DNA of 64,000 bases from Planctomycetota bacterium (lineage in GTDB: Bacteria > Planctomycetota > Phycisphaerae > WQYP01): the NCBI GenBank assembly GCA_021800165.1, contig JAJYZF010000010.1, positions 2,194-66,193 on the forward strand. The letters are read 5' to 3'. Positions 1 through 64,000 of this stretch are shown one piece after another; the stretch's first letter is position 1; each line of letters begins with the position of its first letter. The position numbers and the translations under genes are program-made. Below the pieces are notes generated by a model that saw nothing but the letters and a program-made list of their open reading frames with translations, was not told the origin of the DNA and searched no databases.

Positions 1-100
1 CCACAGGGTGGCGAAATATTGCCCGGCCAGCGCGAGGCGAGTATGGATGTGGTGAGGGGGGCCTACGAGGTGGCGAAGGAAATAAAGGAGTTCACAGGCC

Positions 101-1246
101 ATGGTGAATGAGCCTCTTCGGCCGCCGCCTTTGCCGGCCCGGGCCGTCTGCCTGGCGGCATTGGTCACCGCCTGCGCCGTCCCATTTTGCAAGGGCGCGA
201 GTCGCGCCACCAGCCTCCCGGAGCGACTACGGCTCGAGCGATACGCCCGCGTGGCGGGTTTGGTTGTCCTCCAAGCGAGGCCGAGCCACCCCCTGATGGT
301 CATGCGAGATGGCGTGGTGGGCCGCCTCGACCTTAAGACGATGAGGGTCCTGCACGGGGTGGGCACGGCGTACAGCAACGTCGTTTTAAGGCACCCAGGG
401 CATCGGCCACGGACGGTGAAAATTTTTTGCACGCACCCAGCGTTCTCCCCCAGCGGACGAGATTTTGTTGTGCTTGTTTCTGTGGGCCACCAACCGGTAT
501 CGCCGATGGAGCTAAAGCTCCGGACGGCGTGGCAGGTGTGGTCCGTGGCGAGGGGCCGGGCGATCGGAACGCTGAGGGGCCAACTGGTTCCACCTCGCGG
601 GCCGGGGCGCCTGGTTTACACCGACGGCGGTAAAAAACTGGCCGGGTTTGGCGGGGGCAGCCTTTATTTCCTGAATCCGCGTTTGGCGGCCAGGCCGAGG
701 CTGGCGGGGGCTTGGGGAGCCGAGTCATTCCACGTAGTGGGGCTGCGGGCGGAGCCGCGCGGACCCTACCTGTTGGCCAAGTGTGCCCGGCCTGGGCGGG
801 CCGAGGTTTGGGACTCGCGCGACCAACGCAGGGTCGTGATAATTCCGCCGCCTCCCCATGCGTCGTGGAGCCCTTACCCGCCTTGGCATGCCGTAATAAG
901 AGCCAACAGAGTGGCCATTGCCTGGGGCCACCATCTGGCGATCTACCGCGCCAGTACAGGCCTCCAGCTTGCCAGCCTGCGCCTGGGGGGCACCTGTGGC
1001 CGCCTCGCCTTGGCAGCTAGCGGAGGGCGTGCGGCGGTGCTGGTCCGCGCGAACGCCACGTGCGCAAAACTGGAGGTTTTTAATGCCTCAGCGGGTCTGA
1101 CTCGCTGCGCCGAGAGCGATCCGGTACCCGTTGGGCACGTCGCGAGCGTGCGGCTGGCGTGGTGGGGGGCGAATCGAGTCGTGGCCTGCGCCCATGGGTG
1201 GATCAGGATTTGGCGCGTCGCTGGCCGGGCGGCGCGCGACCATTGA
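101..1246 (+). CDS. Hypothetical protein; possibly a lipoprotein or the immunity partner of a toxin cassette lying upstream of the window.
   Basis: Long ORF sits directly upstream of the first conserved inter-cassette element (1283-1373). The N-terminus has a hydrophobic stretch ending in Cys (LAALVTACAVPFC). No recognisable catalytic motif. Confidence 0.3.
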   Translation: MVNEPLRPPPLPARAVCLAALVTACAVPFCKGASRATSLPERLRLERYARVAGLVVLQARPSHPLMVMRDGVVGRLDLKTMRVLHGVGTAYSNVVLRHPGHRPRTVKIFCTHPAFSPSGRDFVVLVSVGHQPVSPMELKLRTAWQVWSVARGRAIGTLRGQLVPPRGPGRLVYTDGGKKLAGFGGGSLYFLNPRLAARPRLAGAWGAESFHVVGLRAEPRGPYLLAKCARPGRAEVWDSRDQRRVVIIPPPPHASWSPYPPWHAVIRANRVAIAWGHHLAIYRASTGLQLASLRLGGTCGRLALAASGGRAAVLVRANATCAKLEVFNASAGLTRCAESDPVPVGHVASVRLAWWGANRVVACAHGWIRIWRVAGRAARDH

Positions 1247-1282
1247 GGCCCCCGCCCGGCCAAACTGGGCCTGCGGAGGTAA

Positions 1283-1373
1283 CAGCTTAACCCTTGCCAA
1301 CAGCCTAAGCCTTGCGCATGGGCGTGGGGATACATGGCGAGCGAGAGTGCACGGATAAGCGTTGGCGGTGGCG
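1283..1373. repeat. Conserved inter-cassette element, copy 1. A second copy lies at 5452-5525.
   Basis: Shared blocks cagcttaRcccttgc ... ggtgcatgaataagcgtYggcgg occur at both places, each about 130-450 bp upstream of an RHS-core cassette start. Confidence 0.6.
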
Positions 1374-1537
1374 TGATCCGACAAAGCCGCTGCCGCCGGC
1401 GACCCGCACGCGAGGCAGGAATTGGCGAGGTTGAATGCTTTGGCTCCGGCACCGGAGAAAAAGAAATAGCAGGCCGACGCGCGGCGGGTGCGGTATCATA
1501 ATAGTCCGCAGTGGTTGAAGCCGGCACCGGGAACGGC

Positions 1538-1543
1538 GATAAT
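1538..1543 (+). promoter_or_regulatory. Putative -10 box (GATAAT) 9 nt upstream of the cassette-1 ATG (1553). Leaderless or near-leaderless arrangement.
   Basis: The same geometry is conserved at cassette 3 (GATAAT 5989-5994, ATG 6004) and cassette 2 (TATAAT 3782-3787, ATG 3797). An in-frame stop (TAG/TAA/TGA) lies about 30-50 nt upstream of each ATG. Confidence 0.4.
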
Positions 1544-1552
1544 AGGTGGCGT

Positions 1553-2848
1553 ATGGTAATGGTCGTTGAAGAATTGAGGAGCCGAGGAGGACGCCCCGCG
1601 GGGCGGAATCGCGTCGCAGCACCAGGCATCCCGGCTGGCACCACCAAATACCTCTATTATTCCAGCCAATGGCAGGTGGTGGAGGAACGCTGGAACGGCA
1701 CGGCCGCGAGTAATGTGCAATACCAGTACGTGTGGAGTGCGGCCTATGTGAACGGCACGGTGCTTCGCGATACCTATCTCGCCGGGGCGGTGCAGCCCGA
1801 TCTGCGGCTCTACACCGCCACCGACGCAAATTACAATGTCACGGCCTTGGTGGGGTACGACCCCGCTACGCAGACTTGGGGCGTGGTGGAGCGGTTTGTT
1901 TATTCGCCGTATGGAACGGTGACGGTGCTATCGCCCGCCTGGACCGTGCAGGCGGATGCGTTCAACTGGCAATATCTATACCAAGGCGGCCGGCAGGACG
2001 CAGCCACCGGCTTGTACCTGTTCCAGCACCGCAACTACAGCCCATCGCTGGGCACATGGACCTCGCAGGATCCATTGCAATATATCAACGGTGCGAACAC
2101 GTATCAGTTTGTGATGGGCAATCCGGTTGGGCGAACCGACCTGTGGGGCGATTTCTGGGGCCTAATGAATTTGATGCAGTACGACGCGCCAGACCCCGCG
2201 AAATTCCTGCCAATCGCCGGGGCGAATTTCCGCATCAACGTCATGGGCAGCAGCAGGAACTCGGTGCACGCCAACATAACGCTCAATCTTCCGGCCTCGG
2301 CGCACAACGGGGCGCTCAAATGCTCCAGGATCAAATTTGTCCAGTTCATCAAGGACGGCATAATATGGAAGACCCTTGGCGAACTTTCGGGGAGCACGAA
2401 TATTGGGGCACGGCCTTGGGAGGTCGACTCCAATTTCCCATTCAACTACCTGGTGGTCGCGAGCATCGGCTCTGGACAGATGTGGCCGTTCTACCCCTAC
2501 CAAACGGTGTGGCACGGTTTGCGGCCGAGTGAAAACAGTGCCTTCATGCACGACACCCCGTCGGCCTCCGGGTGGCTCAGCACTCCGCAGCAGCGCCGCT
2601 TCGAGGCACGCGACGTGGCCATTGTTGACGGTGGCGTTGACGACGGTAGGTACGTGGGCGCAATATATTGGGGCTTTTACATGGATTGGACTGGACGCAC
2701 CTACGAGCGGGTCTGGTGGGGCATGCCACGGCACGTCGCGTCGGGCCCCACGTGGGGTAACATTCTGGCAAACCCCTGGAATAACGGCCCCGCTCCTTGG
2801 CGGTCGCCTCCAGTCGTCCGCGGGCAGGCGGTGCCGCCGCAGGAATGA
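1553..2848 (+). CDS. Standalone RHS repeat-associated core domain protein with a variable C-terminal toxin domain (cassette 1). An alternative GTG start lies at 1511.
   Basis: The Rhs_assc_core signature is readable: YQGGRQDAATGLYLFQHRNYSPSLGTWTSQDPLQYINGANTYQFVMGNPVGRTDLWGD, i.e. RxYxPxxGRW...DP..G...N.Y.Y..NP...DP.G. YD-like repeats lie upstream (YVYSPYGTVTV). A roughly 230-aa unrelated C-terminal extension follows the DPxG-type junction. The N-terminal 200 aa are conserved with cassettes 2 and 3. Confidence 0.7.
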   Translation: MVMVVEELRSRGGRPAGRNRVAAPGIPAGTTKYLYYSSQWQVVEERWNGTAASNVQYQYVWSAAYVNGTVLRDTYLAGAVQPDLRLYTATDANYNVTALVGYDPATQTWGVVERFVYSPYGTVTVLSPAWTVQADAFNWQYLYQGGRQDAATGLYLFQHRNYSPSLGTWTSQDPLQYINGANTYQFVMGNPVGRTDLWGDFWGLMNLMQYDAPDPAKFLPIAGANFRINVMGSSRNSVHANITLNLPASAHNGALKCSRIKFVQFIKDGIIWKTLGELSGSTNIGARPWEVDSNFPFNYLVVASIGSGQMWPFYPYQTVWHGLRPSENSAFMHDTPSASGWLSTPQQRRFEARDVAIVDGGVDDGRYVGAIYWGFYMDWTGRTYERVWWGMPRHVASGPTWGNILANPWNNGPAPWRSPPVVRGQAVPPQE

Positions 2849-2985
2849 AGCGACGGCGCTGAAGCGCCCCGCGGGCGGGCTCGCTGCCCACCTCCGACCT
2901 CCAGCCGCCGCGCTGGGGCCTTCCGGCGGCCACCTGCCAGGCCGGGTTCGGTATCGGTTGAGTCGGAATCGGAGAATATAGGCTG

Positions 2986-3621
2986 ATGCACTGGCTACGG
3001 AAATTCCGGGTGTTCGCGCCCGCGTGTTCGATCGCCATCTTGGTAGGAATCATGGTGGCGCTGCTCCCGCGGGTGCCATCCTCAACGCCATCGGTGACCA
3101 AGGGCACGTTGCGGATCCTGCAGTCGGCATTGGCGCAGTTAAGGCACCGGACGGGCCGGAGGCCGGCCAGCATGTGGCGGTTTTTAAGGGACTACCAGTC
3201 GATGTACGCATACCGCCGCGTGGGCAGATTTGGCTCGGCGTGGCGACAGCGCCCCAACTTGGTAACGAAGCTAACATCCTCCCTGGTCGTGGCGGGGCGT
3301 CTCCCCTCCCCGGACGGGACGAACGACCTACCCGGCGTGGTGGAAGTGCTTGATACGTACGGCTACCCAATTCAGTACATGCCGCCGAGATCAGCGGGTC
3401 CTCCGACCGTATATCCTTACCGGGGTGAACGGCTGCCGTCGTGGGTCCGTAAATCCCGGCCCACCCTTGTGTACGTGCCGAACGGTGCCACCACAGCGAT
3501 GCCGCCCCAATATTCTCATACGCCATACTTTTACAGCTTCGGCCCCGGTGGGCCGCAAGCGCCTGGAACTGTCGGAGGTGCGGCAGGCTATGTTCGCAGC
3601 CGCGAAGGCTCGAACAAGTGA
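2986..3621 (+). CDS. Putative immunity protein for cassette-1 toxin (hypothetical, N-terminal membrane anchor).
   Basis: ORF lies immediately downstream of the toxin-encoding 3' end. N-terminal hydrophobic helix (ACSIAILVGIMVALL). No recognisable homology. Assignment is by position only. Confidence 0.35.
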   Translation: MHWLRKFRVFAPACSIAILVGIMVALLPRVPSSTPSVTKGTLRILQSALAQLRHRTGRRPASMWRFLRDYQSMYAYRRVGRFGSAWRQRPNLVTKLTSSLVVAGRLPSPDGTNDLPGVVEVLDTYGYPIQYMPPRSAGPPTVYPYRGERLPSWVRKSRPTLVYVPNGATTAMPPQYSHTPYFYSFGPGGPQAPGTVGGAAGYVRSREGSNK

Positions 3622-3796
3622 AATGGTCGTAGCGTGGTTTGTGCCAAGGAAAGCCCGTGAAGGGAGAAGGCGATCTGGGCCAGCCGATGCATGCGGCGCG
3701 GACCTTCCAAGGAGGCCCCCCCAGGAGTTCCCAACGGTTGCAGCAGCGAGCTTTAATAGTTGATGGGATGCCGAGCGGGTCTATAATGGGCGTACT

Positions 3797-4744
3797 ATGG
3801 TAGCGTTGAATGAATCAATATCGGCGTCCGGGCCGCGTAGACCATCGCGGTGCTATCGCGTCACAGCGAGTTACCCCCAAGGTGGCAATGGTGTTGCGGC
3901 GGGCACCGTGCAATACACCTACTACGATTCGCAGTGGCAGGCCATCGAAACCCGCACCAACGGCACCGCCGCATCCAATGTAACATCGCAAACCGTCTGG
4001 TCCGCTGCATATATCAATGCCCCGATCCTGCAGGACACCTACAACGCCGGTGTGATCCAGCCGAACAGTCGCCTTTACTTCACGCAAGACGCCAATTGGG
4101 ATACGACCGCCGTAGTCGGTTATAACGCCACCACCGGCACCTGGCAGGTCGTTCAGCGCTATGTCTACAGTCCGTATGGCACGATAACGATATTGAATGC
4201 GGATTGGTCGGCAACGCCGACTGGGACGGCCCCCATCGTGAACAATCTCTATCAAGGCATGACGCTCGATCCCGTAACCGGCCTCTACTACGAACGCGCC
4301 CGCTGGTATTCGCCGAGTCTTGGCACATGGATTAGCCAGGATCCACTTTCCTACATCAACGGCGCGAACACGTATCAGTTTGTAATGAGCAACCCGGTGG
4401 GAGGGGTGGACCCCTCGGGCCGTGTGACGGGCAAAGACGTGCTGACGTGGATGACCGCCACCTACCACGAGGTGCCGGGCGGCGGCGAGTGGGTCGACGC
4501 CGCAGGAATAATTTCCCGAACCCTCAGGCCCTGGATTTACAAGACGGCGCAGAATCGGGCGATCCACGATATGGATCGCTGCCCTGCGAAGGGTACCAAG
4601 GACGACCCGTACTACCACGGCCTCATGAACATGGCACAGGGCCAACCTCTCACGACTACGGAGCACGATGCCCTCCAGCGGCGGCTAAATACGGCCTATC
4701 CGTTCTGGGACGTATTCTGGATGCATGTGTTCGACCTTTTTTAG
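3797..4744 (+). CDS. Standalone RHS-core protein with a short (about 100 aa) C-terminal toxin domain (cassette 2).
   Basis: Core reads YQGMTLDPVTGLYYERARWYSPSLGTWISQDPLSYINGANTYQFVMSNPVGGVDPSGR. The first 30 aa differ from cassettes 1 and 3, after which the sequence is homologous (TVQYTYYDSQWQAIETRTNGTAAS...). TATAAT lies 9 nt upstream of the ATG. Confidence 0.7.
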   Translation: MVALNESISASGPRRPSRCYRVTASYPQGGNGVAAGTVQYTYYDSQWQAIETRTNGTAASNVTSQTVWSAAYINAPILQDTYNAGVIQPNSRLYFTQDANWDTTAVVGYNATTGTWQVVQRYVYSPYGTITILNADWSATPTGTAPIVNNLYQGMTLDPVTGLYYERARWYSPSLGTWISQDPLSYINGANTYQFVMSNPVGGVDPSGRVTGKDVLTWMTATYHEVPGGGEWVDAAGIISRTLRPWIYKTAQNRAIHDMDRCPAKGTKDDPYYHGLMNMAQGQPLTTTEHDALQRRLNTAYPFWDVFWMHVFDLF

Positions 4745-4778
4745 CTGCGGGCGGTGGCGGGGCGGTTTTGTTGCGGTT

Positions 4779-5411
4779 ATGTATAGGCTGTTGAGAATGA
4801 AATTCCTCTGGGTCATGCTTTCGGCCTTTGTCGCGGTCGCGGCCGTCGTCGCCGCCCTGGTGATCGGTGGGGAGGCAGGGCGGCGTGCGGAGCGCCTCCA
4901 TCTCAATATGGAAAGGAACCCAACGGCGGGTCTTCCCGGGTCCGCGCCGTTCCACGGCAGGCTTCGGCCCGGGAGCTATTACGGTGTTTTTTCCGGCGGG
5001 CGCGTTGCCATCATCGTCGGGAAGAATGGGGCGCTCGACGTCACCGGGGACTTTTCTGGCGAGAATAAAAACCTTGGTATGCACGCATTTCTGTTCCGGT
5101 TTCGGCGGTCGGGCGAGTTCGGCGTTCCATTACTCTCGGTGACCACCCGGTGGACGCAGATGGCCGGGCCGCGTCGGAACCGTCTGTACCAGTGGGGGGA
5201 CATCGGCGTTTGCGGCAGGCCCAGCTTCGAGGCGGAGCGGAGGTCCCGGGGCGCGGTGTCGCGCAAGCGATGGTGGCTGCGAGGCCGTTGGGTGGAGGGC
5301 GCTGCGGTGCAGCCGCCTTTCTTGGTTTACAAGGGCCTCCGCTACCGCTACGTCCAGGGGTCGGGGCGTTGGCGATCCCAGCCTGGGCGATCGGGGCGGC
5401 CCGGAAAATGA
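4779..5411 (+). CDS. Putative immunity protein for cassette-2 toxin (hypothetical, N-terminal TM helix).
   Basis: Overlaps the 3' end of the toxin ORF. The N-terminus is hydrophobic (MKFLWVMLSAFVAVAAVVAALVIGG). Start chosen at the ATG at 4779 (MYRLLRMKF...). Assignment is by position only. Confidence 0.35.
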   Translation: MYRLLRMKFLWVMLSAFVAVAAVVAALVIGGEAGRRAERLHLNMERNPTAGLPGSAPFHGRLRPGSYYGVFSGGRVAIIVGKNGALDVTGDFSGENKNLGMHAFLFRFRRSGEFGVPLLSVTTRWTQMAGPRRNRLYQWGDIGVCGRPSFEAERRSRGAVSRKRWWLRGRWVEGAAVQPPFLVYKGLRYRYVQGSGRWRSQPGRSGRPGK

Positions 5412-5835
5412 GGGGTGAAACGGGGGCGAAGCCCACGGGGAGCCAGAATGTAACAGCTTAGCCCTTGCGCGTAGGCATTGAGATAAATGGCAAGTAAGGG
5501 TGCATGAATAAGCGTCGGCGGAGGGGTGATTTGCGCATGTGGATGGCCGTGATAACCCGTTGACCAACGCGTAGCGACCCAGAGAATTATGAAGGGGCTA
5601 ATACGGATAATAAGCGATGATTTGGTGGTTATCCAGCGGCCGCGTAATATGGAATTATGGCGATATTTTTAATACCTTCGGTGCCGTTTGCCCGCCAATC
5701 GGCGGGAAAATCCAGCCTTGGGCGCAGCGGGGGTGCGGATGTCGGGGCCGTATCCTGTGCTTCGCATCTCCGCGAAGGTTCAAGCCGCTTTGCGGACTTG
5801 GATATCAACGATCGGCAGTCGCGCTTCGCCGAGAT

Positions 5836-5857
5836 CAGGTGAGAGTTGAACAGGCGA
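5836..5857. repeat. 22-mer caggtgagagttgaacaggcga; a second copy lies at 8996-9017.
   Basis: Exact 22-nt identity, with further similarity in the flanks (…gcgtggtt). One copy precedes cassette 3 and the other lies at the distal end of the array. Confidence 0.55.
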
Positions 5858-6003
5858 TCAATAGAGCGCAAGGACTTATGCGTGGTTCGGTGGACTCCGT
5901 TGCGTGCGATCTGGATTTGAACGTTTGGCCTATCTCTGGTGCGGTATTATAATCGTCCGCAGCTGTTGGAGCCGGCACCGGGAACGGCGATAATGAGCGG
6001 CGT

Positions 6004-7473
6004 ATGGTAACGGTCGTTGAAGAATTCAGGAGCCGAGGAGGACGCCCCGCGGGGCGGAATCGTGTGGCCGCGCCGGGCATTCCTGCCGACACGACGAATT
6101 ACACCTATTACGATTCGCAGTGGCAGGCCATCGAAACCCGCACCAACGGCACCGCCAGTAGCGACGTAACCTCGCAAACCGTTTGGTCCGCGGCCTGTCC
6201 CGGCGCTGCGGCGCTCACTCGGCCTCCGGCCTCGACGGGATTTCGCGGGGTTGAGCCCGGTGGTGTTGTGGGCAGCGGCCCACACCCGCTCAATATCAAC
6301 GCGGCGGTACTGCAAGACAGCTATTACAACGGTGTGCTGCAGGCAAATCAACGCCTGTACTTCACGCAAGACGCCAATTGGGATACCACCGCCGTAATTG
6401 GCTATAACAGCACGACGCAGACTTGGGGTGTCGTTCAGCGATACGTGTACTCCCCCTATGGCACCATCACCATTTTGAGCCCCGATTTCACCACCGCACC
6501 AACCGGCACGGCTCCCATCGTCAACAATCTCTATCAAGGCATGGCCCTCGATCCCGCCACCGGCCTTTACTACGAACGCGCCCGCGGGTACCGCACCGGC
6601 CAAGCTGGGTTGAGGCAGGAGCCGAAATCCCGATATACCGCAGGAGCGGTTCATCGGGAGATCAGCCAAGACCCATTGCAATACATCAACGGTGCTAATA
6701 CGTATCAGTTTGTGATGGGGGATTCGGTGGAGAATGTGGATCCGACGGGGCTGGCGGAAGCGTATGCCCCAAACTGGGGGGCTGGAGCTGGTCCGTTGAT
6801 CTTTAATTACGAGATGCTAAAAATTAGGGTATGCCCGAATGACCTCTCCAAGGCAATTTCACTCGCCCGGCAGGAAATCGGTGATTTCGGTGAATTCAAC
6901 CAAGGGAACGCCTTTAATGTGGAATTTGTCATGTCCCATCTGCCGCAGGTTTACGCAAGCTTCGGCATCAACAGTTGGCTTCAGTGGGCGCTGAATGTCG
7001 CGGCGGGCAACAACTGGCGGGCACCTGTAGCCCTGATATGGCACTACGCCCCGACCTACCTTGAGGCGGTGACCCAGAATCAGCACCCCTTGGTTGGAAT
7101 TCGCCGGTGGTACGTGATGCCATATTCAAGCGGCGCGTTCCTCGTCCTCACCGAGGCGTACGAGCGTGGTCGTGGCCCGATAAACGCGGCAGCCTTGGCC
7201 AATGAGCTGCCATTGCCGCCGGGGCAAACCAGCCTAAAGGAAACCACCGAGGCTCTCTGGGACAAGGAGCCCGGCAATGTCGCCCAGAGCGTGAAACAGG
7301 ATTTCGGACCGGGAGTGAGTTGGGGCAAGTTCCTCAACCACTGGAAGCCGCTGTCCGGCCTGAGGAACCTCAATAACAACCCTTGGATTAATTCCCTGCC
7401 GCCGTCCGAGGGGCCCGGGGCGGTACCGCCGCCGCCCCCACTGTCGCCAGTTTTCCCACCGGGGCTTCCGTGA
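6004..7473 (+). CDS. Standalone RHS-core protein with an approximately 250-aa C-terminal toxin domain (cassette 3); carries two in-frame repeat-element insertions.
   Basis: N-terminus MVTVVEEFRSRGGRPAGRNRVAAPGIPADTTNYTYYDSQWQ is nearly identical to cassette 1. The core ends in QDPLQYINGANTYQFVMGDSVENVDPTGL. Relative to cassette 2 there are +96 nt (6192-6292) and +48 nt (about 6586-6668) insertions. The second destroys the RWYSPSLGTW motif but keeps the frame. Confidence 0.65.
   Translation: MVTVVEEFRSRGGRPAGRNRVAAPGIPADTTNYTYYDSQWQAIETRTNGTASSDVTSQTVWSAACPGAAALTRPPASTGFRGVEPGGVVGSGPHPLNINAAVLQDSYYNGVLQANQRLYFTQDANWDTTAVIGYNSTTQTWGVVQRYVYSPYGTITILSPDFTTAPTGTAPIVNNLYQGMALDPATGLYYERARGYRTGQAGLRQEPKSRYTAGAVHREISQDPLQYINGANTYQFVMGDSVENVDPTGLAEAYAPNWGAGAGPLIFNYEMLKIRVCPNDLSKAISLARQEIGDFGEFNQGNAFNVEFVMSHLPQVYASFGINSWLQWALNVAAGNNWRAPVALIWHYAPTYLEAVTQNQHPLVGIRRWYVMPYSSGAFLVLTEAYERGRGPINAAALANELPLPPGQTSLKETTEALWDKEPGNVAQSVKQDFGPGVSWGKFLNHWKPLSGLRNLNNNPWINSLPPSEGPGAVPPPPPLSPVFPPGLP
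6192..6292. repeat. In-frame 101-nt insertion (net +96 nt) containing a REP-like element in inverted orientation (…gacgggatttcgcgg…).
   Basis: Absent from the homologous position of cassette 2 (ggtccgcTGCATatatcaa). Shares the cgaaatcccg 10-mer with the repeat-island elements. Confidence 0.5.
6614..6659. repeat. REP-like palindromic element (ggcaggagccgaaatcccgat...catcggga) inserted in-frame in cassette 3.
   Basis: Same family as the five copies in the 9.3-10.5 kb island (gccgaaatcccgatgGcgcaggagcc…catcggga). Carries a CCCGAT/ATCGGG inverted repeat. Confidence 0.6.
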
Positions 7474-7483
7474 GGATGTTTAA

Positions 7484-8896
7484 ATGAGGAGGCTCCCCCC
7501 ATCCGAGGCGGCGCTGTGGTGGCTCGTCGTGGCCACCTCGGTTGGCCTCTTTGCCGCCACGGTCGTACCCGTCCTCCTGTATCTCGGCGCAATTGCCAAC
7601 CCGGCCGTGAGTGGGCTTTTTGCGGTGGCCGAAGGCGCTGCCACGCTGGGGGCGTCGCCCGTAGGAACTTTCCTTCTGCTGGGGACCGCTCTGGTGTGTT
7701 ACACCTCGAGCATCAGCGTCGGCTCGCCGCCCGATTTGATAAGATCGCGGCGCACGCGAGGAGGTGGTGTCCGGTTGGTGGTTCTGGCCGTGCTGCTGCG
7801 GCTGGCGGTTGCGCCCTTTATCGGATTTGGCGGTGCCTACGCTTTTTTGGTTTTCATTCCCTTGGGCGTGCTGGGCATCTGGTTAACTCTTTCGGCCGTC
7901 GTCCTCGCAGCCCGCGGGCTGGTGCGGTGGAGGCGGACATGGGACACCGTCCGTGACGGCGTGGGTTGCGGACCGGGATCGTTCGGCAAACGCCATGTGG
8001 GCTTTGGGGCCGGGTTTTGGCTCGAATCTGCAGTGGCGTGCCTCTGGCTCGTGGCCGCAGCCCACGCCGTTGCAGATCGGCTCGGGGCGGCGGTGCCGTC
8101 GCCTCGCGTCTACGGTTGGGGCGGCGACGCGGGGACGTGTGCTTGGAACAGCGCAATCACTTTTCTGCTGCCCCGCGGGGCGTCTGCCGTTCTTGCAAGC
8201 GGTGCCATATTGATGCTACGGGCTCTGCGGGTGCCGCGAACAAGCGGGGTGGGTCCTGTAGGTGCCCGCCTGCGTTTTTCCCTCATGATGGGCGTTGGGG
8301 TAGCTGCAATACTGGCGTTTTGCGACGTGTTTTACCAAGTGAACGTGAGCTACACACCAGCGTGGATGGCGTGGCGGCTGTGGCTGCTTTGGGAGTTTTA
8401 CACCATTGGAGCGGTGGCATTCCCGGTTTCGTCGGTGGTTGTGCTGCGGGATACCACGGCCGCCGCGCGGTGGATTGGCCGCGGTCTGCCGGCGCAGATG
8501 CATGCTGAGGGTAGCAGGCGGTTGGCCAGTGTACATTTCTGGTCCGCATGCACTTTGGGTATTTATGGGGGGTGGGTTGCCCACGGTGGTGCCTCCCGGC
8601 CCACGGATGAGGCTTTAAGGAAACAGGGAACTTGCTGCTGGCAGTGGGCCGTAATGTGCGTGCTCCTTGTGTTGTGTTTTTTTGGTGTGGTCGGTGGTTT
8701 CTGCGTTGCCATTTGCCTGCTCGCCGCCGCGTTAGTTCCGCCGAGTGGTATCGGCGTGGCGCTGGGCGCGTACGAGACCATCGTCGCCATCGCCTACCTT
8801 TGGATTTTTATAGGGTATTCCGTTCGGGCGTACCGACGGGTACTTGCCGGGGGTGAGCCGGCCTACCCAATGGCCAGGGGTTTCAGGCTGTTTTAG
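7484..8896 (+). CDS. Polytopic membrane protein (about 10-12 predicted TM helices); putative immunity protein of cassette 3.
   Basis: Starts 11 nt after the toxin stop. Highly hydrophobic throughout with no recognisable family. Assignment is by position only. Confidence 0.35.
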   Translation: MRRLPPSEAALWWLVVATSVGLFAATVVPVLLYLGAIANPAVSGLFAVAEGAATLGASPVGTFLLLGTALVCYTSSISVGSPPDLIRSRRTRGGGVRLVVLAVLLRLAVAPFIGFGGAYAFLVFIPLGVLGIWLTLSAVVLAARGLVRWRRTWDTVRDGVGCGPGSFGKRHVGFGAGFWLESAVACLWLVAAAHAVADRLGAAVPSPRVYGWGGDAGTCAWNSAITFLLPRGASAVLASGAILMLRALRVPRTSGVGPVGARLRFSLMMGVGVAAILAFCDVFYQVNVSYTPAWMAWRLWLLWEFYTIGAVAFPVSSVVVLRDTTAAARWIGRGLPAQMHAEGSRRLASVHFWSACTLGIYGGWVAHGGASRPTDEALRKQGTCCWQWAVMCVLLVLCFFGVVGGFCVAICLLAAALVPPSGIGVALGAYETIVAIAYLWIFIGYSVRAYRRVLAGGEPAYPMARGFRLF

Positions 8897-10793
8897 GCAC
8901 GCGCGTTGGCGAAGCGGCCGTCCAAAAAAATAGTGACAGGCTACCTATTAAAAGGAATCCCATAATCGCCAACCAGGCGACGACCTCGCCAGAAGCAGGT
9001 GAGAGTTGAACAGGCGACAGCGGCGCACCAAGAAGTTGTGCGTGATTTTAATGGCGTGGTTACCTGCATAGGTTTGGCATCCTGAGGTGGAAAGGCTAGA
9101 TTTTCTTCGCTGAGAAAATGGCTCTTTTGTGCCAGCACTTATGGTTGCGGTGAATGCAACACCTCCAGAGATCAAATTGGCCGCGAGGTATCGCCGCCGT
9201 AAAAACTTCGTTGCCTTTGACCGCTGACCGCCGACCGCTTCCCAACATCCTTTATACGCCCCTGCGTACCTTCGTGCCCATTGTGGTAAAAAACCGTCAT
9301 CGCCGTTAAGGCATGGATGCCGAAATCCCGATGGCGCAGGAGCCGCGCATCGGGACTGACCGCCGACCGCTCATCGCTTCCCAACATCCCCCGCCGTCCT
9401 CTAAATCTGTGAAATCTGTGTAAGGCGTTTATCCCGACGTCCATCGGGATGGATCCCCCCGTCCGTCCTTCGCGCTCCTCTGCGTCCCCAGCGGTGAATA
9501 ATCATCTCCCGTCTCGTCGCGGCGCAGCCGCCAGCCCTCCGTCTTCCTTGAGCTCTACTGTTCACCTGTTCACCTATCACCTTTCTCGCGCAGCGCCCCA
9601 TCCTCTGCGGTCCTCTGCGTCCCCTGCGGTGAACACTCCTGCGGCCGCAGCCGCCTTTAACTCCTAGCTCCCAGATTCTAACTCCTGCGGCCACAGCCGC
9701 CGTCTCCCGTCTCGCGGGCCGCAGCCCGCGCCATTACCCTCCCCCATACCCCGCCTATCACTCATCAAGCGGAACTCCCGATGGAAGGCTCATTCCCGAT
9801 GGCTATTGGGACGCGCCAAGCCTCGTTCCGCCTGACCGCAGGCCCCCAAACCGCCCGCGATCACTGACAAGTAAATACGTACCCCGCCGCGTGGCCCCTC
9901 GAAGCCACAGGCCAGGCACCACACCAAAATAAGGAATTCGACCCATGCCCATGCTGCGCCCACAAAACGAAAAAAAGCCCCCTCAACCCGGAAAATTAAA
10001 AATGTTTGGCCACATTGCCCATCTTGGCCATCTTACCCCCAAAACCCCAACAAAACCGCCCATTTTTCAACCTGTCCAAGACGGCCAACCCCCAAAACCT
10101 TGGCCACCTTGGCCATCTTGCCCGTCCCCGCCCTCCCGCTCTGCGTACCTCTGCGTCCGAAGTTTATCCCGATGTCTGTCGGGACGGTAAAAAATCGTCA
10201 TCGCCGTTGAGGCATGGATGCCGAAATCCCGATGGGGCAGGAGCCAAGCATCGGGAACTCCTGTCTCCTGACCCCTGACTCCTAACTCCCGTCGCGGCAT
10301 GGATGGCGAAATCTCCCGATGTCCCGTAGGCCCAACGCCGTTCGGGAGAGTCGCCAATCGGGAACTCCCGTCTCCTGACTCCTGACTTCTGACTCCTAAC
10401 TCCCGTCGCGGCATGGATGCCGAAATCTCCCGACGCATCGGGACAGGAGCCAAGCATCGGGAAGGCATGGATGCCGAAATCCCGATGTCCCGTAGGCCCA
10501 ACGCCGTTCGGGGGAGCCACCAATCGGGACCTCCCAACTCCTAAGTCCTAGCTCCCAGCTCCTAGCTCCCAACTCCTAACTCCTTACCAAAAAAACTTGT
10601 TGATCTTGTGGATCTTGAGAATCTTACCCAATGCCGCGCGGGTGAAGGGCTTTGGAGAAATGCCGGGGTGTGTCCAAAAATCTTTGCGCCGTGCGAAGAA
10701 TTTGCAGGTTTGTGGCATTGAGTCAGCCGACATGCTACCAGAATGTTCCGATGGTCCAGCCTAAGTACCGCAAGAGAGCCGACCTGATGCGCT
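8897..10793. repeat. Non-coding repeat island between convergent genes.
   Basis: Five copies of ggcatggatgccgaaatc(t)cccgatg start at 9310, 10210, 10296, 10410 and 10464. Palindromes of the form cccgatg...catcggg recur. Other repeats include cgccgaccgct, ctcctgactcctaactcc, ttggccatcttgcc, and the pair tttatcccgaCgtcCatcgggat / tttatcccgaTgtcTgtcgggac. Confidence 0.7.
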
Positions 10794-13700
10794 TCATTGC
10801 GCCGATGCGGCAACCGACCGTACGTCGGCGATTCGCAGATAATAATTACGGATGATCCGGCGATAACCGGACGGGAATTTTTGCCTGGCGAGATTCAGCA
10901 GCCGCAGTTGTTGCAGCGGTCCAAGGTGTTCCCATTGCGCTGGACTGATGCCCAAGGCCGTTATTTGCAAAGGCACCATTCCGGCGCTCGTCAGCGGTCC
11001 CGAAAGGCCCGTTCCGGCGCTGCCCGGCGCGTGGCCCAAAGCCGAATGGCTTGCGCTGCCACTTCCAGGCTTGCCATGATTTCCACCGGCCATAGCTGAT
11101 GACTGCAAGGCGTCAGCCAGCGTTGCCCAGGCCCGGGTCAGCGACTGCGCTGCGGCGATCGCGGCTCCGGCATTGCCGGAGAGCGCTTGTGGTTGGGCGG
11201 CTAGCGCTGCCTGTACGTGTCGGGCTACCGCGGTCATGGTGTTCGAAGGGGTGCGGCCTGCGCCGTCCTGGCTGGAACCCGCCGCAGGACTACCTGCCCC
11301 GGCCGGGCGTTGCCAACGAGTGCCCATCGACGTGTTATGCGCTAGCGTCCTCATTTCCCCGCTGGCCGTACGCATTTCGGCCAGGGCTTGGCCCTGATAA
11401 TTCTGAGCCTCTTGTCGATCCTGGGTGGATTGCGCCGCGGCCGCCTGAGCTTGGGCCGTGTCGGCTCTTTGCATTTGTTGCAAAGCCGTTTCCAGATGCT
11501 CGGCCACATTTGGCGCACCGTCACGAGCTTCTTGTTGTAATTTTCGCCCTTCGGCAATGGCTCTGGCAATGGCCGCGGCAGTCTGGTGCTGGCCGTTTTC
11601 CACCGCTTGGGCTGTCGGTGTGTGATGGGCCGCCGCCGTCCGCGCGGCAAGGGTGGCCTGTCGGCTGGCCAATGCTCGGGCTCGCATGGCTGCCTCGGTC
11701 GCCTGCTGCGCCAAGTGCTTCTGTGATTCAAGGTGTTGCGTCTGGTCGCGTGTAGCCTTTGCCAAATGGTTATAAGCCTTTTGCAACAAACTTGCCCCGG
11801 CACCGCCGGATTGATGCGTGACTTGTTCCACCGCCTGCTTGGCATCGGCTCTGGCCTGAAGCAGATTCGCCCGCTCCCGCCTTGGCGGGTTTTCGTCAAG
11901 CATGTGGTGCACCTGCCGCCGAATGGCATCCGCTGCTGGCACCATGCGGTGCAGCGCTTGTGCCGCGTCTGGTTGTTGCCCAGTGGCCGTTGCCGTTTGA
12001 ACCTGTCGCGAAAGTTGGTTCAAGGATGCTTGATCACGCTTCGCCTGACTGAACTTGTGTTGGGCCGCAGGCGTCTGGGTCTGCTGGGCATACCGGTCCA
12101 ATTGCCTGGCCATGGCCCGCAAGGTCTGCACGATATTGTTACGTGCTTCCCTGGCCACTGCGGCATCGCCGCGGCTTTCCAGGGCGCGGCTTACGGCTCG
12201 CATCATCGCTGGGGTAACCGGCTGCGCCGACGCTGCGGCAATCGTCGGCTTATAGCGCTGGTTGAAACGCGTTATTTGTCGGTTCAGAATCTGCTGTTGG
12301 TCGGCCAGATGCTCCAAAGCGCTCCGCTGGGCTTGCCGAAAAATAGCCGGATGCAAATCAATATTTTCCACCGCCTGTCGGCGCACAATGGTGGCTACTT
12401 GTTGGGCTAACTGGCTGATGGCTGCCGCCATGTGCTTGGCGGCCGGAATTTGCAGTGATGGATGTTGACGCAACAACTGTTGCAGTTGTTGGGCCAAAGC
12501 CTGTTGGTCGTGGTAAGCAAGGTGGCGGGACCCGCTGTGGGCGAGCCTTTGAGCGATGGAGTGCTGCCGACGTGCCAACCGGGCCAGTGAATTCTTCAAG
12601 GCCGCACGAGCCTTGGCCTGATCCAAGGTGTGCAGCAGCCGCAACAGCGACGCTTGCGCTCGCTTTAGCCCCATCCGGCCAATCCGGGCCAACTCTGGCA
12701 TGGAGATGGGACGCGGCTGATCCGCAGCCAGACCGGTGCGGGCCAGATCATTGGCGGCCACCTGCACCGGACCGTGGGCCACACGAATGGCTTGTGCTGC
12801 TACCGCGCCAAAATCGCTCGCCAAGAGGGTCTTGGCCTGTTGCGCCAGAGTCTGCCCCGTGCGCAACACCCGCGCGGCCGCATCGGCCACCGCCGCCTTG
12901 CGTGCGGGATCCACCGCCCTGTACCTGGGCCAACCGACCAGCACCCGGACCTGGGTACGGCCCACCTTTACCGCGGTTAACGTCTGCACAATGGCTTTTC
13001 GCAGCAACTTCCATAATTTGTTATCCTGCCGGGTTTGATATTGGTGCCGCAGGTGGGCATCAACGATAAGCTCATGGCGGGCGGTCATGGCAAAATGGGC
13101 TTGCGGTCGGGCATTATCCAAGGCCTCGAGTTTATAATAAATCGTGTGGGCAGCGGCTCGGCCAGCCGCTCGGATCTGCGATTGCACCGCCATGATCCAA
13201 CTGCTTTTAATGGCCTTGGCGGGCTTGGGCGGTAAGGTCATATTGACGGTTCGCGGGGAAGAACCATCGGTCCACACCAAAGCCCGGATCGCCGAAATTC
13301 CATAGCTGTCGGTAGCGCTAAATACCACCGGTACGTGATCATCAGGCCGTACCCGCACCGTTAAGGCGGGGGTGAGAATATGGATCGTCGGCGGCCAGGC
13401 CGCATCCACCGTCACCGGCCATGGATGTTTGCTGATCGTCTTGACTCCATGGCGGTTGACCAACACCACCGCATAAGTGGCGTTGTGCGTCAACACCAGC
13501 TTCGCCTGATACGCCCGCGGACCATAAGCCATCAGCGGCAGCGTTTCCGGTGGACCGATATTTGGATTTACCATCAGCCGGCTCCCCACCGCCAGCAATT
13601 CGGTGGTATGAATAATCACCTGAACATGTGAACCAAACAGTCCGTGGATGGCTCCGCTGTGGTCATGAATAATTTTTTCCGGCAGCCCGGTATATGCCGG

Positions 13701-14381
13701 AAAGCGGTACCGTTTTTCAAAGAACGTAATCGTCGGCCCTTGTTCCACCGGGCCGGAATGTCGGTGAACGGATACGGCCGGTCCGGCGGCCGCCAGCCAG
13801 GGGAACACCGATCTTTGCACTCCCAGCGTCAGCGTTTGCGGCATCAGTGGCCAAAGGATGGCCCACGTGAGCACCAACGGGGCGCAAAGACCGGCCCAGC
13901 GTATCAATTTGGCGGTGGAAACAGCTTGCTCCGGATCTACAGCGTGCACATCATCAGCCGCCTGGTTAATAACGTGATGAACCAACTGCGGCGATCCCAT
14001 AAAGGGGTCCGGTCGTTTTTGGGCAAATTCCACGGCACTTAGAAAAAGTTCTTGCGATTGCGGTATGAGAGCATCCATGGTAGATGCGGCCGCCTGCAGA
14101 TTTACCCTTCGCAGAGCTGGACCAAGCACCCGCAGACATAACCCCGCCGGCACCACCCAGACCAGCAGAGCCAACACCCAACGCAGCGCCAGGGGCATGT
14201 GCGTGAATTCTCCCAGCAGGAGCACCCCGGCCAAGGCGACCGCCAAACTTACAAAGAGCACCCGTAATACCGCCAGACTGATCCGCACACTACGCTGCCG
14301 CCGCGCCACGCTTTGTAGCGATTCATGCAAGTTATCGGGCATCCGCCCTTTCGTTGCTGGATTGAAATTGCGAGCCATCAT
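10794..14381 (-). CDS. Large membrane-anchored protein with a long Gln/Ala-rich coiled-coil region (hypothetical; possibly DUF4175-like).
   Basis: Two N-terminal TM helices lie within the first 190 aa. A globular domain of about 400 aa follows. The last 600 aa or so are dominated by A/Q/R/L heptad-like sequence. The protein ends ...FPSGYRRIIRNYYLRIADVRSVAASAQ. ATG at 14381 (MMARNF...) is preferred over the TTG at 14420. Confidence 0.5.
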   Translation of the reverse strand: MMARNFNPATKGRMPDNLHESLQSVARRQRSVRISLAVLRVLFVSLAVALAGVLLLGEFTHMPLALRWVLALLVWVVPAGLCLRVLGPALRRVNLQAAASTMDALIPQSQELFLSAVEFAQKRPDPFMGSPQLVHHVINQAADDVHAVDPEQAVSTAKLIRWAGLCAPLVLTWAILWPLMPQTLTLGVQRSVFPWLAAAGPAVSVHRHSGPVEQGPTITFFEKRYRFPAYTGLPEKIIHDHSGAIHGLFGSHVQVIIHTTELLAVGSRLMVNPNIGPPETLPLMAYGPRAYQAKLVLTHNATYAVVLVNRHGVKTISKHPWPVTVDAAWPPTIHILTPALTVRVRPDDHVPVVFSATDSYGISAIRALVWTDGSSPRTVNMTLPPKPAKAIKSSWIMAVQSQIRAAGRAAAHTIYYKLEALDNARPQAHFAMTARHELIVDAHLRHQYQTRQDNKLWKLLRKAIVQTLTAVKVGRTQVRVLVGWPRYRAVDPARKAAVADAAARVLRTGQTLAQQAKTLLASDFGAVAAQAIRVAHGPVQVAANDLARTGLAADQPRPISMPELARIGRMGLKRAQASLLRLLHTLDQAKARAALKNSLARLARRQHSIAQRLAHSGSRHLAYHDQQALAQQLQQLLRQHPSLQIPAAKHMAAAISQLAQQVATIVRRQAVENIDLHPAIFRQAQRSALEHLADQQQILNRQITRFNQRYKPTIAAASAQPVTPAMMRAVSRALESRGDAAVAREARNNIVQTLRAMARQLDRYAQQTQTPAAQHKFSQAKRDQASLNQLSRQVQTATATGQQPDAAQALHRMVPAADAIRRQVHHMLDENPPRRERANLLQARADAKQAVEQVTHQSGGAGASLLQKAYNHLAKATRDQTQHLESQKHLAQQATEAAMRARALASRQATLAARTAAAHHTPTAQAVENGQHQTAAAIARAIAEGRKLQQEARDGAPNVAEHLETALQQMQRADTAQAQAAAAQSTQDRQEAQNYQGQALAEMRTASGEMRTLAHNTSMGTRWQRPAGAGSPAAGSSQDGAGRTPSNTMTAVARHVQAALAAQPQALSGNAGAAIAAAQSLTRAWATLADALQSSAMAGGNHGKPGSGSASHSALGHAPGSAGTGLSGPLTSAGMVPLQITALGISPAQWEHLGPLQQLRLLNLARQKFPSGYRRIIRNYYLRIADVRSVAASAQ

Positions 14382-15313
14382 TGCCCATCCGCTTGAAACT
14401 CTGCCATGGCTTAAAATCAATTATACCCGATCTTCGGCCGCCACAGGCATCTTCAGCTTCAATAAAGGGAGGATACCGCTACTGGGGTGACCGGCGTTCT
14501 CCCCCGGTCAACAGCACGGCAATCCCGATTTAATAGGACCTGCGGAATATTCTCTTATTGTCGGGGTGGCAACCGGTCGAAAAAGCTACTATCCCGGCAC
14601 GGAGGCTATGTCGAGAGGCCAGGGATCGGTAGACAACTTTGCGTGGAAATGCCGGAGTAATGTTTAATGCCAGCCTCTTTGCGAATCACCCTGACCGATT
14701 CGTCGTTTGCTTTACGCATGCTACCCGGAGGTGACGCCGCAACTGCCACGGCCGCCGGCCGTTCTACAACAATTTCCGCTCCGCGCCATCGCATTCATGC
14801 TCATCCTGCGGCGAGCCGCCGGCTCAGGCACAGCGTTCGGTGCCAAGCAACACGACGATTGCCAAAACTCCTGGTTCCAGCGGGCACCACCTTTCCGATG
14901 TGAACATTCCATGGTCTAAACATGATGTCGCAGTTGGGACTGCGGGAGGTTGGGGGCGGCTTGGCTTTGGCCCGGTGGACAGATGGTCCATTTTCCACCC
15001 GCATTTTGTTGCGCGTTCGGGAGTTCGGCGGCAAGAATTGCTGAGGGTTTGGTGGCTTTTTTGGCGTGGCGGAAGCCCGGTGCTCCACGGCCCAATCCCA
15101 AAGGTCCCGTTAGTCGTTCGCAGACCGGGCCAAATGGTGGCGTAGCAGGAGGCGGACAATCCTTTCACCATGCCACCCGTACCCTCGCCGACCGCAAGGA
15201 ATTATCATTGCCGGTTTTGCCGCCCGGCAGACACCTCCCTTGCGTTCCACCGCCGGTCACCATGAAACTGCATCTATCCACAGAAATCGGTGAGCTGGTG
15301 TCATTTGACCTGC

Positions 15314-15343
15314 CTTGACAACTAACAGGATCCCGCGTACATT
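15314..15343 (+). promoter_or_regulatory. Sigma70-type promoter CTTGACA-N17-TACATT.
   Basis: ccttgacaactaacaggatcccgcgtacattat lies immediately upstream of the riboswitch aptamer. Confidence 0.5.
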
Positions 15344-15361
15344 ATTTTGTGGGACAACCAA

Positions 15362-15422
15362 AGGAGATGGAGTCCTCCCGTAACCGCCCGGATCGAGATA
15401 TCAGGGCTAATGACTCCTGGCG
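15362..15422 (+). ncRNA. Fluoride riboswitch (crcB motif), copy 2.
   Basis: AGGAGAUGGAGUCCUCCC-GUAACCGCCC-(GGAUCGAGAUAUCA)-GGGC-UAAUGACUCCUGG shows P1 GGAG/CUCC, a conserved AUGG.GU loop, and AACCGCCC paired to GGGC as P3. The 3' UAAUGACUCCU segment is complementary to the loop GGAGUC, giving the pseudoknot. All of this matches the crcB-motif consensus. Confidence 0.8.
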
Positions 15423-15594
15423 AGTGTCGATGCGCTCGATACGGGCTTGAAGGCAAGCCAGCGTTGAGGTGTTGGTAGCCGGGAATTGATGGTTGCGGGT
15501 AGTTTACAGGCTCCGTCGGATCCTACTACACACGAAAACTTTTCGCTCCGCAGCGACGCCGTAGCCACCCAATGGAATCGGTTGGCGGGTCCGT

Positions 15595-16566
15595 TTGTCA
15601 TGGAGAATCGCTTCAATGCCGCGGATGATAGCATATAACCTTTTGCAGGTGGCAGTGGTGCTGTTGGCCTCGCCGTTGGCGGTGGGCGTGCTCAACCGGC
15701 TCAAGGAGCGGGTACAGTCCAAACAGGGGTCAAGTATCTTTCAGGTGTACCGCGATATTTGGAAGTTATTCCACAAAGATCAGATTATTTCCGACCAAAG
15801 CACCTGGATTTTCCGCTTCACGCCTTACCTGATTTTTGCGGCCCCAATTTTAGTAACACTGCTGATTCCTGTGCTCACGAGTTATCCGCTGTTTTTTGCC
15901 TTTATGGGAGACATGCTGGGGGCTGGTTTTGTCCTGGCGCTGGGCGGATTTTTCGCAGCACTAGCCGCTGTGGACACAGGCAATCCGTATGGGGCGATGG
16001 GAGCGAGCCGCACCCGCATGGTCGGGTTTCTGGCCGAGCCGGTCTTTATGGTGGTGTTTTTCACGGTTTGTTTCGTGGCCAATTCCACCATTCCCTATAT
16101 TGTCCAGCAAACCTGGGTGCACCCGAAATCCAATTTTTTTGACCCATCGCACGTACTTATTGTTATTGCCTTTTTCATGCTTGTTCTTGCGGAAACGGGG
16201 AAAATACCCGTGGATAACCCGTCCGGCCATTTTGAATTGGCGATGATTGATGAATCCAAATCGCTGGAATATTCCGGGGCGGGCGCGGCCCTGGTGAAGT
16301 GGGGCGGCTGCATGAAATTTTTTGTTTTGCTGTGCGTGCTCCTCAATGTGCTCATCGCCCCGTGGGGCCTGGCTTCCGGAACAGGAATCGGCGATGTTGC
16401 CTGGGCAATTCCGCTGGTGTTGCTCAAAATCCTGGCCGCCATCCTAGCAATCACAGTGGTGGAAAGCTCGCTGGCGAAGTTGCGGCTGTTCCGGATTACG
16501 GCATTTCTAGGCCTGGCGCTGGTGGTGGCGGTGGCCGCCATGCTGGCACGTATGATGCGCATCTGA
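15595..16566 (+). CDS. Ehr/Hyf-type membrane subunit, NuoH/HycD family.
   Basis: LKERVQSKQGSSIFQVYRDIWKLFHKD matches the NuoH/HycD N-terminal loop. About 8 TM helices. The true start may be the ATG at 15615 or 15624. Confidence 0.7.
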   Translation: MSWRIASMPRMIAYNLLQVAVVLLASPLAVGVLNRLKERVQSKQGSSIFQVYRDIWKLFHKDQIISDQSTWIFRFTPYLIFAAPILVTLLIPVLTSYPLFFAFMGDMLGAGFVLALGGFFAALAAVDTGNPYGAMGASRTRMVGFLAEPVFMVVFFTVCFVANSTIPYIVQQTWVHPKSNFFDPSHVLIVIAFFMLVLAETGKIPVDNPSGHFELAMIDESKSLEYSGAGAALVKWGGCMKFFVLLCVLLNVLIAPWGLASGTGIGDVAWAIPLVLLKILAAILAITVVESSLAKLRLFRITAFLGLALVVAVAAMLARMMRI

Positions 16567-16570
16567 CCTG

Positions 16571-17263
16571 ATGGAGAAGCCGCCAATGGTAACGCACCCG
16601 ATCATGTCCTGGCTCAACGCTTGGAATCAACTGATGGCCGGCTTTTTCCTGCTTTGCAGCTTTGGACTTATTGCGGCGGCCCAGGTAACCGGCTGTATGC
16701 GCTTTTATGTTCTACAATCTCTGTTTCTCGCCTGTTCGGCGGCGTTGCTGGGCATGTTGGACAACAGCACCGATTTATTTATGGTCGCTGGCATCTATAT
16801 CATTGCCAAGGTGATCCTGATTCCCGTGCTCCTTAAACGCACGGCTCGCGAGGCAATGATCGCCCGGCGTGAACTGGTGCAGGTGATCGGGGTACCTTCC
16901 TCCCTGCTCATTGCGCTGGGCCTTACCCTGGTCGCCTATTATATCGCCCTGCCCCTGACCGCCGGAGCCAATAGCGGTACTCGAATCGGTCTACCCATTG
17001 GACTGGCAGCGGTTTTTATTGCGGCCTACACCATCACGGTACGGCGCGAAGCTTTGCCACAGATGCTAAGCCTGCTGGCCATTGAAAATGGGGCATTCTT
17101 TGCGGGCGACGCGATTGCTCCGCATTTTCCGCTTATTGGCGAACTTGCGGCGGTCTTCGATGTGCTGATGATCGTGTTGGTTCTGGGTGTGCTAAGCACA
17201 CAGGTGCACAGATCACTGGGCAATACGACCGTGGGTTCGCTGGCACAGCTTGGGGAGGATTAA
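16571..17263 (+). CDS. HyfE-like small membrane subunit of a group-4 hydrogenase-related complex.
   Basis: About 220-aa polytopic membrane protein lying between the NuoH-like and NuoM/N-like genes, the same position as hyfE in hyf operons. Confidence 0.5.
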   Translation: MEKPPMVTHPIMSWLNAWNQLMAGFFLLCSFGLIAAAQVTGCMRFYVLQSLFLACSAALLGMLDNSTDLFMVAGIYIIAKVILIPVLLKRTAREAMIARRELVQVIGVPSSLLIALGLTLVAYYIALPLTAGANSGTRIGLPIGLAAVFIAAYTITVRREALPQMLSLLAIENGAFFAGDAIAPHFPLIGELAAVFDVLMIVLVLGVLSTQVHRSLGNTTVGSLAQLGED

Positions 17264-17267
17264 AGAC

Positions 17268-18722
17268 ATGTGGATTGGCCTGACCTTGCTGTTGCCGGTG
17301 GTGGCGATATTGATCACGGCGCTGCCGGTGCGCGCCGCTGTCGCCGGGACGGCTGCGGCACTTCTGGCGGCGCTCAACGTGGCGGTGGCCGCGACAATCG
17401 CGGTGCAATTGGCTGGACACTCGCCGGTAACTTTGGTACCGGGGTGGTTGGCCATTGATTCATTTGGCGGAATCGTACTGTTGCTGGAAACATTCGGGGC
17501 CTTGACAGCCCTGCTTTTTTCCGTCGGGTATCTGAAATCGCCGCACATTTCAGACCGACGGCTCAAGCGGTATCTGCTGTGGCTTCACCTGTTCCTCTTG
17601 GCGCTGTATGCCATTCCACTGCTCAATGAACTGGCTTTGGTGTGGTTGGCCCTGACCTTGACTACGTTGTTTTCAGTCTTTCTGGTGAGCTTTGAACGTA
17701 CTCCCGCAGCGTTGGAGGCGGGTTGGAAATATGCCCTGCTTACCACCTTGGGAGCCGCCTTGGCACTCTTGGGAATTCTGCTGCTTTACTGGGCCCTTAC
17801 CAAGGCCGGAGGCTCAGATTTCACCTGGCATGGGCTGACCCGCGCCGCTGGGGAAATGCCCGGGAGCATTGTCAGTCTGGCGTTTCTTTTGATGCTGGTG
17901 GGTTTTGGCACCAAAGCGGCGTTGATACCGTTTCATGCCTGGCTGCCTGATGCTTACAGTCAGGCACCATTTCCGGTGTGCGCGATGCTGTCAATTCTGG
18001 AAAGCGTGGCGATACCATACGTGATTTTGCGTCTGGTTGGCACTATTGGCGCTGCGCATGGCAGCCACGCCCCACAGTGGCTGCTGGTATTTGGCCTGGT
18101 CTCGGCGGGGGGGGCGGCACTGCTGATTTTGCAAACGCGTGAGTACAAGCGGTTATTCGCGTATTCCACCATTGAAAACACCGGGATTATACTAACGGCG
18201 GGGGCCATGGCCTCCAACCATTTGAAGCAGGCGGCCCTGTGGCAAATGATTGCGCACGGGTTCACCAAGCCGGTCATTTTTCTGGCTGCGGGAATCATGT
18301 TCGTGCTGGTCGGCAAGCTGCGCATTTCCGAAGTTCGCGGGGTGTTATCAGCCTCGTGGGTGGTCGGTTCAGTGGTGATGTTGGCCGGACTGGCCCTGGC
18401 TGGAGCACCGCCTTTTGCGATTTTTTTAAGCGAGTTGGCGATCTTAAAAAGCGGTATGGTGGGCAGTCAGGCTTGGGTGGTGATGCTGCTGGCGGCTTTT
18501 ATGATCGTTTCATTTTGTGCCATCACCTATCACCTCTTCAGAATGGTTTTAGGCAAGGCCCCCGAGGACTCCGCCCGGGATCGGTCGGTTATTGCCATCG
18601 CTTGCTGGTGGGCGCTGGTGGTGGCCTTGGTTCCGGTGGTTGTATTAGGTTGGTGGATGCCTCCATTTCTGCACCATTTAATAACGGGTGGTGCTGCGGC
18701 TCTGGGAGGAACGTCGCCATGA
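17268..18722 (+). CDS. NuoM/NuoN/HyfF-type antiporter-like membrane subunit.
   Basis: Conserved antiporter-family blocks are present: FHAWLPDAYSQAP, AYSTIENTGII, KPVIFLAAGIMF. The ATG at 17268 follows the RBS ggggagga. Confidence 0.75.
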   Translation: MWIGLTLLLPVVAILITALPVRAAVAGTAAALLAALNVAVAATIAVQLAGHSPVTLVPGWLAIDSFGGIVLLLETFGALTALLFSVGYLKSPHISDRRLKRYLLWLHLFLLALYAIPLLNELALVWLALTLTTLFSVFLVSFERTPAALEAGWKYALLTTLGAALALLGILLLYWALTKAGGSDFTWHGLTRAAGEMPGSIVSLAFLLMLVGFGTKAALIPFHAWLPDAYSQAPFPVCAMLSILESVAIPYVILRLVGTIGAAHGSHAPQWLLVFGLVSAGGAALLILQTREYKRLFAYSTIENTGIILTAGAMASNHLKQAALWQMIAHGFTKPVIFLAAGIMFVLVGKLRISEVRGVLSASWVVGSVVMLAGLALAGAPPFAIFLSELAILKSGMVGSQAWVVMLLAAFMIVSFCAITYHLFRMVLGKAPEDSARDRSVIAIACWWALVVALVPVVVLGWWMPPFLHHLITGGAAALGGTSP

Positions 18723-20323
18723 CCAAATTCCCCTCCTCAGAGCTGCGCAACTTTGCCGAGCAATGCCAGAGCTTTGGCCCGGTCGAAATGCTCCCGCAAT
18801 CGGATTCACTCGTAGCGGTGGTCAACTGCCCGTCCGAGGTGCTCAAATCGCTGGCGGAGTTCCTCGTCCATTCCCTGCAGTATAATTTCGGATCATTGGT
18901 GGTGGAGGCACCCCCCAACCAATGGAAACTCATTTATTTGTTCTATGGCCGTGAAAACCCGTCTTTAGTGCAGCTATGGGTATACCTAAAATCGGACCAT
19001 CCACGGGTTGACTCCATCAGCGATAAAATTCACTCCGCCGATTGGCATGAACGGCAGGCGGAAGATCTGTTTGGATTGGTGTTTACGGGACATCCTCGGC
19101 TGGGCGATTTTGTCCTCCATGAGGAATGGCCCGAAGGCGTGAACCCCATGTGCACCGGGTTTAGCGCCACACATCCCGTAAAGGAGCAGGTGGTTGATCC
19201 CGCATGGCGGCCGGCGCGAATATTGGAAACGCCGGGGGCCTTTTTAATGCCCATCGGCCCGGTCTATGCGGACTATTACGAATCGGCGCAGTTTTTTCTG
19301 GAAACTGTCGGCGAAGATGTGGTGCGCATGATTCCACGCTTTTTTTTCAAATATCGTGGTGTGGAAAAACTGGCCGAGGGCCAGCCGTGGCAACGGGTGC
19401 TGCTGATGGCGGAACGATTTTCCGGAACCTCGGCCATTGCCCATTCCACGGCGCTATGTGCAGCGCTGGAACAGATCTACCAGATTCAGCCACCACCGCG
19501 AGCCTTGGGTCTGCGTCTGATTCTGGCGGAAATAGAACGCATACGTCATCACTTTGCGGTGCTCTCGGATATTTGCCACGCCTCGGGCATGTCGGTGCCG
19601 TCGGCCCAGATGGATATTCTGGAAGAACAAGCCCTGCGTTTAAGTGGTCAGTGTGCTGGACATCGTTACCTCTATGGTTGGGTGACGCTGGGGGGGCTTA
19701 ACCGGGATATGACGCTCACCGCCCTTGATACCATTGCCCGTGAAACGCAACTCCTGGCCAAAGCCTCCGCCACCATCCACAGCGCCCTGCAATTTACCAG
19801 CAGCTTTCTGGATCGCTTTGAAGGTGTTGGGGCCATCAGCGCGGCGGGTGCCCGGGAACTGGCTCTGGTAGGCCCTATCGCCCGGGCCAGCGGAGTCAGA
19901 ACAGATTTGCGGCTGATGTTGCCGTACGGGCCCTACGCACAAGATACCGGATTTTTGGCCATGACTGAGCCACTGGAACAGGAAGGGGATGGCTATGCCC
20001 GGATTCGCGTACTTTTTGCGGAAATCCAGCAATCCGTGAAGCTCATCGATGCGACGGTAGCTGCGTTGCCCACGGGGCCGGTGCGGGTGGAGGCTGGCGG
20101 TGTGCGGGGCCAAAGCGCATTTGGATGGGCGGAAGCTCCCAACGGCGCAGCGTTTCATTATGTTCGCCTGGATGCTCAGGGATGTGTGCAACGCTACCAG
20201 ATTGCCACACCGTCGTTTGCCAATTGGCATGGGTTTCATATTGCGGCGGAAAATTTTGCCTTCCAGGATTTTCCCATCATGATGGCTAGTTTTGGACTTT
20301 CCATCGCGGAATCGGATCGTTAG
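18719..20323 (+). CDS. Fused NuoC-NuoD-like large subunit (HycE/HyfG homologue) LACKING the [NiFe]-binding cysteines; Ehr-type.
   Basis: NuoC-like WHERQAEDLFGLVFTGHPRL. In the NuoD/HycE part, HRGIEK is conserved as YRGVEKLAEG. RFSGTSAIAH replaces the R-x-C-G-x-C-x3-H motif. The C-terminus ...PSFANWHGFHIAAENF...SIAESDR replaces DPCxxCxxR. ATGA overlap with the upstream gene. Confidence 0.8.
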   Translation: MTKFPSSELRNFAEQCQSFGPVEMLPQSDSLVAVVNCPSEVLKSLAEFLVHSLQYNFGSLVVEAPPNQWKLIYLFYGRENPSLVQLWVYLKSDHPRVDSISDKIHSADWHERQAEDLFGLVFTGHPRLGDFVLHEEWPEGVNPMCTGFSATHPVKEQVVDPAWRPARILETPGAFLMPIGPVYADYYESAQFFLETVGEDVVRMIPRFFFKYRGVEKLAEGQPWQRVLLMAERFSGTSAIAHSTALCAALEQIYQIQPPPRALGLRLILAEIERIRHHFAVLSDICHASGMSVPSAQMDILEEQALRLSGQCAGHRYLYGWVTLGGLNRDMTLTALDTIARETQLLAKASATIHSALQFTSSFLDRFEGVGAISAAGARELALVGPIARASGVRTDLRLMLPYGPYAQDTGFLAMTEPLEQEGDGYARIRVLFAEIQQSVKLIDATVAALPTGPVRVEAGGVRGQSAFGWAEAPNGAAFHYVRLDAQGCVQRYQIATPSFANWHGFHIAAENFAFQDFPIMMASFGLSIAESDR

Positions 20324-20335
20324 GAGATTAAAGCC

Positions 20336-21091
20336 ATGTTCGGATGGTTTGTGAAGGGTGCCACGTCACGGGTAAGAACCACGCGCTATCCCGCACACGA
20401 CGAAACTGCGCCTGGCGTTACCCCTGGCCGTCCCGTAGAGACCACTTGTGACAACGAATTGCTCGCTATTGGCCTGGCCGCCACCTGCCCCACGGGCGCA
20501 ATCAAGCCCGCAGCGTTCAAGACGACTGCGGATATTTCTCGGTGTGTACACTGCATGGCTTGCACACGCGGCGAAAATACCATGAGTTGGCAGGCAGATT
20601 ACCGCTGGGCCAAATGGGTTGGCGACAACGCGCGACGTGCCGCCCGCCACCGCCCATTTCGAAAATCGCTCCATATTCGTGTGGTGGATACCGGTTCCTG
20701 TGACGCGGTCCTTAGTGAAATCAAACAGCTTGTCAAACCATATTACAACATGCACCGCCTCGGCTTTTTTATCACCCCCACGCCGCGGCACGCCGATGTG
20801 CTTATGGTCGCCGGGCCGGTCACCAGCCAGATGCGTCTGGCTCTATTAAAAACCTACGCTGCTATGCCCGAACCGAAATGGGTGATGGCGGTGGGCAATT
20901 GTGCCATCAGCGGATGTGTTTTTGCTCCCAGTTTTATTGCCAACGGGTCGGTGGCGGGTGTTATTCCCTTGGATGTACAGGTACCCGGCTGTCCACCACC
21001 ACCGCTGGCAATTTTACACGGCTTGCTGCTTTTAACCGGGCGCGAGGCCGAAATGCCACCCGTGGACCAGCCTCTCGGAGGTACCCCATGA
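20336..21091 (+). CDS. Fused ferredoxin-like (NuoI/HycF-type, degenerate) plus NuoB/HycG-type small subunit.
   Basis: C-terminal half reads SLHIRVVDTGSCDAVLSEI...RHADVLMVAGPVTSQM...PEPKWVMAVGNCAISGCVF...VPGCPPPP, so the NuoB fold retains 3 of the 4 N2-type Cys. The N-terminal half has CPTGAI and CVHCMAC only, giving incomplete CxxCxxCxxxCP motifs. Confidence 0.7.
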   Translation: MFGWFVKGATSRVRTTRYPAHDETAPGVTPGRPVETTCDNELLAIGLAATCPTGAIKPAAFKTTADISRCVHCMACTRGENTMSWQADYRWAKWVGDNARRAARHRPFRKSLHIRVVDTGSCDAVLSEIKQLVKPYYNMHRLGFFITPTPRHADVLMVAGPVTSQMRLALLKTYAAMPEPKWVMAVGNCAISGCVFAPSFIANGSVAGVIPLDVQVPGCPPPPLAILHGLLLLTGREAEMPPVDQPLGGTP

Positions 21092-23241
21092 CCATTCTGC
21101 CGGCGCTATTTTTTCTCGCCATGATTGCGTTGTGCGTCACCGGAGCGACGCTTTCAGCTTGCGTGGCTCAGCACCGCATCGGCCCATTGCTGGCGGTGAC
21201 CGGACCCCTGGCCTCACTGATGATTCTGGCCTGCGCAACATGCGTTTTGATCACCCGACAACCGATGCAAATTGACCTTTGGCATTTGCCGCTCTTGGGA
21301 TTGCTGCGCCTGCGGTTGGATTCAGTGTCGGCGCTGTTTGTGCTGGCCTTGGGCATTTCATTTTTACCGGCGTACCTGTTCTCTAAAAGTTATATGAACC
21401 GGTATCCAGCGCATTACAACATTCGCGGCTTTGGAATTTTTTTCCATCTTCTGCTGATGGCCTGCACGCTGGTTCTAGCCGCCGGCGATGTAGTTACGTT
21501 CCTGTTCACGTGGCGATTGATGTCAGCATTGGCAACTTTCCCCATCACCTTGGAACATCGTCAGGATGAGCATCGCCGGGCTGGATACATTTTTCTGGCC
21601 ATGAATGAAGCGGGAATTATTCTTGCCACCGTTGGCTTGCTTTTAATGACCGCGTGGGCGGCGGGCCATATCGGATTTGCGGCGTTGCACCAGGCCATGG
21701 AGCATATCCCGGACGGATGGCGCTGGGCGATTTTTCTGATTATCTTTGCAGGCTTTTCCGTCAAAGCCGGACTGGTTCCCGTCAGTTCCTGGCTACCGCG
21801 GGCCCATCCGGTGGCCCCCGCCAATATGTCCGCCGTTTTATCGGGCTGTATGCTCAATTTCGGCATCTACGGCATCATCCGTTTTGACGCCATCATCATG
21901 GCTCCCATCACGGCAGGACCAGGCCTTGTTGTTTTGGCCATCGGAGGCCTCTCGGCCCTGCTGGGTATTTTATATGCCACCACTGATAACGACCTTAAAC
22001 GCATGCTGGCCCACAGCTCCATTGAAAACCTGGGCATTGTTGCGGTGGATGTCGGTGCGGGGATGGTTTTTGATGCTTATCACATGCCCACCATCGCGGC
22101 CATTGCCTGGGTCGTGGCGATTTACCAGATGATCAACCATTCCGCCTATAAAACGCTTCTGTTTTTGGGCGCTGGTGCCATCGACCATGGTACCGGCACG
22201 CGCGACATGAACCGCCTGGGCGGGCTGCTTAAACGCATGCCGGTGACAGCGGTATTATTTTTGGTTGGTGCGCTGGCTATTTCCGCCATGCCGCCGTTTA
22301 ATGGCTTTGTTAGCGAATGGCTAACGCTGCAAACCATTTTGCGCTCCACCGAACTCGCATCGCGCTTCAGCAGGGTGGTTTTTGCGCTCTGCGGTGCCAG
22401 CTTGGCGTTGACGGCGGCATTGTCCGTCACCTGTTTTGTGAAGACCTTTGCGATGAGTTTTCTTGGATTGCCTCGCAGTGATACCGTCCGCACCGCGATG
22501 GAAAGCCCGCCGTCCATGCGCCTGGCCATGGGAATCCTGGCCGTGGGCTGCATCGCGCTGGGTCTTGGAGCCACATGGATGGTTCCGCTGGTGGACCGCG
22601 CCATGACTCCGCTGACCCACCAGTTGGCCGCCAACGCCCTGGTTCCGCCGTTTTTTACACTCCAACACGGTAACGCCCAATTCAGCCGGGGCTTTCTGAC
22701 CAGTTTTGGCAAAATTGGGGCTGACGTCGGCAGCGCGGTTATTCCAGCACGCAGCCTGGTTGTTCTCCATCAGGGCCAAGCCGCTAATCCGGTGGTTTAT
22801 GCCATGTCTACCTTTTATATAGCCGCAGTGCTGATCGGGATCATGTTGATCGTCTATCTGCTGGTGCGCCTTACCACGCGCCGGCGCGTGGTACGTGTCG
22901 GCGAACCTTGGGCCGGTGGATTGCGCCGCCTCTGGCCGGATATGTCCTACAGCGCTACGGGGTTTTCAAATCCGGTGCGAGTCATATTCAAGTCGATCTT
23001 CAGCCCCGCCCAGCGCGAAGATTCCCAAGTCGCGGTGGCCGGCCATTTCCGCACCGCCATCCGCAAACCTCCGCGAGACACCTACATCGTCGATCGCCTA
23101 TTCCTGCTACCCCTGGTTGCCGGGGTAAAATTGCTTGCCGGATTGATGGCCCGTCTGCATCGGCCCGCAGTGGTCAATGCCTATGCGGCCTGGGTGTTTA
23201 TCGTGCTTCTTTTTGTGCTGGTTATGAATCGTTTATTTTAA
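21088..23241 (+). CDS. NuoL/HyfB-type antiporter-like membrane subunit with a C-terminal extension.
   Basis: SWLPRAHPVAPANMSAVLSG, AHSSIENLGIV and KTLLFLGAGAIDH are NuoL/MrpA-family blocks. ATGA overlap with the upstream gene. Confidence 0.75.
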   Translation: MTILPALFFLAMIALCVTGATLSACVAQHRIGPLLAVTGPLASLMILACATCVLITRQPMQIDLWHLPLLGLLRLRLDSVSALFVLALGISFLPAYLFSKSYMNRYPAHYNIRGFGIFFHLLLMACTLVLAAGDVVTFLFTWRLMSALATFPITLEHRQDEHRRAGYIFLAMNEAGIILATVGLLLMTAWAAGHIGFAALHQAMEHIPDGWRWAIFLIIFAGFSVKAGLVPVSSWLPRAHPVAPANMSAVLSGCMLNFGIYGIIRFDAIIMAPITAGPGLVVLAIGGLSALLGILYATTDNDLKRMLAHSSIENLGIVAVDVGAGMVFDAYHMPTIAAIAWVVAIYQMINHSAYKTLLFLGAGAIDHGTGTRDMNRLGGLLKRMPVTAVLFLVGALAISAMPPFNGFVSEWLTLQTILRSTELASRFSRVVFALCGASLALTAALSVTCFVKTFAMSFLGLPRSDTVRTAMESPPSMRLAMGILAVGCIALGLGATWMVPLVDRAMTPLTHQLAANALVPPFFTLQHGNAQFSRGFLTSFGKIGADVGSAVIPARSLVVLHQGQAANPVVYAMSTFYIAAVLIGIMLIVYLLVRLTTRRRVVRVGEPWAGGLRRLWPDMSYSATGFSNPVRVIFKSIFSPAQREDSQVAVAGHFRTAIRKPPRDTYIVDRLFLLPLVAGVKLLAGLMARLHRPAVVNAYAAWVFIVLLFVLVMNRLF

Positions 23242-23253
23242 GAAAGGTAAGTT

Positions 23254-24525
23254 ATGTTGATTGAATCGGTCACCGCCCTGGAAATACTGGATTCGCGGGG
23301 CAATCCTACTCTCAAGGTTACCGTCCACCTCGAAGATGGCACGCGGGCTGGCGCTTGGGTACCTTCTGGAGCCTCCACGGGTGAACATGAAGCCGTTGAG
23401 CTGCGCGATCACGACCAACAACGCTACGGCGGCAAGGGAGTGTTGAAGGCAGTGGCCGCGGTGAACACCGCCATCGCTTCACGCCTGGCAGGCATGGATG
23501 TTACCCGACAGGAAGAGGTGGATCGGGCGCTCATCGAAGCCGACGGCACGCCCAATAAAAGCCACCTTGGAGCCAACGCCATTTTAGGCACCTCCATGGC
23601 GGTGGCACGGGCGGCGGCCATAGTTCAGCGTGTACCATTATATCAGTATCTGGGCGGCACGAACGCGGCCCGCCTGCCAGTGCCGATGATGAATATTCTC
23701 AACGGCGGAAAGCACGCGGATAATTCGCTGGATTTTCAGGAATTCATGATTATGCCGGTGGGTGCTTCGTCCTTTGCCGAGGCCTTGCGCTGGGGTGTGG
23801 AAACATTTCACGCACTCAAATCCATTCTGCACGCGCGCGGTTACTCCACAGCGGTGGGCGACGAAGGTGGATTCGCCCCGAGTTTAAAGCGCAACCACGA
23901 AGCCTGCGAGCTTATTGTGGAGGCCATCACCGCGGCAGGCTATCAACCGGGCCGGCAAATCGCCTTGGCCATAGATCCCGCAGCCAGTTCTTTTTACCGC
24001 GACGGCAAATATCACCTCGAAAAGTCGGGGGAGGGGGTTAAAACCAGTGCGGACATGACCAATCTGTTTGCATCATGGCTGGATCAATACCCCATCGTGT
24101 CCCTTGAAGATGGCCTGGACGAAAACGACTGGGACGGTTTTAAAGCCCTGACTGCGGCCCTGGGCCGACGCGCGCAGATTGTCGGCGATGACATTTACGT
24201 GACCAATACACGCTTTATCGCCCGCGGCATTCGTGAACACACCAGTAACGCGGTGCTGATTAAACTGAATCAAATCGGTACCGTGTCCGAAACCACTCAG
24301 GCGGTGCAAATGTGCAAACTGGCGCAATGGAAATGGGTTATTTCCCACCGCTCCGGAGAAACCGAGGATGCCTTTATGGCTGACTTTGCCGTCGCCATGG
24401 GCGGCGGCCAGATTAAAACTGGATCTGCGTGTCGGTCTGAACGCATCGCCAAATATAACCGTCTGCTGGAAATTCAGGCGGAACTTGGTGCCAAGGCCGA
24501 TTTCAGCAATCCATTGGTATCCTGA
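23254..24525 (+). CDS. eno: Enolase (phosphopyruvate hydratase).
   Basis: [29 protein letters not shown]...[15 protein letters not shown]...[13 protein letters not shown]...SHRSGETED: canonical enolase throughout. RBS agaaagg. Confidence 0.95.
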
Positions 24526-24548
24526 CCGGGCTTATTGCGGGAGTTTCC

Positions 24549-26552
24549 ATGGGCGGCCTGAACGAAAATCATCGGCGACACCTGCTTTTGGCATTTCAGC
24601 ATGTGGATGAAACCTTGGGCCGGGCCTATGCGGCCGTTCGCCAAGGCGGGAGTGATTCTCCATTTCCGGCCTTCAAGTATGATGTCGCGCTCGACCAGGA
24701 TCGCGTCATTGCCACGTACCTCAACGAGTTACGACGGGCGATGGTCAGAATTATCAACGCCCATGGTATAACGATCCCCGAGGCGCAAATCAGTGCCCTG
24801 TGGGCCTTCCGCAGTGCGCTCCTGGCTGTCAGCAATACCATTGAAGAGTTGCGCCCAGAGTATATGGCTGGTTTTGGTGCTGTGGATGAAGCTGCCAGAG
24901 CGGATCTACAAATGATATCTGCGGAGCTTCTCAACATCATCGATCGATTGAGCAAAAGTCTTGCGGAGGTGCCTACCCATGATATTGCAACGCGGTTGCA
25001 CCAACTCAAGAGTCGCGACGGGGTCGCCACCCTCGCCCGCCGACTTGACGAGATCATCACCCGGCGGAACCTGGTGGAAATTCGGCCGGCGCTGGCCGTG
25101 CTCGTTGAGCGCATGGAACACGCCGAGATTGAAATTGCCGTGTTTGGCCGAGTGAGCTCGGGCAAGTCGTCGCTTCTGAATTTTCTCTGGCAGCATGAAA
25201 TTTTGCCGGTAGGGGCGGTTCCCATTACCACCATTCCCACGCAACTCAGCCACGGCCAGGTCGTCCAAGTGACGGTGAAGATCGGCACTGATCAAGTCAG
25301 GGTTATTGATCCGGATCAAATCAAAGATTTTGTCACCCAGGCCGGCAACCCGGACAATCGCAAGCATGTGACGGCGGTCCAGATCGAGTTGCCCAGCTCA
25401 CGCATGGGCCCAGGTGTCGCTTGCGTGGACACGCCCGGACTTGGATCCCTTGGAGGGCAGGGATCGGCCCATGCACGGGCCTATCTGCCCCGTTGCGATA
25501 TCGGCCTGGTGCTGGTTAGCGCTACTGTCGGATTAACCGACTTGGATATTGAATTGGTTGATGCATTGCGACGGGCCGGGGCTGAAATCATGGTATTGCT
25601 GACCAAGGCCGATTTGCTTCCAGAACACGATCTTGCCTCGGTCTTGGCATACGCCCAAACGCGGCTTCACCAACTTTCAGAGTATCCTCCTGGCCTCTAT
25701 GGTATAAGTGTGCGCCCACCGCGGACACAATTGACGCTGGACTGGTTTGAGAAGCGCTTAGCTCCTCTGCTGGGCCGGGCTGCCGCGCTTCGCGATGCTT
25801 CCATCCACCATAAACTTCAGCAGCTTGGTAGTACAGTGGTCGACGTTCTCAAGCGGCGGGAGCAAGCCGCGGATTCGGTGGTGCCGGGCCAGCAGGATAC
25901 CATTATCCACGCGCTGCTTGCACAGGCCACGACGGTTTTAGATGCCGCAGGGCGTGTCAGTCCGGCGAGCCTGCCAACGGCGCGTCAATTGGCGGAAGAC
26001 ATCATCAACCAGACATCGCAGGTATGCTCTCAAGAACCATGGGACGAGGCGGCGGTGTCCGAAAAATTTGCTTCCGTGGCCCAAGCCGTAGTTGCGCATG
26101 GAGTTCATCATGCCGTCGAGTCGTTGACCATCGCTCGTGCTCAGGTCGAAATGTCGCTGAAGATGGCCTCAAAGTCGCTAGCCAATGCCAGGTACGAAGA
26201 TTTGCCGTCTATCTCAGGGGTGCCTGTTTTTGATCCGACACAACTTCTGGCCGGTGTCCGAATGCATGCGCCCGCGTGGACGGTAATCAACGCATCCATG
26301 CGACGCCACGCTGTGGCCGCGCAACTTCGGGAATTGCTGCAATCCCGCCTGGAGGAATTGCTGGCTGATTACAACAGCAGGTTCTGGCAGTGGCGCCGCA
26401 ACATGCTGGGTGAATTAAGCACCCACTATAACGCTACCGCCGCAGTGCTCCGCAGTTTGGTGGTTACGAGTGCGGATCATTCCGACGGTTCTGTGTCGGA
26501 GGATATTGCCGATTTGGAACACGCCATGGCCCAATTCGCCTCGCCCTGTTGA
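24549..26552 (+). CDS. Bacterial dynamin-like GTPase.
   Basis: G1 GRVSSGKSSLLN, G2 Thr in ITTIPT, G3 DTPGLGS, G4 TKADLL. Long helical regions flank the GTPase domain. Starts 24 bp after the eno stop. Confidence 0.7.
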   Translation: MGGLNENHRRHLLLAFQHVDETLGRAYAAVRQGGSDSPFPAFKYDVALDQDRVIATYLNELRRAMVRIINAHGITIPEAQISALWAFRSALLAVSNTIEELRPEYMAGFGAVDEAARADLQMISAELLNIIDRLSKSLAEVPTHDIATRLHQLKSRDGVATLARRLDEIITRRNLVEIRPALAVLVERMEHAEIEIAVFGRVSSGKSSLLNFLWQHEILPVGAVPITTIPTQLSHGQVVQVTVKIGTDQVRVIDPDQIKDFVTQAGNPDNRKHVTAVQIELPSSRMGPGVACVDTPGLGSLGGQGSAHARAYLPRCDIGLVLVSATVGLTDLDIELVDALRRAGAEIMVLLTKADLLPEHDLASVLAYAQTRLHQLSEYPPGLYGISVRPPRTQLTLDWFEKRLAPLLGRAAALRDASIHHKLQQLGSTVVDVLKRREQAADSVVPGQQDTIIHALLAQATTVLDAAGRVSPASLPTARQLAEDIINQTSQVCSQEPWDEAAVSEKFASVAQAVVAHGVHHAVESLTIARAQVEMSLKMASKSLANARYEDLPSISGVPVFDPTQLLAGVRMHAPAWTVINASMRRHAVAAQLRELLQSRLEELLADYNSRFWQWRRNMLGELSTHYNATAAVLRSLVVTSADHSDGSVSEDIADLEHAMAQFASPC

Positions 26553-26575
26553 TCGACCCGCAAGCCCACTTTGGA

Positions 26576-27315
26576 TCAAAAGAGTTTTCCAGTTTCCAAA
26601 ATGCGTTGCAATCCCGCCTTATCCACGGAGGAAGCATTTATTTTATCGAGTGCCGCGATAGCCTCACGCACAGAATACTCCACGCGGCGCAAGGTAATTG
26701 TGCCATCATCCCACACCGCATAAGAGGCTCTGGGATCGCCATCCAGCGGCTGGCCTACCGATCCTGGGTTTACCAGTTGCCTATTGATATAAGGCCGCAC
26801 GTAAGGCAGGTGCGTGTGGCCCACCATGAGCACATCTCCCAGCGGACCATTGCCCAAATATTCTGTGAGCTTGTTAATGGAAAGATCCGGCGTGAGGCGA
26901 TAATCATAAAGAGGGTCTGTGCGCGATGCGTGAACCACATCAAAAGTTGTACATTGGAATCCCAGGTCAGACGAATCGGCAGGTGCTTCAGCCAGCGGAT
27001 ATCCAGAAGGCTTAGTTGTCCCATAGTCCAGTCGCGCATGGCCAATGCCAGGTGCGCCTTGGTCGGGTTGGCACGAGGGTGCTGGTTATGGGCCACCGCG
27101 TAATCGTGATTGCCGCAAACCGTGATCGCCTGATGACTTTTGAGCCAGGCGATACAGGCTCCGGGATCTGGGCCGTAATTTACCACATCGCCGCCGCAGA
27201 GCACGTAGTCAAAGGCCCCGCAATCCTTGGCGACAGCGTTCAAAGCCCAGGGATTGCCGTGAAGATCAGAAATAAGCAAGACACGCATCTGCGGTACTCC
27301 GTAAAAAGCCTTCAC
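26576..27315 (-). pseudogene. Metallophosphoesterase (YfcE/MJ0936-like), interrupted by a frameshift near 26950-26990.
   Basis: Frame A: MRVLLISDLHGN...GDVVNYGPDP...CGNHD...LKHLP. Frame B continues (T)FDVVHASRTDPLYDY...GHTHLPYV...NPGSVGQP. A switch between frames is needed to reconstruct the complete phosphoesterase fold. The tail of frame A is non-conserved. Confidence 0.55.
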
Positions 27316-27883
27316 GCGAAGGCTTTTCCGGATCTACCGGAGATCGGGATTCAGATTGCAGGGGAAACAGCAATCGTTTCCTGACGCCTGCCAATCGGGC
27401 CGTTCGCACGAAGCAGGAGTCATCAGTCTCGGGGACGAGACGGTTCCGGCGAACTCCATCGCCTTAATCTGCCTACTCCATACTACGCGGGCACCAGGCC
27501 AAATTCAACACGCCCATTTACATCTCACCCTACACCTGGGCAACGCGCCCCGGGGTGTGGCAATGTTTCCCAAAAATGCAATGGCGTAGGAGACTTGGGA
27601 TATTTTAAAACCCGGGCCACCGAATTCAGCACCCCGGATTGGCCCGAGGATCCGATGGTATAAGAACGTGCATCTGAAACATTCATGAAGCAAGCCAGTG
27701 CCTGTTTTATTCCAGCGCAGGCCGAAATCCTCCGGCCGCAGCGAGTCCAAACCACGGGCGTGGCATACCATCCCGGTGTCGAAGCTGAAAACTTTGGTCG
27801 GGCGATCATAGGAAACATACTTTAAACATAGGCGGCTAAAAGCCAAGCCTGATTATCGCGGACGATGGTCCGCAGGGGTTGGT

Positions 27884-27912
27884 TTGACAACTTCATCGCC
27901 CTCCCATTAGAC
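27884..27912 (+). promoter_or_regulatory. Putative promoter (TTGACA-N17-TTAGAC) for the crcB riboswitch transcript.
   Basis: tttgacaacttcatcgccctcccattagac lies about 15 nt upstream of the aptamer. The -10 is weak. Confidence 0.35.
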
Positions 27913-27927
27913 TTTGCTCGTCGTATG

Positions 27928-27996
27928 GTAGGTGATGGAGTTCACCTGAACCGTCCCTGTTCGGCCTCAAGGGCCTGGGGACTGATAACTCCTGAC
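27928..27996 (+). ncRNA. Fluoride riboswitch (crcB motif), copy 1.
   Basis: AGGUGAUGGAGUUCACCU-GAACCGUCCC-(extra hairpin GGCCucaagGGCC)-GGGAC-UGAUAACUCCUGAC. P1 is AGGUG/CACCU. Pseudoknot pairs GGAGUU with AACUCC. P3 pairs GUCCC with GGGAC. Confidence 0.8.
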
Positions 27997-28028
27997 GGCT
28001 GGACCGTCGGGGGTTTGTGCATGGCCGA

Positions 28029-28067
28029 CCCTGGCGGATCAAAAATCAGCCGGGGTTGTTTTGTCTT
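28029..28067 (+). terminator. Intrinsic terminator (the riboswitch expression platform).
   Basis: A CCCUGGC/GCCGGGG 7-bp stem with a 13-nt loop is followed by UUGUUUUGUCUU. Confidence 0.55.
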
Positions 28068-28093
28068 CGGATCAATCTCTTTGGAGCAGCGTT

Positions 28094-28477
28094 TTGAAAA
28101 AGGTATTTTGGGAATGTCTAGCGGTCGGCGGCGGCGGTTTTATTGGTACGTTGGCCCGATTTTTGGTGGCCCGTTTATTTTCCGGTTCGCCATTTCCGGT
28201 GGGAACCATGCTCATCAACCTTAGCGGCAGTCTTTTCTTGGGCTGGTTTGCCACTGTGGCCGGGAACCGCTTGCCCATGTCGGAAAATTTGCGGTTGGCT
28301 GTGGCGGTGGGCTTTGTGGGAGCGTACACCACTTTTTCAACCTATATGTTTGAATCCAACCGAATGTTGGAGGATGGTGCGGGCTTGCGGGCCATGTTTT
28401 ACATCCTCGGGAGTGTCATGCTTGGTCTGCTGGCGGTGCGACTGGGCGTCATTCTGGGCCACCGCATGAACGGTTAG
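28094..28477 (+). CDS. crcB: Fluoride ion channel CrcB/FluC.
   Basis: GGGGFIGTLARF...GTMLINLSGSLFLG...GFVGAYTTFSTY carries the hallmark CrcB motifs. TTG start at 28094 follows ggag. The ORF-track start at 28061 would overlap the terminator U-tract. Confidence 0.85.
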   Translation: MKKVFWECLAVGGGGFIGTLARFLVARLFSGSPFPVGTMLINLSGSLFLGWFATVAGNRLPMSENLRLAVAVGFVGAYTTFSTYMFESNRMLEDGAGLRAMFYILGSVMLGLLAVRLGVILGHRMNG

Positions 28478-28538
28478 CGTACCGGAAGACGACGGTGGCC
28501 AGGGCATGGATATTTTCCGGTTCTGTAAGGAGTCGGCC

Positions 28539-29303
28539 ATGATTGGTGAAAAGATTTTATTGCGGGTTTACCTGCGCAGTTCCGATCTCTACCACTTTGG
28601 CCCCGTTTACGAGCGTCTGGTTCAGGCGGCGAGCCGCCAAAAACTTGCCGGGGCTACGGTGCTGCGCGGCATCGCGGGCTTTAGCTCCCGCGGTATACTC
28701 ATGCCCTCCGACTACCGTCTGACCAGTGCCTCGCCGGTCATTGTGGAACTGGTTGATGCCGCGGAAAAAATTGCGGATTTTGCCCGGCAAGTGCTGCCCC
28801 AACAGATGAAAACCGGTTTGGCTACCCTGGAGCGGGCCTCCGTAATGATGTATCGAAAAAGAGGCGGGTCCCACGAAAGCCGTCTGCCGCTGCCAATGGA
28901 AGGTCTAAGCACGCTGCCGGAATTAAAAGGAGATGCCCTTATGCGAATTGATCACGATGGTGTTTTGCTGCGCATATTCATCGGAGATTCGGACGAATGG
29001 GAAAATAAACCGCTTTTTGAAGCCATTATTCAAAAAGCCCGGGCTGCCGGGCTGGCCGGGGGAACTGTGCTCAAAGGCTCCATGGGCTTTGGAGCCAACA
29101 GCGTGCTGCACACCAACAAGGTGCTGGTGCTATCCACGGATTTGCCTATCGTCATTGAAATCGTTGATTCCCGCGAAAAGATCGCCGCCTTTCTGCCCAC
29201 GCTGGACCAGATGGTCCAGGAAGGCATGATTACCATGGAAGGAGTCCATATTTACAAATACACGCACAATCCGGCAGACGCGGGAAGAAAACAAACGGCC
29301 TAG
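28539..29303 (+). CDS. Tandem DUF190 (COG1993, PII-like) protein, a fluoride-regulon-associated family.
   Basis: Two roughly 110-aa repeats (KILLRVYLRSSD... and VLLRIFIGDSDEW...), each with GATVLRGIAGF/GGTVLKGSMGF. RBS taaggag lies 6 nt upstream. Lies directly downstream of crcB. Confidence 0.6.
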   Translation: MIGEKILLRVYLRSSDLYHFGPVYERLVQAASRQKLAGATVLRGIAGFSSRGILMPSDYRLTSASPVIVELVDAAEKIADFARQVLPQQMKTGLATLERASVMMYRKRGGSHESRLPLPMEGLSTLPELKGDALMRIDHDGVLLRIFIGDSDEWENKPLFEAIIQKARAAGLAGGTVLKGSMGFGANSVLHTNKVLVLSTDLPIVIEIVDSREKIAAFLPTLDQMVQEGMITMEGVHIYKYTHNPADAGRKQTA

Positions 29304-29368
29304 CGATCCCGACAAAAATCACGCCAGGCAACTGCCGGAATTACGGTCCGGTGCGTATAATCCCCAGT

Positions 29369-30367
29369 ATGAATGATTCATCCCACATTTCGCTCGCCGG
29401 CCGGTCTGCACGCCGCTGGCGGGGCCGCCCCGGCCTTGGCCAGCTTGGGGTTGGTTTGGCGCTGATTGGCGTTTTGGAGGCCATTTTATTTGCGTCCGTC
29501 GGCGGCCTGCTTCCCGCCGGTTGGGCCGCATCGATCGGCACGCAGGTGCGCATCCATATCACCCCATGGGCCTGGAGTGCGTACCTGATGGTGTTGTTGG
29601 GGCTGCTGGCACGCCTCGACGGGCATTCGTGGCTGCGGCGGTTTGCCAATCGCTTTTGGGTATGCTGGCTGTGGTCCGTTCCAGCGTGGTGTTACTTTGA
29701 CTGGCTGAACTTTTATTTTATGCGCGATCCGGCAACCGGCCTGCATGCGTGGAACTATCAGGGCATGCCCACGAATCCGTGGGATCGCGGACTGGGCTAT
29801 CTTTTAGCCTTTGCCGCAATCGCACCCGGCATGTTTTTGACGGCGGAGGTTTTTATGCGACTGGGCCTGAAGCGTGTAAAAAGCGGGGGTGTGCGCATTG
29901 CCCGACCGTTGCAGATTATCACATTCATTCTAGGGGCTGGTCTATTTTTGTGGCCTTTCATTTTTCAGAGTTCCATTGCCAATCTGGCCATCTGGGTCAG
30001 CGCTATTTTCCTGCTGGATCCGATTAATTTCTGGTCCGGGCGGCCCAGCATTATCGGCGACTGGCGGCGGGGACGCTGGGGACGCACATTTTCGCTGATG
30101 CTCGGTGGTTTGTGGTGCGGATTGCTGTGGGAATTCTGGAATTATTGGGCCATCGCCAAATGGACGTATCATCTCCCTTTTCTTGGCATCTGGCGGCACA
30201 TCCGCTATTTTCAGATGCCCGTGCCCGGTCTGATCGGTTTTGCCGGATTCGGGGTGGAGGTGTGGGTGATGTGGCAATTCAGCCTGCTGGCCCTGGGCGG
30301 GCTGGTTGAAGGGGAAAGGAAAGACTTACCGGCTGATGTCCGGGTGGCGCGGGATGGATGTATCTAA
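29369..30367 (+). CDS. Hypothetical polytopic membrane protein.
   Basis: Trp-rich TM segments throughout. TATAAT (29356-29361) lies 7 nt upstream of the ATG, a leaderless-type arrangement. No family recognised. Confidence 0.4.
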   Translation: MNDSSHISLAGRSARRWRGRPGLGQLGVGLALIGVLEAILFASVGGLLPAGWAASIGTQVRIHITPWAWSAYLMVLLGLLARLDGHSWLRRFANRFWVCWLWSVPAWCYFDWLNFYFMRDPATGLHAWNYQGMPTNPWDRGLGYLLAFAAIAPGMFLTAEVFMRLGLKRVKSGGVRIARPLQIITFILGAGLFLWPFIFQSSIANLAIWVSAIFLLDPINFWSGRPSIIGDWRRGRWGRTFSLMLGGLWCGLLWEFWNYWAIAKWTYHLPFLGIWRHIRYFQMPVPGLIGFAGFGVEVWVMWQFSLLALGGLVEGERKDLPADVRVARDGCI

Positions 30368-30432
30368 TCCACCGCTGCCAAGACCGTCCGCCGACGATTT
30401 GCACATACCGCCTTTTTTTAGGAGTTTTAGCG

Positions 30433-30897
30433 ATGTCCCAGGTCGAGGCCAATCTGAAACGTTTGGGCATCATTCTGCCCGGTGTTCCAACTCCGGTTGC
30501 TGCATACGTACCGTATGTCATGGCCGACCATCTGGTGTTTGTCAGCGGGCAACTGCCTTTCCAGGATGGCCAGCTACGGTTTATCGGCAAGATTCCCACC
30601 ACGCTGTCGATGGAAAATGGTCAAGAAGCGGCCAAACTGGCCCTCATCAACGCCCTTGCGGTGCTGCACAGCGCCTGCGCCGGGGCGTGGTCCAAAGTGG
30701 ACAGTGTGGTGCGCTTGGGCGTCTTTGTGCAATGTGGCGACGATTTCACCCAGCAATCCACCGTGGCCAACGGAGCCAGCAACCTGCTGCTGGAAATTTT
30801 CGGTCCTGCGGGCCGCCATGCTCGGGCCGCCGTGGGTGTTAATGCCCTGCCGCTGGGTGCTGCGGTAGAAGTGGAACTCGTCGCCCGGCTTAAATAG
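30433..30897 (+). CDS. RidA/YjgF/L-PSP family protein.
   Basis: PYVMADHLVFVSGQLPF...ARAAVGVNALPLGAAVEVELVA is the typical Rid-family core. ATG at 30433 is preceded by ggag. Confidence 0.7.
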   Translation: MSQVEANLKRLGIILPGVPTPVAAYVPYVMADHLVFVSGQLPFQDGQLRFIGKIPTTLSMENGQEAAKLALINALAVLHSACAGAWSKVDSVVRLGVFVQCGDDFTQQSTVANGASNLLLEIFGPAGRHARAAVGVNALPLGAAVEVELVARLK

Positions 30898-30980
30898 GGC
30901 CGTCGTTGGCTCTACCCGCCGGACCGCCATTTCCTGATTGTGACTTTCCATAAGTGCCTTCACCGGCGATACTGTCCATT

Positions 30981-31526
30981 ATGCGATGGATCACCTTTGG
31001 CATCCTGCTGTACCTGGCGACGGCCCTGCAAGTCGCCCACTTCGGACAATGGAGTGAGGCGGGCTATTTTCACGTTGAATTTATTCCCATGCTGGCGGTT
31101 TTTTATGCCCTTTACCCGGCGGAGGATTATGCCCTGCTGGCCTGCCTCTGCTGCGGATTTATGTATGATCTCACCGGGATCGGGCTGCTGGGCGTTAATA
31201 CCATCCTGCTTTCGCTGGCGGGCTATGGAATCACGCGCATCCGGATGAATATTTTCCGCCAGAACCCCATCAGTCAAGCGGTGCTGGTTTTTCTGACGGT
31301 TGTGTTTGTCCTGCTGGGCCGGAATATTCTCACACGGATGGGATTGTGGAGTGCGGATCAACCCATGACGGTATTGTCCGGATATGCTCCCACCATCGGC
31401 ATCACCCTCTCCAGCGCCATCTATACGGCTATTGTGGCACCCTGGGTGTTCCGCGGGCTGTTTATGATCGGCCCGTTGTTGGGTTTTGACGGGCCGTCGC
31501 ATCATGTTCGGAACCGGAACCGATGA
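30981..31526 (+). CDS. mreD: Rod shape-determining protein MreD (putative).
   Basis: About 180-aa, 5-TM protein immediately upstream of mrdA-rodA, the canonical position. Weak family signal beyond topology. Confidence 0.5.
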   Translation: MRWITFGILLYLATALQVAHFGQWSEAGYFHVEFIPMLAVFYALYPAEDYALLACLCCGFMYDLTGIGLLGVNTILLSLAGYGITRIRMNIFRQNPISQAVLVFLTVVFVLLGRNILTRMGLWSADQPMTVLSGYAPTIGITLSSAIYTAIVAPWVFRGLFMIGPLLGFDGPSHHVRNRNR

Positions 31527-31581
31527 ACTCCCGCCCAGGACTTGGTATGATCGGTGTAGATCGTCTGGAGGATAACATGGC

Positions 31582-33675
31582 GTGGTTGGTTTCTTACAGG
31601 TACTCGCCGCGATGCTGAAACGCCGCCTTATTTTGCTCTTTACGTTAGCCTTGGCCGTAGCGTTGATCCTCGCGGTGCGCCTGTATCAACTGCAGGTGGT
31701 GCAGGCCCGGATGTGGAAGGATCGCGCCCGCAGCTTCAGCTATCGGCATCTGGTGATTCCGTCGATTCGTGGGGCCATTGTGGATCGCCAAGGCCGCTTT
31801 TTGGCTCTCGAGCAGCCCTGCAACAATCTTGCCATTGACTATCAGGCGATGAATCGCGATTACGTCTGGATTACCCGTCAGGCGATTGATGAACTTAAAG
31901 ACGACCATCTGACCCGGGCCCAGATTATCGCCCGGCTGCCGGCCACCCGAAAGCAAATTGCCGCCCGGTTGCGGAGGCTGCCCATCGCCATCGCCCGCCA
32001 TTGCCACTTGCCCCTGGCCAAAGTGCTGGAAACCTTGGATATCATCCGCAAACGCATGGCCTTTTTGCGCCAGGATATCTGGACTTTGCGTTACGGCCAT
32101 GACAAGAACGTCCGGGCCGACGTTTCTCCCGCGGATCGACAACAGGATGTGGACCTGGCCCTGACCCAGGGGCTTAACTTACTGGAAGCCCATGAAGCCC
32201 ACACCGTGGTTCCCGATATTTCCGACAAGGTCGCGTTTTATTTTCAAAAGCACTCACGTCGCTATCCCGGCCTGGTTGTGGTACCCAGCCAACACCGGGT
32301 TTATCCATTCAACAGCGTAGCGGCACAGGTGATTGGCACCACGCGTCAGGTGACCGCGGCGGCGTTGCGAAAAAATCCGTTTGTGCTGCCGCGGCTTGTT
32401 CCCGGATCGCTGCGCGATACCCGCGGCAAGCTCAAAGGCTATCTGCCGGGAGACAATATGGGGGCATTTGGGGTGGAATACGCCGCCGAAAACCTCCTTA
32501 GACCCACCCGCGGCGTGGAACTGATACGCCTTGACGGTAAGCAGGTGCCGCAGGATTATCGCGCGCCTATTCCCGGGCGCACGGTGCGGTTGACGTTGGA
32601 TATTAAGCTCCAGCAGCAACTGCAAAGATCCATGCTTAATCCGCAAACACATCTGCTTTACTTCCACGGGGAAATGCACCGTGCCGCGGTGGTGGTGTTG
32701 TCGGTGCGCACCAACCGGGTGCTGGTTATGCTTTCGCTGCCGACGTACAACCTGAATCGTTATCACCATGATTTTTCCAGGTTAATCGCCGATACTCAAC
32801 TTCCCTTGATGAACCGGGCCATCAGCAGCGCGTATCCGCCCGGCAGTATCGTCAAGCCTCTGGAAGCGGCCTATGCTTTGACGGTGGGGGTCATTGAACC
32901 CAATACCGTCCTGAATTGCGGGGCTTATCTGCTGCCCGGCCATCCCAACATTTTTCGCAACTGGACCTATCCGGTCGCACCTGGTCCGCTCAATCTGGTG
33001 GCCGCCCTGGAACAATCCTGCGATACCTATTTTTATCAGGTGGGTATGAAACTGGGGCTTAAGCGACTGGTGGAAGGGTACCGGGCCTTTGGGTTGGGAT
33101 CAGCCACCGGCATTGGCCTGCATGAGGAAACCTCCGGGTATTTGCCTCCCGCACAGCCGCACCGCAGCCAGTTTCGGATAACGGATTGGGCTATTATGAT
33201 GGGTATCGGTCAGGGACCGATGGCGGTAACCCCTTTGCAAATGGCCAATGCGTACACCGCCATGTTGCGTGGCGGAGTCTGGATGCAACCGCAGATTATT
33301 GAACAATTGCATCGCCCGCCTCCTCGATTATTTCATCTCAACAGGCCTGATTTAAGTGCTGTCCGCCGCGGTATGTATCTGGTGGTACATGGCCCCAACG
33401 GCACAGCCCCGGTGCTGCGTATGGGGTTGCCTGTGGCCGGCAAAACCGGTACCGCGCAGACCGCGGAGCGAATCGACATTGACGGCAAAGTAACCATCAA
33501 AAAGGGGGACGACGCCTGGTTTGTAGGCTGCGTGCCAGCCAATCAGCCTAAGTACGTGCTCGCGGCCATTGTTGAAATGGGCGGGGACGGTGGTCGGCGG
33601 GCCGGACCGATTGTTAAAAACTGCATTCAACTGATGCAACAGCGTGGCTACCTGCCACAGGCGGCGACCCCGTGA
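31582..33675 (+). CDS. mrdA: Penicillin-binding protein 2 (elongasome transpeptidase).
   Basis: SxxK at PGSIVKP, SxN-equivalent at SCDTYFYQ, KTG at GKTGTAQ. N-terminal membrane anchor. GTG start follows ggaggata. Confidence 0.85.
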   Translation: MVGFLQVLAAMLKRRLILLFTLALAVALILAVRLYQLQVVQARMWKDRARSFSYRHLVIPSIRGAIVDRQGRFLALEQPCNNLAIDYQAMNRDYVWITRQAIDELKDDHLTRAQIIARLPATRKQIAARLRRLPIAIARHCHLPLAKVLETLDIIRKRMAFLRQDIWTLRYGHDKNVRADVSPADRQQDVDLALTQGLNLLEAHEAHTVVPDISDKVAFYFQKHSRRYPGLVVVPSQHRVYPFNSVAAQVIGTTRQVTAAALRKNPFVLPRLVPGSLRDTRGKLKGYLPGDNMGAFGVEYAAENLLRPTRGVELIRLDGKQVPQDYRAPIPGRTVRLTLDIKLQQQLQRSMLNPQTHLLYFHGEMHRAAVVVLSVRTNRVLVMLSLPTYNLNRYHHDFSRLIADTQLPLMNRAISSAYPPGSIVKPLEAAYALTVGVIEPNTVLNCGAYLLPGHPNIFRNWTYPVAPGPLNLVAALEQSCDTYFYQVGMKLGLKRLVEGYRAFGLGSATGIGLHEETSGYLPPAQPHRSQFRITDWAIMMGIGQGPMAVTPLQMANAYTAMLRGGVWMQPQIIEQLHRPPPRLFHLNRPDLSAVRRGMYLVVHGPNGTAPVLRMGLPVAGKTGTAQTAERIDIDGKVTIKKGDDAWFVGCVPANQPKYVLAAIVEMGGDGGRRAGPIVKNCIQLMQQRGYLPQAATP

Positions 33676-34883
33676 CGGATTCACCGAAAACCGATTCTTC
33701 CCCCACGCCGCTGAACCCCGATGCCCTGCGCCCGGCCCGCGTTATTCACCGCCGCACCAATGACAGTTCCTCCATCGTTTTGCGACTCTGGAATCGGCTG
33801 CTGCCACGTCTGCTGGGCACGCGTATCGCATGGGTTCTTCTGGGCAGCATCCTGCTGCTATGTGCCATCAGCCTGGCGGCCGTGCGGGTTTCCTCGCCGA
33901 CGCTGGCCCGGGTCCAGGAAATTCATATTGGCATTGGTCTGATCGTATTGGTCCTGGCCGTGGCCCCGGCCTATCGGCACATCGGCCGCTACACCTATGC
34001 TTTTCTGGCCTTCACTTTGCTTTTGCTCTTGGCGGTGCTCAAAGCTCCTGCGGTCAACGGCAGCCATCGTTGGTTCATTTTGCCAGGAGGTATCAACTTT
34101 CAGCCCAGCGAACTGGCCAAGATTGCCTTTGTCATGTCGGTGGCCTGGTATCTGCGGTTGCACAAAGATGTGCAGGGACTGTCACGGCTGGTGGTTCCGT
34201 TTCTATTGATGTTGCTGCCCATGGGGCTTATTCTTATTGAATCCGACCTGGGCACGGCGTTGCTTTTTCCACTGGCGCTCTACGCCATGCTGGTGGCGGC
34301 CGGGGCCAGATTGCGCCACCTTGTGGCGATCGCGCTGATTGCCTTATCCGTTGCCCCTGGTTGCTACCCACTGCTGAAGCCCTATCAAAAGCAACGCATT
34401 ATCTCAATGTTTGTGGAAAGTAAGCCGACTTCCGGTGAATTGCATGGCAACTTGTATCAGCAGCGACAAAGCGAAATTGCCGAAGGCAGTGGGGGGCTTG
34501 CCGGTCAGGGACTGCGCGGCGCTGCCCAGATTCGCAATGGTTTGCTGCCGGAATCGGCCAACGATTTTATTTTCGCGGTCATCGCCACCCAATGGGGCTT
34601 CCTTGGTGCGCTGGGAATTCTGATTCTTTACGTGGTGTTCTTTGGAGCTTGTCTGGAAATCGCCGGTTCCACCGCGGATCCTTTTGGCCGGATTATGGTC
34701 GTTGGGTTGGGGTCCATGTTAATGATGCAAACCATGATTAACATCGCCATGACCACCGGCATTATTCCCGTAGTTGGTATTACGCTGCCGTTTTTATCCT
34801 ACGGAGGCAGTGCTATTGCCGCGTATATGCTGGCCACGGGCTTGATCTTGAATGTGGCGGTCCGCAATCGTCGCGCACTCTAA
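33672..34883 (+). CDS. rodA: SEDS-family glycosyltransferase RodA.
   Basis: 10-TM protein with SEDS blocks (GINFQPSELAKI..., GLRGAAQIRNGLLPESANDFIFAV, LPFLSYGGSA). Overlaps the mrdA stop. Confidence 0.85.
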   Translation: MTDSPKTDSSPTPLNPDALRPARVIHRRTNDSSSIVLRLWNRLLPRLLGTRIAWVLLGSILLLCAISLAAVRVSSPTLARVQEIHIGIGLIVLVLAVAPAYRHIGRYTYAFLAFTLLLLLAVLKAPAVNGSHRWFILPGGINFQPSELAKIAFVMSVAWYLRLHKDVQGLSRLVVPFLLMLLPMGLILIESDLGTALLFPLALYAMLVAAGARLRHLVAIALIALSVAPGCYPLLKPYQKQRIISMFVESKPTSGELHGNLYQQRQSEIAEGSGGLAGQGLRGAAQIRNGLLPESANDFIFAVIATQWGFLGALGILILYVVFFGACLEIAGSTADPFGRIMVVGLGSMLMMQTMINIAMTTGIIPVVGITLPFLSYGGSAIAAYMLATGLILNVAVRNRRAL

Positions 34884-35018
34884 AGCGCCGCAACCGCCGG
34901 ATGCGCTGTATCATGGAGCCAACGTGGTTGCCCTTGGCCCAAGCGCCGCATGGCGGGTTGGTGCGCCGATGCGGCTCGCGTCTAGGGTCGCTGGACGGTT
35001 TTTACGGAAGTGGATCTG

Positions 35019-35984
35019 ATGAAAATTGTTATACCCGGTGGCAGCGGTCAGATAGGCACTCTGTTGTGTCGGGCCTTTGTAGCCGACGGACATGACGTGG
35101 TGGTGCTTGGCCGCAACCCGCGGGCCGCGCCATGGAGAATGGTCCCGTGGGATGGTCGATCCATGGGTGGGTGGACCGCGGAGCTCGATGGGGCGGATGT
35201 GGTGATCAACTTGGCGGGGCGCAGCGTTAATTGCCGGTATCATGCGGCCAACCGCCAGGCGATCATGGACTCGCGTGTGCAGAGCACCCGCGCGGTGGGC
35301 CGGGCCATTGCGCAAGCGCGCCATCCGCCGACCCTCTGGCTCCAGGCCGGGACCGCCACCATTTATGCCAGCCGCTACGATGCCCCCAATGATGAAGCCA
35401 CCGGCATTCTCGGCGGTTTTGAGCTGGATGTGCCCAGCCAATGGAAGTTCAGCATTGCCGTAGCCCAGGCGTGGGAACACGCGGCTCAAGAGGCCCTTCG
35501 CCCGGATACCCGACTGGTGATTTTGCGTTCCGCCATGACCATGAGCGCCGATCCGGGGGGAATTTTCGATGTCATGTCCCGACTGGTGCGGCGCGGTCTG
35601 GGCGGCACCGCCGGCCATGGCCGACAATACGTATCCTGGATTCACGAGCGGGATTTTATTGCCGCGATTTATTGGCTCATCAACCACCCGCCCATAGCCG
35701 GAGCGGTGAATGTGGCCGCGCCCAACCCCTTGCCCAACGCGGAATTCATGCGCACTTTGCGCCACGCCTGGGGTGTACGTATAGGACTGCCGGCCCCCGC
35801 GTGGCTGCTGGAACTTGGGGCGGTTTTCATGAAAACCGAAACCGAATTGCTGCTGAAAAGCCGCCGGGTGGTGCCGGGGCGACTGTTGCAATCCGGCTTT
35901 GCATTCTCTTTCCCGCATTGGCCGGAGGCCGCGGACGATTTGTGCCAGCGCTGGCGGGCCATAAAAGACCGGCCCGATCAATAG
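35019..35984 (+). CDS. YfcH-like epimerase-family protein (TIGR01777 / DUF1731 type, NAD-binding Rossmann).
   Basis: MKIVIPGGSGQIGTLL (GxxGxxG) ...DVVINLAGRSVNCRY. The overlapping antisense ORF 34911-35981 is judged spurious. Confidence 0.6.
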   Translation: MKIVIPGGSGQIGTLLCRAFVADGHDVVVLGRNPRAAPWRMVPWDGRSMGGWTAELDGADVVINLAGRSVNCRYHAANRQAIMDSRVQSTRAVGRAIAQARHPPTLWLQAGTATIYASRYDAPNDEATGILGGFELDVPSQWKFSIAVAQAWEHAAQEALRPDTRLVILRSAMTMSADPGGIFDVMSRLVRRGLGGTAGHGRQYVSWIHERDFIAAIYWLINHPPIAGAVNVAAPNPLPNAEFMRTLRHAWGVRIGLPAPAWLLELGAVFMKTETELLLKSRRVVPGRLLQSGFAFSFPHWPEAADDLCQRWRAIKDRPDQ

Positions 35985-36004
35985 CCGCCGCTACGGCTTA
36001 CCGG

Positions 36005-37456
36005 TTACCGGCCGCGTCGCCGACGATCACGCATTTTTCGTTTCTGCTCCGGAGAAAGGCGGCTGGGACGCAAGGCCGGCCCTGCGCCGGCCAGATGGCC
36101 CATGGCCGAGAGGCCTTCCGGGTTCATGGTGCTCATGGCCTGGGCCATTTTCATCTTGGCGCCCATCGAAAGCCCGGACATCTTTTTGGCCATGTCCCGG
36201 GCCGCGGAAAATCCTTTCACCAGCCGTGAGACATCCTCCGCCTGCATGCCGCAGCCGCGGGCAATGCGCCGCCGGCGGGAAGAATCCACAATGTCCGGAT
36301 TTTCCCGCTCTTTGCGGCTCATGCTCTGAATGATCGCCTCGGCGCGGTCTAATTCCTCCTCCGGCAATTGAATATCCTTGAGCGCTGAACCCAGCCCCGG
36401 CAACATGCCCAGAAGCTGTTTCATAGGCCCCATTTTGCGCATGGACCGCATCTGTTCCAAAAAATCGTCGAGCGTGAAACTGGCGTTGGCCAGTTTGGCC
36501 TGCATTTTTTCGGTCTGGGCCTGATCAAACTGCGACTGGGCTTTTTCCACCAGGGTTAAAATGTCGCCCATGCCCAAAATGCGCTGGGCAATGCGGTCCG
36601 GATGAAATTCCTCCAGCATCTGGAGCTTTTCGCCCACGCCCAAAAATTTTATAGGCTTGCCGGTAATCGCCTTCACCGACAGGGCCGCTCCACCACGCGT
36701 GTCGGAATCAAATTTGGTCAAAATGATGCCGTCGAGTTCCAGCTTCTGGTTAAACGCCCGGGCCGAATTCACCGCATCCTGGCCTACCATCGCATCCACC
36801 ACCAGAAATATCTGATGGGGTTTGGTCGTGCGGGCAATGTCCGAAAGCTGCTCCATGAGCACATCGTCAATGTGCAAACGGCCCGCGGTGTCCAGTATTA
36901 CCACGTCCCGACCGCTTTGCCGGGCCAAGGCCACGGCATTGCGACATATCAAAATAGGATTCGCCTCCCCATCCTGCTTGTACACCGGAACATCCACCTG
37001 TTGGCCCAGCGTGACCAACTGGTCGATGGCGGCGGGCCGCTGGGTATCCGCGGCTACCAGAAGCGGATTTTTTCCTTTGCTTTTCAGGTACAGGGCCAGT
37101 TTACCGCAGGTGGTGGTTTTGCCGGAACCCTGCAGGCCGCACATCATGATGATGGTGGGTGGTGGATCAACAAAAAATATGCCGGTATCCACCGGCCCCA
37201 TCAGGGTCACCAATTCATCAAAGACAATCTTGACGATCTGCTGCCCCGGCTCCAGCGAGGCTAGAACCTGCGTACCCGTGGCTTTTTCCATGACCCGCCG
37301 GGTGAAGTCCTCCACCACTTGATAATGCACGTCCGCTTCCAGCAGGGCGCTGCGAATTTCGTCCATGGCCTGGCGCACATTGGCCGGGCTGATTCGCCCG
37401 CGCCCGGAAAGGTTGCGCACCATGAGGGTAAATTTTTCGGAAAGAGAATCAAACAT
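36005..37456 (-). CDS. ffh: Signal recognition particle protein Ffh.
   Basis: MFDSLSEKF...MCGLQGSGKTTTCGKLA...DTAGRL...M-domain MGPMKQLLGMLPG... Basic C-terminal tail. Confidence 0.95.
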   Translation of the reverse strand: MFDSLSEKFTLMVRNLSGRGRISPANVRQAMDEIRSALLEADVHYQVVEDFTRRVMEKATGTQVLASLEPGQQIVKIVFDELVTLMGPVDTGIFFVDPPPTIIMMCGLQGSGKTTTCGKLALYLKSKGKNPLLVAADTQRPAAIDQLVTLGQQVDVPVYKQDGEANPILICRNAVALARQSGRDVVILDTAGRLHIDDVLMEQLSDIARTTKPHQIFLVVDAMVGQDAVNSARAFNQKLELDGIILTKFDSDTRGGAALSVKAITGKPIKFLGVGEKLQMLEEFHPDRIAQRILGMGDILTLVEKAQSQFDQAQTEKMQAKLANASFTLDDFLEQMRSMRKMGPMKQLLGMLPGLGSALKDIQLPEEELDRAEAIIQSMSRKERENPDIVDSSRRRRIARGCGMQAEDVSRLVKGFSAARDMAKKMSGLSMGAKMKMAQAMSTMNPEGLSAMGHLAGAGPALRPSRLSPEQKRKMRDRRRRGR

Positions 37457-37539
37457 GCTTTATGTCAACCTGTCTTACCTGCGGGAAAACGCCTGTGCTT
37501 CCAGGCGTTGGGCCACGCCCGGCCGGAACATGCCCCAAG

Positions 37540-38790
37540 TTACCCCTGGACAATGGGCAGCTTCACTGCGCCGGATTCCATCTTGTCGGCGGCGATTTTG
37601 GCATAGCCGGAGCCTAATTCACCCAGTGGATCCGGCGGGATGATATCCACCAGCTTTTCCCCCAGCCGCGCTTCACCGCGCCGCACCTTTTCCTGAAAAT
37701 TCCGGCACTCTTCCAGCAGGGCGTCAAGAATTTTTTCTTCCGGTACATTGGCCACTTTTTCTCCCTGCACGTATATGATGCCGCGCTTGTCGCCGGCGAA
37801 AATCGCCACGTCCGCACCTTCACATTCCCCCGGACCATTGACCACGCAACCCATCACCGCCACCTTGATCGGCAATGTGATCTGCTCCTTGAGTTTGCGG
37901 TTGACATCCTGCACCAGGGTGAATAAATCCACCTGTATGCGCCCACAGGTGGGGCAGGCGATAAGCTCGGCCCCTTTGCGACTGCGCAGCCCCAGCACGT
38001 ATAACAGTTCCAAGCCGTCCTGCACTTCATAGATTGGATCATTGGCATAGCTGATGCGGATGGTATCGCCGATGCCATTGGCCAAAAGCGTGCCCAGCGG
38101 CACCACACTCCGGATGGTGCCGGTTTCCTTGGGGCCGGCGTGGGTAACGCCCAGATGCAGGGGGTGGTCAAACCGCCGGGAGATCTCCGTGTACGCATCA
38201 AGCACCAGCAGCGGATCAATCGATTTGGCGGAAATCACAATGTCGTAAAAGTTCCGCTCGTAGAAAATATCCAGGTACTCTTCCAGCTTGGTAATCATGA
38301 TCGCCAGCAGGTGGCCGTGATGGCTGTCACTGAAGACCGCTCCCAACTCCTTCATCCGTTTCTGTTTGTCCTTGCGTTCCACAATGGAACCTTCATTCAC
38401 GCCGATCCGGATCGGAATGCGCCTTTCCCGACACGCATCAATCACCGCTTCCACCTGCTTGCGGTCATTGATATTGCCGGGATTCAGCCGGATTTTATGT
38501 ACGCCCGCCGCCACCGCCTCCAAGGCCCGCTGAAAATGAAAATGAACATCGGCCACAATCGGCACCGACACCTGGTGCAGTATTTCCTTCAGGGCCAGAG
38601 TATCCTTCTTTTCCGGCACCGCCACACGCACGATATCCGCACCGGCGGCGGCGAGCTTGTTAATCTCCCGCACGCAACCGTCGATATCGTGGGTGTAACC
38701 GCTGGTCATCGACTGGACTGCCACCGGGGCATCGCCGCCGATAAGAACTTCGCCCACCTTTACCTGCCTGGTTTTTCGCCGGGAAATCAT
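37540..38790 (-). CDS. ispG: 4-hydroxy-3-methylbut-2-enyl diphosphate synthase IspG (GcpE).
   Basis: RRKTRQVKVGEVLIGGDAPVAVQSMT...RVAVPEKK...CPTCGR...GCVVNGPGE are IspG signature blocks. Start at the ATG at 38790. Confidence 0.9.
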   Translation of the reverse strand: MISRRKTRQVKVGEVLIGGDAPVAVQSMTSGYTHDIDGCVREINKLAAAGADIVRVAVPEKKDTLALKEILHQVSVPIVADVHFHFQRALEAVAAGVHKIRLNPGNINDRKQVEAVIDACRERRIPIRIGVNEGSIVERKDKQKRMKELGAVFSDSHHGHLLAIMITKLEEYLDIFYERNFYDIVISAKSIDPLLVLDAYTEISRRFDHPLHLGVTHAGPKETGTIRSVVPLGTLLANGIGDTIRISYANDPIYEVQDGLELLYVLGLRSRKGAELIACPTCGRIQVDLFTLVQDVNRKLKEQITLPIKVAVMGCVVNGPGECEGADVAIFAGDKRGIIYVQGEKVANVPEEKILDALLEECRNFQEKVRRGEARLGEKLVDIIPPDPLGELGSGYAKIAADKMESGAVKLPIVQG

Positions 38791-39161
38791 CCAAAAGCTC
38801 CTGTAAATGCTGTTCCGTTGTGCCTCCCGCACCAAGGTATTGTATCCCCGGACGCGACCAAGCCGCAACCCAGCACTTTTTCGCCCACCCACCGCCCCGC
38901 ACGCCGTAGCCGGCCCAGCGCCACAGCGCGTAAATCTTGCTTATCGCCTCGCGATCGTTGGTCTCATGCCGCACGGGTGGAATGTAACTATGGACAGACC
39001 GCTATGGCCTGTGGCTGGGCGAGACACCGCGCCCTTGCGGGTCAGGCTGGGGTATCTTTGGGGGGGCTTTCGGCTGGGCAGTGGCCACAGAGGTGGCCCA
39101 ACGAGCCTTTTCGGATGGGTGTATGGCACCCCAGAGCAGTCGCGTTACACCATTTTACCCA

Positions 39162-40220
39162 TTACCGGCCATAAGGGGATATGTTGACGTTGCCGAACTC
39201 TGAGACGTTTACCGCTTCCGCATGGCCATCACAGAACGATACATTGATGTGGTCGCCATGGCGGTCCATGGTATTTTGCGGTTGCTGGGGGCTGGCGTTG
39301 ATATTGGAGGGCATCAGATTCCCGGCAATGGGAATGCGATCGCGCAGCCACGGCGTCAGGGCGACACCTTCCAGGGTATTGATGGTATTGGTGGGAAAGC
39401 TGCCGGGAATGCCGGCGTACACGTCATAGTTGGTGGTGTAATACAGGCCGTCGTTATAATTCAGCGCTGCTCCAGGTACGGCTTCCGGCTGCGTGGGCCG
39501 GGTACCGCAGTCGGCGAAAAGCAACGTGGTGCTGGGCGATAGAACCCGCGCGAGCCTGCACCCCAGCGGCTGACCTCCGCCGACACCAGCCGGGCCATTG
39601 GCCACGTCCATGGTGGAGCCTTGGTTGAAGTCGTTGCCGTTTTTGGGATCAACAATGGAGCAGATATCCGCATTGACGCCGTAGGATACGGGGTAGTAGC
39701 TGAACGTTCCATCTCCGGGGTTTCCGGGGGGCGTGGACGACGGGTTGAGGACATTGTTAATGAGTGCGTAGCCCGGCCACGTGTCGTTTAAGGTGGGGTC
39801 ACTGGGGCACAAAAACACCTTGGGGTAGGTTCCGGGGGCGTAGTAACTACCGGGATTACCGCTGGTGGCCATACCTACGAAGTTCTGGTTGCCGCTACCA
39901 CCCATGTAAGGGATTAACGCGCTGGCCCAATCCAGAAGATCCGTTCCCGACGAGGTTGAGCGATAAGCGAAAAGCTGGTGGCTGGGATCTACGTAGGCTG
40001 TAACGACATTGGTGTCGGTATCCGGCTGAAAAAGGCCCTGATGGTCTTGGGTGAATTCGATGGCACCCAGAGCCATTTGCCGAACGTTGGAAAGGCACAG
40101 GACCGAATCCGCCTCCTGCCGGGCCGCCGCCAAAGCGGGCAGCAATAGCGCGATGAGAATGGCGATGATGGAAATCACCACCAATAACTCAATAAGCGTA
40201 AAGCCGCTCTTCGCATGCAT
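39162..40220 (-). CDS. Prepilin-type N-terminal cleavage/methylation domain protein of the DUF1559 (H-X9-DG) type.
   Basis: N-terminus [28 protein letters not shown]-terminus ...[17 protein letters not shown] is the H-x9-DG end typical of the Planctomycete DUF1559 family. Confidence 0.8.
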
Positions 40221-40325
40221 CCGTGAATCTCTGCCCAAGGGTGAGATCCGACCCGAAGAACAATGGCTGGTAATCATGATCAAGACTCCTTGAAAGAGCA
40301 GACCTAAGCCGGAGCGACAAACTCA

Positions 40326-40353
40326 GTTTAACCGGTTAAACTGGTTTGTCAAG
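40326..40353 (-). promoter_or_regulatory. Promoter CTTGACA-N16-TAAACT with an embedded perfect 16-bp palindrome GTTTAACCGGTTAAAC (LacI-type operator candidate).
   Basis: Read on the minus strand: gcttgacaaaccaGTTTAACCGGTTAAACtgag. The palindrome has a central CG and spans the -10 box. Near-identical copies lie at 45645-45673 and 45896-45924. Confidence 0.6.
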
Positions 40354-40450
40354 CACTGCCAAGTCTTAGTTTCCATCTTGTACACTCCAAGTCCTTTCCA
40401 AGGCGAAAGTGCCATTTATTTCATCCGTTGGCGACGATATGCGCCGCCAT

Positions 40451-43400
40451 TTAACGCCACTGCCCCGCCCCTCGGCGGCGCTTGAGCAGCAGTGGTAATC
40501 CGCCAAGCAACAGCCACGCGGCCGACGGCTCTGGTGTTGGCGTGGTCTGTGCTGAGAGCAACTTGTCGGTGGAGAAGGTCAGCATTGCCGCGGACGAGAT
40601 ACCGCTGCCGAAATATTGATCGTAGAGGGCCTGATACGCCGCCATGGTGGCGCTATTTGCACCAACTTGCTGGAGCTTCTGGCCGAAAGGAATGAGATCC
40701 TGCGGCGTAATAACCCCCGTGCCCAGAAAATCCGCCGCCGGATTAAATTCCGTGTTGTTGCTGGCGAGCAACTGGGCCATGGTTTGAACATCAGCCACAT
40801 TGTATTGGCCGTCGAAATTCAAATCACCCAGCCCCGCACCAAAAATGGTGGAGGTATACAGACCGGCAAACCGTTGGATGTTGTAGGTGCCATCCGGCTT
40901 GAATGTCACGACGGTGGCGACATGGTTGCCGCTGGTAAGGCCGTTGGCATTGATGGTCCACAAATTGGTGTCCATCTGGTTGGCCTGCGTGGAACTGTTG
41001 AGCAGGGAGAGAATCTGACTGGCGGTATCCGCGGCGGGCAGATCAAAGAGTACGTTGATGTTGTTAGCCAGGCCGTCCACATTTTCCACCGTCAGGGTGC
41101 GGTTTTGGTTGATACCGGGCACAGTGGCGTTAAAGCTCATAATGGCCGATACCGACGGGGCGGTATCCACATAAATGGTTTGGGTCCAGTCGGTGTACAC
41201 GGGTGGAGCGCCAGGCGTATGGCGTGTGCGGAAAGCGATCACGGTGAGGTAATGATAACCTTGCGAGAGATCACTGGTATTGATGGTTTCGGTATAAAGG
41301 CCGGTACCCGGCGCGGTTCCATTTTGCGGGGCCAACGGACTGCCGGTTTGAAAGGGGAGGAAACCGTAGGCGATGGTGTTTGGCTCAGTGCTGACAAACT
41401 GCTGGCCATTGACCAGTGTGCCACCGTCTATTTTGAAAATGGCGCTGTCGCCGCCGGCGTTGTAGTCAAATAAATTCTGCTGACCCAGCAGATAGACTTT
41501 TTGGGTTTGCAGTTGAATCTGAAATTGCGGACCTTTAACAACCGCCACGTTGCTGATGACATCCTGCCCATTGGCTTGGGGCAAGTTGGGCGTGCTGGTG
41601 GTGGGGGTGGTACCCGCGATTTGGCCGGCGACATTCGTAATCGTCAGCGTGCCCTCAGGTGTCGCCGGGCCGTAGATCAGGTCGCCGCCGCCGGTGCTGT
41701 TGTTGTAGCCGTTGTTGGGGAAGGTGACGTTGACCACGCCGTTGGAATAAACCTGCAGTACCTGCGGCAGGCCCTGGGCCGCGGCGTTGCCGGTAAGCTC
41801 CACCAGGTAGGGTACGTTGTAGGAGTTGAAATTCGTCTGAATGCTGGCCGTGCCGGAGATACCGCCGGTTTGGTTGTTCAGCAGCACCAGGGCGGAATCA
41901 TTGCGTTCAAACGCCAAGTTATTTTGAGTGATATAGCGTTGGATGTAGCCGCCGCTGGAATAACGGTTGCGGATGTCCACCAGGCCGCTGATCTCGTTGG
42001 TGTGGGTAACGCTCATGGTTTGAGTGGGGGCATTATACGTGCTTATGGAATTATTGGCCATGGTGTTGCCGTACACGCCGCCCAGTGCGTCGCCGCGGCC
42101 ATTTTGCGGGAAGGTCTGGTTGCCGGTGTCATAAGGGGTGAGGTTGCCGTTGTAATAGACCAAGGCTTGGCCGGGCATCATCAGGGTATAAGCGGCGGCC
42201 ACATTGGCCAGATAAGGGGCACCGTTGTCCTGGCTTTGCACGAATCGCACGCCGGTGTTACCTGTATGGTTGGGGTCCAGCCCGTCGCTGACGTTGTACC
42301 AACTGTTGGTAAACCCGTTGCCGGTGAGGTTTTGTTGCAGGGAGAAAAACAAAGGAAAGTCCAGAGCGTCCAGGTTGGGCTGCACGGTGCCGATGTTGCC
42401 GGCGGGAGCGCCGTCCGGGTTCATGGGACTTTTCTGGATCACCGGAAAAACGTTGGCGGGATTGCCGTCATAATATTCCTGGAACGAAAAAATGGTTTCC
42501 TGCACGCCATTGAGGTAGGTCCGCGGCGAGGCCCGGTAAACGGCCTGATTGAAATAAGGCAGGGCGGTTTGCCATTCCATATTTTTGGTAGCATCAAGCC
42601 GGAAGCCATCAACCCCCAGCGTTTGCACAAACCACTGAATATTGCGCATCTCGTAGCCGGTGACATTTTCCGCGGTGGGCGAACCAGCCATCGGATTGGA
42701 AGGCGTAAAGGAATTGACCTGAATATTGCCCTGGCCGGTTTGCGGGTTGTAAATAAAAATCGGTTGGCTGTTGGGGTTGGGGTAAAACTGCTGGTTCACC
42801 GGCATGGGCACATTGGCCAGGCGGCCAAAGGCCGGGGTGGTTCCGCCGGGGATGTTGGCGGGATCGCCCGCGGTGGTGGGGCTGCGGATATATTGATAAT
42901 CGGTGTTGAAATTCACATTGACAAGGCCGGCCAGCCGGGCTTCTTCCACATTCTGGGCATACGCGCCGTTAAAATCGCCGTCTATATTGGCCGGCGCGCC
43001 GGGGTTCAGATAGGAATTGCCCGGATAAGAGGTGACAAAACCCGGGTATCCTCCGGCGTTGACAAACGAATTGCCGTTGCCATCGACCGAGGCGGAATTG
43101 GAAAAGCCATTGTGGCCCATGGAATAATCGACGTAAATATATCCACCCATTTCGTGGGTGGCGGCAATAAGCTGCTCATATCCGGAAAGCGTGCCGTAGG
43201 CGGTTGGGTCACCGGGGCTGCCCAAGTCGAAACGGTTATAAATGTCATAGCCCACCGAACCGTTGCCGCTGTCCGCCCGGGTGGGAGGCGGGGTGAGAAT
43301 AGCCCCGTAACCGGCCCCGAAAATATCGGGCATGCGGGCGGTAAGCGCGGTCCAGGGCATACCGAAGGCATCGAGAATGGTCGGCGGTGAATACGGCGTT

Positions 43401-43543
43401 CCGAAAACCTGCGCGGCGGCGGGGCGGCACAGGCTGATGACCGCGGCACCCGCTATCCCGCAGGCCACCACGCGGCAGGCCCGCAGAATCAGGTTTCGGC
43501 GTTGCCGGGTGGAGCCAGAAAAGTTTTTTTTCCTCGGTTCCAT
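40451..43543 (-). CDS. Secreted GH13 (alpha-amylase family) enzyme with a C-terminal PEP-CTERM sorting signal.
   Basis: GH13 regions I, II and IV are present: YIYVDYSMGHNGF, GVDGFRLDATKNM, FVQSQDNG. N-terminal signal peptide. C-terminus TPTPEPSAAWLLLGGLPLLLKRRRG is a PEP-CTERM tail. Confidence 0.75.
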   Translation of the reverse strand: MEPRKKNFSGSTRQRRNLILRACRVVACGIAGAAVISLCRPAAAQVFGTPYSPPTILDAFGMPWTALTARMPDIFGAGYGAILTPPPTRADSGNGSVGYDIYNRFDLGSPGDPTAYGTLSGYEQLIAATHEMGGYIYVDYSMGHNGFSNSASVDGNGNSFVNAGGYPGFVTSYPGNSYLNPGAPANIDGDFNGAYAQNVEEARLAGLVNVNFNTDYQYIRSPTTAGDPANIPGGTTPAFGRLANVPMPVNQQFYPNPNSQPIFIYNPQTGQGNIQVNSFTPSNPMAGSPTAENVTGYEMRNIQWFVQTLGVDGFRLDATKNMEWQTALPYFNQAVYRASPRTYLNGVQETIFSFQEYYDGNPANVFPVIQKSPMNPDGAPAGNIGTVQPNLDALDFPLFFSLQQNLTGNGFTNSWYNVSDGLDPNHTGNTGVRFVQSQDNGAPYLANVAAAYTLMMPGQALVYYNGNLTPYDTGNQTFPQNGRGDALGGVYGNTMANNSISTYNAPTQTMSVTHTNEISGLVDIRNRYSSGGYIQRYITQNNLAFERNDSALVLLNNQTGGISGTASIQTNFNSYNVPYLVELTGNAAAQGLPQVLQVYSNGVVNVTFPNNGYNNSTGGGDLIYGPATPEGTLTITNVAGQIAGTTPTTSTPNLPQANGQDVISNVAVVKGPQFQIQLQTQKVYLLGQQNLFDYNAGGDSAIFKIDGGTLVNGQQFVSTEPNTIAYGFLPFQTGSPLAPQNGTAPGTGLYTETINTSDLSQGYHYLTVIAFRTRHTPGAPPVYTDWTQTIYVDTAPSVSAIMSFNATVPGINQNRTLTVENVDGLANNINVLFDLPAADTASQILSLLNSSTQANQMDTNLWTINANGLTSGNHVATVVTFKPDGTYNIQRFAGLYTSTIFGAGLGDLNFDGQYNVADVQTMAQLLASNNTEFNPAADFLGTGVITPQDLIPFGQKLQQVGANSATMAAYQALYDQYFGSGISSAAMLTFSTDKLLSAQTTPTPEPSAAWLLLGGLPLLLKRRRGAGQWR

Positions 43544-43608
43544 GGTGTTATTCCTTTTTAGCTCAGGGCCTCGGCCAGATTATTTTGCCGACGCGCTGGC
43601 GCTGAAGT

Positions 43609-44598
43609 TTACACGTCTTGAATACTGCTGCGGTCGATTGGCGCCGCCCGGGCTGCCGATCTGCGCCGCGGTATCAGGGCCAAGAGCAGCAGTGAACTTA
43701 AAAGCAGCGCGGCCGGAGCGGGTTCCGGTGTGGCGGTCACTTCCAGATTATTAAAATAGGCATACTGGGAGGCCAGCCCCAAGTTGTCGTTGTATAAAAA
43801 CATCTGGTTTACGGGCAAATCGGTCAGGGTGAGATTGTTAAATGTTTCCGCCGCCGACGGGTCCGCCAAAGGTGTAATGGTGAGATTAAAAGATGTTGAT
43901 GACTCGAGTGTAAAGGCCACCGTGATGCCATTGCCGTTGTTGGGCGTGGCAACGCCGGTGTGCGCGGAGGCAATTCCGGTAAGCTCCGAATGGGCAAACC
44001 CGGTGGTGGGCGAGGTGTAACCGCCGTAACTGATGGCGTAATAATTGCCCGAACCCGCGGCGGCTATCTGAAATAAAGGCGTGCCGTAGGTGGTGGTGGA
44101 GTTGTAGTTTTGAATCTGAAAACCTTCCTGGCCGGGATTGCTCATGTAGCCTGTGGCCATGCTTAGTTGCAGGGTCTGGCCGACTTGCAACGGATTATTG
44201 AGATCACGGTAGGCACCGGGGGCGGCTGGATCGCTGCTGGTGCCGTTGTCGGCCCCCATACTCCAGGATACGCCATTAGTATCAATATTCGGCGTAGCGT
44301 AAGTGCCAAAAACTGTTGATGCGGTTGCGGTGGTAAACCCCCACGTGGCCGTTTGGTCCACGCCTGAACCACTCGGCCCCTGAAACCATTGGCTAAATCC
44401 GGTGCCGCCATTGCTGGTGCCGGACCACGTGCCGCCCGAATAAGCGGAATTGGCGGCGTTATCAGAGGCCAGGATCACAGCACGTACCGCCGCACTGTGA
44501 CCCATGGCCCAGCCGATCATGCCCGCGACAGCCGCACTCGCTACCCGGCGGGCACGCGGCGAACGTGAATCAAAAAAGCTTTTCAAAACGGTGCTCAT
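43609..44598 (-). CDS. PEP-CTERM domain protein (secreted, hypothetical).
   Basis: Signal peptide present. C-terminus reads ...TATPEPAPAALLLSSLLLLALIPRRR. Paralogous to the next gene (ASDNAANSAYSGG.../GGTGFSQW). Confidence 0.65.
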   Translation of the reverse strand: MSTVLKSFFDSRSPRARRVASAAVAGMIGWAMGHSAAVRAVILASDNAANSAYSGGTWSGTSNGGTGFSQWFQGPSGSGVDQTATWGFTTATASTVFGTYATPNIDTNGVSWSMGADNGTSSDPAAPGAYRDLNNPLQVGQTLQLSMATGYMSNPGQEGFQIQNYNSTTTYGTPLFQIAAAGSGNYYAISYGGYTSPTTGFAHSELTGIASAHTGVATPNNGNGITVAFTLESSTSFNLTITPLADPSAAETFNNLTLTDLPVNQMFLYNDNLGLASQYAYFNNLEVTATPEPAPAALLLSSLLLLALIPRRRSAARAAPIDRSSIQDV

Positions 44599-44681
44599 AA
44601 TTGCATCTCCAAAACTCCGTAGAAGCGTTGCCGGGGTCTGAACCGCCGACCCCGGCAACGCACTTCTACCACTAAAAACAT

Positions 44682-45572
44682 TTAGGCCGTCTTACGACGT
44701 CCCACCAGTAACAAGGCTAATCCGCCAATAGCCATCAGACCCAGCGATGCGGGCTCGGGAACCGCGCTGATGGAGAGGCTGTTGAAGTAGCCGTTACCCG
44801 AGGTGTTTTGATCAAACAACTCAATCTGATTTAGCTGACCGCCCGGCAGCGTGCCGTTGGTAATCACGCTTACCGTGGTGCCGCCCACCGGCGTTACGGA
44901 AAGATCATAGGTGGAGGCGGTAACCAGCGTGAAATCCACAGTCATGCCTTTGCCGATGTAGCTGCTAAACCCCAAACTGACCGGCGACTCGTATTCCTTA
45001 CCGCTGTTGCTGCCGTCAATGATGCTCATATTGTCGTAGCCAGCGGTGGCGTCGTATTCGAAGGTGAACTGGTCGATGGGGGCGCTGGATTGCAGCGAAA
45101 AACCGATAGAGGCACCCGTTTCCGGAGAGTTGCCACCGGCACCATCCGATTCCATAGCGATGCTCAATGTTTGGCCGGCATCCAGCTTGCCGCCGGAGAG
45201 ACCGCCAGCCGTCAGGAACGGCCGGGTGAGATCTACCGAGGGGATCACCGCAGGCGGCCCAGCCTGTGGGGTATTTGCATAGACGCCCCAACTGTTCTTG
45301 TTGGTGCTGATGGGCTTGCTGCTGGTATCAAGGTAGGTATCCACATACGGCGGATTGTTGCTGTTAGTAATGGTGACCTGCCACGGCCCAAAGCCGGTAC
45401 CGCCATTGGTGTTGCCAGTGGTGCCCACAGCTCCGGTGTAGCTACTGGCGTTGTCGGATGCGACCATCGCGGCGCTGGTGGACTGGGCAAAACAGCCTGC
45501 TGCCACCACTGCGGCGGTCAATCCCACAAGGATTGACAAAGATCGACGATTGGGAAGAACTTGAAGAACCAT
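44682..45572 (-). CDS. PEP-CTERM domain protein (secreted, hypothetical).
   Basis: Signal peptide present. C-terminus reads ...SAVPEPASLGLMAIGGLALLLVGRRKTA. Confidence 0.65.
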   Translation of the reverse strand: MVLQVLPNRRSLSILVGLTAAVVAAGCFAQSTSAAMVASDNASSYTGAVGTTGNTNGGTGFGPWQVTITNSNNPPYVDTYLDTSSKPISTNKNSWGVYANTPQAGPPAVIPSVDLTRPFLTAGGLSGGKLDAGQTLSIAMESDGAGGNSPETGASIGFSLQSSAPIDQFTFEYDATAGYDNMSIIDGSNSGKEYESPVSLGFSSYIGKGMTVDFTLVTASTYDLSVTPVGGTTVSVITNGTLPGGQLNQIELFDQNTSGNGYFNSLSISAVPEPASLGLMAIGGLALLLVGRRKTA

Positions 45573-45644
45573 GATAGAACCTCCTAAAAAGGAACACTAA
45601 AAAACCTAAACTATCAAAAACCCTTTGGTACCCATTGAACCCAA

Positions 45645-45673
45645 GTTTAACCGGTTAAACCACTCTTGTCAAG
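45645..45673 (-). promoter_or_regulatory. Promoter/operator copy 2 (CTTGACA-N17-TAAACT with GTTTAACCGGTTAAAC).
   Basis: Minus-strand read: cacttgacaagagtgGTTTAACCGGTTAAACtt. Lies 70 bp upstream of the PEP-CTERM gene start at 45572. Confidence 0.6.
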
Positions 45674-45895
45674 TGCTACTTCATCTGTCGCCCATATTGC
45701 GCCTCCATTTCGTTTTTTCTCTAGTACATCCGTTGCATACTCTAACCCGCCGGCACACGCCGACTAAAAGGCTTCCATTCATAATTGCGGCGACCACGCG
45801 CTTACCGCATACGTGCATCTGCAACAACGATTGAAGGAACGACTGCGCGCCATGATTTAAGGTCCATCAAAGGTTCATTCTGCCGCTGTTCATTA

Positions 45896-45924
45896 GTTTA
45901 ACCGATTAAACTACCTCTGTCAAG
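45896..45924 (-). promoter_or_regulatory. Promoter/operator copy 3 (one mismatch: GTTTAAtCGGTTAAAC).
   Basis: Minus-strand read: ggcttgacagaggtaGTTTAATCGGTTAAACtaatg. Lies about 250 bp upstream of copy 2 in the same orientation (tandem promoters). Confidence 0.5.
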
Positions 45925-46565
45925 CCCCGGCATTTTTTTTCTCCGATTCCTCACTAAGGGAGATACCATCCGTGGAGCTAAACTACATGTACCGGCGGGC
46001 AATTGGTCGGCAATACGCCGAAGCCCATTGTTGGCCGCAGCCATACTCAACTGGATACTCTAGCAAGTGGTTCTGCTTAAGTCAAACAAAATCTTTTAAA
46101 AAATTCCTCCCTTGGCGAGCCAACTTTTTTGTGATGGGCGGAACACCAAGTCAAGGCAATTGCCACGGTGTACCGGCTCATCCAGGTCGGCTGCGACCAA
46201 CTGCGCCACGCCCCAATTGCCCACCATGCTCCGCAAGCCGACCAGCCCATCGCCTAAGGCTCTATTATAGGAAAGCTGCCGCGTCATCGGCTTTGCCGTA
46301 CTCTTCAAGCCTGATTTAAGCACCAAAACGCCGGTTTTCGCGTTATCGGACGTTGCTTATGCTACGTCATCGTGGCTGTACACGGCTGAATCTCTCATGA
46401 ATCGCCAAAATAATGCCAATGGAATCGCTCACAACTACGCTTTAGAAGCGTTGCCCCAGCCCAGTTGGCTTTAAATTTCTTCTCTCGCTTGACACTGTTA
46501 AACGACATTGGTAAACTGTTTTAACAACGGCTGGAAAATCGAGCCTGATTTGGAGATAAAACGCC

Positions 46566-47717
46566 GTGCCGACCCGATCGCTGAATTCCTCTCCGGAAAG
46601 TGTACCTGCGGATGTTTTTGCGCCTAGTCGCGAGGCTTCCAAGGAAATAACCGTGCGTTTTAGTAACGCGGGGGGGGAGGAAAAGGCCCCGGAGAAAGTC
46701 AATATTCGCGAGGTGGCCCGGCAAGCGGGAGTATCCGTGGCTACGGTGTCGATGGTGCTCAATGCCAGCCCGCGCATCAGCCGGTCCACGCATATTAAAG
46801 TCCAGAGGATGATCGACAAAATGGGCTACCGGCCCAATCGGCTGGCCCAAAGTCTTTCCGGGAGGTACACCCAAGTGGTTGCCGTCATGCTGCCCCCGCT
46901 TAGGCACGCGTTTGCCGATGCGTACTTTGGGGAGATACTCAGTGGAATTGCGGATCGGGCGGGTAAGCTCGGGCATAAATTACTCATCGAGCAGGCCAAG
47001 CCACAGTTTGTCAAAGAGGGAAAGCATCTGGAATTGTATGAACGCCGATTTGTGGATGGCGTGCTTTGCCTGGGTTTTAATGAAAAACACAGTTTTTTGT
47101 CAGACTTCGCGGCGCGGCGCTATCCGATGATTCTGGTGGACAACCGCTTTGGCGATAACCTGCTGGATTATGTGCACTGTGATTATCGCCTTGGTGCCCA
47201 GCAGGCTATGAACTGTCTGCTGCAGCTTGGGCATCGCAACATCGGCATGGTTTACGCAGCGCCGGAAAGCCCCACCGCCCGGGATGTCGTGGAGACGTAT
47301 ACCGCCAGATTGGTGGAGGCGGGAATAAGCCCGTCGGAAAAATGGCTGGTGGATGGTTGTTTCACCGATGAGGGCGGGGCGGAAGCGGCACGCGTTCTGC
47401 TGACCCGCGATCCGGAAATCTCGGCACTGTTGTGCGGTAACGATAAAATGGCTCTGGGTGCCATCCGGTATCTGACCACCCATGGACACCGGGTGCCCGA
47501 TGATGTTTCGGTGGTCGGGTTTGATGATATTCAGCATCTGGCCTACGCCAACCCCAGCCTGACTACCGTCCATTTGCCGTTGTACGAACTGGGTGTTTTA
47601 GCCTGTGAAAAATTGGTGGAGCGTATTCGCGGCAAGGTGGAACATGTCGCGGAGGTGTTGCCCACCCACTTGGTGTTGCGGGAATCCACCGGCATGATGC
47701 GGACCCTGCGCAGTTAA
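46566..47717 (+). CDS. LacI-family transcriptional regulator.
   Basis: HTH VNIREVARQAGVSVATVSMVLN, followed by a periplasmic-binding-protein-like sugar-binding core (…VVAVMLPP…GFDDI…). Has its own CTTGACA-N17-TAAACT promoter at 46488-46517. The true start may be downstream of 46566. Confidence 0.85.
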   Translation: MPTRSLNSSPESVPADVFAPSREASKEITVRFSNAGGEEKAPEKVNIREVARQAGVSVATVSMVLNASPRISRSTHIKVQRMIDKMGYRPNRLAQSLSGRYTQVVAVMLPPLRHAFADAYFGEILSGIADRAGKLGHKLLIEQAKPQFVKEGKHLELYERRFVDGVLCLGFNEKHSFLSDFAARRYPMILVDNRFGDNLLDYVHCDYRLGAQQAMNCLLQLGHRNIGMVYAAPESPTARDVVETYTARLVEAGISPSEKWLVDGCFTDEGGAEAARVLLTRDPEISALLCGNDKMALGAIRYLTTHGHRVPDDVSVVGFDDIQHLAYANPSLTTVHLPLYELGVLACEKLVERIRGKVEHVAEVLPTHLVLRESTGMMRTLRS

Positions 47718-47884
47718 TCCAGCCGGCTTAAGCGATGACGCGGACGGGCCAGCGCCGGGCGGGCTGCGGAATAATTTCTGATTGCCCGTGCCGAAATAGG
47801 TTACCGGCGTGTATACCCCGGATGACGCATAAGCACAAAGGGTTACGTTTGGCAACCGAATCAATCATTGGAAGGGTTTTCCGA

Positions 47885-50551
47885 ATGGTTAACACTTTAG
47901 GGCCCAGATCGGATTGCACCTCAATCCTGACGGCAGGCTCAGCGCGATGGTTCGGACGACGGTGCGAATTGGGCACATCTCGGCGATTGGGGGCGGCTTT
48001 CCGGCAGACTGGCTTTCGGCTCAACTTTCGCTGGGGGTTGTCTGTGGCGACGCTGGTGCTGGCGGCGTCAGGGCTGGTGAGCTGCGCCAAACGCCCGGTA
48101 CCAAGCCCGCCGATAGCCGCCATCAGTGCTCCGCCTCGTCTGGTGCGGACTTTATTTTCTTATCAGCCAACGGCAAGGCCAGCTTCCGGCCAGGTGAAGG
48201 CGGTCAGCTTGGCCGGCGATTTTAATTCGTGGTCTGTCAGTGCCAATCCGATGACGCGCCGGGGAAATCGGTGGGTGGCCTCCATCCGGCTATCACCGGG
48301 CTACCACCAATACAAGTTTGTCATCAATCACCGCCGATGGATGAATGATCCGTATGCGGTCAGGCGCGTCTCCAACGGCATGGGCGGTTTTAACTCGCAA
48401 GTCGCTGTGGTTTCGCCTTGGCTTAAGTTGCCGCCACCCTCGGCCAACAGCATTAATCCCCGGGCCATTTCCTTCCGCCCCACCAATACCCGCCAGTTTG
48501 ATGTGTTATCCCGTCACGATGTGCGTATAGAGTTGCTGGCGCAGACCGGCGGCTTAAGCCACGTGCGGGTTATGATGCCGGGTTCGCATCCGGCCTCCAT
48601 AGGTTTACACGTGGTGGGAAGCCGTGACGGTGCCACCACCTGGGCCAATGTCATTGCGGTTCGCGGCCGCCGGCTGCGCTATTATTTTGAACTGATACAC
48701 AAAACCTACCATGTCTTTGTGGCTGGCGGATACCTGTATGCCGCGGCCCAGGCGGCCAGCGATAACGCTTATGAATCGCCCATGCGGGCCAATGTGGTGA
48801 CGCCCCAGTGGGCCAAAAAAGCGGTTTGGTACGAAATTTTTCCGGAGCGCTTCCGCAACGGCAGCAAGGCCAACGATCCCGGCCATCATATTCCGTGGCG
48901 GTGGGATTGGACCAAGCCGTACCGTCCGGCCGGCGAAAAAGGCAATTTTTACAGCTATGTCTATAAGCGTTTTTATGGGGGAGATATTCAGGGTATCCAG
49001 CAGGAACTGGGGTACCTGCGGCGTTTGGGCGTCAACGCCCTGTACCTGACACCGGTCTTCGCGGCTCCAAGCATACACAAGTATGATCCGTCGAGCTTCA
49101 TTCATATTGATGATGGATTTGGTATAAAAGGATCGCTGGCTAAAATCAAAGGCGAGCACGTACGTCACCCCGCCACATGGCAATGGTCCGCCTCGGACAA
49201 GGTTTTTCTCTCCATGCTTGCCGCCGCCCACCGGCAGGGGTTTAAGGTGATTATTGATGTGCCTTTCGGCCATTGCGGAGTGGATTTTCCACCCTTTCAA
49301 AATGTACTCAAGTACGGCCGAAAATCGCCCTACGCCAAGTGGTTTCAAATTACCAGTTGGGGACCGCCGGTACAATACCAAGGGTGGGATAAGCCCAACG
49401 GGGCCATGCCGTTGTTTGCCCGAAGCAAACACTACGGCCTGGAGCGCCAGGTGCGCGACTACCTGTTTGCCGCCACCCGTCGCTGGCTGGCTCCCAACGG
49501 CAAGGTGGCCGATGGTGTGGATGGCTTCCGATTGGATACCGCCACGGATGTGCCGCATCGTTTCTGGATTGCCTGGCGGCGATTGGTGAAGAGCATTAAT
49601 CCGCAGGCCCTGATTGTCGGGGAAATCTGGACGCCGGCCCAGGCGTGGCTGAACCGGGGGAACCAGTTTGATGCGGTGATGAATTACCCCTTTGCCCAGG
49701 CCACCACCAAATATTTTGTCGACACTTTGCGCGATGGTGGTCGAGGCCTTTCCAGCGGGCAGTTTGCCGCACGGCTGGAACAAATTCTCGGTTATTACCC
49801 CTACCAGGTGGATCTGGTGAATCAAAACCTGCTTGATAGCCAGGATACGGATCGGTTTGTTTCAAGATTCATGAATCCTAATCTGCCCTTTAACGGTGCC
49901 GACCGGCTGCAAGACAGCAACCCTCATTATAATACGGCTAAACCGACGGCGGAGGCGTATGAGAGGCTCAAAGGCGTGGTGGCTTTTCAGATGGCGTTTG
50001 CCGGAGCGCCCATGATCTGGTACGGCGACGAGGTGGGGATGTGGGGGGCCAGCGACCCGGCCAATCGGCAGCCCATGCTTTGGAAGGATCTGCAGCCTTA
50101 TGATAATCCGGCTTTAACGGTGAACACGTCGCTGCTCCACTTTTACCGCCGGGCCATAGCGGCGCGACGGCAGTTGCCGGCTTTGCAGATAGGCTCATGG
50201 GGCCGACTCCAGATCGTGGGGGCCTCAAGGGTATTTGCGTATTACCGTTCGTTGGGCCATGAACATGTTTATGTGGTGGTCAATCGCAGCAGCCGTGCCG
50301 TGCGTATCCGGATGCCGGTCTTGGCCTTCGATCGCGGCCACCATCTCCTGGACTACCTTTCATCGCGGGACTGCAAACTGGTTTTCCCGCCGGTGCCCAG
50401 CACAAACGGCAGGCCGGTCTTAACCCGTATTCGTCGTGGAATTCTCGCCCGTGCCGGGAAAAAAACACTTAAGCTCACCTTGGGACCGTGGCAGGCCAGG
50501 TTGCTGGCCCGTTATCGCCGGGGCCATTTCGGGGCCGGCTTTTCCCGCTAG
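47885..50551 (+). CDS. GH13 alpha-glucan hydrolase lipoprotein with an N-terminal CBM48/E-set-like domain (pullulanase/neopullulanase-like).
   Basis: Lipobox LVLAASGLVSC. CBM48-like VKAVSLAGDFNSWSV...HQYKFVIN. GH13 region II GVDGFRLDTATDV, region III LIVGEIWT, region IV LLDSQDTDRF. Confidence 0.75.
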   Translation: MVNTLGPRSDCTSILTAGSARWFGRRCELGTSRRLGAAFRQTGFRLNFRWGLSVATLVLAASGLVSCAKRPVPSPPIAAISAPPRLVRTLFSYQPTARPASGQVKAVSLAGDFNSWSVSANPMTRRGNRWVASIRLSPGYHQYKFVINHRRWMNDPYAVRRVSNGMGGFNSQVAVVSPWLKLPPPSANSINPRAISFRPTNTRQFDVLSRHDVRIELLAQTGGLSHVRVMMPGSHPASIGLHVVGSRDGATTWANVIAVRGRRLRYYFELIHKTYHVFVAGGYLYAAAQAASDNAYESPMRANVVTPQWAKKAVWYEIFPERFRNGSKANDPGHHIPWRWDWTKPYRPAGEKGNFYSYVYKRFYGGDIQGIQQELGYLRRLGVNALYLTPVFAAPSIHKYDPSSFIHIDDGFGIKGSLAKIKGEHVRHPATWQWSASDKVFLSMLAAAHRQGFKVIIDVPFGHCGVDFPPFQNVLKYGRKSPYAKWFQITSWGPPVQYQGWDKPNGAMPLFARSKHYGLERQVRDYLFAATRRWLAPNGKVADGVDGFRLDTATDVPHRFWIAWRRLVKSINPQALIVGEIWTPAQAWLNRGNQFDAVMNYPFAQATTKYFVDTLRDGGRGLSSGQFAARLEQILGYYPYQVDLVNQNLLDSQDTDRFVSRFMNPNLPFNGADRLQDSNPHYNTAKPTAEAYERLKGVVAFQMAFAGAPMIWYGDEVGMWGASDPANRQPMLWKDLQPYDNPALTVNTSLLHFYRRAIAARRQLPALQIGSWGRLQIVGASRVFAYYRSLGHEHVYVVVNRSSRAVRIRMPVLAFDRGHHLLDYLSSRDCKLVFPPVPSTNGRPVLTRIRRGILARAGKKTLKLTLGPWQARLLARYRRGHFGAGFSR

Positions 50552-50583
50552 GGATTTGTGGTTGCGTTGCAGGAGACCGGATC

Positions 50584-53502
50584 ATGCTGGATCGAAGAGA
50601 ATTTATGCTTAGAGGCACCGCGGTTGCGGGTGCGGTATTGGCCGCCGGAGGACCAGACGCGGCCACTGCGGAGGCGGTTGGCATCGACAGGGCATGGATC
50701 GCTGAGCGCGTGGTGGTGGGGCATTGGGGGGAAAATGTTTTAAAGATGACGGTTCTCTCTCCGCATATCGTGAGGCTGGATCTGCTGTACCGGGGCCGGC
50801 ACGATCCGGCCACACCGCTGCTGAATCCGCAGGCGCGCTTCCGGGGCGATGCCCGGGCCAACCTTCATGTGGACGCAAAGCGGCTGGAGATCAAGACGAC
50901 GGCGCTGGCGTTGGACATTGCCCGGACCACGGTCGGCCTGACGTTGCGCGACGGCACCGGCAGAGAACTGCTGCGTCCCGGCGACGGGCCAAGCCTATAC
51001 GTGTATCCCAAGGCCACGGGGCGGACGGGCTTTGCATTCCGGTGCAACCAGGGTGTCGGATTCTATGGCATCAGTTGTATTGCCATGCCCGGATGGGGCG
51101 GCAAAAAATACTCCATGGGATCCTCGATGTTACGCAATGGTTCCGGCATGCCGGATGGTACCTACCAGGTGGATGCCGGCGTCGAAGGGGGCGGCGGAGC
51201 ACCGTTCATCTGGACCACCGATGGTTATGGTCTGCTGGTGGACAGCGACGGCGGATTTTTCATGATGGGCCGGGACCGAGTCGCCTTCAATTACGGCAAT
51301 GAGCCGCTCAACGATTATGGCTGCCGCTATCCCAGACCCAACAGCCTCACCTTGTTTGTGCTGGTGGGACAGCCACGCGATATTTTCCGCGGGGTGGCCG
51401 AAATTACCGGCTACATGCCCATGTTTCCGCGCTGGGCGTACGGCTTCACCAATTCCCAGTGGGGCACGGATCAACAGGTGTTGCGGCATTATCTGGAAAC
51501 CTATCGGGCCAAGGATATTCCCATTGATAATTTCACGCTCGATTTTGACTGGAAAGACTGGGGGGCCAATCATTACGGCGAATTTCGGTGGAACCCCGTG
51601 AAATACAGTCAGGCCCTGCTGCCGGTGGACAATCCGCAGAGCCTGCTTGCCTGGACGTCGCGACTCCATTGCAAGCTCACCGGAATTATGAAACCCCGCA
51701 TCATTTTGAGCACCACCCAAGGGCAACTGCGGCCTTTGACCACGCAGGGGGCCGATTCACGCAAGCTGGGCATTTGGTTTCCGGGTGAGAAACCTTTTAA
51801 GGATTATTTTTCCCATCTGTATTCCATTGACGTTAATTTCTATCAGGAGGTGTGCCGCCGCTGGTATTGGAATGCCACGTGGTCTCATGGCTGCATGCAA
51901 CGCGGCCTGGTAGGGTTCTGGAATGATGAGGCCGATTATGGCAACCTGGGGAATTTTGAGTTTTTGCACATGCAGCAGGCTCTCTACGAGGGGCAGCGGC
52001 GCGATCGACCGAATCAGCGGGTGTGGTCGTTGAACCGCAATTTTTACCTGGGTTCGCAGCGTTATGGCTACGCGACCTGGTCGGGGGATATTCCGACCGG
52101 TTTTGACTCAATGGCCCTGCAAACGCTTCGTATGCTGACCATGATGAACCTTGGGCAGATGCGATGGGGGATGGATTCCGGCGGATTTTCCGGACATCCT
52201 TCCGATCAGAATTACGCACGCTGGATCCAGTTCAGCGCCCTGTGCCCGATTTTCCGGGTGCATTGCACGCTGGGCGAGCGTCGCCAGCCGTGGGTTTATG
52301 GCACGCAGGCCTGCGAAACCGCCAAACAGGCTATGCGGTTGCGCTACGCCCTGTTTCCCTATACGTATGCCGCTGATCATGCCGCATGTACGGAAAGTGG
52401 GATCGGGCTGGTGCGTCCGCTGATTTTTGATTATCCCCACGATCCGCAAGTGGCCGATCTAAGCGACCAGTGGATGTTCGGGGATTATCTCTTGGCGGCC
52501 CCGGTGCTGGCTCCGCTGGAACAAAGCGCCACCCGGCGCGTGTACCTGCCCGGCGGAAATGACTGGCTCGATTACTTTCGCGGTACGCGCTACCGCGGTG
52601 GTCAGTGGCTCGATTATGCGCTCAACACGGATTCCTGGATGGATATTCCGCTGTTCATCAAAGAGGGGGCGATTATTGCGACCTTTGAGCCGGTGCCGGC
52701 GCTGCATACCGCCCGGCCCGGCATGGCTTACATTGATATTTTCCCCTCCGCCCATGCTACCCAGGGGGTTTTTTATGAGGATGACGGCGATACGTTCGAC
52801 TATCAGCGGGGGCGATTTCATAAGCAAGTGATCACCGCCGAGCGCCAGGCACGCCACACCCATGTTGCGATTTCGGCGCAGCAGGGAACCTATGCTTCCA
52901 GCGTGCGGGAATTTGTTTTGCGTCTGCATGGTCAGGCGGCCACAGCGGTGCATGTCACCGGCCCGGGCGGTCCCGCGGCGGTGGTGCAAACATCGCGGGA
53001 TGTTTTTGGAGCTTTCACCACCGTGCGTGTGCCGACAGGCGTTGCCTTGACCGTCGATTTTCATGGCCAAGAGCCTGCGCTGCCGCAGGTGGAAACCCTT
53101 GCTTTGGCTCAGGCGTCGCTGATAGGGCCTTCGCCGGAGCGGCGTGCGCTGCTGGTGCACGGCGCGGCGGGTCAGGTTGGTGGTTATATTACGCGTCTGG
53201 ATGTTGCGCAAGCCGGGGCCGGCTTTTACCTGCAGCGCCGCCGCAGGGGCCATTACGCGGTGAAGATTCGTGCCGCCAACGCCCAGGCGCATCAGGCTGG
53301 CACGCTCAACGTTTATGTCAATGGCCGGCAGGTGGCCGTACTGAAGGTTGCCGCGGCGTCGGAGCCGGATGTGTGGCAGGAAATCACGCTGCAATTGCCG
53401 CTGGCTGCGGGCAATAACACCATCCTGCTGCGCCACGATACGGACAATGCTGGATCGTTGCACCTTTCCGCCATTGCGGTTCCCTTCGAGCCCAACGCGT
53501 AG
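50584..53502 (+). CDS. GH31 alpha-glucosidase-family enzyme with a Tat signal.
   Basis: Tat-like DRREFMLRGTAVAGAVLAAG. GH31 nucleophile block GFWNDEADYG and acid/base block TWSGDIPTGF...GMDSGGF. Confidence 0.75.
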   Translation: MLDRREFMLRGTAVAGAVLAAGGPDAATAEAVGIDRAWIAERVVVGHWGENVLKMTVLSPHIVRLDLLYRGRHDPATPLLNPQARFRGDARANLHVDAKRLEIKTTALALDIARTTVGLTLRDGTGRELLRPGDGPSLYVYPKATGRTGFAFRCNQGVGFYGISCIAMPGWGGKKYSMGSSMLRNGSGMPDGTYQVDAGVEGGGGAPFIWTTDGYGLLVDSDGGFFMMGRDRVAFNYGNEPLNDYGCRYPRPNSLTLFVLVGQPRDIFRGVAEITGYMPMFPRWAYGFTNSQWGTDQQVLRHYLETYRAKDIPIDNFTLDFDWKDWGANHYGEFRWNPVKYSQALLPVDNPQSLLAWTSRLHCKLTGIMKPRIILSTTQGQLRPLTTQGADSRKLGIWFPGEKPFKDYFSHLYSIDVNFYQEVCRRWYWNATWSHGCMQRGLVGFWNDEADYGNLGNFEFLHMQQALYEGQRRDRPNQRVWSLNRNFYLGSQRYGYATWSGDIPTGFDSMALQTLRMLTMMNLGQMRWGMDSGGFSGHPSDQNYARWIQFSALCPIFRVHCTLGERRQPWVYGTQACETAKQAMRLRYALFPYTYAADHAACTESGIGLVRPLIFDYPHDPQVADLSDQWMFGDYLLAAPVLAPLEQSATRRVYLPGGNDWLDYFRGTRYRGGQWLDYALNTDSWMDIPLFIKEGAIIATFEPVPALHTARPGMAYIDIFPSAHATQGVFYEDDGDTFDYQRGRFHKQVITAERQARHTHVAISAQQGTYASSVREFVLRLHGQAATAVHVTGPGGPAAVVQTSRDVFGAFTTVRVPTGVALTVDFHGQEPALPQVETLALAQASLIGPSPERRALLVHGAAGQVGGYITRLDVAQAGAGFYLQRRRRGHYAVKIRAANAQAHQAGTLNVYVNGRQVAVLKVAAASEPDVWQEITLQLPLAAGNNTILLRHDTDNAGSLHLSAIAVPFEPNA

Positions 53503-53728
53503 CTTCCGGGCGTACCCCACCATGGCTGCGGCTGCGAGACGCGAACACGCCAACGCCGTGTGGGAGACGAGCTTGGGGGAGGCCGCACGGGGGAGAAAAT
53601 CTTGACGTGTTGCAAAAAGAGCAGCGGATTGTGCCGCAGGAGCCTCAAGACATACGATCATCCGTGGGTGTGACGAGATCGGCACTCCGGTCCTCCCTTT
53701 GAGAACCGGTTTCGGCTATAGTTGAAGC

Positions 53729-55234
53729 ATGAGCGTTGCAGGCACTGCTATTTCTTCGCCTCTCCTGGAACAAACCTTTCGGCGCACCTGGCCAGAGGTG
53801 GTAGTTCCCCAAGCTCCTCTGGTGACGCACAGTTCTCCCGGACGCATTGACTTGCTGGGCGGCCTGGCGGCGGAGGTGGGGGGGATGGTCGCCCAGATGG
53901 CGTTATCACGGCGGGCGTCGGTGGCGGTGCAATGGCGCACCGATGGCCGACTGGCCATCTATTCGGCCCGCCTTACCCCCGCCAGCGGACCCAGTCCAAT
54001 TATTCTCAATGCCGACCAATTTGCCGCGGCACCGGGTACGCCGGTGCGCTCGCCGCGGGAACTATTGGATTTATTGCCCCGTCCCGCACCCCATCCGGAC
54101 GCACCTGGATCCCAGCCTTGGGCAGCACCGCTGGTGGCGTTGTTCGAGTTGGTTTTAAGCCATCCTCAACTCGCCACCGCCAGTCCGCTGCGTGACCGCC
54201 GCACCGGGCGATTCTCGGGGGCCACGGTCTTCATTCACTCGGATATTCCCATGCATGCCGGACAGGCCAGTTCCACGGCGGTGATCACGGCTTTAACGCA
54301 GGCCATTTGTCGTTGTTTGCCGGTGGCCATCAGCACCGTCGAAAAGGCCGTCCTCATTCAACAGGCGCAGAACATGTTTGGCGGCACGGGCAGCCATGTG
54401 GTGGACGCTTTAACGACATTGTGTGCGCTGGAGGGTCCGCCAGCGCACATCCTGCGTTACAATGCGCAGCCACACGACTTGGTCGGCCAGATTCCCCTGC
54501 CGCCGGATCTGAAGATTTTAGCCCTTAACACGGGGGTACCCGCCATGAAAGGCGGGCAGACGGTGCGTTCACTTCGGCTCGCGGGGGCGATGGGCCTGCA
54601 GATTATTCAGGTGATTTACAGCGATCTGGGGAGGCAAGAAGCGCCCTTGCACGGATATCTGGGTAATTTATCGCCGAGTTTATACCGCCGTTATTTTCGC
54701 GCCTTGCTGCCGCGGCGTCTGCGGGGGCGCGATTTTGTGCGATCGTACGGCCCCCTGCCGCCAAGTGCCGGTGAAATTCACCCCGACCAGTTCTACCGGG
54801 TGCGCACGGCCATCGACCACCTGATTTCGGAACACGAACATGCGGAGCACTTTTTGCATGAAATGGAACAGCCGGTGGAACCCGCCGTCGGTCCTCGGCG
54901 GTCACAAACGTATCGCGATTTAACCTTGCGCCGGGCCGGGCGGCTGCTGCTGGCTTCGCATCATAGTTATCGTCTGCGGCTGGGACTTTCCTGCTGGCAG
55001 GCGGATTGGCTTATTGATCGCCTGATGAGCTTTGGGCCGGAGCACGGCATCTTCGGCGCACGCATCGGCGAATGTGGCGGCGGCGGCACGGTAACCGTGC
55101 TGACCGATTGCTCCCCTGCCGCCACCGAAGCCATACTCGCAATCATACCTGCCTACCGCACCACAGTCGGCGGCACGCTGCATGTGGATGTGGCGGGCGG
55201 ACCGGGCAGCGCCGGAGCACTGCTGGTTCGATGA
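53729..55234 (+). CDS. GHMP-kinase family protein (galactokinase-like sugar kinase).
   Basis: N-terminal SPGRIDLLGGLAAEVGG resembles the galactokinase signature. The GHMP ATP motif PxGSGLGSSAA appears as PMHAGQASSTAV. Confidence 0.5.
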   Translation: MSVAGTAISSPLLEQTFRRTWPEVVVPQAPLVTHSSPGRIDLLGGLAAEVGGMVAQMALSRRASVAVQWRTDGRLAIYSARLTPASGPSPIILNADQFAAAPGTPVRSPRELLDLLPRPAPHPDAPGSQPWAAPLVALFELVLSHPQLATASPLRDRRTGRFSGATVFIHSDIPMHAGQASSTAVITALTQAICRCLPVAISTVEKAVLIQQAQNMFGGTGSHVVDALTTLCALEGPPAHILRYNAQPHDLVGQIPLPPDLKILALNTGVPAMKGGQTVRSLRLAGAMGLQIIQVIYSDLGRQEAPLHGYLGNLSPSLYRRYFRALLPRRLRGRDFVRSYGPLPPSAGEIHPDQFYRVRTAIDHLISEHEHAEHFLHEMEQPVEPAVGPRRSQTYRDLTLRRAGRLLLASHHSYRLRLGLSCWQADWLIDRLMSFGPEHGIFGARIGECGGGGTVTVLTDCSPAATEAILAIIPAYRTTVGGTLHVDVAGGPGSAGALLVR

Positions 55235-56283
55235 TGGGTACGCATGGAAATAGTCGCCAGCGCAGTCAAGATTATGTGCGCGAGCTGGTACTTACGTATG
55301 GCTACCACGCCAACGCCTATCAAGTCCTCAATCCCGGCATGCGTCACTGGTTTTCCAGCCATGATCCGGCCGTTGTAGGCTACGTTAAACGCGGTTGCTG
55401 GTGGGTGGCGGCGGGAGCGCCGATTTGCGATCCGGCGAATCTGCTGCAGGTCGCACTGGAATTTCAGGCTGCTGCCCAGCGCCACCGTTGCCGGGTATGT
55501 TATTGCTTTGCCGAGCAGCCGCTGGTGGATTGCTTAGAACCTTTGGGGCACAAGGTTATCGCTCTGGGTGCCCAGCCGGTATGGATTCCGGACCACTGGC
55601 CGCATCTGCTGCAAAGTCACCGATCGCTGCGGCAGCAGATCAGACGGGCCCAGAATAAGGGAGTTTACATTCAAACGTTTACGCCGGCGCAGGCGATGGC
55701 GGATATGCGATTTCAGGACTCTCTGCGTCTGTGGCTCCAGCATAAACCCCTGGCACCGATGGGTTTTCTGGCGGAACCACGGGCACTGGAAGCGGGTTAT
55801 CCGGATCGGTTGATTTGGGGAGCCATGCAGCGCCAGGGGGATGAGGGGGAAAAACTCCTGGCCTTTTTGCTCTCCTCACCGGTACCGCGCCGGAGTGGAT
55901 TTTTAGTGGAACAGATCATTCGCCATCCCGCGGCCCCCAATGGCGCAGTGGAAATGCTCATTGACGCGTGCATGAGAGAACTACACCGGCGCGGGTCCGA
56001 GTACCTGACGCACGGCCCGGTGGCCTTAAGTCGCTACGCACCCTGGGCCATGGCCTCCAATCCATGGTGGATGCGCGGTTTGATGCAGTTGACCCGCCGA
56101 CATCTGGGACGCTGGTATGGCTTTCAGACGCTGGAATCTTTTCGCGTTCGTCTTAGGCCAAACCGCTGGGAACCCGTGTACGCTATTGTGCATGGCCGCC
56201 GCTTTATTCCCGCCGCGTTCTACGCGATGGCCGGGGCGTTTTTTCGGCCGCATCGGGTGGCCGATGCCGGCGACACCGATTGA
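55231..56283 (+). CDS. Hypothetical protein, possibly DUF2156-like (MprF C-terminal aminoacyl-PG synthase-like fold).
   Basis: The start region YGYHANAYQVLNPGMRHWFSSHDPAVVGYVKRGCWWVAAGAPICDP resembles the start of DUF2156. ATGA overlap with the upstream gene. Weak assignment. Confidence 0.3.
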   Translation: MMGTHGNSRQRSQDYVRELVLTYGYHANAYQVLNPGMRHWFSSHDPAVVGYVKRGCWWVAAGAPICDPANLLQVALEFQAAAQRHRCRVCYCFAEQPLVDCLEPLGHKVIALGAQPVWIPDHWPHLLQSHRSLRQQIRRAQNKGVYIQTFTPAQAMADMRFQDSLRLWLQHKPLAPMGFLAEPRALEAGYPDRLIWGAMQRQGDEGEKLLAFLLSSPVPRRSGFLVEQIIRHPAAPNGAVEMLIDACMRELHRRGSEYLTHGPVALSRYAPWAMASNPWWMRGLMQLTRRHLGRWYGFQTLESFRVRLRPNRWEPVYAIVHGRRFIPAAFYAMAGAFFRPHRVADAGDTD

Positions 56284-56334
56284 CGGCCAGGCGCGGATGC
56301 CGCCAGCAATGGTTATCATGGGGCGGCGAAAGGA

Positions 56335-57522
56335 GTGTCTTTCATGCCCATTGCCGATTCGGATTTGACCACCCTGCGCTGGCTCTGTGATATTCCAACT
56401 GCGCCCTATCACGAACATTTTGTGGTTGCGGCGCTGCGTCACTGGCATCAGAGCCATAGCCGCCATCGCCATATACGCTGGCGTTGCGATCCCGCGGGCA
56501 ACATCCACTTGGAATATCATCAAGGACGTGCGAACTCCCGCCTGCTGGTGCTGGAGGCCCACCTGGATCATCCGGCCTTTGTGGTCACGTCCAGGGGACG
56601 CCACGGCACAGTGCGGGCCATTTTTCGCGGCGGTGTCAAACCGGAGTTTTTCACCGGGGCCCGCGTTCTGCTGTGGAACGCACCGGCACCGCCGGCAACC
56701 CGGCCCGAACCCATCGGCGTACCGGCGCAGGTGCTGGCGGTGACACCCGCCACCAAATCACAGCCGTTGCGGGCCATATTGCGGGCTGACCGAACGGCTA
56801 TCCGCACCGGTGCCATCGGCACCTGGCACCTGCCTGATGCGGCAGTACACGATAACCTCTTCACCGCGCGGGCCTGCGATGATCTGGCCGGGGTGGCGGC
56901 TTGCTTATGCGTGCTCGACCGATTGATCCAGCGCCGGGCGGCAGCCCGTGTGCGGGTGCTATTGACGCGTGCCGAAGAGGTGGGGTTTGCGGGTGCGATC
57001 GCCGCTGCCCATCAGGGTTGGATTCCCAAGACCTGCGCGGTCATCGGCCTGGAAACCAGCCGCACGACGGCCCAGGCCAGGCTGGGCCACGGCCCGGTGA
57101 TTCGGGTGGGGGATCGCAGCAGTGTATTTGATGGTGCGTTGACCGGTTTTATGGCCACCATCGCCGCCCGCGTGGCTGCGGCTGTGCCGGAATTCAAATT
57201 CCAACGAGCATTGATGGATGGCGGCACCTGTGATACCACGGCCTTTGACGCTTTTGGCTATCAGGCCGGTGCCGTGTGTCTGGCTTTGGGTAACTATCAC
57301 AACATGGCCGATCTTCCGGCGGACCAAGGCTTGGCGGCTGTTACATCCGCAGGACCGACGATAGCGTCGGAAACGATTGACGTTCGCGATTTTGCCGGGG
57401 AAGTGGAATTGCTCACGGCGTTGTGCCGGGAGTTTTGGCGTTTCCAGCCGGGAACGGCCGCGTTGCGTAAAAAGTTATGCGCATTACACTACCACACGCA
57501 AAAAAAGTTATTATATTCATAA
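56335..57522 (+). CDS. M42-family metallopeptidase-like protein.
   Basis: LEAHLDHPAFVV (compare AHMDEIGFMV), ARACDDLAGVAAC (compare ALDDRAG), MDGGTCD. Confidence 0.55.
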   Translation: MSFMPIADSDLTTLRWLCDIPTAPYHEHFVVAALRHWHQSHSRHRHIRWRCDPAGNIHLEYHQGRANSRLLVLEAHLDHPAFVVTSRGRHGTVRAIFRGGVKPEFFTGARVLLWNAPAPPATRPEPIGVPAQVLAVTPATKSQPLRAILRADRTAIRTGAIGTWHLPDAAVHDNLFTARACDDLAGVAACLCVLDRLIQRRAAARVRVLLTRAEEVGFAGAIAAAHQGWIPKTCAVIGLETSRTTAQARLGHGPVIRVGDRSSVFDGALTGFMATIAARVAAAVPEFKFQRALMDGGTCDTTAFDAFGYQAGAVCLALGNYHNMADLPADQGLAAVTSAGPTIASETIDVRDFAGEVELLTALCREFWRFQPGTAALRKKLCALHYHTQKKLLYS

Positions 57523-57551
57523 AAATCAAGCTGTACCAGAAAGGGTTTGCC

Positions 57552-59576
57552 ATGTCGGAAAAATTGTATCGTCGACGCTTTGTGCAACTGATGACCGCCG
57601 CGGCCGCAGTGGCCATCTGGCCACATTCATTGGCTCTCGCTGCTTTCCATGGCCGGGGCCCGCAACGAAAAGTGCGCCTGGAAGATTTGGATCTCTCGCT
57701 GATGCGCCAGGGTTGGGGCGATCCGCACAAAAATCAAAGTGTGGTGGGTACGCCTCTGCAAATCGGCGCGGTCAAATTTGCCCATGGCATCGGCACTCAT
57801 GCCCCGAGTGCGTGGAACATTGATTTGCAAAAGGCCGCGGTCCGATTTACCGCCTGGGTCGGTGTGGATCATCAAAAACAGGGGCCAGGCGCGGTGATAT
57901 TTGAAGTGCTGGTGGATGGCAAAGTGGCTCTCCGCACGCCGGTGCTGCGCCAGGGCCAGGCCCCGTACAAAATAGATCTGAATTTAAGGGGCGCTAAATC
58001 CATGCTGTTGCTGGTGCATCCGGGCCGGGCGGGAATTGACTTTGACCATGCCGATTGGGCCGACCCGGTGATTACCATGAGCCGTGCGTCCACCGCCGTA
58101 CCGGCGGCGGTCGGACTTGACGCGGGTACCCAACCGCCCGAACTCGCCGGCGGCGATCCTCCGACACCGGAATTTCATGGCCCGCGGGTCATCGGCACCA
58201 CGCCGGGACGCCCCTTTCTATTTCAGGTGCCGCACACCGGTACCCGCCCCATCACCATCGAAGCGGCAGGTTTACCGGATGGGCTAACCATGACCCCTGG
58301 CGGCCTGATCACCGGTACGGTTCATGCCAAGGGCCAATACCATGTAAAACTCACGGCCCGCAACGGTCTGGGCCACGCCACACGTACGCTGCGCATCGTT
58401 GCCGGAGAGCATCAACTGGCTCTGACACCCCCAATGGGTTGGAATTCCTGGAATGCCTACGGCATGAATAACTCTGCGGCCAAAACCCGCGCCGCCGCCG
58501 AAGCGATGGTCAAAACCGGCTTGGCGGCCAAGGGTTTTATGTACATTAACATCGACGACGGCTGGCAAAATGGCCGCACTCCGTCCGGGGAAATCAAAAC
58601 CACCCCGGCCTTCGGTGATATGAAGGAGTTAGCCGATTACGTTCATGCCCGCGGCTTGCGCTTCGGCCTATATTCTTCGCCGGGACCCACCACCTGCGGC
58701 GGCCACACCGGCAGCTACGAGCACGAACCACAAGATGCCCGCACCTATGCGGTCTGGGGCGTGGATTACCTGAAGTATGATTGGTGCAGCTATGGCCGCA
58801 TTGCCGGACCGCATCCGGATCTGGAACAGTTCATCAAGCCCTACGCGACCATGCGCACCGCTCTGGACAATGTTCCGCGGGATATTTTCTTGAGCCTATG
58901 CCAGTACGGCATGGGCCACGTATGGACCTGGGGTGGTAGGCCGCCCGTTTTTGGAAACAGCTACCGTATCAGCGGAGATATTAACGATTCATGGGGGGCC
59001 GTGTGCCGTAACGGCTTTGCGGCAGACGGCCGACTGTTTCCTTTCGCCGGCCCGGGCCATTGGAACGATCCGGATATGCTGGTGGTGGGTTACGGTTATT
59101 TTGAAGATGGCCCGCTGCATTGGACCAAGCTGACCCCATGGGAACAAGTAACGCACGTCACGTTGTGGTGTATGTTGGCCGCCCCATTGCTTTTGGGCTG
59201 CGATCTGGAAAAGCTAAATCGCTTCACCCTTAACCTGATGACCAACACGGAAGTGCTGGCGGTGAATCAGGATGAACTCGGCCAACAGGCTCAGCGCGTG
59301 GCTCGAAAGGGCCAGATGGAGGTATGGGCCAGGCCATTGTGGGATGGCACGGTGGCGGTGGCCATTTTCAATCGCGGCTTTGTGCCGGCAACCACGACCC
59401 TTACCTGGGCGGAAATAGCGCCGGTGATTCCCTCCGGCAAAATGCTTGTGGGCCGTCAACCGGTACGAGATCTCTGGCGCCGCCAAGACTTGGGCGTGCA
59501 GGATCATTTTGCGGCCACTGTGGCACCCCATGGTGCGCTCATGCTGAAGGTGGGCACACCGGACCAGATGGATTGA
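57552..59576 (+). CDS. GH27 alpha-galactosidase-family enzyme with an N-terminal NPCBM-like carbohydrate-binding module.
   Basis: The GH27 hallmark reads PMGWNSWNAYGMN...GFMYINIDDGWQ...LKYDWC. The N-terminal module is QGWGDPHKNQSV...AHGIGTHAPSAW. Tat-like RRRFVQL signal. Confidence 0.75.
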   Translation: MSEKLYRRRFVQLMTAAAAVAIWPHSLALAAFHGRGPQRKVRLEDLDLSLMRQGWGDPHKNQSVVGTPLQIGAVKFAHGIGTHAPSAWNIDLQKAAVRFTAWVGVDHQKQGPGAVIFEVLVDGKVALRTPVLRQGQAPYKIDLNLRGAKSMLLLVHPGRAGIDFDHADWADPVITMSRASTAVPAAVGLDAGTQPPELAGGDPPTPEFHGPRVIGTTPGRPFLFQVPHTGTRPITIEAAGLPDGLTMTPGGLITGTVHAKGQYHVKLTARNGLGHATRTLRIVAGEHQLALTPPMGWNSWNAYGMNNSAAKTRAAAEAMVKTGLAAKGFMYINIDDGWQNGRTPSGEIKTTPAFGDMKELADYVHARGLRFGLYSSPGPTTCGGHTGSYEHEPQDARTYAVWGVDYLKYDWCSYGRIAGPHPDLEQFIKPYATMRTALDNVPRDIFLSLCQYGMGHVWTWGGRPPVFGNSYRISGDINDSWGAVCRNGFAADGRLFPFAGPGHWNDPDMLVVGYGYFEDGPLHWTKLTPWEQVTHVTLWCMLAAPLLLGCDLEKLNRFTLNLMTNTEVLAVNQDELGQQAQRVARKGQMEVWARPLWDGTVAVAIFNRGFVPATTTLTWAEIAPVIPSGKMLVGRQPVRDLWRRQDLGVQDHFAATVAPHGALMLKVGTPDQMD

Positions 59577-59789
59577 GCGTAAGCCTATCCGGGCGATTAA
59601 TCAGCCAGACAAGACCACCCTTGATTTCCATTAATCGTAAAAGCGAATTGCGGAAAGTGCTTATTTCTGCAAGAAACATGTTCCGTTAGCCGTTAAGACT
59701 TGTTAGGATGTATAACGTGGTACCGACCATGGTTCTCCCGCCCTTGGGGCGACTGTGTTATCGCCGGGCAGTTTTAAGGAGTTGTGCGT

Positions 59790-61298
59790 ATGCGAAGTTC
59801 ATGGTGTAAACATCTTGGAGTTGCTGCGGCCGCTTGTTTGGCTGGTTTATCGCTGGCTCTACCCGCTGGAGCGTTTGTCAATCCCAAAGCTTGGGTTCCG
59901 CCGCGGGCCCACCATGTGCGAATGGCCGCAGGTGAGGCGACCGCGCCCTTGCCCTTGCCGGCCACGCCCCAGCGCCGCTCCGAGCATAAGCGCAAGCCCG
60001 CACCACCCGCCCTGATCGGCATGATCGATATGAATCAGATTGTGGGCCACCGGGTGGAGAATTACCCCACGGAAACCATTGATATTGAAACCCTGATGAA
60101 CTGGACCAATTCGCAATTGGGTCTGCACTACCGATACGTACAGGTGGATTTGTCCCGTTTCAGTTGGAGTCCAACGCAATTGCCGGTGCTGTACCTGACG
60201 GGATGGACGCCGCTGCCGAAATTCAGTCCGCTGATTCTGGCAAAAATGAGAGGCTTTATTACCGCGGGCGGTACGCTTTTGATCAATGCCAGTTGCGGCC
60301 GGCCGGAATTTAATAAAAGCGTGATTCGGCTGGAACATCAGTTATTTCCGAATCGTCCTTTTGGCCCGCTGCCGCTGGATGATCCGATGTATCATTGCCT
60401 GAATCACATCTCGCAAATGGCGGTGCGCAACGGCACTGGTCCGTGGAAGGAAATTCCGCCGTACCTGGATGTGATGTACATGGGCTGCCGCGCGGGAATC
60501 ATTTTTTCGCCGGTGGACATGAGCTGGGGCTGGAATGCGGCGACCAGGCCGATCAAGGGTGGGGTTCTTTATGCGCAAGGCGATGCCCTGCGGCTGGGAG
60601 CCAACATTTTAACCTACGTGCTGGCCAATTATCAGTACGGCCGGGCGTTTGAAATTCAAAAAATTTATCAGCAGTCGAAAATTGCCACCCGCGATCAGTT
60701 GGTGATTGCCCAGGTGATGAACAATGGCGATTGGAACCCCACGCCGCACGGCCTGCCGAACTTACTCAAGTTCATTGACCAGAAGACCACGCTAAGCGTG
60801 CAATTCAAGCGGGCCAAGGTTTCGCTGGATTCGCTAAGCGTGGGCCAGTACCCTATTTTGTACATGACGGGCTTGCGGAATTTTGCCTGGACGCCCAAAG
60901 AAGTGCAAAATCTGCATGCCTACCTTCACGCCGGAGGCATGTTATTTGTGGATTGTGCCATGGGGTCCGATGCATTTGATGAAGCGTTCCGTGCGGAAAT
61001 TAAAAAGGTCTTGCCGCACCATAAGCTCAAGATGCTTTCCATGAAATCGCCGGTTTATAACGATGTATTTCAAATCCGTCGGGTGAACTATTCACCGGTG
61101 GTGGCGGCCGCGGATCCCGGCTTGCACGCACCGGTGCTCGAAGGCATTACCATCGATGGTGCGCCCGCTGTGGTATACAGCCGGATTTCGCTTTCCAACG
61201 GCTGGGAAGACCTGCCCAACCCCTATGCCAAGGCCTACGCCACTGCCGACGCCTTGAAGTTGGGAACAAATATCCTGGTGTATGGCTTGACGCACTGA
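59790..61298 (+). CDS. Secreted protein with two tandem DUF4159-like repeats.
   Basis: Signal peptide present. Internal duplication: PVLYLTGWTPLPKFSPLILAKMRGFITAGGTLLINASCG...ALRLGANILTYVL versus PILYMTGLRNFAWTPKEVQNLHAYLHAGGMLFVDCAMGS...ALKLGTNILVYGL. SD aaggag lies 8 nt upstream. Confidence 0.4.
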   Translation: MRSSWCKHLGVAAAACLAGLSLALPAGAFVNPKAWVPPRAHHVRMAAGEATAPLPLPATPQRRSEHKRKPAPPALIGMIDMNQIVGHRVENYPTETIDIETLMNWTNSQLGLHYRYVQVDLSRFSWSPTQLPVLYLTGWTPLPKFSPLILAKMRGFITAGGTLLINASCGRPEFNKSVIRLEHQLFPNRPFGPLPLDDPMYHCLNHISQMAVRNGTGPWKEIPPYLDVMYMGCRAGIIFSPVDMSWGWNAATRPIKGGVLYAQGDALRLGANILTYVLANYQYGRAFEIQKIYQQSKIATRDQLVIAQVMNNGDWNPTPHGLPNLLKFIDQKTTLSVQFKRAKVSLDSLSVGQYPILYMTGLRNFAWTPKEVQNLHAYLHAGGMLFVDCAMGSDAFDEAFRAEIKKVLPHHKLKMLSMKSPVYNDVFQIRRVNYSPVVAAADPGLHAPVLEGITIDGAPAVVYSRISLSNGWEDLPNPYAKAYATADALKLGTNILVYGLTH

Positions 61299-61429
61299 CG
61301 GCGGAGCACTCAAGATAAAAGGCCCTTAGGGCCGATAATACATTCAACCACAATGGCCTGACCGTGCTGCTGTGGTGGGGTTGTTTTTTATCGCGATTGG
61401 AGTTGGGCTTAAGTAAGGATACCAAGACG

Positions 61430-61606
61430 ATGGAAGAATACGAAAATCTAAAAAAAATTCTGGAAGCCTGTGCCGAAGATATTGCCAAGGCCCAGGGCGG
61501 CAATAAAATGGCCGGAACCCGCGTACGCAAAGCCATGCAGGATATTCGAGCGACGGCCCAGCTTATTCGTAAGAAAATCTTGGAAATGCGCACCCAGACG
61601 CCGTGA
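61430..61606 (+). CDS. Small Hc1-like (histone H1-like) DNA-binding protein.
   Basis: 58 aa. KAQGGNKMAGTRVRKAMQDIRATAQLIRKK aligns with chlamydial Hc1 N-domain KAEKGNKAAAQRVRTESIKLEKIAKVYRKE. Confidence 0.5.
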   Translation: MEEYENLKKILEACAEDIAKAQGGNKMAGTRVRKAMQDIRATAQLIRKKILEMRTQTP

Positions 61607-61875
61607 AGTGCCAAGCCGGCCGGACCGCTTTAGCCAGCCAATCCGCCGTCGATCCGCACGGACCACTGCTAAGGCCGTGCGACAAAATCAGTTGCCCCAG
61701 GATCGCGCAGAAATTTGGACCGATGGCAGGGCGTTTGCGAAGCGCATGTCCGGATGGAAAGTAACCAGCGGGCAACGCCGCCTGCGGGCAAAAGAACCGG
61801 CCGGAATGCTCAAGTTATTTTGTCTCGCTGGCTAAGCGCTGCGGTTGTAACCAGGACCAAGCTGGCGTATGTTAT

Positions 61876-62385
61876 TTGGGCATTCGGGTGTTCAACTGGA
61901 GTACTCTGTTCGTGGCACCACCGCTTCTATACGATTTAAGCCGCTTGGATTTATCGAAAATTGAGGTTCCGCTGGAGGAAATTCGCAAAGTCAACCCGCA
62001 TCGGTTTGAAATGGAGCAACTCTCTGGAATTGTGCATATAGACCGGGAAAATATTACGATTGTGGGCGTGCGCGAAGTGAGGATGGATGAATTTTGGGTA
62101 CGCGGCCACATTCCGGGTCGGCCGCTGCTGCCGGGTGTGCTGATGATTGAGTCAGCGGCGCAGCTCTGCTCTTACGCTGGTCGAGTGCTGCTGCCGGACA
62201 TGGGCTTCATCGGCTTTGCCCGGTGCGAGCACGGTAAATTCCGCGGTGCTGTGATTCCGCCCAGCACCTTGTACGTGATTGCCAAAATGGTGGATGTGAG
62301 TCGGCGGCGCATTGTGGCGGATTGCCAAGGCGTTTGCAACGGTACTCTGGTATTTGAATGTAAAATTACGGGAATGCCCGTGTAG
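61876..62385 (+). CDS. fabZ: FabZ/FabA-like hotdog-fold 3-hydroxyacyl-ACP dehydratase.
   Basis: LEEIRKVNPHRFEMEQL...VRGHIPGRPLLPGVLMIESAAQL matches the FabZ PHR(Y/F)PFL...GHFPG.P..PGVL..EA.AQ pattern. Start codon uncertain (TTG/GTG). Confidence 0.65.
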   Translation: MGIRVFNWSTLFVAPPLLYDLSRLDLSKIEVPLEEIRKVNPHRFEMEQLSGIVHIDRENITIVGVREVRMDEFWVRGHIPGRPLLPGVLMIESAAQLCSYAGRVLLPDMGFIGFARCEHGKFRGAVIPPSTLYVIAKMVDVSRRRIVADCQGVCNGTLVFECKITGMPV

Positions 62386-62437
62386 GCCCACAACAGCGCG
62401 GCAAGAACCGGCACCATCCATTTTTGGGTTTAAGATC

Positions 62438-63778
62438 GTGGATACGCCAACCACCTTGTCGGATCTGCTGCCGCAGCGTGTCGAATTGCCGGAAATTCCC
62501 ACGGATCTGCTCGACCCGGCGACCGACGGTCGAAATTTGGATATTGCCTTGGCCACCGTGCCGGCCAAGCCCGCTGTTTACGCGCTCCTGGACCACGCGG
62601 GGCGGCCCATCTTGCTTTCCAGTACCGCCAATTTGCGAATGGGGTTGCTGCGCCGCTGTACCCTGCCCTCCGCGGAAGAATTTCATCGGCGTCGCACCGA
62701 TTATCGCCAGATCACGCGGTGGGTCGATTATCGCCGCGTCAGCAGCACCTTTGCGGCCAATTTATGGTTTCTGCGCGTGGCCCGGCTGCTCTATCCGGAC
62801 CGGTACCGCAAAATGCTGGCGTGGAAAATGGCGTGGGGGGTTATGGTAGACTTGCAAGCCGAGTTTCCCCAGTTGCTGGCCGTTTCCGCCGCCCGCGCGC
62901 CGATCGGCCAATGGCTGGGGCCGTTTCCCGATGCTGTGAGTGCCCGCCAGGCCATACACGTATTGGAAGACACCTTCGACTTGTGTCGGTATTATGATGT
63001 GCTCCGAGAGGCACCGCACGGCAAACCATGCGCCTACAAGCAAATGGGTAAGTGTCCGGCCCCCTGCGATGGCAGTACCACCTTGGCGGAGTATCGCCGG
63101 AGCATGCGCAGCGCCGTGGAGTTTCTGGTGGGAAGTGAAGCGGGCTTAGACGTCCATGGGAAGGCGGCTGCGGCGGTTCGCCAGACCTGGCGGCAAGCCC
63201 AGCAATTGCAGATGCGCAGTGCCGCAGCCAAGCTGGACTTTCTGACCGCCGCACGAATCAAATCCCGAATCAATGCTGCGGCCTCTCTTTCCGGGGAAAA
63301 AATGGCCCATGTTCACCGTTTGTCCGGACTTAAATTTTTCATTCTCCAGCCCGGCGAAACTCCATCGTGGATCGAACCATTTTTTTTTCAGGCCGGGAAC
63401 ATTGTTGTCGGCGAACCGGTGCGGAAGAAACAGGTCACCAGCACGCTGGCCCATTGGTGCCACCAGATCAACACATCGCTGCCGGTTGCGGATGGTTCCC
63501 GCGATGACCCGGCAGACCTGGTAAGCCTGCTGTGCTATCACCTGTTCCGATCGCGTGATTCCGGATTGTACATTGCCGCCGATGAGCCTTTGCAGGTTCA
63601 GACGCTGGCGGATCGGTTAAGCGCCTGGTGGGCGCAAAAGCCGCGATCTTCGGATAATATGGAACAGTCCTCGGATTCGGCGGAGGCTCTGGATCCCGGT
63701 CCAACCGCGGGCCAGCCACGCTTACCGATGGATCAGGACGGCCCAAACCGTCCGCCTCATGGAAGGGGCACATGGTGA
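62438..63778 (+). CDS. UvrC-like N-terminal half only: GIY-YIG nuclease, Cys4 and UVR domains (Cho-like/truncated excinuclease C homologue).
   Basis: GIY-YIG KPAVYALLDHAGRPILLSSTANLRMGL. Cys cluster KPCAYKQMGKCPAPCDG (compare UvrC RPCL.Y.I.RCLAPC). UVR-like QMRSAAAKLDFLTAARIKSRI. No RNase H-like or HhH C-terminal half. Confidence 0.5.
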   Translation: MDTPTTLSDLLPQRVELPEIPTDLLDPATDGRNLDIALATVPAKPAVYALLDHAGRPILLSSTANLRMGLLRRCTLPSAEEFHRRRTDYRQITRWVDYRRVSSTFAANLWFLRVARLLYPDRYRKMLAWKMAWGVMVDLQAEFPQLLAVSAARAPIGQWLGPFPDAVSARQAIHVLEDTFDLCRYYDVLREAPHGKPCAYKQMGKCPAPCDGSTTLAEYRRSMRSAVEFLVGSEAGLDVHGKAAAAVRQTWRQAQQLQMRSAAAKLDFLTAARIKSRINAAASLSGEKMAHVHRLSGLKFFILQPGETPSWIEPFFFQAGNIVVGEPVRKKQVTSTLAHWCHQINTSLPVADGSRDDPADLVSLLCYHLFRSRDSGLYIAADEPLQVQTLADRLSAWWAQKPRSSDNMEQSSDSAEALDPGPTAGQPRLPMDQDGPNRPPHGRGTW

Positions 63779-64000
63779 AAAGCGGTAGCGTTAATCCAGT
63801 CAATTCCGCTGTACCAGCGGCGGCAGGCAATACGATCAGCGGCCTTGTGCCCGAAGATATTGCCGCCATCCAGCAATTTTGTTTATACGTGGATACGGAA
63901 TTGGGATTGTCCGCCAACACCCTTGCGGCCTATCGCACTGACCTGACCGATTGGGCATTATTCTCTGCGGGCCATGGCCCCAAACGCATGATTGAAGCGG
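63772..64000 (+). CDS. Tyrosine site-specific recombinase, XerC/XerD-like (5' partial, runs off the window).
   Basis: N-terminal core-binding motif IQQFCLYVDTELGLSANTLAAYRTDLTDW. Overlaps the preceding stop (ATGGTGA). Confidence 0.55.
   Translation, partial: MVKSGSVNPVNSAVPAAAGNTISGLVPEDIAAIQQFCLYVDTELGLSANTLAAYRTDLTDWALFSAGHGPKRMIEA

Follow-up and report, generated by a model that had tools for sequence, protein, structure and literature searches.

A putative Ehr-type complex with a cysteine-free large-subunit site, encoded behind a fluoride riboswitch in a Planctomycetota bacterium

Ehr (energy-converting hydrogenase-related) complexes, of which the ehrA-D/L/S cluster of Geobacter sulfurreducens is reportedly an example and which are said to have been reviewed by Marreiros et al. 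in 2013, possess a NuoB-like small subunit whose gene is accompanied by those for membrane subunits of the NuoH and Mrp/NuoL types. The Ehr concept is in use, and the function of these complexes is called unknown (PMC6349859, PMC10284858). The nearest solved relative of the large subunit described here belongs to the formate hydrogenlyases FHL-1 and FHL-2 of Escherichia coli (Hyc and Hyf, group 4a; 7Z0S, PMC9474812), and the Q- and P-modules of complex I (NuoB, CD, H, I, L/M/N) share its fold and subunit logic. In the literature on the fluoride riboswitch regulon (crcB motif, RF01734), genes of this kind have been labelled formate hydrogen lyase since 2010 (PMC2864571, PMC11139923).

The identity, subunit content, cysteine patterns and riboswitch linkage of the complex, and the absence of formate hydrogenlyase partners, were established in silico. 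The window (the whole stretch of DNA that was analysed, 64,000 nucleotides) contains the following features:

15315-15343, + strand: sigma-70-like promoter match TTGACA-17-TACATT, just 5′ of the riboswitch (consensus match only)
15354-15426, + strand: fluoride riboswitch aptamer at the operon head (RF01734, 49.3 bits, gathering score 34, E=1.2e-10)
15595-16566, + strand: NuoH/HycD/HyfC-like membrane subunit (PF00146, E=6.9e-30)
16571-17263, + strand: HyfE-like membrane subunit of 230 aa (25% identical to E. coli HyfE across 208 residues in BLASTP, E=7e-11)
17250-18722, + strand: HyfF-like antiporter-like subunit (PF00361, E=5.3e-41; 30% identity with E. coli HyfF)
18719-20323, + strand: putative Ehr large subunit, NuoC-NuoD/HycE-like fusion, 534 aa (PF00329, PF00346, PF00374)
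20336-21091, + strand: putative Ehr small subunit, HycF-like and HycG/NuoB-like fusion, 251 aa (PF01058 over residues 128-231)
21085-23241, + strand: HyfB-like antiporter-like subunit, 718 aa (PF00361, E=3e-45; 30% identity with E. coli HyfB)
23254-24525, + strand: enolase (PF00113, PF03952), in the same direction and directly 3′ of the HyfB-like gene
24549-26552, + strand: dynamin-like GTPase, 667 aa (PF00350, E=1.1e-20), the final co-oriented gene
27407-27472, - strand: second fluoride riboswitch (53.3 bits), 5′ of a metallophosphoesterase gene
27922-28001, + strand: third fluoride riboswitch (40.8 bits; with its downstream genes, 27922-29303)
28061-28477, + strand: crcB, 3′ of the third riboswitch
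28506-29303, + strand: double-DUF190 gene, after crcB

The sigma-70-like consensus was matched once against 0.2 matches expected, and the true start of the NuoH-like gene is likely the ATG at 15616. The riboswitch occupies the same operon-head position in homologous loci: it precedes the clade operon in 21 of 21 evaluable genome loci, including every evaluable Planctomycetota locus and all nine evaluable loci from elsewhere (among them MAGs labelled Syntrophobacteraceae, Desulfomonilaceae and Acidobacteriota), and in 40 of 41 evaluable metagenome loci. The first-pass annotation had spoken of a fluoride-regulated copy; the operon does lie behind a fluoride riboswitch, but it is not a single copy, as nearly the whole clade is so placed. 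No link between Ehr and the fluoride riboswitch was found in the Ehr literature searched. Of 105 related loci, 24 encode enolase, a classical target of fluoride (22 of them on the same strand), and 19 the dynamin-like GTPase; both recur as neighbours together with crcB, DUF190 and metallophosphoesterase genes. The operon resembles the described fluoride regulon (PMC2864571, PMC11139923) in carrying the aptamer at its 5′ end and in the classical neighbours crcB, DUF190, enolase, MutS-like proteins and phosphoesterases. The metallophosphoesterase gene behind the second riboswitch is split over two frames (frameshifted).

The interval 18719-21091 holds exactly two neighbouring genes on the + strand, for the large subunit and then the small subunit. 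The large subunit can be aligned with E. coli HycE over its full length; the solved HycE structure 7z0s_E matches it with E=8.7e-50 (phmmer) and is also the best solved fold match (TM 0.83) to its AF2 model (pLDDT 80.6, pTM 0.84). The phmmer alignment and a second alignment, made by MAFFT with E. coli HycE, HyfG and NuoCD, agree on both motifs: ERFSGTSAIAHS lies opposite DRVCGICGFAHS (Cys to Ser, two times), and FGLSIAESDR-stop lies opposite LDPCYSCTDR (Cys to Ser and Cys to Glu). The four [NiFe] cysteine positions are occupied by S235, S238, S528 and E531, and in neither alignment does a cysteine fall on one of them, bearing out the first-pass observation that the L1- and L2-type motifs lack cysteines. 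Sequencing error, which had been considered as a cause, is excluded because 116 homologues share the replacements (Ser in 112, 112 and 116 at the first three positions, Glu in 115 at the fourth), and this near-invariance indicates that the site has been remodelled rather than decayed. The Ser/Ser/Ser/Glu tetrad is found in 91 of 104 large subunits of related loci; other Cys-less clades, at 28-36% identity, carry RISGD.../NLSYAGNDL instead. Conservation within the family is at least 97% at 138 of 534 positions, which concentrate round the former active site, and the AF2 model is weak at this pocket (pLDDT <50 for residues 163-209 and 529-534). The protein ends with Arg at the HycE cleavage point and, like NuoCD, terminates in E-x-D-R without a C-terminal extension. 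The alignments support the conclusion that a [NiFe] centre could not be bound in the large subunit by way of the canonical cysteines.

That the small subunit joins a HycF(NuoI)-like N-terminal half to a HycG(NuoB)-like C-terminal half, as first annotated, is confirmed by Pfam, profile and alignment. Residues 1 to ~105 are HycF-like (the family profile matches HycF 7z0s_F over profile positions 1-99, E=9.8e-6), residues ~112-240 are HycG/NuoB-like, and the AF2 model has a pLDDT of 87.8 and a pTM of 0.87. The ferredoxin module had been called degenerate, and its two motifs are indeed incomplete, with CPTGAI and CVHCMAC as the sole leftovers; jointly, however, they provide four near-invariant cysteines, C51 (the CP of motif 1) and C70, C73 and C76 (the CxxCxxC of motif 2), conserved in 100, 100, 92 and 100% of 119 sequences, respectively. 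In the 2x[4Fe-4S] ferredoxin fold, these four positions bind one cluster; they suffice for one [4Fe-4S], so that one cluster appears to have been cleanly lost and one retained. The C-terminal half was said to keep three of the four N2-type cysteines, which holds for the canonical positions (C122, C189 and C219): GSCDAV lies opposite GSCNGC of MbhJ (6cfw_J), and the third and fourth canonical NuoB-type cysteines lie in GNCAISGC and PGCPPP. The count overlooks the lineage-specific C194, which covaries with replacement of canonical Cys125 by Val in the query lineage and is present in 18 of 18 sequences with Val125. All four canonical NuoB cysteines are found in 62 of 119 small subunits.

HyfE, HyfF and HyfB are the nearest E. 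coli paralogues of the respective membrane subunits, although the HyfE-like protein has no Pfam match. The NuoH-like subunit keeps most conserved charged residues, including the equivalents of NuoH E157, D213, E220 and E228; in the whole family the E216 equivalent is Ser and the E218 equivalent is His. Both antiporter-like subunits retain the TM7 Lys and TM12 Glu, as do the Mrp (CPA3) Na+/H+ antiporters and Pyrococcus MBH/MBS, with which the complex also shares a plausible role in pH and cation homeostasis. The canonical TM5 Glu, invariant in the E. coli references NuoL/M/N, HyfB/D/F and HycC, is replaced in both subunits within the query's sub-clade (Thr136 in the HyfF-like and Arg144 in the HyfB-like protein); protons may no longer be pumped there in the canonical way, or not at all. 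In a set of 120 HyfB-like sequences, made up of the query and its best-matching homologues, the TM5 position is Arg in 21 and Glu in 99.

The six subunits are HyfC-, HyfE-, HyfF-, HyfG-, HyfH(N-half)+HyfI- and HyfB-like, and this gene set, with the cysteine-less large subunit, supports the earlier assignment to the Ehr class and points to Hyf ancestry. The query clade differs from Ehr complexes (that of Geobacter compared by description only) in its Ser/Ser/Ser/Glu signature, in having the small subunit joined to a one-cluster HycF remnant, and in lying nearly always behind a fluoride riboswitch. With E. coli Hyc and Hyf it shares the NuoC-NuoD fusion, the local order large-ferredoxin-small, the HyfB, C, E and F paralogues and the N-terminal amphipathic helix of HycF; unlike them, it lacks the [NiFe] ligands and the C-terminal extension, and its HycF part stops after residue ~105, with loss of one of the two HycF clusters and of the Cys117/120/155/158 metal site. 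No homologues of HycB/HyfA, HycI, HycH, HypA/B/C or NuoE/F/G were found in the window or the 105 loci; FdhF is not encoded near the operon, and an FdhF-like gene occurs in just two of the 105 loci. Judged by its sequence, the complex is neither a hydrogenase nor a formate hydrogenlyase. Complex I differs in possessing an N-module, a tandem Cys-Cys at the proximal cluster (CxxC or a variant in the query), the Tyr and His with which NuoD binds quinone (absent here, where the positions hold Gly236 and, in the query, Tyr187, the latter being Ala in most family members) and the TM5 Glu replaced in the query's sub-clade, whereas the N6b-to-N2 stretch of its cluster chain is apparently kept. MBH retains four [NiFe] cysteines and MBS two; the query complex retains none.

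The reading judged slightly better than even is that of a fluoride-induced, ion-translocating Ehr complex, possibly driven by redox chemistry through a two-cluster wire, that aids pH and membrane-potential homeostasis. A rise in cytoplasmic fluoride would act through the riboswitch so that the complex is made along with enolase and the dynamin-like GTPase. By moving H+ or Na+ across the membrane, it might hold membrane potential and cytoplasmic pH against HF influx, F- efflux by CrcB and enolase inhibition. The peripheral arm would be a shortened wire, running from a lone surface [4Fe-4S] in the HycF-like half, tentatively assigned to the N6b/medial position, through a proximal [4Fe-4S] in the NuoB-like half to the remodelled Ser/Ser/Ser/Glu pocket, which is predicted to face the conserved NuoH-like coupling subunit. 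Such an arrangement favours oxidation of a soluble low-potential donor, for example ferredoxin, as the presumed drive, with the acceptor in the pocket. Counting against this reading are the lack of a recognised intrinsic terminator or other expression platform downstream of the aptamer at 15354-15426, the riboswitch-less metagenome locus L059, the missing NuoD quinone-binding residues and, in the query's sub-clade, the exchange of the TM5 Glu in both antiporter-like subunits.

A substantial but clearly weaker possibility is an Mrp-like secondary cation/proton antiporter without redox activity, in which the arm caps the complex for structure or regulation and its Fe-S clusters do no more than help it fold or sense redox state; trading ΔpH for membrane potential would lessen HF-driven fluoride accumulation and power CrcB. 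This alternative gains what the redox wire loses from the lack of electron donor or acceptor genes near the operon, the lack of recognisable redox cofactor ligands in the large-subunit pocket, and the C219 position: this fourth ligand of the proximal cluster is replaced by N, Q, A, S or H in 38 of 119 members, so that roughly one family member in three does without it, which would be odd if an electron wire were obligatory. It also fits reports that Na+/H+ antiporters rank second in frequency among the gene classes linked to the riboswitch, that control of pH has a central part in tolerance of fluoride and that intracellular acidification protects yeast (PMC11139923). Yet it leaves unaccounted for the near-universal conservation across phyla of four distal and three proximal cluster cysteines, the 138 near-invariant large-subunit positions and the conserved coupling residues of the NuoH-like subunit. 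Known Mrp antiporters, moreover, have no peripheral arm and function without one. Direct handling of fluoride is improbable: here the Ser/Ser/Ser/Glu pocket and its invariant Phe/His/Arg neighbours would bind F-, HF or Mg-F as sensor or substrate, and in the query's sub-clade the Arg144/Lys pair of the HyfB-like subunit would provide a route for anions. The almost universal riboswitch control, the exchange of four soft thiolates for near-invariant hard O-donors and the covariation of TM5 Glu-to-Arg with other changes (13 of 13 loci) would suit it, but the normal TM5 Glu is kept in 50 of 63 complete loci, so that an anion path is not the general mechanism, crcB exporters already stand beside many such loci, and the modelled pocket is unreliable.

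That the complex is a true formate hydrogenlyase, or a [NiFe] hydrogenase of group 4, is highly improbable, even though HycE from E. coli FHL is the nearest solved relative and the riboswitch literature (PMC2864571, PMC11139923) and the JGI annotation ("formate hydrogenlyase subunit 5") use that name. The identity is contradicted by the four Ni-Fe cysteines missing from the query and 116 homologues, the absent maturation extension, the lack of HycB/HyfA, HycI, HycH and Hyp genes and the near-absence of FdhF across 105 loci, and loss of the C-terminal extension with which HycF touches HycB and FdhF (PMC9474812). Least credible is a decaying pseudo-operon or a sequencing artefact; a frameshifted neighbour is present in the window, but all six operon genes are intact, an independent record (P0001) holds the identical 534-aa protein, and conservation of motifs and gene order at 48-86% identity in more than 100 loci of several phyla refutes it.

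What the fluoride regulon literature calls formate hydrogen lyase, and reads as a fermentation shift, is by its sequence a nickel-free Ehr complex in every case examined, and the riboswitch link provides a first physiological setting in which the role of this enzyme class can be tested.

The Ehr (energy-converting-hydrogenase-related) complex of the window is encoded by six genes in one co-oriented cluster, the order of which is kept in all complete loci. The cluster and the genes on its 3′ side are as follows.

Genes of the Ehr operon and the two genes following it
15595-16566, + strand, NuoH/HycD/HyfC-like subunit (PF00146)
16571-17263, + strand, HyfE-like subunit (BLASTP E=7e-11)
17250-18722, + strand, HyfF-like antiporter-like subunit (PF00361)
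18719-20323, + strand, large subunit, 534 aa, with Complex1_30kDa (PF00329), Complex1_49kDa (PF00346) and NiFeSe_Hases (PF00374) domains
20336-21091, + strand, small subunit, 251 aa, with a NuoB-type Oxidored_q6 domain (PF01058) at residues 128-231
21085-23241, + strand, HyfB-like antiporter-like subunit (PF00361)
23254-24525, + strand, enolase (domain search)
24549-26552, + strand, dynamin-like GTPase (domain search)

Among solved structures, the large subunit is closest to HycE of Escherichia coli formate hydrogenlyase (7z0s_E, E=8.7e-50). In this match and in a MAFFT alignment with HycE, HyfG and NuoCD of E. coli (sequences from MG1655), ERFSGTSAIAHS of the large subunit lies over DRVCGICGFAHS of HycE, and the C-terminal FGLSIAESDR lies over LDPCYSCTDR. 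Because both motif alignments put them on the four Ni-Fe cysteines, Ser235, Ser238, Ser528 and Glu531 are assigned as the former cysteine positions (alignments with HycE and HyfG); neither of the CxxC [NiFe]-binding motifs, L1 and L2, is present. The protein stops at the arginine after which HycE is processed and has no C-terminal extension, its end resembling the ..SDVDR end of NuoCD. The tyrosine of the complex I quinone site in NuoCD is replaced by an invariant Gly236, and the quinone-site histidine by Tyr187 in the query and by alanine in most family members.

A 100% identical protein is independently on record, and the best 120 homologues (49-100% identity) are of equal length and all have variants of the RF[ST]G.. 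and ..AE.DR motifs. Among 116 aligned family members, the four former cysteine positions are serine in 112, serine in 112, serine in 116 and glutamate in 115, respectively, and 138 of the 534 positions are at least 97% conserved, many of them around the former active site. The first-pass annotation had stated that the large subunit lacks every [NiFe] cysteine ligand and belongs to the Ehr class. The loss is borne out by the placement of S235, S238, S528 and E531 at the L1/L2 positions in the alignment with HycE, HyfG and NuoCD and by 112-116 of the 116 homologues, and the class assignment by the group-4/NuoD homology, the absent CxxC motifs, the NuoB-like partner and the NuoH-/NuoL-like neighbours. 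A pseudogene and a sequencing error were both considered as explanations of the missing cysteines and rejected on the grounds of conservation across the family.

The family was placed among its relatives by searching 1.84 billion representatives exhaustively and sorting the matches into identity tiers and motif classes. Among the matches listed, every relative with at least 37% identity is cysteine-less; hydrogenase-like sequences with cysteines (RxCGxC / ELCYxCxDR or DPCxxCxxR) first appear at about 36% identity, interspersed with a second cysteine-less type (RISGD.. / NLSYAGNDL). From these tiers, Ehr-type proteins are diverse, and the fluoride-linked family forms one well-defined clade within that diversity. 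The AF2 model of the large subunit (pLDDT 80.6) has HycE as its nearest fold (Foldseek TM 0.83) and NuoCD as the second, and is unreliable over the stretches that form the pocket (residues 163-209 and 529-534).

The small subunit is a fusion, and its 251-aa form is the usual one across the family. One public gene call (P0124) begins at an internal start codon, giving 178 aa and dropping the ferredoxin-like half; the longer form is favoured because M1, W4 and G8 are conserved across the family. A 75-member family profile matches HycF (7z0s_F, E=9.8e-6) over profile positions 1-99, and the HMM alignment sets the register of the N-terminal half. In a Foldseek search with the small-subunit model, the NuoB domain dominates the matches and the N-terminal half is uninformative; the HycF homology comes from the profile searches. 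Of HycF motif 1 (CIGCAACVNACP) the sole survivor is the final CP cysteine, C51, while HycF motif 2 (CIFCGRCEEVCP) has kept its CxxCxxC (C70, C73 and C76) and lost its CP. Conservation of C51, C70, C73 and C76 is 100, 100, 92 and 100%, respectively, in 119 sequences, in which the neighbouring C38 is not conserved. The small subunit thus lacks the two CxxCxxCxxxCP motifs of a full 2x[4Fe-4S] ferredoxin module. In that fold, each cluster is held by three cysteines of one motif and the CP cysteine of the other, and because of this cross-ligation the four remaining cysteines amount to exactly one complete [4Fe-4S] site. The ferredoxin half is predicted to be a clean one-cluster derivative rather than a degenerate remnant. 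The surviving cluster is presumably of the N6b type, adjoining N2, if the Nqo9 ligand assignment for Thermus thermophilus attributed to Sazanov and Hinchliffe (2006) is followed. In complex I the clusters are ordered N6a-N6b-N2 (PMC7021789, PMC8577454). HycF has a C-terminal extension that holds a metal site (Cys117/120/155/158) and touches HycB and FdhF (PMC9474812), whereas the small subunit has no such extension; it retains the amphipathic helix that members of the superfamily share at the N-terminus (AF2 helix 2-10; pLDDT 87.8).

In the NuoB-like half, GSCDAV corresponds to GSCNGC in MbhJ and to the matching motif in HycG, and the third and fourth canonical cysteines are carried by GNCAISGC and PGCPPP. 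Complex I NuoB has a tandem Cys-Cys for N2; the fluoride-linked family has the hydrogenase-type CxxC instead, and the tandem pair is absent.

Residues at the proximal-cluster positions of the small subunit in 119 sequences
Position 122: Cys in 100%
Position 125: Cys in 101, Val in 18
Position 189: Cys in 99%
Position 194: Gly in 92, Cys in 26
Position 219: Cys in 81; N, Q, A, S or H in 38

The query has the canonical C122, C189 and C219, valine at 125 and an extra cysteine at 194. Cys194 is present in all 18 sequences with Val125, and seven sequences have both Cys125 and Cys194. Since C194 lies five residues past the third ligand and covaries, we infer that it is a lineage-specific ligand swap, so that the ligands of a proximal [4Fe-4S] cluster in the Ehr small subunit would be the three canonical cysteines and C194. 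Cys at position 532 of the large subunit was considered as a possible compensation for loss of C219, but C219 was present in all paired loci examined. The earlier reading of the gene as a NuoI/HycF-like half fused to a NuoB/HycG-like half agrees with the 7z0s_F profile match and PF01058. Its description of both ferredoxin motifs as incomplete also stands, but the module is not degenerate, as four cysteines give one intact site; likewise, its count of three of the four N2-type cysteines is correct at the canonical positions, given the residues at 122, 125, 189 and 219, but overlooked the covarying fourth cysteine, Cys194.

As judged from its sequence, the complex cannot be a canonical [NiFe] hydrogenase or formate hydrogenlyase (FHL). 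Identification as an FHL or group 4a [NiFe] hydrogenase was rejected because the alignments show the four Ni-Fe cysteines to be absent, there is no extension for HycI to cleave, and the HycF docking extension is missing (cf. PMC9474812). Neither the window nor any of 105 related loci yielded homologues of HycB/HyfA, HycI, HycH, HypA/B/C or NuoE/F/G, and only two of the loci have an FdhF-like gene. The lack of NuoE, F and G means that the N-module of respiratory complex I is missing from these loci as well. The NuoH-like subunit retains most conserved charged residues, with E216 replaced by serine and E218 by histidine family-wide.

Rfam identified three fluoride riboswitches in the window, and the one at 15354-15426 heads the Ehr operon. 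This aptamer (RF01734) scores 49.3 bits against a gathering score of 34 and lies in the 5′ leader on the same strand. Downstream of it no intrinsic terminator or terminator-type expression platform was recognised, and the folding of the leader RNA is not distinctive (z = -1.3). Immediately upstream of the operon's promoter region is a 1208-aa orf without a Pfam match (10794-14420, - strand).

A search of genome contigs with a single protein reached only Planctomycetota, and the wider comparison used contigs encoding homologues and a profile-based metagenome scan. In Planctomycetota, an aptamer on the + strand heads the operon in every locus with enough upstream sequence, two of them scoring 33.5 and 33.8 bits, marginally below the gathering threshold of 34; metallophosphoesterase and enolase genes lie between the aptamer and the six Ehr genes in some loci. 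In other lineages, the aptamer is directly upstream of the NuoH-like gene in nine of nine evaluable loci, which include metagenome-assembled genomes (MAGs) labelled Syntrophobacteraceae, Desulfomonilaceae and Acidobacteriota, one representative of the Asn219 type and a cluster containing a gammaproteobacterial MAG protein. The metagenome scan added 80 loci with 48-58% identity, of which 41 were evaluable, with 3.8 kb or more of sequence on the upstream side. In 40 of these, a covariance model based on 32 of the aptamers matched the + strand 3.2-4.8 kb ahead of the large-subunit start. The only exception (L059, Ga0315280_10004762) has no riboswitch even with filters off, and could serve as a natural control for regulation. 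Nearly every evaluable member of the clade lies behind a fluoride aptamer, which indicates that riboswitch control is likely a property of the clade. No cultured carrier organism was found among the protein-cluster members.

The neighbours that recur around the Ehr operon are classical fluoride genes. Among the 105 loci, many of which are incomplete, enolase was found in 24, a dynamin-like GTPase in 19, crcB in 14, DUF190 in 13 and metallophosphoesterase in 10. The dynamin-like GTPase (600-810 aa) occurs near fluoride riboswitches and the Ehr operon in L019 (1750-3552), L025 (18021-19703) and L027 (7162-9597), and no mention of it was found in the fluoride literature searched. Pairs of genes with MutS_V domains (about 500 aa each) follow the operon in L019 (16814-19911, labelled Syntrophobacteraceae) and L022 (15918-18946), in agreement with the association of mutS with the crcB motif noted in 2010 (PMC2864571). 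Behind the riboswitch at 27407-27472 of the window, a metallophosphoesterase gene (26576-27315, - strand) is split into two overlapping frames, 26770-27315 for the N-terminal part and 26576-26938 for the C-terminal part, owing to a frameshift mutation or else to faulty assembly; its homologue in L006 (4755-5465, 236 aa) is intact and heads the Ehr operon there, with the riboswitch before it and enolase after it. The third riboswitch of the window (27922-28001) precedes crcB and a double-DUF190 protein, which are followed by a 338-aa orf without a Pfam match (29351-30367), found in only one of the 105 related loci.

In L028, crcB and DUF190 are immediately preceded, on the same strand, by a second, different cysteine-less Ehr cluster (15055-20762, - strand). 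The motifs of its large subunit are RVSGVGSVAH and GLTIAGCDR, and its small subunit is a HycF-HycG fusion with the canonical GSCNGC and eight ferredoxin-motif cysteines, spaced CxxxCxxCxxxC in motif 1 and CxxCxxCxxxCP in motif 2. Because this fusion keeps all eight, the fusion appears to be older than the loss of the first cluster, and the position of this cluster beside crcB and DUF190 suggests that links to fluoride genes may reach beyond the Ser/Ser/Ser/Glu clade.

Within the clade, the lineage of the window is distinguished by its membrane arm. A glutamate in helix TM5 is invariant in NuoL/M/N, HyfB/D/F and HycC of E. coli, but is replaced by Thr136 in the HyfF-like and Arg144 in the HyfB-like subunit of the window, both of which retain the TM7 lysine and TM12 glutamate. 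The HyfB-like position is glutamate in 99 and arginine in 21 of the query and its best homologues (n=120). In the 63 loci that have all three genes, Cys194 of the small subunit is present in 13 of 13 with arginine plus threonine or alanine, and the residue at 194 is not cysteine in 50 of 50 with two glutamates. The sub-clade without the TM5 glutamates comprises the window and loci L001-L015 and L023, the glutamate being kept in the remainder of the fluoride-linked clade. A locus of the Acidobacteriota type, with arginine, alanine and both Cys125 and Cys194, looks like an intermediate. The coupled change of membrane arm and proximal cluster suggests a functional shift in the lineage. The Glu-Lys pair is central in current models of complex I pumping, and the sub-clade, with both TM5 glutamates replaced and an Fe-S ligand apparently swapped, offers a natural experiment on it.

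The sequences retain ligands for two [4Fe-4S] clusters, a coupling subunit and two antiporter-like subunits behind a fluoride aptamer. The complex is most likely a fluoride-induced ion-translocating machine that would sustain membrane potential and pH homeostasis when these are drained by HF entry, electrogenic exit of fluoride through CrcB and inhibition of enolase. Redox drive is tentatively favoured, at somewhat less than even chances, because of the strong conservation of cluster ligands and pocket: electrons might pass from a soluble donor such as ferredoxin to the exposed single cluster, then to the proximal cluster and on to an acceptor in the Ser/Ser/Ser/Glu pocket. That same conservation weighs against the main rival, which we consider less likely: an Mrp-like antiporter that works without redox chemistry and whose cap is structural or regulatory. 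This rival is supported by the absence of partner genes, by a pocket without cofactor ligands and by the variability of C219, the fourth proximal ligand, in about one-third of family members.

A joint reading of the two sets of substitutions would do without redox chemistry. The pocket, with its invariant Phe, His and Arg in addition to the Ser/Ser/Ser/Glu, could be a site for fluoride, HF or Mg-F species, and in the Planctomycetota/Acidobacteriota sub-clade an antiporter-like half-channel could have become an anion path through the exchange of the universal Glu-Lys pair for Arg144-Lys. Both parts are long shots; if true, a complex-I-type machine would have been repurposed to sense or move fluoride. 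Redox drive is still the preferred reading.

Ehr complexes are widespread. The riboswitch gene list reportedly has its primary source in Baker et al. 2012; for that list the literature searched comprised Weinberg 2010 and a 2024 review, and nothing linking Ehr or hydrogenase-related complexes with fluoride was found in the literature searched. Ehr complexes have been described, in papers of 2019 and 2023, as related to group 4, without Ni-Fe ligands, and with a function that is unknown or needs experimental testing (PMC6349859, PMC10284858). Weinberg 2010 (PMC2864571) placed the crcB/fluoride motif in front of "genes encoding formate hydrogen lyase", and the 2024 review still counts this enzyme as one of those most commonly associated with the riboswitch, which it reads as a shift toward fermentation (PMC11139923). 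The present comparison indicates that the riboswitch-linked "FHL" is a nickel-free Ehr clade without formate dehydrogenase or maturation partners.

The Ehr protein class was already known; what is added is a family-wide link to fluoride, a correction of the FHL label and a set of covarying substitutions, which touch residues central to ion pumping of the complex I type. The FHL annotation is one that feeds into physiological models of fluoride stress, the expected cofactor content is defined as two [4Fe-4S] clusters and no nickel, as predicted from the conserved ligands, and research on Ehr complexes gains a concrete candidate inducer and a testable phenotype.
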